Shown piece after piece: positions 1-64,000 of a stretch of 64,000 bases of DNA (positions are counted from its first letter, which is position 1; the number at the start of each line of letters is the position of its first letter). The notes under the pieces were generated by a model. That model worked only from the letters and a program-made list of their open reading frames with translations. It made no database searches and was not told where the DNA came from. The position numbers and the translations under genes were made by a program. The DNA comes from the human T2T-CHM13v2.0 reference genome, Homo sapiens: NCBI RefSeq assembly GCF_009914755.1, contig NC_060931.1. One strand, 5' to 3'.

Positions 1-2370
1 CCCATGCACTCAACACTATTCCATGTCTTCCGTGTGCTCTGGGAAGCTGACCCTTGTCATTTGCATGACTGGGACTCTCTGCTCTCTGTGTTTGTCTTGG
101 GTGGGGCCTATGGAAGGCTTTAGCAGGATATTGGAGGGCAGGAAGAGAAAGAAGTCAGGGTATTTCTTCTTCATGTCCTACTTCGGCCCTGTGCGCTGGC
201 CGTGATCATGTCCTTTCAGGATATAACTCCCTTCGCCCTGTTCTCCTCTGTACCTCTTCTGATGCAGGGCTCCTAAGGAAACACTGCTCCTTTTCCTTGA
301 CTGTTTATCCCTAGGGGTAGTATTATATTCTCACCATTGCTATCCTTTGGGTGCCCTGCCACCTTGTTTGCTCCTTAAGTCTGTCTACAATTAATGCAAA
401 TAACTCCTTTATTAAAATCTCTTTATTTGAACACTCTGGGATGAATTCTGTTTTTTTCTGGGACCCTGACTAATACAGAGGCTGATACTACACCCATATG
501 AAAATACATCAAAGATAATTTGCAAAGCATGTTTGAAAGCTCTACGTTAGGATCACTAGCACTGGCATGCCAAAAGGCACAGAAAAGAAAATACAGGGCA
601 TAGCAAAATATTGTTTCTTCTTAATAGAGAAACTGCCTCAGGGAGAGACTAGGCTGGTGAGAAGGGGGAAAGACTTTAAGAGTCTTATAGACCAGGCATT
701 AGAGAATTGTGATAGGTTTTTGAGCCTGTGATAAAAGCTGTGTTTGGGGAAGATTTTTCTAGCAACCATTTGTAGGAGCAGTGGAATTAGGAAAAAAGGG
801 TGACAGTAAGGAGAACAGTTAAAAGGCTTTTAAAATAAGCCAGTGTAAAGTGATTGGAGGCAGGTTCACAAAGTGGCAACAAGTATGAAAAATAAGGAAT
901 GAAATAAATAGTGAAAGAAACATTATTACTATTGGAATTTGCATTCTTGCTCATGTGATGCATTTGCTTCAAATTGGTGTAAGCTCTTCACATGCAGAGG
1001 GCTCATGTGCCTTGATGTAACATTAGATCAAGTGGCAGAAGCTAAATTTGGAATTAAGGCAATATTTGGTTGTAGAGAACATCATTCTCGTTTCTAGCTC
1101 TTGGACTTTATGTGGAAGCACTTTAAGTCCTAAGAGGCTAATTTTAGTTCAATCTATTTAGTTAACAATATTTCAGATCCTTAATTTTTAGTTTCCAGAT
1201 GATCAGACTCCTCAGCTTGAAATGCAAGGGCATTATAGACTTCAAGCAAATTGCATGTGCATTAAGACTATCGAACTTGGGATGAGTAATCCTATAAAAG
1301 CAAAATCATTGCTGAAGCATTTTTGTAATCATGTATTCCTCCTGCATGTTCATTTGAAAATGTTCTCTTTTGGTGTGGAGGCAAATGAGCTGATTATATT
1401 GAGCTCCGTCCACCAATTTATTTATTTATCTAATAAACATTTTAATGAAGGGGTATCAGGCACGTTTATGTTTTACCCAAGAGACTTATTTAACAGTCAT
1501 TCAATCATTTGGTCATTAATAGTGAAAAGGTCACAGGCTTTGGCATGAGGCAGGCCTGGGTTTGAAACAGATCTTCGCCATTTCCTAGAAGGGTTGTCTT
1601 AAGGCAAATTATTTTTTTAGACATGTTTTCAGTTTTTCTGTTAAAGGAAAAATTGTTTGTAAAGACTGCATTGTGACTGAGAAAGGGCACGCAAACTAGA
1701 TGAGTTTAATCCTATCTCTCACTCCTGACTAACCTTATATGTATACACAAATACAAAATGCTCCAAGTTGGATGTGAAACAAATGGTGGTATAATACTCG
1801 CCCTTAAATATAATTGCAGATAGCCACAAAATATAAAACCATTTACGGATGTGAGAAAATTAGTATAATAAAGAAGAAAATACAGAATAACTTTTTCTTC
1901 TGTTATTTAACTGGTGTAAAATTAATTCCTTGACTCTCATATTTGTCAACAAATATGATAATGTATGTGGTGATGTACTGTTTTGCCTTGAGAAGGAAAA
2001 AATTATAGCCATAAAATATTTAAGAAAATTCTGGAAATAAGAGTAATAGAATTACTTTTTTCAGACATTTCCCAAATGTGTTTTAAATGGCTTTCCTGAA
2101 GGAGAAATAGAGAGGGAGAGAAAAAAAGAGAACATTTAGATATAATTACAGATAAGACCTATGCATAATATTAGTGGACTTAAAAATAATCATGCATATT
2201 CATAACTGAATTGCTAATTAACATTCTCAGAATTTTGTTTAATGTAAGCAAGTTATCCTAATAGGGTTAGGGCAAAAACAATATGCTAAAGATTGAAATC
2301 TGTGGCTATTTAAAAGCACTGAAAACTTGACTAAATTGCCTCTTCCCCTCCCTTAGACATAAACAATTAA

Positions 2371-3094
<724 letters not shown>

Positions 3095-4065
3095 TTAAGA
3101 TACAATAACACTTTGAGCCTTTGCTGATTGTTGATGAGTTTCAAACTCACAGAGGGTTTTGAAGAAAGGCTGGCAGAACTTGAAGGCAGAACACGTGGGC
3201 TGAAGTCCTGTCTATGCCTGTTACTAAATAGCAATGTGAGCTTCTGGAGGACTCTGAACTCTCTCAGCCTCTGTGAAATGGAGATAACATTTCCTGTGGA
3301 GCTGCGTCAGAGATGTTGGGGAAATCATATGGAAATCAAGTATAGCTGTCAACAAGTTTTGTGAATTGTAAATGACCTTAAGCATACAAAGTATTAGTCA
3401 TCTATTCACTCATTCACACATGGAGCATGCCTAGTGTTAGGAGGCACGTGGTGGGGTTGGCGGGGGTGTGGTCATTAACATGGTGAATGAGATCTTCAGA
3501 AGCAGTGTGTTCCCCTGGGTAAGGGCATGGGCTTTGGAGTTAAACCCACCTAGAGTAATTCAGGGCTCATCACTCCGTGACCTCCTGTCCTGAGACCTTA
3601 ATTTGTCCAATGTTACATCATTGTAAATCCCAGTTTCTTTAACGCGGATATGAAAAAACACCATATATTTCACAGGGGAGTTATGAGGATGTGAGAACTA
3701 TGATCAAGCACTTAACTTCACATGTTCAAAGTGCTCAATGACAGTTGGCAACTATCAATCAACTCTTCACACATTATATCTCTAATCAAGGAAAGCAGGC
3801 ATTTGCACCAATAATGACAGAACAAAACAACATGGGGGAGAGTAGTAGTATAAACAACTTTGAGAGTTCATAGGTGGGCTGCCATACTTTCAGCTAGAGT
3901 GATAAGTAAAGACTTTGGAGACAGGTAAATATTAAGAATAAATCTTGAAGAACGAGTCATACCTCAATAGGAAGAGATATGATTGGTGGACAGCATTTTA
4001 GGTAGACAGAGAATAGAATGAGCTAAAGTGTAGAGATGAGAAATTTGAGTACTCCAGTTGTCTAG

Positions 4066-4250
4066 ACTAGCACTGTCTGATAGAACTTTTGTCCATGAAG
4101 GCAATGTTGTATGAACGTTCTGTCCAATATGGTAGCCACTAGTGGCTGTTGAACACTTGACATGTGGATAGTGTGACTGAGGAGTTGAATTTTTTATTCT
4201 ATTTAATTTTAATTAGTATACATTTTAAAACCACATCTGACAAGTGCCAG
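4066..4250. mobile_element. MER3-like hAT element
   Basis: GCACTGTCTGATAGAACTTT...GTCCAATATGGTAGCCACTAG motifs. Confidence 0.6.
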
Positions 4251-6924
4251 CTCAAATCATAGGATACACGGAGAGGAGTTTAGTGTGATAAGTTCCAAAC
4301 AGATTGGCAAATTTCGAAGAACTTTACTGCTAGGCCAACAAGTTTAGATTCCAAAATAGAACAAACATATTTAGAAGCAGGCAAAACAAAAGAATACGTT
4401 TATGAAGGAGACCAAAAAGTTGCAGAGAGAGAAATAGGAAGGCCAGGAATCCAACAAGGAATGGGCATTGAAGAAAGACTTGCCTCGTACTGTTAGTTAG
4501 AAGCCAATGGATATGGGAAGAAAATTTGTTAGATTTGGTAATTCAGAGCTTCTTTGTGACTTTCAGAAAAAAAGTTTCCCCTGAGTGGTAGAGGTGAAGA
4601 GAGTATTGCAGGAAATTAGGAGTAAGGTATGCTGAATAGAGGCAACATGGAACAGCCTTTTTTTTTTTTTTTAAATGTTTGTATTCCTAGAGTTATAGGA
4701 TAAAGCATTACACACTAAGTTAGTCTCAGCAAGTACTGTATATTTGCCAAGTAAGTGGAGTTCTTGCAGGCAAACTAGGTAGTTTCAATGCCAGGTGTGA
4801 AATTATAATGGTTTAGATAAAATTTTGAAGCAATTCTACAAATAAGTACTCTGAGTCATGACATTTTTAGGCCACATTGAAAACGCTAGCTGAAAGAATA
4901 CAAACAATGTTGAAATCATATTTAAGCCCCTTGCTGAGTTTATATTCTGAGCTAAGGATAGATTAGCCTCATGCCCTTATATGATGAAAAATTGTTTTGT
5001 TTTTCTTGCACAGCACAGTTAGGTATCAGATAAAGGGGGAGGAGTATCCTCATGGATACCTCAAAAACAAGTAACCCATGGACGGAGGACAGAGAAATTT
5101 CATGCAAAGACAGATTTTCCTATCTCTTATGATTAAATTCTCTCAGTTTCCTCATTATGAAAATCATTTGGGATACCTGATAAATGTACAAAATCTTCTG
5201 CCTCAATTCATACTGGTCAATATAAATCTTAGCTTGGCGATCTGAATTTTTAATTAGCACCTGAGCGATTGTTAGTATCAGGCAATTTTAGGAAATGTTT
5301 ATTTATTCATCCTTTGAACAAACACCAGTGGAGTGTTTTTTCCATATTGCAGACATTCAGATACTAGGACACAAAGATAATTAAGACATGGTTTCTAGTC
5401 TTAAGAAATTGTTCTAGGAGAGGAGACAGTAAATGCCATGTAAGAAATGGCTTGGTAGCTGTTGCAAAAGGACCACAGAGAAGGGCAGCTCAGCATTGAG
5501 GAGACCATGGAAAACTGTGCTTGGGGAAGGTAAAGTTTGAGTAGGGTATTCAAGGATAAGCCAACCAGATATACAGGGAGTGTGAGAGAAAAGCACTCTT
5601 TTCAGGATAAACGTCACATTAAAGACAAGAAGAGATTGTGTTGGGTCTATGAATACTACTGAATTCAACACAGCTGGAAAACAGGTTTTCCATGAGATAA
5701 TGGCCTGTGTGGCAACAGACAAAGGCATTTTTTGTACCAGAGCACAAAAATAAGAGCCTAGTTATTTTCAAGGTAATGTGAAATCATTAAAGGGTAATCT
5801 GGGGTTGGTGAGATTGGAGATAGGGAGACCCATTAAAAACTTAATACATTAATTCAGGTGAGAGGTGATGGTGTCTGACCTAAGGCAATAACCACAGAGG
5901 TAGAATGGAAAGAACAGTTTTTGATAAATAGTTGGTGCTTTGTTGTGTATGACATAATCAGACGATAGTTCTTTTGATCCTTTTATTAATATTGTCTCAA
6001 TGAAATGAACTGAATTGCTGAATAATTGATTTTGTAGATGGCTCACATATGGCTCACATGATACATTTAGCCATGATGGGGAACATATAATTGTTTGCTA
6101 TTTATACCTATGGTGACTTCTTAAATTGGATTGCTATTGGACAAGATTTTCAGTATTTATCCCATTGATTTAAGGAGACACCAACACAGAGGATGGTCTC
6201 AGAGGTTTTCACAGTCGCTTCTGTGGGTATCCCAAACTCTTTGATATTATATAGGTGAGGAAGTATGTATTGCTTACTACTTTTTAAGTTCTTCCTAGTA
6301 TTCTGGCCCTTTGACAGTTTATTCTGTTTGTTTGTTTGTTTTTCCTTCTTTGATTACTTACAGTTGTAATACCTTTTAAAGACATTTTATATCTCTTCCT
6401 TGACTTATTCCAAATTTAAATTAATACATAGAATATGTATATTTACAAAATATGTTAACTAAATGAATTATTTTTGAATTATTTTGAGACTTTCTAAAAT
6501 AGTTTAAAGTATCTTGAGTCGTCATGAAACTAACTTTGAAAGGTGCTGATTTAAAGTGACAATATTTGTGGCCATGCAAGAAAAGAGGCACTGGACATTT
6601 TAATAAGCAGTTTAATAGAATTTAAATATATGACATCCAATTACCGACAGAATACAAAGCATCATAAAGTATGATTTGCAGACATATTTTATAAATTGGA
6701 ACACCTTAAGGATTCATGGCATTTGTGTAAAATGTGTGGTCGTTAACACATTTTAATACATTGATTCTATTGTGGAAGGTCGTGTGACATGGAATGTTAA
6801 ACAATTAAAATGGTCAAATGTACTTCCATGTTTATGTGATTTGCATTCACAGGAAGAAAATGGGTAATGCCGAAGGAACATTGGCCTAGAGAAGCTTACT
6901 GAAGCAAGGGAATTTGGAGTGAGA

Positions 6925-7258
6925 CTTTCTCCCGCTGCGGCTTTCTGCCCCCACACCGCGGCTTTTGCAGCTTTTTGCCTCCGCCGCCGCGGCGTTTTGG
7001 TCCCCGCCGCCGCGGCTTTTTGTGGTTTTTTTGCCCCAGCTCCCACTGCTTTTTGTCCCCCCCGCCGCGGCTTTTTGCCCCCGCCCCGGCGGCTTTCTTC
7101 CGCCGCGGCTTTTTGCCCCGCCGCCGCGCATTTTTGCCGCCGCGGCTTTTTGCCCCCGCCGCCTAAGCTTTTTGCCTGCGCCGCCGCGGCTTTTTGCCCC
7201 CGTCGCCGCGGCTTTTTGCTGCCGCGGCTTTCTGCTCCCGCCGCCACGGCTCTGAGGG
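6925..7258. repeat. GC-rich minisatellite, ~15-23-bp units, consensus ~CCCCCGCCGCCGCGGCTTTTTG
   Basis: About 15 degenerate copies of GCCGCGGC followed by a T4-T6 tract are visible. The array begins abruptly after AT-rich sequence and merges into the KSR1-like 5' region. Confidence 0.9.
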
Positions 7259-7401
7259 CGGGAGCGGCAGACTCCGCTGCCAGCTCTACTGGCGTCCTGG
7301 CAAGGGCAGCGCCGAGGGGCGCTCCCGGTCCAGCTCTCCCGGCTCGGGGGTTCCTTGCCTAGGCGCCCGAGCCCCGGGCTCCCTGCCTCGGCCGCTGTGG
7401 C

Positions 7402-7632
7402 CTGCATAGAGCGGCACTGCGCGCGGAGGCGATGGGAGAGAAGAAGGAGGGCGGTGGCGGGGGTGATGCAGCGGCCGCTGAGGGTGGCGCAGGGGCCCCG
7501 GCCAGCCCGGGGCTGCAGCAGTGCAGACAGCTCCAGAAGCTCATCGGCATCTCCATTGGCAGCCTGCGCGGGCTGGGCACCAAGTGCGCTGTGTCCAACG
7601 ACCTCACCGAGCAGGAGATACGGACCCTGGAG
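7402..7632 (+). pseudogene. KSR1 (exon-1 duplicate): Duplicated KSR1 exon 1 (CA1 / CC-SAM N-terminus); first Met lost (CTG at 7402), second Met ATG 7432 intact; donor GAG|GTAAGG at 7632/7633
   Basis: Translation ([10 protein letters not shown])[67 protein letters not shown] matches recalled human KSR1 [18 protein letters not shown]...[40 protein letters not shown] at ~60/67 residues from Met11. No other KSR1 exon is seen. Confidence 0.92.
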
Positions 7633-7870
7633 GTAAGGGGTTTGGGGACCCGGGCTGGGCTCGAGGAGCGGCCCGGACACCTCCCTTGAGGCCCCAGTTC
7701 ACTCCTGGCCGAGTTGCATCCTTGAGCCCGCGTCGCGCCCTTGGAGGCTTCCCCTCCCTCCTGCACTCGCTGATGGGGCAGCCGAGAGACCCGGGACCAG
7801 CCCTCACCTTGGGCAGGATTTGTGGGGCGAGTGCTTGGTGGGAACTGGGATGGAGGCTCTAGGGTCCCGT

Positions 7871-7893
7871 GGGGCGGGGAGGGTGGGGGTGGG
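7871..7893 (+). other. G-quadruplex-forming motif near the 5' end of intron 1
   Basis: GGGGCGGGGAGGGTGGGGGTGGG: five G-runs with 1-nt loops. Confidence 0.5.
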
Positions 7894-8467
7894 CTGCGCG
7901 CGGACATCCCCTTACCCCCGAATTTCCATCTGGTCCGGCCCTCTCATCTTGTAGGTGAGGAAACCAAAGGCCTGAGGGAGAACTGACTTGCCAGGAACCC
8001 CTGTTAAGGAGAATTACCAAAGTGTGGTTATTAAAGGAGAACTGAGTTGGGAGTCAGACCTGGAGTCCCACACCCTTGGTTAAGTCATTATACCACCTTG
8101 AGTCTGGCCTGTTGACTGAGGGTGAGCCACTCCATCCTCGTCTGATTGTGGGGTCTTGACCTCAAGGGGTTTCGTGCAGGAAGAAGCAAATGGGTTTGCT
8201 TTCCTAGCTCTGTCCAGTACCTTAGGGACCCTGAGGACTGAAGCGATTCTTGGAGAGCCATCTGGTGTATGTCATGCGTGGGCCTTTCTTGAAGGTCTAT
8301 CTGCCCAGTGGGCTGGCTCAGCCCGAATGAACTGTCTTGAATCTTTGGAGTTGTCTGTGTACTTTTAAGGGCTTCTCATCCTTGCACCAAAAGATCCCCT
8401 GGAAATTAGGTGGGAAAACCTTACCTGTTGTGGGGCCTTGTGTTTGTCTTAAAAGTTCGTGCACATG

Positions 8468-8735
8468 ACCAGGTGTGGTGGCTCACACCTGTTATCCTGT
8501 CCTGGATCCCTTGAGTCAAAGAGTTTGAGACCAACCTGGACAATACAGTGAGACCCCGTCTCTACAAAAGATAAAATATTAGCCAGGGGTGGCTGTGCGC
8601 ATCTGTAGTCCCAGCTAGTACTGTGGCTGAGGCAGGAGGAGCACTTGAGCCTGCACTGAGCTGTGATCTCACCAGTGTACTCCAGCCTGGGCCACAGAGC
8701 AAGACCTTGACTCAAAAACAACAACAACAACAAAA
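8468..8735 (+). mobile_element. Old Alu (AluJ-like); a FLAM-like monomer also lies at ~9410-9560
   Basis: Diverged Alu motifs and A-rich tail. Confidence 0.8.
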
Positions 8736-8845
8736 ATTCTTGAAGATTTTGCATTCTGTCCCACTATCCATTGGTTTTCATGTCAAGATAATGTGAGAAA
8801 TTCTTTACAATTGCTTCCAGAAGGAATAGCCTTTTGATTTAGTGC

Positions 8846-9045
8846 ACAGGTGTCCAGTCTTTTGGCTTCTCAGGCCCACATTGGAAGAAGAATGCTCCTG
8901 AGCCACACATAAAATACACTAATGCTAACAACAGCTGATGAGCTTAAAAAAAAAAAAAAAAAAAGGTTTGTGCAGAATTTTGATGATACCCACCACCAAA
9001 GATAGGCGGAAAAGTCCTTGTAGTCACAGGGTTGGACACGGCTGA
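8846..9045. mobile_element. MER30-like hAT element
   Basis: CAGGTGTCCAGTCTTTTGGCTTC...GGGTTGGACACGGCTG termini. Confidence 0.65.
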
Positions 9046-10430
9046 TCTAGTGTCTTGTCGTCCGTTTTGGCTTTCTCCCGGTTTCCAGAATGCAGGTAGA
9101 GATGTAGAGACGTGCTCTCAGGACAGATGTTGAGATAAAAAAATTCGTTGTCATTTATTCCCAAGGACAGCTGTTTGTCATTTGCATTGAAAAAGTCTCC
9201 ATTCAAACTGCTGTCACATATAAAATCTATTTATATAAGTCTGTATTTTTCTGTTGTCTTGGCCTTTGTGGGCAGTAGTGTGTTTTAACCGAGCAAACTG
9301 TCCTTCCAAATAATGAAGCCGAAGTCAGCCTGCCTGCTTGCCATTTTTCTTCCCCTTCCATTTTTCTAACCCCAGGATAGTTGTAAGAATGAATTAAGAT
9401 TTGTGTTTAAGGCCGGGCACAGTGTCTCAGGCCTGTAATCCCAGCACTTTGGGAGGCGGAGACGGATGTATCACTTGAGCTCAGGAGTCCAAGACCAGCC
9501 TGGGCAACATACTGAGACTCCGTCTTGTATAATTAAATTAAAATTTAAAAAAAGAAGAGAAAAAGACCTGTGCTTAAAATTTAAAAAAAGGGGGGAAAGT
9601 GTAATGCAAAATGTGGACTATGCCAGCCATGATTGGGAAAAATAATTTTTCATACAGCATTATCTGTAGACTTGTATTAGCAGCATACTGGTCATAAGCG
9701 TTTTGCTTTCCTCAAATATGATGAGGTAAGCTACTTTAAAGTGTGGTGGGGCTTTCTTCCATGTGGCTCCTGGAGGTGTTGAGTCCCAATTCAGCCAATT
9801 AATTTGGGTTTAGTTTTGATATGGATAAGGGAATCCAGCTTCATTCATGGTGCACACACAGTTTTGCCAATAAGGAAAAAAAAAAGCCACCTGAATGTTC
9901 CTACTCATTAGATGCTATCTGGAGAGCTCCTTCCCCACCCGCACCAAGGCCTGGGCCCTTAAAAAGACTCAGTGCAGCCTTTCTGTATCTCATACTGTAT
10001 TCTGCAAGATGCTCCTGTGAAAGAAAGTTGTGCTGCACCAGCCATCTCCCTCCTGAAGATCCCTGCGGATGAGGATTTGTGTTTTAAAGGTTCTGAGAAG
10101 TCCTGCAACAACAGTTCTCAAACTTATTTGTCCAGGGGATCTTTTCTTCCACTGAACGTAGTTGGGGAGACACGGCCTTAAGCCTTGAGCAGAGAAAGAG
10201 ACAAGAAACTGTTGGCTCACTTACAACCAAGTGTTGTGTTTATGTTTTAGGTTTTTATGAAACTGAGGTGCTGTTTGAGGTTCTAAATCAAACTGGGTGG
10301 TTGAAGAGAGGCTGGTATCCCTGTAGACTTAGCCAGCCATGAGAGGTTGCCTTTTGTTGAAGGAGGTGTTTTACAAAGGGAAATAGGGTGTCTCCTGGGC
10401 ATCACATTAGCACTTAAATACATGTATCAC

Positions 10431-13017
10431 TGAAATGAAATGAAATGATGAAATGATGAAATGATCAAATGAAGAAACGAAATGATGAAATGATGAAATG
10501 AAATGAAATGATGAAATGATGAAATGAAATGATGAGATGAGATGAAATGAAATGATGAGATGAAATGACATGATAAAATGATGAAATGAAATGATGAAAT
10601 CGAATGATGAAATGAAATAATGAAATGATGAAACAAAATGGTGAAATGAAATGAGGAAATGAAATGAAATGATGAAATGAACTGATGAAGTGAAATAATG
10701 AAATGAAATGATGAAAAGAAAAGATGAAATGATGAAATGAAGAAATGATATGAAATGATGAAATGATGAAGTGAAACAATGAAATGAAAAGATGAAATGA
10801 TGAAATGAACAAATGATATGAAATGATGAGATGAAATGTAATGAAGTGATGAAGTGAAATGATGAAATGATGAAATAATGAAATGAAATGATGAATTGAT
10901 GACATGAAATGATGAAATGAAATGACGAGATTAAAAGGTGAAATGAAACGAAATGATTAAATGAAATGATGAGATGAAAAGATGAAATGATGAGATGAAA
11001 TGAAATCATTAGATGAAATGATGAAATCATGAGATGAAGTGAAATGATGAAATGATAAGATGAAATGAGAAATGGAATGATGATGAAATGGTGAAATGAA
11101 GTGAAATGAAATGATGAAGAAATGATATGAAATGATGGAATGAAATGATGAAATGAAGTGAAATAATGAAATGATGAAATAAGGAAATGAAATGAATTGA
11201 CAAAATGAAATGATGAAATGAATGACGAAATGAAAAGATGAAATGAAATAAATGAGATGAAAAGATGCTATAAATTGATGAGATGAAATGAAATCATGAG
11301 ATGAAATGATGAGATGAAGTGAAATGATGAAATGATGAGATGAAATGATGAAATGAAATAATGAAAGGATGAAATGATGAGATGAAATGATGAAATGGAA
11401 TGATGAAATGAAATGATGAAATGGTGAAATGAAATGAGGAAATGAAATGAAGAAATGAAGTGAAATGATGAAATGAAATGAAATGATGAAATGAAAAGAT
11501 CAAATGATGAAATGAAGAAATGATATGAAATGATGAAGTGAAGTGAAATGATTAATGAAATAATGAAATGATGAATTGATGAAATGAAATGATGAGATGA
11601 AAAGATGAAATGAAATGATGAAATGAGATGAAAAGATGAAATGAAATGAGATGAAATGAAATCATGAGATGAAATGAAATCATGAGATGAAATTATGAAA
11701 TGATGAGATGAAGTGAAATGATGAAATGAGGAAATGCAATGATGAGATGAAATGAAATGAAATAATGAAATGAAAGGATGAAATGAGATGAAATGATGAA
11801 AGGATGAAATGAAATGATGAAATGATGAAATGAAATGATAAGTCAAATGATGAAATGATGAAATGGAAAGATGAAATGATGAAATGATATGAAATGCAAT
11901 GATGAAATGATATTAAATGATGAAATGATGAAATGAAGTCAAATGATGAAATGATGAAGTAAATGAAATGAATTGATGAAATAATGAAATGATGAGATGA
12001 AATGATGAAATGATGAAATGGAATGATGAAATGATGAAATGGTGAAATGAAATGAGGAAATGAAAGGAAGAAATGAAATGATGCAGTGAAATGATGAAAT
12101 GAAATGAAATGAAAAGATCAAATGATGAAATGAAGAAATGATATGAAATGAAATGAAGTGAAATGATTAATGAAATGATGAAATGATGAATTGATGAAAT
12201 GATGAGATGAAAAGATGAAATGATGAAATGAGATGAAAAGATGAAATGAGATGAAATGAAATCATGAGATGAAATCATGAGATGAAATTATGAAATGAGA
12301 TGAAGTGAAATGATGAAATGAGGAAATGCAATGATGAAATGATGAAATGAAATAATGAAATGAAAGGATGAAATGAGATGAAATGATGAAAGGATGCAAT
12401 GAAATGAAATGATGAAATGAGGAAATGAAATGATGAAATGAAATGATAAGTCAAATGATGAAATGATGAAATGGAAAGATGAAATGATGAAATGATATGA
12501 AATGATGAAATGATATTAAATGATGAAATGAAGTCAAATGATGAAAAGATGAAATGAAATAAGTGAAATGAAATGAATTGATGAAAAATGAATTGAGATG
12601 AAAAGATGCAATGATGAAATGAAATGACGAAAAGATGAAATAAAATGAGATGAAATGAAATGATGAGATGAAGTGAAATGATGAAATGTTGAGATGAAAT
12701 GATGAAATGAAATGAAAGAATGAAATGAAATGATGAGATGAAATGATGCAATAAAATGATGAAAGGATGAAATAATGAAATGAGATGAAAAGATGAAATG
12801 AGATGAAAAGATGAAATGAGATGAAATGAAATCATGAGATGAAATGATGAAATGATGAGATGAAGTGAAATGATGAAATGAAATGTTGAGATGAAATGAT
12901 GAAATGAAAGAATGAAATGAAATGATGAGATGAAATGATGAAATGAAATGATGCAACGAAATGATGAAAGGATGAAATGAAATGAGGAAATTAAATGAAA
13001 TGATGAAATAGATGAAC
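10431..13017. repeat. ~2.6-kb satellite-like array (GAAAT)n/(GATGAAAT)n with ~610-620-bp higher-order blocks
   Basis: Continuous TGAAA/TGATGAAA/TGAGA units, nearly C-free on the + strand; landmark variants recur at 608-618-bp spacing. Confidence 0.95.
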
Positions 13018-13110
13018 CAAAAATACTTATTCATTTTTTTTCTTGGCATCCTTCTAAGAGTATTTTAGTGAGGTTAATTTCTAAAACTAAATTGCTATTC
13101 AATGGCTTTA

Positions 13111-13485
13111 CAGTTGGCCTTTGCACCACAGGGGTTTGAACTGTGCAGGTCCACTTAGCAAAACCAACAATTCTACATCCTTCTCCACACCCTGCCCATG
13201 AAAAGGATGAGGATGAAGACCTGTTTGATCATGTACTTCCATTTAATAACTAGTAAATATATTTTCCTTATGATTTTCTTTTTCTTTTCTCTGGCATGTT
13301 TGTTAAGAATACAGTATATAAGACATATAACATATTAAATATGTGTTAATTGACTGCTTGTGTTATTTGTAAGGCTTACAGTAGGCTATTAGTAGTTAAG
13401 TTTTGGGGGAGTCAAAGTTATAGTGGATTTTCTACTGTGTAGGGGGGCCAGCACCCCAACCTCCGTGTTGCTTAAGGGTCAACTG
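13111..13485. mobile_element. Tigger2-family (MER28/Tigger2a-like) DNA transposon
   Basis: Termini CAGTTGGCCTTTG...AAGGGTCAACTG with TA on both sides; internal GGGTTTGAACTGTGCAGGTCCACTTA. Confidence 0.75.
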
Positions 13486-16464
13486 TACATGTTATTTCCT
13501 TTCCTGTAAGAGAAAAATGATGAGAAGGTCTTTTCTCCAATAAGTGTATTCAAAATGTAGCAGACTTGAAATGTGTTGGCGCCACCATTTTGCGTCTCAC
13601 TTTGAAAACTTATTATTAAAAATCGTACTAAAGCCTTACTTTTCCAACCTTAGAAAAAATGTTACAAAGAAAAGGAGTGAAACCATGCTAGTTTGCCCTG
13701 AAATTTGAAATTATCTTGTAAAAATATATTTTTACATTAATTGCTTCCAAAATAGAGATCAGTTGCATACAAATGGCAGGTCACCCTAATCCACCCTATG
13801 ACTGCACTTAGATTCATGAGGAATTGTGCCATCTAGAAAGGGCAGAGAAGAGGAGCCACATGCTTTGATTCTGTTGTCACTGTGTACTTACTGCTAGGAA
13901 GAGGGCATGTTTGTGTATTTTTATGCTAATTATTATGCAAGTTGTTAAGGATTTAGGCTTTCAGAACCATATAAAGGTTTTTTCCTTTCAGATATAAACT
14001 ATCTTGCATTGTTCTTCTGATCATATGAGGGATAAATTTGCCTAAATATTCTTCAGACCATAATGTTATGTCCATATAAATGCCAGTAGCAAGAGTAGAA
14101 TCAACCACAACTGCCTTTGTAATTATTAAAAGCATGTGTGCCTATAAGTAATTGGCATTTTATATAATCAAGAATCTTTGATATAATAATCTCTCAACTA
14201 TTTGAAACATGGCTCACATATATTAATTTTATATGCAAATATATGTATAATATCATTGTATATGAAACTAAATTTTGGACTGTAGAACAGCTTCTTAGAA
14301 TCTTGACTTAAATGTCCACAGTAATATTTGACTGAAAAAAATTTAGCACACTGTCACTATGATGAAAAAATTACTATAAAATTATTTTAAAAATTTTCCA
14401 CCCTAACGTTTAGAACATTCTCACATTTGTGGTTAAAACCTATTGTGATTGTTCCTAGAATTTAGATAAAAAATGTTCCAGAAAGTTTGAAGAGAAGCAC
14501 TTTAGTCAATTTGTATTTGTTCAAGCATGAAGAAATGGCATTTCATTGACATTTTAAAAACTATTCAGATTCCCTCTTTGAATTCAAGTGTTTCAAAGAT
14601 ATCTTATTTTTAAATACCAAAATAGGAATAGAATATGAAGGGCTGGTTATGAGTAATATGATACACTTTTATGAGAGGATGAGATTACAATAACAATACC
14701 TCCTCTCATAGAATAGCCAGCAAGTCTCCACTAAATAACAGTGCCTTGATTTTATAGATGTTTAATCTTGGATATTGAGTTAATGTGAACCATTTGTAGA
14801 CACAGGAGTTTATTAAAGAGTTATATAATATCTTTCAAGTATTTAGAATAGTGTTGAAATTAAGCCTGCATCCCCACGATTTTCAGAGGTGCTGATGCCT
14901 AATAAACTCAACCCCTTGCATGCCAAAATTGGCTTAAAGCCCACCCGTTACCCAAGCTACACTTCAAGCATCAAGGCTCAAAAATGTAATTTTAAATATG
15001 CAAGAGTTTGAGGAATTCACTACTCACACTTTCTTGAACAGTCTATCCAAGTGCATCAAGCAAAATGTGAGTAAAGAAATTTTGACCAAAGGATTGATAG
15101 TAATGTTGAATACTTTTAATAGTAGATCTAAGATTAAAAGGTGAGAGTGAGGGTGAGAAGAGTGTATGAATGCTTTGTGTTCTGACAAAGAGAATGTAGC
15201 ACCCATGTCCTACGTGCTCGGTTGCATTGCCAGTGCCCACGGTAGGCTATTTTATCCCAGTTTTTAGTTTTTTTTGTTTTGTTTTGTTTTTTTCTTTTCA
15301 GGAGAATTAGTCCAAGACCAATAACTCCATAACTGGTAGAATTGGAAGACTTCAATAGTGCTTAACATTTTGTACATAGCTTTATAACAGTTTTCTTTTT
15401 CTTTTTTTCTGAGAGATTCTTTTCAATATACCCAATCATGGTCGAACTCAAAGTCATTGCTTATTTAAAATCTACAACTGCTGACGTTTTGTATCCTTCA
15501 CATTCCAGGTAATTGGTTTTTTTGTGCATTTTCTGTATTTTTCTCCATCAATCTGCCTAGATATTTGTTAGATTTAATATTTTAATATTTTTCTGAAAAA
15601 GTGAGCTTTTGCAGTTTTAAACATATACTCAGTTGTTTTAATTCTGCTTTTTCATGTACTATTTCCTCGTTTTTTTTTTTTTTTTTGATACTATGTGGGA
15701 AGCCAAATAATTTAAAGGAAACTTGGATAGTAAGGACTCAGAGGAACGGAAGTTAGTTGGCTGATTCAGATGTTTGGTGGCATAAGACTCTGTTAGTAAT
15801 CTAGGCAAGCAGTAATGACAGCATCAAGGGAGTGAGGATGGACTGATAGTGTAGAATTTAAGATATAAGGTAGAATTTGCTTCCTTAATGAGTTCAGGTT
15901 TGCGTGTGTTGGGTACAAAAGTTTGATGGGACATCCGTGAAGAGAATTCCAGCCATAAGTAGTTATAAAGGTCTGGAGATCAGGAGAAATCAGAGCTAAG
16001 GGTAGGTATTCGGAGCCATCAGTATTTAGGGAGAAATGGGGCTACCCAGAAAGAGTGAGTGGATTGAAACAGAGGCCATTGATTTCAGACCAAGGTAAAC
16101 AGAAGTGTGCGCTTTGATTTTTACAGGGGGAGGAAAAACCCATAATTGGTGTTTGAGCCTGTGAGAACAGTACTGTGGGCTCCCAGCATGCTTTGCTGGG
16201 TTTGATCTGTTCTAGATGTTTTTATGCTGTCAGTCTGTGATTCTCCTTCCAGACGTGGGGTAGAGTGCATAGTCAGAATATAGCCAGAGCAGCTGACAGA
16301 GGTCAAGATTCATTTTTAAGCAAAGATTCAAGAAGTTAAAAACCACACACAAGTGTTTTACTGGGCATCCTTATCCAACTACCCTATATCTTCACTTTGA
16401 AAATAGTTTAAACATTGCCTGAGAGGACACAGAACTAATAGACTTTTGGAATTCTTCTTTGCAG

Positions 16465-16553
16465 GCCTGTAAATTACTCTCTGATGACTATGAACAAGTG
16501 CGCAGTGCTGCAGTCTAGCTTATCTGGGTTGTCAGTCAGCTCTATCCTGAAAG
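16465..16553 (+). pseudogene. INTS4P: INTS4-like exon (parent ex7, 89 nt, phase 0->2) with premature TAG 16516-16518
   Basis: ctttgcag|GCC TGT AAA...: ACKLLSDDYEQVRSAAV*LIWVVSQLYPE(S), then |gtcagt. Confidence 0.93.
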
Positions 16554-17288
16554 GTCAGTGCGGGTGTAAGCTGGCTTTTGTTGATTGTGAAGCCGTTTTC
16601 CTCTCCTCTCACCATGCAAAAAGCCCACTTCTAGAAAAGAAATGTTGGTTAGATTTTTGGAAGGCAATGGGGAGTAAGGGAAAAGCACAGGCCCTGAAAA
16701 TCAGATTGCCTGGTCCTCATTTTTCATCTCTGATAGGAACTTTCTGTACACCTTCGGAAAGACACTTCTTTTGTCCTAATCTTCTCATCCATAAGTGAAG
16801 AAATTGGAATATCTTTCTTAAATGGTTTTCAGTACTTTACAATAAAATCTTTAAAATTGTTTGGGACCCATTTTAGTTTGGCTTGCGCCAAATGCCAAAG
16901 ATACCAGATGAGTTTGAGAATAATGATCTCTTATGTAGTTTTCCTGGTTAAAAATATTTTCACAGCAATTAAATTAACCACAGTGATTCTTTGAGGAGGT
17001 AGGCAATATTATTTATTATATTTTGTAAGATAGAATATTATATTTATAAATATTTATCTTTTATTTATAAATATTTATAGAATATTTTATTTTTCCTTGT
17101 ATAGGAAAAAGAGGTGTTTTTTCCTCTTCATTAAACTGCCAAAATTTGAAAACCAGAATGGATTAATAAACCTGTAGGAGTAGGCTCCATTTGTAGTAGA
17201 CTCCATTTTAGGACTTAGACATATACAAAGAAAAGGACTAAGTGGAAATTGTCTCTTCTTTTAGGACTGGATTGATAAGTAAGTTTTA

Positions 17289-17607
<319 letters not shown>

Positions 17608-18402
17608 TCAAAAAAAAAAAAGAAGAAGAAGAAGAATTTCAGTTACAGAAGATAATAAACTTAAGGATATGAAATATTCGGTGGAAGCTAGTTTTTGATA
17701 ATTTCATAAATCTTTGAACCTTTGGTGGGTTACGTACTTTTTTTTTAAGGCAGGGTCTTGCTCTGTGGCCCAGGCTGCAGTGCAGTGATGTGATCTCGGC
17801 TTACTGCAACCTCCAACTCCTGGGTTGAAGCAATTCTCATGCCTGAGCCTCCCAAATAGCCGGAATTACAGTTGCGCCCCACCACACCCAGCTCATTTTT
17901 TGTATTTTTAGTAGAGATGAGGTTTTGCCATGTTGGGTAGGCTAGTCTTGAACCCCTGGCTTCAGGTAATCTGCCCACCTCAGTATCTCAGTGTGCTGGG
18001 ATTACACGCCTGGCTGAACCTTTGGTGGGTTACACACTTTTATTCAATACATTGAAAATTTGCACCTGATTGCAGTGGCTCAGCCCTGTAATCCTAGCAC
18101 TTTGGGAGGTGAGGCGGGCGGATTGCTTGATCTCAGGAGTTTGAGATCAACCTGGGCAACATGGTGAACCGTCTCTACTAAAAATATAAAAAATTAGCTG
18201 GGTGTGGTGGCATGCTTTTGTAGTCCCAGCTACTCAGAAGAGTGAACTGGGAGGATCACCTGAGCCCAGGAAGTTGACACTGCGGTGAGCAGTGCTCATG
18301 CCAACTGCACTCCAGCCTGGGTGACAGAAGTGAGACCCTGTCTCAAAAAAAAAGCATAATTTGCAATGCAACTGAAAGAGTTGGTTTGTACTCCTAGAGT
18401 GA

Positions 18403-18687
<285 letters not shown>

Positions 18688-19225
18688 TGAGTAGCTGGGA
18701 TTGCAGACATGTGTCACCGTGCCTGGCTAGCTTTTATATTTTCAGTAGAGAGGAGGTTTCACCATGTTGGCCAGGCTGGTCTCGAACTCTTGACCTCAAG
18801 TTATCCACCTGCCTCAGCCTCCCAAAGTGCTGGGATTACAGGCGTGAGCCATTGCACCCAGACTGTATTTATTTTTTGAGACAGGGTCTTGCTCCGTCAT
18901 CCAGGCTGGAGTGCCGGGGTGTGATCTCAGCTCACTGCAACCTTCACCTCCAGAGCTAAAGTTATGTTCCCACTTCAGCCTCCCAAGTAGCTGGGACTAT
19001 CAGCGCATGCCACCATGCCTAGCTAATTTTTGTATTTTTTTTGTAGAGATGAGGTTTTGCCATATTGCTCAGGTTGGTCTTGAACTCTTGGGCTCAAGCA
19101 ATCTACCTGCCTGGGCCTCCCAAAGTGTTGGGATTATAGATGTGAGCCACTGTGCATGGCCTGAATCTGCAGACTTAGATTCATGTTTTGTTCTAAGTGA
19201 TTTCATTTCTTTTCTTTTAATTTAG

Positions 19226-19346
19226 CATTGTCCCAATTCCTTCTTCTAATGAAGAAATACGCTTAGTTGATGATGCGTTTGGAAAAATTTGTCACATGGT
19301 CAGTGATGGCTCTTGGGTGGTTCATGTTCAGGCAGCAAAACTGTTG
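19226..19346 (+). pseudogene. INTS4P: INTS4-like exon (ex8, 121 nt)
   Basis: tttag|C ATT GTC...: IVPIPSSNEEIRLVDDAFGKICHMVSDGSWVVHVQAAKLL|gtaagt. Confidence 0.93.
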
Positions 19347-19920
19347 GTAAGTTATACTTTTTATGTATGTATGAATGCATGTATATATTTATTTGTTTTC
19401 TTTTCTGTAGAAATGAGGCCTGTGTGGCCCAGGTTGGTCTCAAACTCTTGGCCTCAAGCAGTCCTCCTGCCTCAGCCTCCCAAAAGACTGGGATTATAGG
19501 CTGGGTGCGGTGACTCACACCTGTAATTCCAGCACTTTGGGAGGCGAAGGCGGGTGGATCACGAGGTCAGGAGATTGAGACCATCCTGGCCAACATGGTA
19601 AAACCCCGTCTCTACTAAAAATACAAAAATTAGCTGGGGCATGGTGGCGCACGCCTGTAATCCCAGCTACTTGGGAGGCTGAGGCAGGAGAATCGCTTGA
19701 ACCCGGAGGTGGAAGTTGCAGCGAGCCAAGATCACGCTGCTGGACTCCGGCCTGGTGACAAGGAGGAGACTCTCATCTTAAAAAAAAAAAAAAGGCTGGG
19801 ATTATAGATGTGAGCCACTACACCCAGCCAATAATCCTTTTTTTAAATGAACACATTGCTTGTTAAGTTTTTACAAACATTTTGAGAAACTACAGATGGG
19901 GCAGTGTGACCTGAATTTAA

Positions 19921-20115
<195 letters not shown>

Positions 20116-20412
20116 TAGAGATGGGGTCTTGCTTTGTGCCCAGGCTGGTCTTGAATTCCTAGGCTCAAGTGATCCTTCTGCCTTGGCCTCCCAAATTGTT
20201 GGGATTACAGGTTTAAGCCACTACTCCCAGCCCCAGAATTTCTTAATATAGAAAGAAATAGTTCACTCTCCTGTTCACTTTTAGAACTAGAAAGAATCTT
20301 AAAACATAATTCTATTAACCCTACTAGGAATTAAGATAGCCGGAGCCTAGAGAAAAAGGAAAACAATAAAAAAAAAGTTTTTCCCATTTATTAAGCACTT
20401 GTTATGTCCTAG

Positions 20413-20746
20413 TTCAGGAGGCTCAAACCCCCAGGCTGTGGACCAGTCCTGGTCCATGGCTTGTTAGGAACCAGGCCACACAACAGGAGGTGAGTGGTAG
20501 ATGAGCAAGTATTACTGCCTGAGTGCTGCCTGCTGTCAGATCAGCAGCTGCATTAGATTATCATAGGAGTGTGAACCCTATTGTGAACTGAGCATGTGTG
20601 GGATCTAGGTTTCATGCTCCTTGTGAGAGTCTAATTCCTGATGATCTGAGGTGGAACAGTTTCATCCTAAAACCACCCTGCTTCACCACCCTCTCTGGTT
20701 TCTTCAATGAAGCTGAACCCAGATGCCAAAAAGGTGGGGGACCACT
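20413..20746. mobile_element. MER1B hAT element
   Basis: GTTAGGAACCAGGCCACACAACAGGAGGTGAG...GCCAAAAAGGTGGGGGACCACT. Confidence 0.75.
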
Positions 20747-21336
20747 ATCTTAGATAATTTGAAGGAGGCCCCTTACATATATTTTCTCATTTTCTCTTTA
20801 CAGTAATCCTGCAAGATAGATGCCATTATCCAGTTGGGGCATGGTGGCTCATGCCCATAATCCTAGCACTTTAGGAGGCCGAGGTGGGTGGGTCACTTGA
20901 GCCCAGGAGTTCAAGACCAGCCTGGGCAACACAGCTAGATCCCATCTCTATTTTTCAAAAAATAAAATTTTAAAAAATTTAAGAAAAATTTTTTTAAATG
21001 CTGTTATCATTTTCTAGATGAGAAAACTAAGGCTCTGAGGAGTTAAGTAAGTTATCCAGCTTATACAGACAGAAAATTGTAGAGTGAGGTCAGATCCTGA
21101 TCTTGCATCTTTTAGCCTGGTACTTTTCTGTTTTCTTTTTGAGGACTCAGCACATTTATTGAAAATTTTTAACTTTTGTGGCTCACGCCTGTAATCCCAG
21201 TACTTTGGGAGGCCAAGGTGGGCGGATCACGAGGTCAAGAGATTGAGACCATCCTGGCCGACATGGTGAAACCCCGTCTCTACTAAAAATATAAAAATTA
21301 GCTGGGCGTGGTGGTGCACGCCTCTAGTCCTAGCTA

Positions 21337-21708
<372 letters not shown>

Positions 21709-23209
21709 TTAACTTTTAAGGGATAAAATTGTTTTGTAATAGAGTGTTGGCCTAATAGCCTTATTTTATATCTGTGTTACCTTGTATATGTCACTTGATA
21801 TTAGTCTCAGTTTCCTCATCTGTTAAGTGGGGTTCTAATATCTCTCATATTTACCTGACAGTGTTGTCATGATGCTCAAATGAGATACAGTCTATGAAAA
21901 TGTTTATAAACTAAAAAGTACTATACTATGTAGGGTGGATGGGGGCATAGTATATAACTATATGTGTGTGTAAGTATCTATAAAAATTTGTATACGTGTC
22001 ACAGCAGGAAAATCTGTGATTCTTTTTGGACACTTCCCCTTTGAGTGCCCCCAGCCCTGCCACTCTTGGTGAGACTGTTGGCTGAATGCTTTGTTTCTGA
22101 CTGTACTGGACACTGATCCAGTGATAGCTTTAGTCCTGTGACCAGTATTTATGGGAGTACTTGCTGAAACCTGTGTGAAGCATTTTCATGAGATATAGTA
22201 ATGGATGATTGGAGTATTTCCACTCTTGTGCATATTAGAGTTAAACAAGCCAGCTGTTACTGATTTTATTTCTGAATTCATATTTTAAAACTTTCTTTTG
22301 GGTTATGAATGTTTTAAAATTCAGAACAGTCTAATCATTCATCAGATCCTTTCATTTGGCATTTACAGAGGATCTACAACGAACTCTAGGTGGGAGTGGG
22401 GAAGAGAAAGATGTTTTAGAGGAGTAAATTAATGATATATCTTTACCTGAATAGGCAGTTTTAAAAAGTAATCCTTAAAGTAAGAATCATTCAAAATTTT
22501 CAGTTTTGTACTCTATAGGATCTGAAATTTATTTGCATAAAGTTGTATGTATAACATATGGTACATTGAAAGGATTTCTACTTGAATGACTCTAACTTGA
22601 GTCACATGCCTTGTGTTATAATTCCATGTTAAATCCAAACAGCTTCAAATTATATAAGTAATTATGTTTGTATTCAGAAATAATAATCATTCTTACCTTG
22701 CTGATAATAATAATTACTACTATGTATAGAGTTCCTGGCCTACTAAATGAGGCATTTTTAGTCATACATACACACATAAATACACACATATTCACATATA
22801 AATATTAACCCACTTCTTTATATACAAGCACACATGCCTAACTCATTTGCATACTTTTGCAAGTAACTTTTAATCTTTTTAAACTCTCTGAGGTAAATGT
22901 ATTACTTATAAATAACAAAATTAAAATTTAGGAATGTGGTATAATTTTTCTGAGACCACACAGATAGTAAATGATAGATGAGGACTTCAAACTTCATAAT
23001 CTAAAGCCCATGTATAATCCTTTCCTGGTGAGTATCCAGTTACACATTGGGATTGGCCAGTTAAGGCCCTGCTGGTTTATTAGTATCTCTGTGCAAGCTA
23101 AGAGGTAAAGCTGCCCTACTCCAGCTCTCCAGTAGATGAACCTGTGATCAAGTGATTTGTGTATAATCTTTCATTAAAAATTAATTAATTTTTAAAAATT
23201 GACACATTG

Positions 23210-24579
<1,370 letters not shown>

Positions 24580-24929
24580 AAAAATTGACACATTGTATAT
24601 ATGGGGCACAAGTTGATGTTTTGATACACATCTATGTTGAATATTAATCCAATCAGGATAGTTAGTATAGTTATCACATCATACATTTATCATTTCTTTG
24701 CCATGAACTTTCAACAGCCTCTCTTACAGCTATAATATTGTATATTTTGTAATATACAATATTTTACTGTTAATCATAGTCACCTTTATGTGCAGTTGAA
24801 CACCAGAATTTATTTCTCTTAATTGTGACTTTGTATCTGTTGTCCAGTCTCTTCCCATTCTCTCCTACTCCCTCCCCTCCCCAGTGTCTGCTAACCACTG
24901 TTATACTCTCTGCCTCTATGATATCAATT

Positions 24930-26077
24930 TTTTTCTGAATACTTTAAGTTCTGGGATACATGTGCAGAACGTGCAGGTTTGTGACATAGGTATACATGTG
25001 CCATGGTAGTTTGCTGCACCCGTCTACCTATCATCTACATTAGGTATTTCTCCTAATGCTGTTCCTCCCCGAGCCCCCCACCCTCTGACAGTCCCTGGTG
25101 TGTGATGTTTCCCTCCTTGTGTCCATGTGTTCACATTGTTCAACTCTCACTTATAAGTGAGAACATGTGGTATTTGGTTTTCTGTTCTTGTGTTAGTTTG
25201 CTGAGAATGATGGTTTCCAGCTTCATCCATGTCCCTGCACAGAACATGAACTCATCCTTTTTTATGGCTGCATGGTATTCCATGGTGTATATGCGCCACA
25301 TTTTCTTTGTCCAGTCTATCATTGATGGGCCTTTGGGTTGGTTCCAAGTCTTTGCTGTTGTGAACAGTGCTGCAATAAACATACGTGTGCATGTGTTTTT
25401 ATAGTAGAATGATTTATAATCCTTTGGGTATATACCCAGTAATGGGATTGCTGGGTCAAATGGTATTTCTGGTTCTAGATCCTTGAGGAATCGCCATGCT
25501 GTCTTCCACAATGGCTGAACTAATTTACACTCCCACCAACAGTGTGAAAGTGTTCCTGTTTCTCCACATCCTCTCCAGCACCTGTGGTTTTCTGTCTTTT
25601 TAATGATTGCCATTCTAACTGGTGTGAGATGGTATCTCATTGTGGTTTTGATTTGCATTTCTCTAATGACCAGTGATGATGAGCTTTCTTTCATATGTTT
25701 GTCGGTCACATAAATGTCTTCTTTTAAGAAGTGTCTGTTCATATCCTTCACCCACTTTTTGATGGGGTTTTGTTGTGTTTTTTTTTTGTAAATTTGTTTA
25801 AGTTCTTTTTAGATTCTGGATATTAGCTCTTTGTCAGATGGATAGATTGCAAAAACTTTCTCCCATTCTGTAGGTTGCCTGTTCACTCTGATGATAGTTT
25901 CTTTTGCTGTGCAGAAGCTCTTTAGTTTAATTAGAACCTATTTCTCAATTTTGGCTTCGTTGCCATTGCTTTTGGTGTTTTAGTCATGAAGTCTTTGCCC
26001 ATGCCTATGTCCTGAATGGTATTGCCTAGGTTTTCTTCTAGGGTTTTTATGGTTTTAGGTCTTATGTTTAAGTCTTA
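24930..26077 (-). mobile_element. L1PA7/8-like 3' fragment
   Basis: ORF2 C-terminus ORF 25140-25751(-); 3' end TACTTTAAGTTCTGGGATACATGTGCAGAACGTGCAGG. Confidence 0.9.
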
Positions 26078-30330
<4,253 letters not shown>

Positions 30331-30346
30331 TAAACAAATCTGCATA

Positions 30347-30609
30347 CAGATTGAGTATCCCCTATCCAAAATGCTTGAGACCAGAAGTGTTTTGGATTTT
30401 GTTTTGTTTTGTTTTGTTTTTGGATTTTGGAATATTTTATTTGTATTAGACTTACTTGTTGGGCATCCCAAATCTGAAATATGCTCCAAAATCCAAAATC
30501 TGAAGTGCTCCAGTGAACATTTCCTTTGAGCATCATGTTGGTACTCAAAAAGTTTTGGATTTTGGAGCATTTTGGATTTCAGATTTTTGGAATTGGGATG
30601 TTCAACCTG
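30347..30609. mobile_element. MER46-like Tigger MITE
   Basis: TA|CAGATTGAGTATCCC...GGGATGTTCAACCTG|TA inverted termini. Confidence 0.75.
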
Positions 30610-33563
30610 TATAATCTTTAGATCACCTGTTCAGCAAATCGACAAACACCGAGGACAGTTTCTGTCTGCAACGAAGTTGACAGTCAGGTAGCCAGGGATA
30701 GCTAATCAGTGAATAACAATACCTGGTACTGGTAGGAAAGAGCACCAACCACAACCACAGAAGCCTTCTTGGAGGAGCTGATCTCTGAACTGAGTTTTGA
30801 AGGATGAGTAACTAGGTAGCAATGCAGAGAAAGAGAAAATATGAGCAGGGATATAAAAGCAGTACATTATCATGCATAGCAATATACTAAGCTGCAATAT
30901 CATACTAAACTACAAGCAGTCTAGTGCTTTCTAGTTGGGGGGTAATGTTCAATATAGGGGATCTGTAATGAGGTAAGTTGGAGAGGAAAACAGAAGCCAG
31001 GTTCTGCAACAACTTAGCTTTGTAGCCTCGAGTCTATCTTGCTTAAAAAGTGAATAGTTTCCAATCCCTTTGGCTTATAGCGTATGAAAAATTTTCTGAT
31101 ATGTGTTATATCAGAAAATTCAAAACCATGTAAAAGAGGTTAGCTTTTACTTATTTATAACTGCCCTCTTTGTGGGGCAAAGAAACTTGAGGTCCCAGTA
31201 AGCAGATTCATGGGACTATTTAGAATACAATCACTACTTTTATAAGCCTTAAGAAGTCATTGACCTTGAAAATTACAACATTTTCAGACTGTTAGGTTAT
31301 AGACTTTTATGCCTGTAAGTCTGCCCATGACTGGTCTTTCCCAGGGTAAATGCAGATATTCCTAGTTAGTGGCAGTTTTATGTCTGATGTACTTATCACC
31401 CAGTTGCATAGACTTATGTTATTTATACCAGTTGAGCAGTTTTTGCTCTTCAAGCAGGTGTGATAATTGTTAAATATCTTGTATCTAAATTTCACATACA
31501 TTTAATAAGGCTCTCAAGTGAAATGGTTTTCTCAGTGTTAAGTAAGGTTTTCATAGCATTAACTACCTAAATTTAGGTTGTTAAGTAGTGCTAGTAGTAC
31601 AGTTGGAGAGATTCCATCTTAATCTAAACATATTTGTCTTGGTTAAAGTATACCAGAATGTAGCTTTTTTTCTCATTGGTGAGGTGCACTTTATAATGAA
31701 CTCATTATCTTTTTGGTCCAAATCTGTTTCTCTATGTTTTCGTAAGTGATACTATCATCTGCTAAGTCATGAACCAGAGGAATTTAGGAATAGTTTTTCT
31801 ATGTCTTACATCCATTGAGTCACAACTCATATCAGTTCTTCCTTCTTGACATCCCCTAAATCCATCCCTTCTCCATTTCCACTGGTCCTGCAGTAATAGA
31901 CATCTCACCATTTTTCAAGTGGATTACTATGCTATAGGACTCTGTGTCTGTGGACTTAAAATGGAAAGCTTCACCTATTCTTAGGTGACATTGAAAATTT
32001 ATTTCAAGTAATGATATTTAATTTTGGGGGGCACAAATTTGCATAGTACTCCCTCTGTGCTGCTGTGTTGGTTGAGCGTGCAGCTGAGGGCATTGGAGGA
32101 GGGCACTGGGAATTATGGATGAAGCAACTTACTGTGAAGTCATGAAAACTTTTATTCTAGTAGAAAAAAGCCAACAGCTAATGCTGGTGGTAAAAGTAGA
32201 GAGAGATTTAGGAGGTCTTAAGCGTTTATAGTTCTTATTTATAAAATTGTTGTTGGGATTTAAAAAATGGATGTTAGATATGACATTGACTCAGATCTGT
32301 GTAACAAAAGAAAAAGTGGTTTTGAAACTACTTTAGTCAAAATAGTACAGCAGTTGTTTTTGTGGAATCATAGGAAAGGTGTTAACTTGAGTAAGGACAT
32401 TCCCCAGGAACATGTCATTTTCTATGAAAAATTTGGTTAGAGAAAAGATCTGAGCCTGTATAAGCATTTCCGCATTTATTAACTTAGGAATTAGAGAAGA
32501 TCTCAGATAAATTTCTTAACGTCTAGGACCTGCTCCAACAGCCTCTGAAACTAGTCTTTTTGCTTTCATTTTGATTCCTTATGGTCCATTAGTCATACTG
32601 TTGCAAGATGGGCTTTATGAAATATAAATCTATGTTCTCCCTTACTTAAAATGAGTAAGTTGCCTAATCTCAGCCTCGTTTGTCATCTAGAAAATGGGGA
32701 TGAGAGGTATATGGGATTATTGGGAAGAATAAATTGGAAAAATATAAGTAAAATATTTTATACATTGTTAAGCTCATTAGATGTTTAACAGGGATTATGT
32801 AATAATTATTTATAAGGCAAACCCCTTACTATGGCAAATAAGGCTCTTTATTATCCTATCTCTACTGCCTCATTTTCAGGAGCCCTATCTTACGTTCCAT
32901 TCGTAAAACCACTTAATATTTCCCACTTGGCATTTGCACTGTGATTTTCATTTCTCCAAGTATACCTCTCCCTGCCTGTACCTTAATACTGCTTGTTCTC
33001 TCCATTCCCGTGTCATCATTCATAGATGTGTATTACAGCATTGCATACCTTGTCAGTTTCCCTTACTAGTCTGTGAGATTGTTGAGTGTACAGCTGTTGT
33101 CTTTTTATTTTTGTATTCTTGTTCCTGGTAACTGTAGACATATAATTGAATGGTTGCTAAATATTTGTTTAATTGAATGCATGAATGAATGAACAGATGA
33201 ATGGAAAGAAGAATGAAAAGGAGTGGAGAGTAGTCGTTAAGGGAAAGGATTTTGGAGGCTGGATTTATCTCCTAGCTCTGGAATTTATTCTTTGTGACCG
33301 TCAATATGTTATTTAATCTTTTTGTGTCTTTTCTCCATATATAAAATGGGACTAATATAGTATTTACTTCTCAGGGTTATAGTGAGGATTTAAATGAGTT
33401 AATATACGTCTAAAGCCCTTAGAATAGTACATGACACATAGTGGCCGGGCGTGGTGGCTCACGCCTGTAATCCCAGCACTTTGGGAGGCCGAGGCAGGCA
33501 GATCACCTGAGGTCAGGAGTTTGAGACTAGCCTGCTCAACGTGGTGAAACCCCGTCTCTACTA

Positions 33564-33788
<225 letters not shown>

Positions 33789-33956
33789 TTAGCTGCTGCT
33801 AATATTTTTATTTTCCTGCTGATTCAGAACCCATAGCATCTTTACTGTCATGAATAATATTATCTTTATGCACTTAAATTGGCTATAGACTGAATTTTAA
33901 GATAATGTTCAAATCATAAAAGTTGTTTTATATGCTCTGGATTTTTCTTTTTATAG

Positions 33957-34028
33957 GGCTCTATGGAGCAAGTCAGTTCTCATTTCTTGGAGCAGACCCT
34001 TGACAAGAAGCTGATGTCAGATCTGAGG
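33957..34028 (+). pseudogene. INTS4P: INTS4-like exon (ex9, 72 nt)
   Basis: tttatag|GSMEQVSSHFLEQTLDKKLMSDLR|gtacct. Confidence 0.92.
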
Positions 34029-36394
34029 GTACCTTTTATTCTTCGTTGTTTAAACTGGGTTTCTGTAACCAATGTAGGGGGGCAGTATTGTGAGTTGTGT
34101 TGATTTAACTTAGCAGCATTTGTTAAATTAACGTATGAGAACTGTATTACATTTTAATTTAAAATCTTAGTAAATTGAAGCAAATAACAAGTGACTTCAT
34201 TAAATTTCGTATTATTGTAATGAAATACTTTGCACAGGTTATGCTTTACAAAAAAGAGGCAAGATTAATTTTCTAAGCCAGGTGCAGTGGCTCACACCTG
34301 TAATCCCAGCACTTTGGGAGGCTGAGGCAGGTAGATCACTTGCGGCCGGGAGTTTGAGACCAGTCCGGCCAACATGATGAACTCCGTCTCAACTAAAAAA
34401 CAAAAATTAGCTAGGTGTGGTGGCATGTGCCTGTAGTCCCAGCTACTTGGGTGACTGAGGCAGAGAATCACTTGAACCCTGGAGACCAGAGGTTGCAGTG
34501 AGCCGAGATCGCACCACTGCACTCCAGCCTAGGCAACAGAGTGGGACTCTGTCTCAAAAAACAAAACCCAAAAAACAACAACAAAAAACCCCCAGAAAAC
34601 CCCAAAAGATTAATTTTCTATTTGTTAGGAACTACAAAGGCCCATTCTCATTTTGTGAGATGGTATGACATTTTAGGACTCCTTTTCAGCAGCAGTTACC
34701 ATGGAAGACTGAGTAAAGCCTTTCTCCAAACAGTAACAAAATACCCCCCACCCCACGCCATTTTTTCTTCTTTTTTTTTTGAAACTGGGTCTCACTCTGT
34801 TGCCCAGGCTGGAACGCAGTGGCACAATCATTACTCAATGCAACTTTGATCTCCTGGGCTCAAGCATTCCTCCCACCTCACCCTCCTGAGTAGCTGGGAC
34901 TACAAGCATACCTCACCATGCCCAGCTAATTTTTTTTATCTTTAGTAGAGATGAGGTCTTGCTCTGTTCCTCATGTTGGTCTTGAACTCCTGAGCCCAGG
35001 CAGTCTTCTTGCCTCTGCCTCCCAAAGTGCTGGGATTACAGATGTGAGCCATTGTGCCCGGCCCCAAATGCCTCTTATGAAATGCCCTTAAGCTTTGATT
35101 GTGATGGTTCACTAACGTGGTTTGCAGAACCAAATTTGAGTCTGAGAAAATAATATGTACATTCATTGTTAGTACCTCAATTTTGAAATTATAAAAGTGA
35201 TATTATAGAGTTGTAGAATTTTTGATAAGGGAAAGGAAAACAATTTACCCATATGCCTGCTACCCTAATATAATGACTTTGGTCATTTTGGTATATGTCT
35301 CTCAGCTCTTTTTCTGGTGCGTGGTTTTTTTGTTTGTTTGTTTGTTTTGTTTTGTTTTGTTTTGTTTTGTTTGAGACAGGGTCTCGCTCTGTCGCCCAGG
35401 CTGGAGTGCAGTGGTGCGATCTTGGTTCACTGCAACCTCTGCCTCCTGGGCTCAAGTGATCCTCTCACGTCGGCCTCCTGAGTAGCTGGGACTACAGGTG
35501 TGTACCACCACACCCGGCTAATTTTTTGTAGTTTTTTAGAGATGGGGTTTCATGAGAGGCTGATGTATAAAGCAGAGTGCCAGGTCATTCATTTGTGATG
35601 AGAACCATAACTGTCAAGTGGACTGGATACACTAACCGGTATATTCCACCTTAGGCAATCTCTGTGTAAAGTGAGTTTACTAGATTATTTAGTGACTGTA
35701 CTGTAGCTGAAATAGAACGCAATGTTGCCAAATAGAAAAATACTTTTACTGGGACTGAAGATAATTTTTTTTTTTGAGGCAGAGTCTCACTCTGTCGCCA
35801 GGCTGGAGTGCAGTGGCATGATCTCGGCTCACTGCAACCTCCACCTCCTGAGTAGCTGGGACTACAGGCACGTGCCACCACGCCCAGCTAATTTTTGTAC
35901 TTAGAGTAAAGATGGAGTTTCAACATGTTGGCCAGGATGGTCTCAATCTCCTGACCTCATGATCAGCCTGCCTTGGCCTCCCAAAGTGCTGGGATTACAG
36001 GTGTGAGCCACCTGCTCCCTGCCCGATAATTGTTTTCTTAGAGTCAATGTATTGTCTACCCAAGATGGTTTTTTGGAGGGGCACTGCCATTATTTGCCTC
36101 TCTGGCTCTCTCTTTTCCTATGTTGCTGCCACAGCAAACATAACCAACTTTCTTAACACATTCTTCAGCTATCTTTATCCTCTTTAATTAGGTACTTTCA
36201 GCTATTATAGACCAGCAAGGCTTTGGTTTCATTTTAAGTTGAATTTGCATTTCTCTTGTATGAACTACTGATAATTTTTACAAACGTAACTCTCAAAGAG
36301 CAGTTTTATTTTCTGCCTTCCCATGTTCTCAGGGTTCATCTTAGTGTTCCTTCATGAACCTCCTACAATTGGTAATTGTTGTTGTCCTCTGCAG

Positions 36395-36569
36395 AGGAAA
36401 CGTACTGCACATGAGCGTGCCAAGGAACTTTACAGTTCAGGGGAGTTTTCCAGTGGCAGAAAGTGGGAAGATGATGCTCCCAAGGAAGAAGTAGATACCG
36501 GGGCTGTGAACTTGATTGAGTCAGGAGCTTGTGGAGCTTTTGTTCATGGGTTGGAAGATGAGATGTATG
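36395..36569 (+). pseudogene. INTS4P: INTS4-like exon (ex10, 175 nt)
   Basis: ctgcag|RKRTAHERAKELYSSGEFSSGRKWEDDAPKEEVDTGAVNLIESGACGAFVHGLEDEMY G|gtaagt. Confidence 0.93.
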
Positions 36570-37058
36570 GTAAGTATGACTGTATAATAGCAATAGCACT
36601 CTTTAAGTGACTGCTGTGTGTCAGGCATTGTACTGGGTGATACACATGTATCGTTTCATTTAGTCCTCACAGTAACTCTGGGAAGTACTTACTATGCTTT
36701 TTATTTTACACACAGAAGAGACTGAGGCCCCAGTAGTATGAGACAATGGTAAAGAGCAAGAGATTTGGGTTCAGTCAATCTATATTTAAATTCCAGCATT
36801 TTTATAAAACAGGGATAATAATAACTATCTTTCTGAGTTGTGAGAATTAAATGAGGTTCTGTATACATAAAGCACTTGGCATAATACATGTGCCTATTTA
36901 TAATAAGCACTTAATAATTGGTAATTAAAATTGATATTAATAAAAATAATAACTTGATATTACTTACCCAGCTAGTAAGAGACAGAGCAAGATTTAAACC
37001 TAGGTATGTCTGACTGCCAAACCTTTATATGACTGATGAATATTTTATTTCACCTTCA

Positions 37059-37241
<183 letters not shown>

Positions 37242-40200
37242 TCAACTGCTAGAGAGGCTCAGACACAAGAATCACTTGAACTCAGGAGGCAGAGGTTGCA
37301 GTGAGCTGAGATCGTGCCACAGCACTCCAGCCTGGGCAAGCAACAGAGCAAAACTCTGTCTCAAAAAATAAATAAATAAATAAATAAATAAATATAGAAA
37401 GATATTTTTGTGGGAATCCAATTCTAGATTAATAAGTTTTTTTTTTCCAAGAGACTTTTTTGTTTTTTGAGACAGGGTCTCACTGTGTCACCCAGGCTAG
37501 AGTGTAGTGGTGTGATCACAGCTCACTGAAGCCTTGACTTCCTGGACCCAAGCAATCCTCCCACCTCAGCCTCTCGAGTAGCTGGGACCAGAAGCACATG
37601 TCACCATGCCCGGCTAATTTTTTAATTTTTTGCAGAGACAGGGCCTCCCTATATTGTCCAAGCCAGTCTTGAACTCCTGGGCTCAAGTGATCCTTTTGCC
37701 TTGGCCTCCTAAAGTGTTGAGATTGCGGGCGTGAGCCACTGTGCGTGGCCTCTACCAGTCTTTTAATGATATTGCTCCATAGTTTTCTGTTGAGAAATCT
37801 GCTGTCGTTTTTATCTTCCTCTGTATATAATGTGTCTTTTTATCTCAAGCTGCTTTTAAGATTTCTCTTTATCACTGGTTTTAAACAATTTGATTATGAT
37901 ATGCCTAGGTATAGTATAGTTCATGTCATGTTTCTTTTGTTTGGAGTTTGTTGAGCTTCTTGAATCAAATAGTTTTCATCACAGTTGGAAATTTTTTTTT
38001 GCTATTATTTCTTTCTCTCTCTTTTTTTTTCGGGGGGTGTGGCGGGGACAGAGTTTTGCCCAGGCTGAAGTGCAGTGGTGTGATCTTGGCTCACTGCAAT
38101 CTCTGCATCCTGAGTTCAGGCAATTCTCGTGCTTCAGCCTCCCCAGTAGTTGGGACTGCAGGTGCCCACCACCACTCTCGGCTAATTTCTGTATTTTTAG
38201 TAGAGACGGGGTTTTGCCATGTTGCCGAGGCTGGTCTCAAACCCCTGAGCTCAACTTATCTGCGCGCTTCAGCCTCCCAAAGTGCCGGGATTACAGGTGT
38301 GAGCCACCATACCCAGCCACTATTATTTTTTTAAATTTCTCTGACTCTACAGGCCCTTTGGCGACTTTCATTACACATGCATTAGGATACTGACATTGTT
38401 TTGCAGCTCACTGATGTTCTATTCTTCCTTCCTTCCTTCCTTCCTTCCTTTCTTTCTCCAGTTTTTATTTTCTCTTTGTGTTTGATTTTGGATAGTATCT
38501 ATTGCTTTGTCTTTGAGTGTTGCAAGATATAATCTGATGTTAATCCCACCCAGTATATTTTTCATCTCGGACATGTAGTTTCTGTCTCTAGAAGTTTGAT
38601 TAGAATTTGGGTTTTTTCCACCCTGGACCACATAAGGAGACCCTATCTCTACAAAAAATTTAAAATTAGCCAGACATGGTTGTGCATTGCCTTTAGTCCC
38701 AGCTACTTGGGAGGCTGAGGCAGGAGGATTGCTTGAGCCCAGGAGTTAGAGGTTGCAGGGAGCCATGATCACACAAGTGCACTCCAGTCTGGGTGACAGA
38801 GCAAGACCCTGTCTCAAAAAAAAAAGAAGAAAGAGTTTGGGTCTTTTTAGTATCTACCGTGTCTTTCTTAACATACTTAATCTTTCCTCTAGCTTTGTCA
38901 ACAGATAATATGTTTATAATTGTCTTACTATCCTTGTTTACTAGGACTATTATTTCTGTGATTCCTAGGTTGGTTTTGATTGATTTTTTTTCCTCCAGTA
39001 TTATATATTCATCCTGTGTATATTCCATCCTGTGTCTTTTCATGTCTGATAATTTTTAATTGGATGCCAGACATTATAGATTTCACTTTATTGGATACTG
39101 AACATTATTTTATTCCTATAAATATTTTTGAGCTTTGTTCTGGGATCCATTTTTTCAGGTCTTATACTTTGTTAGGCAGGATTAGAGTAGCATTTAGCCT
39201 ACAGCTTACTTTTCTCCACTAGTGAAGCAAAAAACTCTTCTTTTTCACTACTTGAAGCACAAAACCTCTTCTTTTCTTTTTTCTCTCTCTCTTTTTTTTT
39301 TTTTTTTTTGAGACAGGATCTTGCTCTGTTGCCCAGGCTGGAGTGCCAAGGTACAGTCACGGCTCGCTGCAGCCTTGACCTCCTGGGCTCAAACAACCTT
39401 CCCACCTCAGCCTCCTGAGTAACTAGGACCACAGGTGGGCACCACCACACCTGGCTAATTTTTGTATTTTTTGTAGAGATGAGTTTTGCCATGTTGCCCA
39501 GGCCAGGCTTGAAGTCCTGGCCTCAAGCAATCCGGCCACCTCGGCCTCCCAGAGTTTTAGGATGACAGACATAAGCCACCACACCTGGCTGCAAAATTCT
39601 TCTAAGTTAACTGTGGTTTTATAGGCCCTGTGTGACCTCTGGAGATTGTTTCCTCTCATTGTTTTGAGTGGTTCTTTTCCAGGCCTCAGATGGTCTCTGT
39701 CGCACAGATCAGAATTCAGCTGAAGACTTGAGGCGACCATCTGCAGATCTCCCAAGCTCTCTGTCTCTCTGTGTAGTTCTCTCCTTTCCAGAAATTTGCT
39801 CTATGAACTCTAGCCACATTGGACTTCCCAAACTCCTAGCTCAATCTTCTCAACTCAGGGAGAGAAGACCTAGTGCCTGGAGTCTCTCTAAACGGAATTG
39901 TAATCATTGAGATCACCTCATTTATTTCCCATCTCTCAGGGATTGCAGTCCTTTATTGCCAGATGCCCAGTGTCTGGAATGCTGTTGTTTCATATATTTT
40001 GTCTCTGTCTCATCCTTGGAGGATAAAGCCGGTCCTCATTACTCCATCTTGTAATAGACATCCTATAAAGCCCATGTGATTTCCATATGCTGTCTGTCTC
40101 ACGTACATCTCAGAATTTCAGTGCTTTGAGATGATTGACTCCAGCCTCTTCATTATCAGCAAGGGTAACAGACCTGGTGAGGTAATGTTGATTGTCCACG

Positions 40201-40635
40201 TTTTACAGTAAATTTGTGCCAGAGACCTGTGCCAGGTCTTAAAAATGCCTATACAATCATACCTCAGGATAGAACTGCTTCTTAGAAGGGCAAGAATATT
40301 ATTTTTGAAAGAAAGTTTTTCATCAGTAGATGTAAGAATTGGGTTATCCTATCATTTGTTCTAAAATGTTCCATATGTATAGAAAGTAAATCTACCTCTG
40401 CTTTTTGATTCTCTATGAACTTAAAATATGAATTACAATTTAAATAATATTGGATAATAAGGAAGTCCAGTTATTAAAACCTATTTTACTCTAAAATGAG
40501 TAACTGAAACCTATTTTGTTTCTGTTAGCATTTTTGCTTTGTTTTGTTTCTACAACTGAATTTCATCACTTTTAACATTTATATGATTTAGTTATACAGT
40601 TTTCAGTTTGCCATTAAGATTTTTTAAATACTTTT

Positions 40636-42133
40636 TTTTATACTTTTAAGTTCTGGGGTACATGTGCAGAACGTGCAGGTTTGTTACATAGGTATACACG
40701 TGCCATGGTGGTTTGCTGCACCCGTCAACCCATCATCTACGTTAGGTATTTCTCCTAATGCTATCCCTCCCCCAGCCCCCCACCCCCTAACAGGCCCCAG
40801 TGTGTGATGCCCCCCACCTGCAGTGTCCATGTGTTCTCATTGTTCACCTCCCACTTATGAGTGAGAACATGCGGTGTTTGGTCTTCTGTTCTTGTGCTAG
40901 TTTGCTGAGAATGATGGTTTCCAGCTTCATCCATGTCCTTGCAAATAACATGAACTCATCCTTTTTTATGGCTGCGTGGTATTCCATGGTGTATATGTGC
41001 CACGTTTTCTTTATCCAGTCTATCACTGATGGGCCTTTGGGTTGGTTCCAAGTCTTTACTATTGTGAATAGTGCTGCAATAAACATATGTGTGCATGTGT
41101 TTTTATAGTAGAATGATTTATAAGGCTTTGGGTATATGCCCAGTAATGGGATTGCTGGGTCAAATGGTATTTCTGGTTCTAGATCCTTGAGGAATCACTA
41201 CACTGTCTTCCACAATGGCTGAACTAATTTACACTCCCACCAACAGTGTAAAAGTGTTCCTGTTTCTCCACATCTTCTCCAGCATCTGTTGTTTCCTGAC
41301 TTTTTAATGATTGCCATTCTAACTGGTGTGAGATGGTATCTCACTGTGGTTTTGATTTGCATTTCTCTAATGACCAGTGATGATGAGCTTTTTTTAATAT
41401 GTTTGTTGGTTGCATAAATGTCTTCTTTTGAGAAATGTCTGTTCGTATCATTTGCCCACTTTTTGATGGGGTCATGGTTTTTTTCTTTTTTGTGTGTGTG
41501 AATTTAAGTTCCTTGTAGATTCTGGATATTAGCTCTTTGTCAGATGGATAGGTTACAAAAATTTTCTCCCATTGTGTAGGTTGCCTGTTCACTCTGATGA
41601 TAGTTTCTTTTGCTGTGCAGAAGCTCTTTAGTTTAATTAGATCCCAGTTGTCAATTTTGGCTTCGTTGCCGTTGCTTTTGGTGTTTTAGTCATGAAGTCT
41701 TTGCCAATGCCTGTGTCCTGAATGGTATTGCCTAGATTTTCTTCTAGGGTTTTTATGGTTTTAGGTCTTACATTTAAGCCTTTAATCCATCTTGAGTTAA
41801 TTTTTGTATAAAGTATAAGGAAGGGATCCAGTTTCAGTTTTCTGCATATGGCTAGCCAGTTTTCCTAACACCATTTATTAAATAGAGAATCCTTTCCCTG
41901 TTGGTTGTTTTTGTCAGGTTTGTCAAAGATCAGATGGTTGTAGATGTGTGGTGTTATTTCTGAGGGCTCTGTTCTGTTCCATTGGTCTATATATCTGTTT
42001 TGGTACCAGTACTATGCTGTTTTGGTTACTGTAGCCTTGTAGTATAGTTTGAAGTCAGGTAGCGTGAGGCCTCCAGCTTTGTTCTTTTTGCTTAGAATTG
42101 TCTTGGCTATGTGGGCCCTTTTTTGGTTCCATA
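40636..42133 (-). mobile_element. L1PA7/8-like 3' fragment
   Basis: ORF2 C-terminal peptides 40844-41086(-) and 41341-41592(-); L1PA 3'UTR. Confidence 0.9.
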
Positions 42134-42554
42134 CTAGTATATATATTTAAGGGGTACATGAGATGTTTTGATACAGGCATGAAATATGAAATAATCACAT
42201 CATATAGATAGGTATCCATCTCCTCAAGGATTTATCCTTCGTGTTGCAAATGTTATTAAGATGTAATCAAATTAACTTAAGTTTAAAAAGTGAGTATACC
42301 ATAACCAGGTATCAGGTATGACAGCTTTCTAATTTTATCACATTTATACAATTCTGGGAAAATTTGGGTTTTAGGGGTGCATTGCTGGGAATGAAATGGA
42401 GCCTTATTTCGCTGGCTGTTCACTCTAGTGTAGTGCCTCACATACTTCTAGTCTTCTAATTTATCCATCTTCTCTCTCCTTTTTGGGACTTTGTGCATGC
42501 AGCTTTTCTTCTAGAAAGGCCTTTTTCTTTCTTTTGGCTTAGCAGCTCTTTTAG

Positions 42555-42952
<398 letters not shown>

Positions 42953-44985
42953 TCCCTGTGCTTTTCCATGGCAACAGTCATCACTCTGTAATGCAATTAA
43001 CTGTTCTTATTTGTAAGCCTGGGGGATAGTCTTGCTTTTGTTCATCTTTGTGTCTTTAGTACTAAGTACAAACCTAATAGGTAGCTAAGTCTGGACCCAA
43101 TTATACATGTGCAGATGCTGAGGATCAGTCTTTTTTAAAATATAGTATAGTAGATTCCTTTTCTCTGCTCTGTACCCATGGGGAATCTGTGACATATTAT
43201 TTATTTATTTTTAATTAACTTTTTTTATAGAGATGGGGTCTCACTATGTTGCCCAGGCTGGTGTTGAACTCCTGGGCTCAAGTGATCCTCCTGCCTTGGC
43301 CTCTCAAAGTGCTGGGATTACAGGCGTGACATGCCTGGCCGACATATCTTCAACATTCCAAAAAGTTCAGTGGAAAATGTCAATTTTCTTGCTTATAGTC
43401 TGGCCGTTCAGGCAAAGTAAAATACCACATTTCTTTGCTTCTGCTTGGAACTGTATCAGCTGAGGTCACACTGATTATCTCTTTCCGATCAGAAATTCCT
43501 TCCTGATTGCCTTGGTGGACTTGCAAACGTTACATATGAGTCAGTGTGGTGTAATGGTTAAAATTCTAGGAGGAAGAGCCAGCACTTAACATGTTTGGGT
43601 TTATCTCTAGCTTGCCTTATAATTAGCAATTTCATGTTGAAATTATATTATTGTGAAGTGAAGAAAATTGTTCTCTTCTGATGAAAAGGAGGAATTCATA
43701 ACTACCAAGAAAAACCTGAATCATCTGTCTTTACTGTAGTAACTCTACTTTTAACATGTCTATAAAACCTTTCTTTATACAAAGAGGAAATTGTGTTTGT
43801 GAGTTTTAACCACAACTTTAGGTACTTATTGTTTTGTTTGTTTTGGAATAGTCCATTTTGTTACAGAAGCATATGGGAATCACTAGAAAAAAACAACCAT
43901 GTATAGAAGTCTTGTGAGCATTTTCTGTGTCTTACTCATTTCTCATCTTTGTATCCTAGCCCTTAGTACTGCACCTAGCATATAGTATGTGTTCAGGACC
44001 CATTTATTAGTGAATGAAGAAAGGGCTTCCTCGGATCAGTGGCTTTATTGTTTACATGTTCTGAGCATGCCAAGGGGTGGAAAACATGCCTCTGTTTTCA
44101 GGGTGCTTACAGAACCCAAACCTATACCCTAGGTGATACTTACTGAGCCCTTAAAATATGCCAGGCAGAGTCCCTATGTGCTTTACCTGTATTATCTCAT
44201 TTAGTCCTAACAACTCTGTAAGGAAATGAGTATTATGTCCATTTACCAGGTGAGAAATTTGAGGTGCCAGGAAGTTGAGTTACTTATTCAAGATCACCCT
44301 CCAACTTAGTGGAGGGATCATTCACTACAGTGTGCTCTGAGACCTCTATCATTCCAAGCATGTATCCTTAACCACTATATGATTTTAGCCTACAATCAAC
44401 AGACCTGAGTATTGGTCCTATTCCTGCCCTCATTCACTTTGAGGCAAGTTAATCCACGTTGCTGAATCTTACCTGTAAAATTCGAACAATGATATTTAGT
44501 CTACTTTAATCTTAATAATAATGATAACATTATTTACTAACTGACTTTCTAAAAAGTACTGTGGTCGGAATACTGAGATAAGTAAGACAACTTAATTTTC
44601 AAGAAGTTAATGTAGACAGACATGTAGACAGACTCATCACATATATGTGGAGTCAGATTTAAGCCATAGTCCTTGTGATACTAAAGTCCATGTTCTTAGA
44701 TCGACGTTAAGGTGGGTGGTATGTGAAACTGTGGGCATAGAGATCTCCCAGGGAGAGTTTATAGAATGAGAGGAGTAGAGAATAGAAGACAGCCTGAAGG
44801 AGAATGAATCCATCTTGGACTTTTCCCATGGCTCTTAATTTGATATGAGTTACTTTATATATATATAAAATATGGGGCTTCAGTGTGTTGCTCAGGCCGG
44901 CCTTGAACTCCTGAGCTCAAATGATCCTCCCACCTCAGCTTCCCGAGTAGCTGGGACTTTGGTGTATGGCACTGCACCTGGCTGA

Positions 44986-45201
<216 letters not shown>

Positions 45202-45502
45202 TGAGATAGGGTCTCGTTCTGTCACCAGGCTGGAGTGCAGTGGCACGACCTTGGCTAACTGTAATTTCTGCCTCCCAGGTTGAAGTGATCCTCCCATCTC
45301 AGCCTCCCAAGTAGCTGAGAGAACAGGCGCACACTACCACAGCCAGCTAATTTTTTAATATTTTTGGTAGAAACAGAGTTTTACCACATTGCATAGGCGG
45401 GCTCAAGTGGTCTGCCTACCTTGGCCTCCCAAAGTGTTGGGATTACAGGCATGAGCCACTGTGCCCAGCCTGATGTGCAATTTCATTTGTTCTTTTTTCT
45501 AG

Positions 45503-45708
45503 AGGTTCGTATTGCTGCTGTGGAGGCCCTCTGCATGTTGGCCCAGTCTTCACCCTCTTTTGCTGAGAAGTGCCTTGATTTCCTAGTTGACATGTTCAAC
45601 GATGAAATTGAGGAAGTACGTCTGCAGTCCATACATACCATGAGAAAAATCTCTAACAACATCACCCTCCGAGAAGATCAGCTTGACACTGTCCTGGCTG
45701 TGCTAGAG
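45503..45708 (+). pseudogene. INTS4P: INTS4-like exon (ex11, 206 nt)
   Basis: ttctag|[69 protein letters not shown]|gtgagt. Confidence 0.93.
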
Positions 45709-47377
45709 GTGAGTGTTCCTAATTTGTTACTCATTTCTTCATCCCTCACCCCCCCCCCCCGTTAAAATCAGGTATTGGTGACAGAACAGTATATCGGGCA
45801 GCACAGTTCTGTTTTCTCACCATATCCCTCCCCTAAGATGGAAGAAATTGACTGTGAAACAGGAAATTTGAATAAGCTTGGTCTTTCTGTGATCAAGAAA
45901 GGATAGGATGCCTAGGGAATACATAGTGTCTAACCTGAATTGGCTGAGGTGAGGTTGGGAAGAAGGAGGAAGTGCTGTAGTGGACACTTGAAGGAGGAAT
46001 AGGACTTAACTGGGCTTTTTTTTTTCCTTCTTCTTTTGAGACAGGGTCTCACTCTGTCACTCAAGCTGAAGTGCATCTTTTTTAAAGGAGAAGTGACACC
46101 GGTGGTAGGATGAAAGGGTACCAGACAGAGGGAACAATGTCTAAAGATGCAGAGATAAGACAGAATATGATAATTCAAGGAACTAAAAAGAGTTTATTAT
46201 AATGATAGCGTAGAGTTGAAGAGATGGAAGAGTGGAAGAAGTGGCTATAGATAAGGTAGGGGCTAAATAATGAAGAGTTCTTTTCAACCTTTAATTTGAT
46301 TTTATTCTTGTAGTGAATCATAGGCTGTTACAGCAGCAAGTGCTCTTAGGGATTGATTCATTCTACCCTGGGAATTTTATAGAGAAAAAATAAGTTGTCT
46401 GAGTTAGTGGCTGAACCAAAATGTAAACACAGAGTTGCTTCCCAGGCCGTACAGCTCTAGGTAGTTCTTGTATTATTTTTCTAAAATGTCTGGATTTTAA
46501 TTGCAACTACTCAAGTTCTTCAGAGTATTCATAAATGGGGTTTGTCCTCTGGTTTCCTTTTTGGGGAAGATGGGGTTCAGATGTGAAAGGGATAGTAATT
46601 AGGTGCTTAGTTTTTAGAACACTTGTAACAGATTTCTACTGCATACTTTAAAGAATAGCTGGTGCTTTGGTTTTGAAGGTCCCTACCATTCTCTCAGCTG
46701 CTTAGCACTTCTACTAAGATTTTTCCTGAATTATAAATCTTTATAATTTTTTCATGTATTTTTTCCTAAAAATAAGTTTACATTCTATGTGTGGTTCTTC
46801 ATAGGTGGCCTCATACATAGCCTAGCCACTCCTTTCCTTTTTAGCTTTCTTTTCCACCATTCCTCACCTTGAACTTTATGCTGAAGTCACTTTCCTACAC
46901 ATATGGCTTTTCCTCACAATTTTACCTTCAATGTAATTTCCCCCTCAGTTTGCAAAACTGCCACTTTAACCCAGGAGACGTCCACTTATTCCCACAGCCT
47001 ATATTAGGTAACATATCCAGGAAGCCTTCCCTAACTGTTACTCCCAGCCCTGGGTGGGCTAAATGCCACCACTCTATTCCCATAGCACTCTGTGTATACT
47101 GCTCTAGCATTTTTCAGTAATTCTCTATTTCATAAGACTGTGAGCTCCTCAAGGTGTCTTGACTTTTCTTTTCTCTTTTGTTTTCCTTTCCTTTCCTTTT
47201 TCTTTTCCTTTTTCCTTTCCTTTCCTTTTTTTTTTGTTTTTTGTTTGTTTGTTTGTTTTTTGCTTTTTGAGGCTGAGTCTCGCTCTGTTCCCCAGGCTGG
47301 ATTGCAGTGTCGCGATCTTGGCTTACTGCAACCTTCACCTCCTGGGTTCAAGCAATTCTCCTGCCTCAGTCTCCTGA

Positions 47378-47530
<153 letters not shown>

Positions 47531-48548
47531 TGAGCCACCGTGCCCAGCTGACTCTTCATTTTTTTATTACCAATGTCTTGCAGCAGTGTCTGGCACAATT
47601 AGGTGCTCGGCAAGTGTTTGCTGAGTAGCTGAGCTATGTTCCAAGCTATGTTTTGATGTACAGAATTGTTCACAGGTATGCTTATTTGTGAGTACTTATG
47701 TATATAACTCACAAAGAATCCTTGCTTTTTAATTCTTTTCAGGAGTTCAGACCCATATAAACTTACAGTAGACTATTCTTCCACCCTGCTGTGCACTGCT
47801 CCCTTATATTTTCTGTGTCACTGTGCTTCATTGCTTTGAGCCTTACCTTGCTGACCCTTCCAGGTGGAATTTGCCTTTTTTTTTTTTCCTGCTATGTCAA
47901 GATCCTACCCTGCCTAGAAAAACTCACTTCTTTATTCAACAAGCACTGTCTATGTATTAGAAATATAGGGATATCAAAACAGACAGGATCCCTGCTGTCA
48001 TAAAACTTATATTCTAAAGAGAGGTGGAGTAAACAAACAAAATGATTTCAGATGGTGATAAATGTTTTGCAGAAGATAAACAGTATGATGGAGGAATGGG
48101 GAATTTCTCTGTAATTTGAGTGGTTAGTAAAGACTTTCTGAGGAGATGATGTTCAAGTTGAGTCTTGAATGGTAAACAGAAGCTAGCTATGTGAAGACTG
48201 GGAGAATAACTTCAGGTAGAGGCAACAGCTAGTGGGAAGGCTCTAAAATACAAGTGAGCTTTGTTGTGTTTGCAGAATAGAGAGAAAGCCAGTAGGAGTG
48301 AACCACAGTGAGAAAGTAGAAATGTGGCATGAAATGAAGTCTGAGAGGGGATTAGGGAGAGGTGGAGAGCCTTGTAGGCCATTTTAAGATGTCTGGATTT
48401 TATTCTAACATTATGGAAAACTGTTGCAGAATTTTATGGATAGGAGTGACATTTCGATTTGCCTCTCTTTTAATATTTCTCATTCTTGAAATCTTGAAAT
48501 TCACTTCAGATAGATCGACTTTTCCCTCACTCCTCCATTTAGCACATA

Positions 48549-48870
48549 CAGGTATACCTCTCTTTATTGGGCTTTGCAGATATTGTATTTTTTTAATAAA
48601 TTGAGAGATTGCGGCAACCATGCATTGAGCAAGTCTATCAGTGCCATTTTTCCAATAGCATGTGCTCACTTTATGTCTGTGTCACATTTTGGTAATTCTT
48701 GCAATATTTCAAACTTTTTCATTATTACATCTGTTACAGTGATCTGTGATCCGTGATCTTTGATGTTACTGTTGTAATTGTTTTGGGATGCCACAAACTG
48801 TGCCTGTATAAGATGGCAAACTTAATAAGTGTGTGTGTTCTGAGTGTTCTGCTAACTGGCCATTCCCAGC
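48549..48870 (+). mobile_element. Tigger1 5' fragment
   Basis: TA|CAGGTATACCTC...GAGCAAGTCTATCAGTGCCATTTTTCCAATAGCATGTGCTCAC. Confidence 0.75.
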
Positions 48871-49182
48871 CTCTCTCTTAGCCTTTCTTCTTAGCCTGTC
48901 CTTTTTCCTAGTTGCAAAAAGGCTCTTGTACCTTCAGCATCATGATTGAGTTCCAGATAGGATGGAAAAGGAAGGTTAAAGAAGAAAGGGGATAAAGCTA
49001 CTGCCTCTGGTCCTTTATCAATAAAATGAAAGATATTTCAGGAATTTCAGCCAAAAAACTTCCACATACTTTGTTACATGGCCACCCCAGATGGGAAGGT
49101 GGCTGGGGAGAAGGGGATGGTAGATAGAGGCTGAGTCTGCTAACCAACAGTAACTACTATTATTATTACTTTTTTTTAAAAG

Positions 49183-49325
49183 GATTCATCCAGAGATATT
49201 CGAGAGGCTCTTCATGAACTCTTATGCTGTACTAATGTTTCAACCAAAGAAGGGATTCATCTTGCATTGGTGGAGCTGCTGAAAAATTTAACCAAGTACC
49301 CTACTGATAGGGACTCCATATGGAA
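49183..49325 (+). pseudogene. INTS4P: INTS4-like exon (ex12, 143 nt)
   Basis: aaaag|DSSRDIREALHELLCCTNVSTKEGIHLALVELLKNLTKYPTDRDSIW AA|gtaatg. Confidence 0.92.
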
Positions 49326-49699
49326 GTAATGACTTTTTTGCCCATTTACTCACTGAGTCGCATAATGTGGTAAATGTACGATGCTGACATTTGTTCCGTC
49401 CTTATAGATTGAGGGTAGTACGGCCCTGAATTTTGCCTTTACTTTAGAAACCTGATTGAACTTAACCGCTCTCAGGAATCTGATTCCTAAGCTGAATATC
49501 ACATTTTAGATTACTTACTAATTTGTGCATCTATCCACCTAGCAAATATTATGTGCCTGCTGTGTGCTGACTACGCACCAACCCTTGTGGTAGCTGTTAC
49601 AAGTATAGAAATAAATTAATTAGATTTCCTCTTTCTCCTATATAGTGTTTTGTTTTGTTACTTTTTTTTTTGAGATGGAGTCTCGCTCTGTCACCCTGA

Positions 49700-49840
<141 letters not shown>

Positions 49841-49993
49841 TAGTAGAGATGGGGTTTTACCATGTTGGTTAGGCTGGTCTTGAACTCCTGACCTCAGGTG
49901 ATCCACCTGCCCTGGCCTCCCAAAGTGCTGGGATTACAGGCATGAGCCACTGTGCCCAGCCTTATTATTTTTTATTCATTAAGTTCTGGTTTA

Positions 49994-50359
<366 letters not shown>

Positions 50360-51598
50360 TTATAAAGGGCCCTCAGGTAGTTATAATAGCTAACATTGAG
50401 TTCTTACTATGTGACAGACACTTCGCTGAGTACTTTATGTTAGTTATTTAATGCATATAGCAACTCTATGAAGTAATGACTTTTAATCTCATTTTGTAGA
50501 TGAAAAAATTTACTTGCATAAGGCTACTTAGTTTCAGACAGATCTGTGATTTCAGGACTTCACCCAGGATATCAATTAGAATGTTTTTGCCCACAAGTAA
50601 AAAAGACAATCTGATTAAAAATATCTTAGCCAATAAGTCTGTTTTTTCATAACGAGGTCAGAAGGTTGGTTTCAGGATTGGTCATTCAACAGGTTACCAG
50701 GGCTCTCTTTGGTTTCTCTGCAGTTCTCTTGGCTCTTTTTTTTTTTTTTTTTTTTGAGACAGAGTCTCTCTTTATCGCCAGGGTGGAGTGCATTGGCATA
50801 ATATCGGCTCACTGAACCTCCGCCTCCCAGGTTCAAGCGATTCTCCTGCCTCAGCCTCCCGAGTAGCTGGGACTACAGGCCCGTGCCGCCATGCCCAGCT
50901 AATTTTTGTATTTTTAGCAGAGATGGGGTTTCACCATGTTGGCCAGGATGGTCTTGATCTTTGACCTCCTGATCCAGCCATCTTGGCCTCACAAAGTGTT
51001 GGGATTATAGGCATGAGGCACCGCACCCGGCCGGCTTTCTTCTCATGGTTGTAAGATGGCTGCCTCATAAGATAATATCTCAAGACAGAAAGGAAGGGTC
51101 ATTCCCTTTCATGCATTGCTCTTTTGATTTGCAAAAACATCCCTGAGAAGCTCCCCAGCCAGCATAGTCTCGTGCTCCATTGTCTAGAACTGGCTTACTT
51201 GCGTACCAGCAAACCAGTCACTGGAAAATGGGAATGGGATTGCCATGATGGGTTTAGACCAATAGTGGTTCAGCTCTTGGGCTGGACCTGCCTTTTCCGA
51301 GCACTTTGCTGCCTGCCTGATACCTGAGTAAAATCAGGGCTCTCTCAGGAAGAAAGATGGGGGAAATGGCTGTTGGTTAAATAAACAGTTCTTTTATCTT
51401 TATAATAACCAGTTTTTTTAGATGAATTAACCAAGTTCCAGAATAACTGGGTGACTTATCTGAAGTCATAGAGTTAGCAAAAGTATATGGTTGAGAATTT
51501 CCAATTCCAGTTCAGGTTTTCTGATTCCAGTTCCTAGTACTTTTCAAAGGACTAACTTTACTAATTTGTTGATGTGCATTCTTATTTGTTTGTTTCAG

Positions 51599-51714
51599 GT
51601 GCTTGAAGTTTCTGGGAAGTCGGCATCCAACCCTGGTGCTTCCCTTGGTGCCAGAGCTTCTGAGCACCCACCCATTTTTTGACACAGCTGAACCAGACAT
51701 GGATGATCCAGCTT
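51599..51714 (+). pseudogene. INTS4P: INTS4-like exon (ex13, 116 nt) ending at a U12-type donor
   Basis: tttcag|G CLKFLGSRHPTLVLPLVPELLSTHPFFDTAEPDMDDPA T|gtatcctc. Confidence 0.92.
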
Positions 51715-52598
<884 letters not shown>

Positions 52599-52719
52599 AT
52601 ATTGCAGTTTTGGTACTTATTTTCAATGCTGCTAAAACCTGTCCAACAATGCGAGCATTGTTCTCAGGCACTATGCCTACCTCCGAGACAGTCTTTCTCA
52701 TCTTGTTCCTGCCTTGAGG
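52599..52719 (+). pseudogene. INTS4P: INTS4-like exon (ex14, 121 nt vs expected 134) with a 13-nt frameshifting deletion; shifted-frame TGA 52715-52717
   Basis: YIAVLVLIFNAAKTCPTMRALFS then HYAYLRDSLSHLVPALR in another frame; parent DHTFR is missing; donor |gtatgt. Confidence 0.9.
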
Positions 52720-53144
52720 GTATGTTGAAAACATCTGTTGTCCTTGTTTTTATTTTGCACGGGGTAGGGGTATTTGTGTTCATGTTTTCCTTTGAGATGG
52801 GGGTCTTGTTATGTTGCCCAGAGGGGTCTCAAACTCCTGGGCTTAAGCCATCCTCCTGGCTCAGCCTCCCAAGTCGCTGTGATTACAGGTGAGCACCACT
52901 GTGTGCAGCTTGTTTTTGGCTTTTTATTTTTTGTGCTTTGTGGTTATTAAATAGTAGAAAGCAGTCCATATATTCTCTGAAAACTTGTTTGTTCATTCTC
53001 CTTCTCTCTTGGGCTCTTTGCCATTGTTTTATACTTTTGCTTTTGTATCCTTTACCTTTTAAGATGATTCATTTTTTTTGGTGTCCCTGGATTATTGATA
53101 TTAGGCAAGAAGAAAGGAACCTGGAACAATAGATTATATTTTAG

Positions 53145-53363
<219 letters not shown>

Positions 53364-53466
53364 TAGTAGAGACGGGGTTTCGCCGTGTTAGCCAGGATGG
53401 TCTTGATCTCCTGACCTCGTGATCTGCCTGCCTCGGCCTCCCAAAGTGCTGGGATTACAGGTGTGA

Positions 53467-53849
<383 letters not shown>

Positions 53850-54090
53850 CACAAGTGCTTATTTTTTAAAAATAAAACCTTTACTATTTTTAAAACCTAG
53901 AGATATAAAGAAGAAAATTTAAAAATGGATCATAATAATAATAGCAAAGACTTTGTGAATGCTGTGGCCCAGGTACTCTTCCAATCTCTCTATTTGCATT
54001 AACTCATCCCTGCTTGGGTGACTCCAAATCACTTTATTTGGAGTAATATACAAAATGAGGCCAGGTGCGGTGGCTCATGCCTGTAATCTA

Positions 54091-54429
<339 letters not shown>

Positions 54430-54536
54430 TTAACAGTAAGAATAAGTATATCTGAAGGGCTAGGCCAAAAATAAAAAAAAATTATTCTCATGAAAAAATT
54501 GTATGCTATATAAGTTTATTTGGGAATAAATCATTA

Positions 54537-54740
<204 letters not shown>

Positions 54741-54757
54741 CTAATCCCAGCTACTCA

Positions 54758-54856
<99 letters not shown>

Positions 54857-55197
54857 CTAAAAAAAAAAAGATGTAGCAACAGTTTAATTTTTAGTCTCCT
54901 TCCTATGGTTGGCCCATTTATTTCAGTTAACAATAGAAAATATTATACCTTTTCTGTTTTTCTCCTGGCAGCTGTGGCTGTATTGGGTAGACCATGTTTG
55001 CATTTTGTCTCTTTCTCTTTAACTCCCAATTGTTGCTGAGGAAGGGGAGAAATGTTATTTATAGAATCTCCTAGCCTTTTTTCCCCTTTGTTTTGTTTAG
55101 CTCACATTTTTAATGTGCTTTTATGTGTTTGTGTGTGTGTTACCAAAAGCTGAGCCACCAAACTTAATGACTCTATAATCCCACTGTGTTTGCTTAG

Positions 55198-55355
55198 TTG
55201 CCAGGTAGAAAACTGGTGTCATCAGCTGTTTCTCCCAGCATCATACCTCAAGAGGATCCTTCGCAGCAGCTCCTGCAGCAGAGCCTTGAAGGAGTGTGTA
55301 GTCTTCAGCACTTGGACCCTCAGGGAGCCCAGGAGCTGCTGGAATTCACCATCAG
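55198..55355 (+). pseudogene. INTS4P: INTS4-like exon (ex15, 158 nt)
   Basis: gcttag|LPGRKLVSSAVSPSIIPQEDPSQQLLQQSLEGVCSLQHLDPQGAQELLEFTI AG|gtaggg. Confidence 0.92.
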
Positions 55356-55727
55356 GTAGGGTAATCATCCCTTCATCTGACAGAGTTAGTGCCGTTACAC
55401 TCAGCTTGACTGTTCTGAATTCTGGTGTTGGTTACTAGGCTTGATATTCTGACTCTATTGGTCTACATTCACACACGGTTTTATGGTCTGTTTATATTTG
55501 GATTAGATTGTGGTTTGAACATATTTTTTAAAAGAGCTCTTTATATTCATGACTCGATTGATGATTAGTACACAACAGAAATAGTTACAAAGAACCTGTT
55601 TTTAGTTTTTTAATTTTATATATTAGGATGAGTGACCAAAATGCAAAGTAACAGTGGCTAAAACAGGAGCAAAGTTTAATTCTTCCTCATAGGCAGGACA
55701 GGGCTGAGATGACCATCAAGGATCTAG

Positions 55728-55928
<201 letters not shown>

Positions 55929-56427
55929 TAGAGTTGAGGTTTCACCATGGTGGCCAGGCCAGTCTCAAACTCCTGAGCTCAAGTGATCCTCCCGCCTCGG
56001 CCTCCCAAAGTGCTGGAATTACAGGCGTGAGCCACTGTGCCCGGCCTAGGCTCATTCTTTCTTGTGTCTTCATCTTCTGCATCAAGCAGCTCTGCTTAAC
56101 AATTCAGAATCTAACTGTCCCCCCTGTATTCCATCCTGTGGGGAAAAGGAAACGGGGAGAGAAAGGTATCATCTCCACCCTGTGGTTTGTTTAAAGACAC
56201 TTCCCAAAAGTTGTACACTCTAATTTTACTTGCATTCCATTGACTAGAACTTAAGTCACATGGCCATCTCTCACTTCAAGGAGCGAGGACATGCAGTCTT
56301 TATTCTGGGTGACTAATGCCTGGTTTACATGCGATGACTCTAATACTCAGGAAGAATGGGAGAAAGATATTGGGGAACAACCAAAAGGCTCTGCCAGACC
56401 TTCCTCAAAATGGCCTGAATGATATGA

Positions 56428-56552
56428 AAAGAATTTAAACTCATTTGCTTTTAGCAAAAGCAGTATTGTTTGCTCTTAAAAGATTAAAAAATCATGTATT
56501 TTAAGAGCAAACAGTACTGCTTTTGCTAAAAGCAAATGAGTTTAAATTCTTT
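56428..56552. repeat. 54-bp near-perfect inverted repeat with a 17-nt loop
   Basis: Arm 56428-56481 is the reverse complement of 56499-56552 with one mismatch. Confidence 0.95.
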
Positions 56553-56703
56553 ATTGTTTGCTCTTAAAAGAGAAAAATATTATATCGGCCAGGTGCAGTG
56601 GCTCATGCCTGTAATCCCAGCACTTTGGGAGACCGAGGCGGGAGGATCACTTGAGGCTAGGAGTTCAAGACCAGCCCCACTGAGTGAAACCCCGTCTCTA
56701 CTA

Positions 56704-56871
<168 letters not shown>

Positions 56872-57636
56872 TTATATCATTTGTATCTTGGTTGAGATCT
56901 CTTTTGATCTGCCCGGAAGAGTATTTGGCACCAGCCACATTCAACTAATAATTTTTAGTGGATGATTTCATTCCATACACTAAGAAACAAGCTCTGTGCT
57001 AGATACAGATCAGCTAGCTAGGATTCTGCCCTTAGAGAGCCCATGTAGACAAGATGGATATAGACAAAGACTTATGATGGTGGATAACAGCGCTTTGTAC
57101 TTTGTTCATGCTTTCCTGTCCATTATTGCATCTTAACATGTTATAAAGCTGGCCAACTGAACCATCCTCCAAGTTATGTTTTCCCATTACATTAGGTCAT
57201 TCATTCACTTAGCAGCATTAACTATTTGTTTATTCTAATAAGCCAGTTGCTGAGGGTAGAGAGAAATAAGAAATGACATTTGTTCTTAAGGTACTCACTG
57301 TTTATTACAGGACGCAGAAATCATCAATTTGATAAATGATACAGTGAAGAGAAGCATAGATGCTGTGGAAAAACAGATGAAAGGCCCTGACCCATCACAG
57401 TAGTAGTGGTGAGGGATGCTTCACAAAGGAGAAGATCCTTTAGCTAGTATGAAATGATAACTGAGCATGTCAGTTTCGTAGTCCATATGCAGAAGAGAAT
57501 TCCAACTTCAGCAGACATTAGAAGAGCTGGGAGACCTGAGGGAGAACAGCCTCCCAGAACTGCAGTGGTGTAGTATAGAGATTGAGTGAATGGAGCTTTG
57601 AAGGCAGACTCATTTTGGTTAACGTCTGAGCTAATA

Positions 57637-57970
57637 CAGTCATGCACTAAATAACAACGTTGTGGTGGTCCCATGATTATATTTTTACTGTACCTTTTTT
57701 ATGTTTAGATATACAGATATTTACCATTGTTTACCATATTTACCAATATTTACCATTGTAACCAGTGTTACAGTTGCCTACAGTCTTTAGTACAGTAACA
57801 TGCTGTACAGATTTGTAGCCTAGGAGCAACAGACTATCCCATATAGCCTAGGTGTGTAGTAGGCTATACCATTTGGATTTGTGTAAATATACTCTATGAT
57901 GTTTGTGAGACAAAATCACATAACAGCGTATGTCTCAGAATGTATCTCCATCGTTAAACAACGCATGACT
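57637..57970. mobile_element. Tigger3/MER7-like element
   Basis: CAGTCATGCAC...ACGCATGACT termini; internal CCTAGGAGCAACAGACTAT. Confidence 0.7.
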
Positions 57971-58756
57971 TGTAGTTGTTTGATCTTAGTCAAGTTTATT
58001 GCTCAGGGTTCATTTGCAGAAAACAAAAGAGGCTTTTAACTAATTTAAGCAGAAAGAAATTTATTACAGAATGTTACATGGCTCACAGAGTTGTTGGGAA
58101 GGCTAAAGAAACAGACTAGGTGGAATATCCAGGAATGATTTCCAGAGCCACACAATGAGTGGGCCACCAAGGAGGCTGATGTTCCTGCTATTATCAGGAA
58201 AGCTGCCTATTGAGTCAGGATGCTACCAATAAAGCTGCTGGCTCCAGAACCGTGTCTTGCATTCTGCCTTTCTTCCGACTTAACATTGTTCCCTATACAA
58301 AACTCATGCGAATGTGTTTGATTGACTGATAATAAATCACGTCTGGAACCTAGCTCAAGGGAATCTGAGAAATGCAGTTTTTAACTTTGCAGCTTATGTA
58401 GTCCAGGAAGATACAGTAGATGAAGATAGGAATACCACGTGTGAGTGAGCCAAATCCAGTATATGCCGTAAGTACCAACTGCTGTTAGCTCCAGTTTACT
58501 CACCTGGGGGACTTGGTGACTTGCTGGGTGCAGGGGTGGGAGTGAGGAACTGAGAGATAAATGGGTGGTCTGATACTCTAGTAATCCACTAAAAAGTTGA
58601 GGGTGTCCTGGGCTCCCCTGGGAGTGCCGTGGGCTTGGGCTGGACAGGTCGTGGGGAGAATGCTGGGTAGGTGGGTGCAGCTGCAGCCACAGGGGAGCCA
58701 GAGTGTGCAGCATGTGTCCAGCGTGAGCCTCCCGAGCTTCCACCTGGGTCACATAG

Positions 58757-59272
<516 letters not shown>

Positions 59273-59689
59273 AAAAATCAGTGGAGGAGATCACACTAGA
59301 AATGATAGATACTGCAAGAAACAAAGCTTGAGTGAAAGCTTGTTACCGTAATGAATGGACTCACACATATCACTGCTTTGCAGTGATAGCATCAGCCAAA
59401 AGGGCTGCGAACATGAATCATTAACAAGTTGAAATATGTCAAAGATGGCTGTGTGGTGTGAAGAAGCTGCATCAGCTGCACAGGCTAAGCCTAAATGATA
59501 TTCCAAATGGCAGAGTGTCCACCTGAATACCATCACTGTAATCAGTAACAATAAAAGATAGGGAAAACTGAATTATTTTTAAGGTTGAAATGATTTTAGC
59601 ATGACAGTTTGTTCTCTTGCCACCGTACATTGAATCATATACTTGATGTTTATTGTGTGCCTGTGATGTGCCAGTAACAGTACTCTCAA

Positions 59690-59896
59690 CTAGGAGTCAC
59701 CAAACTACAGCCTGTGGACCAAAGCTGGCCTGTTGCCTGCTTTTGTATGTAAGATCTGATTGAAGCACAGCCACGCTCATTTGTTTAGGTATTGTCTATA
59801 GTTGCTTTCATGCTACAATCACAGAGCTGAGTAGTTGCCACAGAGACCATAAAGTTACTATTTTACCTTTTACAGAAAAAATTTGCTGACCCTGCT
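59690..59896. mobile_element. MER58A-like hAT element
   Basis: CAAACTACAGCCTGTGGACCAAA...AAAATTTGCTGACCCTG. Confidence 0.7.
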
Positions 59897-60952
59897 GTAA
59901 GTTCTGGGCAGTCCACAGCTCTGTAAGCGGAGATTCCAGTCCTTTCTATATCTCTTGTGGAGCGATTTCTCTTCTCCCTCAACAAAGTGTTTAGTTTTGG
60001 AGGCCACTGAATGAGGTTGTTGGCCCTGAGCCCAGTAAAATAAAGTCTACTTCCTGACTCATCCCCACGTAAATAAACATTTAGATTTTGTCCTTGACAG
60101 TTTTATCCTGTTGGCACTAAAGCAAGTGCAAAAGGCACAAAAGCTAGCCAATTTGGTGATCAGCTGCAGTGCTGGCTCTTAGAAGGTACTCGCCTTCATG
60201 GTCTGGGTTTCCTGAGATGATAGTCTTGCTAGGCAGTGGCCGGCCAGATCACTGTCCTAAGTTCGGGGCTCTGTGTTTCTAGCTTGAGTGTGTATTCAGG
60301 AGCACAGGCAGAATGGTGAAAAATCTGGAAAGGGAAGCAGATGGACCATAGCAGTGCGGGCACCTGCGACGCTTTACAACCATCATTGCAGACATGAAGT
60401 AATTTGCTAAGAAGAGGCAGAACGAGGATTTGAGTTCAGCTTTGTCAACTCTAAAATCCATATTCTGTGATGTGCAGTGATTTACAGGGGATTCCTGTAT
60501 CACATGAGATTAGATCAGTTGACCCCTGGGGTTCTCCACAACTTACACTTTCTGAGTTGTTATGGAGTGAAATGTTAGCCTTTCATACAGAAGGTTCTCT
60601 GATGAGGACTGGAGCCATGTATTTGTTAGTATGAGTGTAAAACAAATTTCACTGTCATACACAGTGCCCTGTTTTGTAATCCAAACAGCCATTTAACCCA
60701 ATGAAGAGCTCACCTATGAGCCAGATGCTGTGGCTTGCACCTGTAGAATTGTTGTGAAGATGATTGTAATGATATGTGGTAAAAGCATTTTGAGAATATC
60801 AGTTACATAGATAATAGTTGGACATTTATGGCTGTTTGCTTTAAAATTTAAACTAACTGGCCGGGCGCGGTGGCTCACGCCTGTAATCCCAGCACTTTGG
60901 GAGGCCGAGGTGGGCGGATCACGAACTCAGGAGATGGAGACCATCCTGGCTA

Positions 60953-61174
<222 letters not shown>

Positions 61175-61943
61175 TTATTTAACATACTGGACATGCTCTT
61201 GACATTTTGTAACTAAATCAAATTTTATAAATGTAATCATGTTTAAACTCACTAGCAGGGTTGAAGGGGATTGTCTTTTAAGGAATGCTGCAGTCATTTG
61301 TCTGCTATTTCTCAGTATGAATAGTGACCTCCTGTTTTTCAAAGTTTACATTTTTGTGTTAAGTCCATGAAAGTGCTGTTGCTATACACACTGTTGTTTC
61401 AGGAACCATATCACCTTAGAAGTGTTCCATAATAGAGAATTGTTCTTTTGGAGTAAAATAGCTCATTATAACCTGAAACAGAAGGGGCTTCATTTATCAG
61501 AGATAGAAAGAAATGTACTACTTTTCTTATGGGAATTCTTTTACACACTAACCATTGAAGAACATGGGATTTTTTAGTTGAATTCTTTAAAATCCTCTTT
61601 TTGCTTTGAAACTTTTATTGTCTTTAGGGAGAGTGCCTATTGTGTAGTATTGGAACTGGTCTAGTAATTAAAGAGTAGAAATACACGTTTGTAATCTGTC
61701 ATCATCTAGGTGCAGGAATAAAGATGGCGTTTTAGAAGTCACCAAGACTTTGTATTTATTTTGTATTTCCTAACATTCCTTTTTGCTCTACTAAGCTACT
61801 AAGAGACATAATTATAAATTTGATTTTTAGAGATTCTAAGAGATTGAAAAAAATAAACTGCATTTGATTTGCACATCCAGAATCTTTTTGACTATCTTTA
61901 ATAGTGATTTAAATAATTAATTCAGCCTATTGTGTAAGCTTAA

Positions 61944-62347
<404 letters not shown>

Positions 62348-64000
62348 TAGGATTACAGGTGTGAGCCACCGCGCCTAGCCGTATCTAGTTTTAAATTAGT
62401 TTTGGTCTCATCTGTGTTTGATGTAATTAATAAATAAATGAAAAGAGTTTAATAGCAAATAAATAAATGAGATGCAATATGATATGGTTAAAAAAATACT
62501 TTTGGAGTCAGAGCTGACTCTGTCTAGTTCATGTCGTTTTGTTGTTTATTCTGTGACCTTAGGCAAGCCACTTAAATTCTGATCTTTAGTTTCCTGTTCA
62601 GTGAAATAGGATTAATTGCAATTCATATTGTGAGGATTAAGTGAGCTCAAGTAAGGAAACAGCTAGCACAGTACAGTGCACATAGAATGTGCTCAGTGTA
62701 CCTTTCTCATTAGAGCCCGTAGTCTCCTGATGGATGTCTAGACTGAGGCTTCCTAAGAATTGTGAGCATAAAGTGACAAAGAGAGGAAACACTGGGACAC
62801 AGGATTTTTCCCAGAGCTAACAAGTTTCCATTTTTGTTTGTACAGAAGTTCAGATTTCTTATGGCTAATTGTGTTGGATTGGGTTACATCTTGTTCTGTG
62901 CACTTCAGAACAACTGCTACAATTCTGGGGCAGGGGAATAAAATAACATTTGGAATCAGTTAGTTAATGTACAGTCAGTTGGTCTGTATTCTGTATAATT
63001 GTCGTAGAAGGCAGAATCTTCCTGGAGAGGAAACACAAATGCTTCTGAAGTAGAATACTTCAGGGCTGTCTCTTACAAGAGAAAAATCAGAGAAGTGAAA
63101 GGAAGAGACCATCTGGCCACCAAACTCATACTTCACAGTTGGGCTTAGCTAGTCTATGGTCTTGGCATTCATTGTGCTGGGTTCCCATGCTTTGGGTAGG
63201 CCCTCCAGGACCAGTTCAAGCAACCCAAATGAATAAGAAGTGATATATATCATACATTAATTCTTCAATCACTTTGAGAGTAATTTACTCTTTGCCCCTT
63301 TGTAGGCATCTCCTTCTTGATGTCAAAGTCCCCAGGAGGCATCGTTAACTATCATAACGTTACCCACCAAGCATGAGATGGGAGGAAGTGGCATAGTCCA
63401 GTGGACAGTTTTTTCCAGGCTACTGTGAAACCTGATGTGTTATGCCGGCTCTGAAACAGACAGCTTCCCAAGTGACTCAGACCTTAAGGTTTCCCACAGT
63501 TTCCATTTCTATTCAGAATTTAATGTTGCTATTAAAAAGTAATGAGGCAGCTTTCTATGAATGCTGAGATGGTTAGGTAATACACAAACACACACACACT
63601 CACATTCCTCCCCTAAAAAAGAAGAAAGCAAAGAAAACCAGTACTTTTTGTAAATGCATGGCATATCTCAAAATTCAAAAGAAACTGGTAATAGTAGTTG
63701 CCTCTGGGAAGGTATACAGGGTGGCAGGGCTACAGGGCACAGGCGTAGGAAGGGGGACTAATTTAATTTAATTTAATTGTATATCCTTTGAATGCTATAC
63801 CTTAAGTATGTATTAACTATTCAAAAAAACTAAATTTTTTTTTAAAGAACATCTGTTCTTTAAAGTCATAGAACATTTTCATCACTCCAAGAAGTTCCTT
63901 CTTGCCCCTTTGCAAAGTTGTTTGGCTTTTCCAAGCCTCTGTGAAACCCCAGGAATTCAAGGAGGCCATGGAGAAGAATCCACTTTTCTATAGTAGCAAA

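What the first reader, a model, noticed from the sequence alone, without database searches (positions are those of the whole stretch)
7432..16553. In-frame KSR1-INTS4 chimeric gene built by segmental duplication
Seen: a KSR1 exon-1 copy with a strong Kozak ATG (GCGATGG, 7432) runs 201 nt to a GT donor in phase 0. The next recognisable exon (16465, INTS4 ex7-like) starts in phase 0, and INTS4 exons 1-6 are absent. Inference: the headless INTS4 duplicate captured a CpG-island promoter and first exon from an unrelated gene (KSR1 is on chr17, INTS4 on chr11), giving exon shuffling of a RAS-MAPK scaffold N-terminus onto Integrator HEAT repeats. As it stands, the spliced frame encodes 67+17 = 84 aa ending at TAG 16516. 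With that one base reverted it would run 413 aa to TGA 52715-52717.
Basis: partly seen in the sequence, partly recalled or inferred. Interest (0 to 1): 0.85.

Follow-up and report, generated by a model that had tools for sequence, protein, structure and literature searches.

The report
INTS4 pseudogene with KSR1 first exon
A partial copy of the INTS4 gene landed beside a widely scattered copy of the start of the KSR1 gene and is now transcribed from it, but the fused reading frame is broken in several places, so it is an ordinary transcribed pseudogene and not a new protein-coding gene.

Summary
The ATG is at 7432 and 201 nt run to a GT donor. The exon at 16465 starts in phase 0. TAG is at 16516, giving 84 aa, and the read-through frame has 413 codons to TGA 52715. 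Exon 1 is KSR1-derived. INTS4 homology starts at 15690, and exon 2 begins at INTS4 residue 237.

The locus is RefSeq's INTS4P1. NR_146906.1 already joins 7632^16465, and NR_146905.1 skips that exon and loses the frame.

The KSR1 piece is one of at least 40 dispersed, mostly pericentromeric copies and is older than the INTS4 duplicate. It carries KSR1 from its transcription start onward, not the upstream promoter.

The TAG is shared by all three 7q11.21 copies. INTS4P1 also has a 13-bp deletion, and INTS4P2 a different frameshift. The duplicate lacks both ends of INTS4.

Verdict: a chimeric transcript, yes; a chimeric protein gene, no. Interest is low. The only modestly new points are the KSR1 origin of exon 1 and this duplicon's recurrent use as a transcription start (8 of 40 places).

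The parts
1..6925 (.). Duplicon derived from a GRM8 intron; forms the left flank of the block
   Evidence: 95% identity to chr7:128186491-128193377 (minus strand) over query 1-6925, and 99% to the two other 7q11.21 blocks; that place lies inside GRM8.
6938..7251 (+). GC-rich tandem repeat with a unit of about 22 bp, immediately upstream of the transcript start
   Evidence: Tandem Repeats Finder rows 6970-7251; 7 motif matches against 0.23 expected; the same motif lies upstream of the KSR1 piece in 10 of 10 paralogous loci and is absent from the true KSR1 locus L025.
6930..7950 (.). CpG island spanning the repeat, exon 1 and the start of the intron
   Evidence: GC 0.63-0.76; 98 CpG, observed/expected 0.79 over 1021 bp. 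For 7221-7919 the value is 0.65, against 0.80 in the KSR1 parent.
7221..7919 (+). KSR1 homology: gene start, 5' UTR, exon 1 and 287 bp of intron 1
   Evidence: 87.0% identity to chr17:28397927-28398623. Alignment. KSR1 gene start is 28397924.
7254..7632 (+). INTS4P1 exon 1 (RefSeq NR_146905.1 and NR_146906.1)
   Evidence: GT donor at 7633.
7432..7632 (+). 67 codons in the KSR1 frame, from the Met that corresponds to an internal KSR1 ATG. The upstream in-frame ATG of the parent is lost to a 14-bp deletion.
7466..7468 (+). Second ATG, in another frame. In the exon-2-skipping isoform it opens a 372-codon frame that runs into the INTS4 frame.
   Evidence: It is the first ATG of INTS4P2's NR_027392.2, where the frame is 245 codons.
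7920..10434 (+). Distal piece of KSR1 intron 1. About 6.8 kb of the parent intron is missing between this piece and the previous part.
   Evidence: 93.5% identity to chr17:28405387-28407881. It is contiguous with exon 1 in all sampled copies.
10435..13016 (.). Simple satellite of GAAAT-like units
10400..15689 (.). Rest of the multi-copy, mostly pericentromeric duplicon. It ends in a run of 17 T (15670-15686).
   Evidence: 33 further matches on chr1, 7, 13, 14, 15, 16, 17, 18, 21 and 22; most of the long ones end at query 5277-5292, which is window 15676-15691..
15690..64000 (+). INTS4 duplicon, continuing past the window to chr7:66422454. It corresponds to chr11:77892868 down to 77821116.
   Evidence: Substitution divergence is 2.49% outside exons.
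16465..16553 (+). Alternatively included exon 2, covering INTS4 residues 237-265
16516..16518 (+). TAG where the parent has CAG (Q254); present in all three chr7 copies
19226..19346 (+). Exon 3, covering INTS4 residues 266-306
52599..52719 (+). Exon with a 13-bp deletion after 52663 relative to the parent (121 nt against 134 nt). This creates the TGA at 52715-52717.
   Evidence: The INTS4P2 homologue keeps 134 nt.

Best explanation
The finding is the 5' end of INTS4P1, an unprocessed, transcribed, chimeric pseudogene made by juxtaposition of segmental duplications at 7q11.21.

How it arose (order inferred from divergence):
- An old, widely dispersed duplicon was already present. It consists of a GC-rich tandem repeat, then KSR1 from its transcription start through exon 1, then parts of intron 1.
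- Later a 72-kb internal slice of INTS4 was inserted at its edge. This slice runs from the intron before residue 237 to about 13.5 kb short of the gene's end.
- The fused block was then copied within 7q11.21, giving INTS4P1, INTS4P2 and LOC101929322.

How it works (inferred from anatomy):
- The CpG island formed by the repeat and the KSR1 5' end starts transcription where KSR1's own transcript starts.
- The intact KSR1 exon-1 donor has lost its own exon 2. It therefore splices to the first usable INTS4 acceptors, at 16465 or 19226.
- Every reading frame ends early and far upstream of the last splice junction, so the RNAs should be non-coding and sensitive to nonsense-mediated decay. Any function would be at the RNA level.
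For: Shown:
- Exon 1 comes from KSR1.
- INTS4 homology includes introns from 15690 onward, with 96-97% identity over the aligned blocks.
- The duplicon/INTS4 junction and the TAG are identical in 3 of 3 chr7 copies. Only these 3 copies plus the parent exist (4 of 4 candidates).
- RefSeq models use the KSR1 donor in all three copies.
- Disabling lesions: TAG at Q254 and a 13-bp deletion in INTS4P1, and a 1-bp deletion in INTS4P2.
- Reading frames: 84 aa with exon 2 included, 74 aa with it skipped, and 372 aa (INTS4P1) against 245 aa (INTS4P2) from the second ATG.
- The 5' and 3' ends of INTS4 are not duplicated.
- KSR1 exon 1 differs from the parent at 13 of 201 nt. I counted 5 synonymous and 8 non-synonymous changes by eye, about what neutrality predicts.
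- INTS4 exons show 6 synonymous and 7 non-synonymous changes.
- The CpG island is retained, with observed/expected 0.65-0.79.
- Age order: the KSR1 copy's branch is 0.026, with 6-7% divergence from the parent. Total INTS4 divergence is 2.49%.
- The same duplicon coincides with a same-strand gene start at 8 of 40 places, against 0.35 expected for the 39 copies.

Inferred: promoter activity, and nonsense-mediated decay (from the 50-55-nt rule, established knowledge).
Against: - No primary transcript, CAGE or methylation data could be seen. Transcription rests on RefSeq 'BestRefSeq' models only.
- INTS4 exons are less diverged than the rest: 13/1201 = 1.08% against 1136/45658 = 2.49%, p = 4e-4. 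This could hint at past constraint. It is no longer significant once constraint on the parent branch is allowed for (p = 0.08 at 0.65 times the intron rate).
- 10 of 10 sampled KSR1 copies keep the ATG, the open frame and the GT donor. These were the ten best-scoring copies, they are related to one another, and a GC-rich 201-nt exon rarely gains stops.
[quoted passage not shown] Its peptides are in a supplement I could not open.
Confidence: 0.85

Rival explanations
1. One reading: a KSR1-INTS4 fusion protein gene that is, or recently was, functional. It would join a RAS-MAPK scaffold N-terminus to Integrator HEAT repeats and be inactivated by a single base.
For: - The 7632^16465 junction is in frame, and the first AUG has a strong context.
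- A curated model contains the junction.
- INTS4 exons are less diverged than introns.
Against: - The TAG lies 17 codons after the junction and is shared by 3 of 3 copies, so it predates their spread.
- A second lesion, the 13-bp deletion, sits in this copy, and a different frameshift in INTS4P2.
- 3 of 5 RefSeq models skip the in-frame exon.
- Phase matching has a 1-in-3 prior.
- KSR1 exon-1 changes look neutral.
- The product would hold only about a third of the CC-SAM domain. It would also lack INTS4 residues 1-236 and the C-terminal region, which are the parts reported to bind INTS9/11 (PMC7980224 passages, PMC5934644 abstract).
Confidence: 0.04
2. A protein is made from the second ATG (7466) in exon-2-skipping transcripts. 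It would have a novel 55-residue N-terminus, which is KSR1 exon 1 read in another frame, fused to INTS4 residues from 266 onward. The old database names INTS4L1 and INTS4L2 suggest such a product.
For: - The frame has 372 codons in NR_146905.1.
- In INTS4P2's NR_027392.2 this ATG is the first in the transcript.
- A proteomics list names the INTS4L2 protein (PMC4553339 passage).
Against: - In INTS4P1 it lies behind a strong upstream AUG at 7432.
- The two paralogs end the frame at different places for different reasons, 372 against 245 codons, so the frame is not conserved.
- All its stops lie upstream of several splice junctions.
- Peptides from the INTS4 part are nearly identical to genuine INTS4, so a list entry does not discriminate between them.
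- The product would lack both INTS9/11-binding ends.
Confidence: 0.05
3. The transcripts act as functional long non-coding RNAs, for example in chromatin or gene regulation or as decoys for INTS4-targeting microRNAs. This is compatible with the best explanation and adds a function to it.
For: - A preprint reports INTS4P2 as a hit in a CRISPRi screen in pancreatic cancer cells, with knock-down changing marker expression (10.1101/2025.06.25.661419, passages).
- INTS4L1 appears among differentially expressed genes in a lung cancer study (PMC10370362, one passage).
Against: - CRISPRi at this promoter would hit several near-identical copies, and also the antisense LINC03006 that overlaps INTS4P2 exon 1.
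- A paper on recurrent 517-605-kb 7q11.21 deletions spanning INTS4L1 to INTS4L2 regards them as likely benign and the pseudogenes' function as unclear (PMC7886492, passages).
- No RNA family matched the window (0 matches).
Confidence: 0.2

Closest known systems
INTS4P1 (formerly INTS4L1), RefSeq transcribed pseudogene NR_146905.1 / NR_146906.1
   Same: It is the same object. The exons at 7254-7632, 16465-16553, 19226-19346 and onward are exactly the annotated ones.
   Different: The annotation names only INTS4 as parent. That exon 1 comes from KSR1 was not stated in the annotation given. It also did not turn up in the searches I ran: with 18, 0 and 0 papers, none of the 18 being about gene structure as judged from titles, abstract starts and the passages I read.
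Chimeric transcripts created where segmental duplications from different genes are juxtaposed, especially near centromeres. Examples recalled from memory, not checked here: BAGE from KMT2C fragments; USP6/TRE2.
   Same: Pieces of unrelated genes are brought together by duplication. A promoter and first exon from one drives splicing into exons of the other.
   Different: Here the fused frame is closed in every copy. There is no sign of a selected protein product.
KSR1 CC-SAM (CA1) domain, PDB 5VYK and 2LPE
   Same: Residues 15-67 of the exon-1 translation align to chain residues 2-54.
   Different: Only about 53 of 149 construct residues are encoded. There are 7 amino-acid differences from the human parent. 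The rest of the domain is absent.
INTS4 HEAT-repeat scaffold of the Integrator cleavage module, PDB 7CUN and 7BFP
   Same: The exons in the window encode INTS4 residues 237 to about 640 with 7 amino-acid-changing differences.
   Different: It lacks residues 1-236, and the paper states that HEAT repeats H1-H5 contact INTS9 (PMC7980224 passages). It lacks the gene's 3' end. It is also interrupted by a stop and a frameshift.
Pericentromeric interspersed GC-rich repeats described at the edges of pericentromeric duplications in 1990s-2000s work (recalled, not verified)
   Same: A short GC-rich tandem repeat sits at the 5' edge of the KSR1 duplicon in 10 of 10 sampled copies. The reverse complement of its core resembles a motif I recall from that literature.
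   Different: I could not confirm the identity. The literature searches found nothing relevant in the held library.

Membership tests
Unprocessed (duplicated) transcribed pseudogene of INTS4 | Homology to the parent includes introns and conserved splice sites | tested here: met
   collinear blocks of 96-97% identity from 15690 to 63861. AG/GT splice sites at all 9 INTS4-derived exons in both the copy and the parent.
Unprocessed (duplicated) transcribed pseudogene of INTS4 | Disabling lesions or truncation relative to the parent | tested here: met
   Q254 changed to a stop, and a 13-bp deletion. The 5' end (residues 1-236) and the 3' end of the gene are absent.
Unprocessed (duplicated) transcribed pseudogene of INTS4 | Evidence of transcription | tested here: inconclusive
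   Only curated RefSeq models and RNA-level mentions in papers.
Protein-coding chimeric gene formed by exon shuffling | Exons from two unrelated parent genes joined in one transcript | tested here: met
Protein-coding chimeric gene formed by exon shuffling | Junction in frame | tested here: met
   7632^16465 is in frame. The other annotated junction, 7632^19226, is not. The chance expectation is 1 in 3.
Protein-coding chimeric gene formed by exon shuffling | Open reading frame running through both parts | tested here: not met
   There is a stop 17 codons after the junction, present in 3 of 3 copies.
Protein-coding chimeric gene formed by exon shuffling | Frame conserved among copies, or signs of purifying selection | tested here: not met
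   The paralogs carry independent frameshifts. There are 6 synonymous and 7 non-synonymous changes in the INTS4 exons. KSR1 exon-1 changes look neutral. Ape orthologues are not available.
Protein-coding chimeric gene formed by exon shuffling | Protein product detected | not testable with these tools
   One proteomics list entry (PMC4553339 passage), with the supplement closed. No Ribo-seq or mass-spectrometry data are on hand.
CpG-island promoter | Longer than 200 bp, GC above 50%, CpG observed/expected above 0.6 | tested here: met
   1021 bp, GC 0.70, observed/expected 0.79. Promoter activity itself was not tested.
KSR1 promoter capture | KSR1 sequence upstream of its transcription start is present in the copy | tested here: not met
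   Homology starts at chr17:28397927, and the gene start is 28397924. Upstream there is only weak resemblance between the repeat unit and short KSR1 motifs.

The most novel reading that the evidence does not exclude
The KSR1 start/exon-1 duplicon is a portable 'promoter plus phase-0 coding first exon' cassette, with at least 40 places in the genome, and it seeds new transcription units wherever it lands. Its ATG, open 67-codon frame and donor are kept in 10 of 10 sampled copies. Some copies, including INTS4P1's 84-codon frame, might therefore yield short peptides carrying the first helix of the KSR1 coiled coil. These could interfere with KSR1/BRAF pairing, or the cassette could form in-frame fusions elsewhere.
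Probability: 0.07. Interest if true: 0.55.

Novelty: new member of a known kind. Interest (0 to 1): 0.25.

Why it matters
Mostly as a correction. An apparently exciting in-frame fusion of a RAS-MAPK scaffold and an Integrator subunit turns out to be an annotated, multiply disabled transcribed pseudogene.

Two smaller points may be useful:
- The first exon and transcription start of INTS4P1, INTS4P2 and LOC101929322 derive from KSR1. The annotation does not say this, and I did not find it in print.
- The same KSR1 5' duplicon coincides with annotated same-strand gene starts at 4 further lncRNA loci. That makes it an example of a dispersed CpG-island fragment that repeatedly gives rise to new non-coding transcription units in duplication-rich regions.

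In addition, the direct repeats formed by the INTS4P1 and INTS4P2 blocks lie 522.5 kb apart. This fits the size of the recurrent 7q11.21 deletions reported as likely benign (PMC7886492).

Tried and rejected
- **INTS4 exon numbering ('exon 7', 'exons 1-6').** Not checkable. Only chr7 transcripts are held, and no full-length INTS4 protein could be obtained. I give residue numbers from PDB alignments instead. My recollection that INTS4 has 23 exons is unverified.
- **Protein word search (search for homologous proteins), to see whether public sources hold an INTS4L1/L2 protein and which N-terminus it has.** Not run. Spliced sequences may not be typed. The longest unspliced open stretch around an exon is 122 aa, so the tool's length band (67-213 aa) would exclude the entries of interest.
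- **Rfam scan of the whole window.** 0 matches.
- **Literature on a KSR1 link.** Searches found 0 papers. One search found 18 papers (17 listed) naming INTS4P1/L1/P2/L2, all lists of copy-number, expression or screen hits.
- **Literature on the pericentromeric repeat.** One search found 1 unrelated paper. One search found 232 papers, with none of the 20 listed relevant. Older duplication papers are largely outside the searchable library.
- **Exon constraint.** Exons are less diverged than introns, but this is explained by constraint on the parent branch. I rejected it as evidence for selection on the copy.
- **Direction of transfer, with the chr17 locus as recipient and not source.** Rejected. 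The exon is part of the functional KSR1 protein seen in two PDB entries with slightly different sequences. The chr17 copy also lacks the tandem repeat that all sampled paralogs share.
- **Search of chr11:77810001-77820000.** It gave no chr7 match, but it did not list the self match either, so that blank is weak. The 3' limit rests.
- **Data I could not use.** Supplements of PMC4553339 and of the preprint may bear on protein detection and guide specificity, but they are closed. No reads, CAGE, Ribo-seq or ape assemblies were available.

Full report
**Observation**

The sequence facts hold.
- The ATG at 7432 sits in the context GCGATGG and is the first ATG of the annotated transcript.
- From it, 67 codons run to 7632, followed by a GT donor.
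- The exon at 16465-16553 has AG/GT borders. It reads 17 codons from its first base and then TAG at 16516.
- Spliced as in RefSeq, the frame is 84 codons. Read past the TAG, the next stop is TGA at 52715-52717, codon 414.

**What exon 1 is**

- The stretch 7254-7700 matches the 5' end of KSR1 on chr17 at 88% identity.
- A local BLAST gives two collinear pieces: 7221-7919 (87.0%, chr17:28397927-28398623) and 7920-10434 (93.5%, chr17:28405387-28407881).
- The translation matches the KSR1 CC-SAM chains 5vyk_A and 2lpe_A at E 1e-21 and 2e-19. Similarity ends within two residues of the exon end when intron codons are added.
- In the parent there is an in-frame ATG ten codons upstream. In the copy it is lost through a 14-bp deletion. 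Which ATG RefSeq uses for KSR1 I could not check.
- KSR1 homology starts within 3 bp of KSR1's annotated gene start, 28397924. The upstream KSR1 promoter was therefore not copied.
- In its place lies a GC-rich tandem repeat of about 22 bp, at 6938-7251. With the KSR1 5' end it forms a 1-kb CpG island with observed/expected 0.79.

**The KSR1 piece is a dispersed duplicon**

- One search lists 40 places (82 first-look candidates, 40 scored, so a lower bound) on chr1, 2, 7, 15, 16, 17, 18 and 22, at 85-100% identity.
- In the ten best-scoring copies the tandem repeat precedes the KSR1 piece in 10 of 10. It is absent at the true KSR1 locus.
- The sequence that follows, up to about 15690, travels with it in many copies, and the long matches end at the same point.
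- A tree of 1.3 kb of the intron piece puts the four 7q11.21 copies in one clade on a branch of 0.026. The parent's branch is 0.035.

**What the rest is**

- From 15690 to the end of the window, the sequence is collinear with INTS4 on chr11, introns included.
- Substitution divergence is 1136/45658 = 2.49% outside exons and 13/1201 = 1.08% in exons.
- PDB numbering (7cun_D) places exon 3 at residues 267-306, and hence the start of exon 2 at A237.
- The 7.1 kb of INTS4 just 5' of the breakpoint, and the last 1.6 kb of the gene, have no second copy.
- Both chr7 copies end their INTS4 homology at the same point, chr11:77821116, inside a common interspersed repeat.
- The duplicate is thus a 72-kb internal slice of INTS4, headless and tailless.
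- Only three copies exist besides the parent, all at 7q11.21.
- All three share the same junction to the older duplicon, at a run of T, and the same TAG. So there was one fusion event, the nonsense change arose before the block spread, and the block was then copied.
- INTS4P1 differs from INTS4P2 at 5 of 904 compared sites. INTS4P2 differs from LOC101929322 at 0 of 904.

**Order of events (inference)**

The KSR1 duplicon is about 6-7% diverged from its parent and the INTS4 slice 2.5%. The KSR1 cassette was therefore there first, and the INTS4 slice arrived beside it. This is the reverse of a headless INTS4 copy reaching out to capture a promoter.

**Coding potential**

- The TAG is a C-to-T change of CAG (Q254).
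- The TGA at 52715 exists because INTS4P1 has a 13-bp deletion after 52663.
- INTS4P2 keeps those 13 bases but has a 1-bp deletion in the exon homologous to 45503-45708.
- Across the three copies, 2 of 5 RefSeq models include exon 2 and 3 of 5 skip it. Skipping (89 nt) breaks the KSR1 frame after 74 codons.
- In the skipped form, a second ATG at 7466, in another frame, opens 372 codons into the INTS4 frame.
- In INTS4P2's model that ATG is the first one, and its frame is 245 codons.
- These frames differ between paralogs, and all end upstream of several junctions. By the usual rule, the RNAs should be decay targets (inference).
- The substitution pattern gives no sign of selection on the copy. 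There are 6 synonymous and 7 non-synonymous changes in the INTS4 exons, and a neutral-looking mix in KSR1 exon 1.
- The lower exon divergence fits constraint on the parent branch alone.

**Would a protein work?**

- Exon 1 encodes about 53 of the 149 residues of the CC-SAM construct.
- According to passages of PMC7980224, INTS4 HEAT repeats H1-H5 make the specific contacts with INTS9.
- The abstract of PMC5934644 says both the N-terminal HEAT repeats and the C-terminal region are important for binding INTS9/11.
- The duplicate lacks residues 1-236 and the 3' end. Even an uninterrupted product would miss both binding ends.

**What is known**

- The locus is RefSeq's INTS4P1.
- I saw only the search listing for most of the papers naming it or its paralogs. 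For four I saw passages:
  - a preprint treating INTS4P2 as an lncRNA hit in a CRISPRi screen (10.1101/2025.06.25.661419);
  - a paper on recurrent 517-605-kb 7q11.21 deletions that calls INTS4L1/L2 pseudogenes of unclear function (PMC7886492);
  - a differential-expression mention (PMC10370362);
  - a proteomics list naming the INTS4L2 protein (PMC4553339, supplement closed).
- None links exon 1 to KSR1, and two searches combining KSR1 with pericentromeric duplication terms found nothing.

**A wider pattern**

- Of the 40 places, 8 have a same-strand annotated gene beginning between 500 bp upstream of the copy and its end. These are KSR1 itself, the three INTS4 pseudogenes and four lncRNAs.
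- For the 39 copies, 0.35 would be expected from genome-wide gene density.
- The copies are related to each other, so these are not independent events.
- The cassette keeps its ATG, open frame and donor in 10 of 10 sampled copies. That sample is the ten best-scoring copies.

**Verdict**

This is a real chimeric transcript of a known kind, at an annotated pseudogene. There is no support for a chimeric protein gene.

Noticed in passing
window 1-6925: The left flank is a separate duplicon from an intron of GRM8 (95% identity to chr7:128186491-128193377). It is shared at 99% by the two other 7q11.21 blocks and ends right at the GC-rich repeat.
   Followed up: partly
window 10435-13016: A 2.6-kb simple satellite of GAAAT-like units lies inside the multi-copy duplicon.
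   Followed up: no
chr7:66347254 and chr7:66869764 (window 7254 and L002): The INTS4P1 and INTS4P2 blocks are direct repeats 522.5 kb apart with more than 99% identity. This spacing fits the 517-605-kb recurrent 7q11.21 deletions described in PMC7886492 and suggests recombination between the blocks. That is my inference; I did not see it stated in the passages I read.
   Followed up: no
other KSR1-duplicon copies, e.g. chr16:32503391-32504685, chr7:59132123-59136953, chr22:6418343-6421292: Gnomon models on the strand opposite the KSR1 piece carry names such as 'translation initiation factor IF-2-like', 'glycine-rich protein DOT1-like' and 'circumsporozoite protein-like'. Some are typed protein_coding. 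They overlap the GC-rich tandem repeat and look like low-complexity artefacts.
   Followed up: no
chr7:66422454-66440366 (beyond the window): INTS4 homology ends at chr7:66422454. The last three exons of NR_146906.1 (66437130 onward) therefore come from other sequence, and INTS4P1 is chimeric at its 3' end too.
   Followed up: no
chr1:142533332-142571195 (L007 region): One KSR1 copy abuts the KMT2C pseudogene KMT2CP3 and coincides with the start of lncRNA LOC101927452. From memory, KMT2C fragments near centromeres gave rise to the BAGE genes, so this may be a similar mosaic.
   Followed up: no
chr1:121404935-121472492: LINC02798 is typed protein_coding in the gene table and starts 1354 bp upstream of a same-strand KSR1 exon-1 copy. 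Whether its coding part uses that exon could not be checked.
   Followed up: no
L002, chr7:66869106-66870136: The first listed exon of LINC03006 (NR_038378.4, minus strand) overlaps INTS4P2 exon 1 in antisense. Promoter-targeted knock-down of one would probably affect the other.
   Followed up: no
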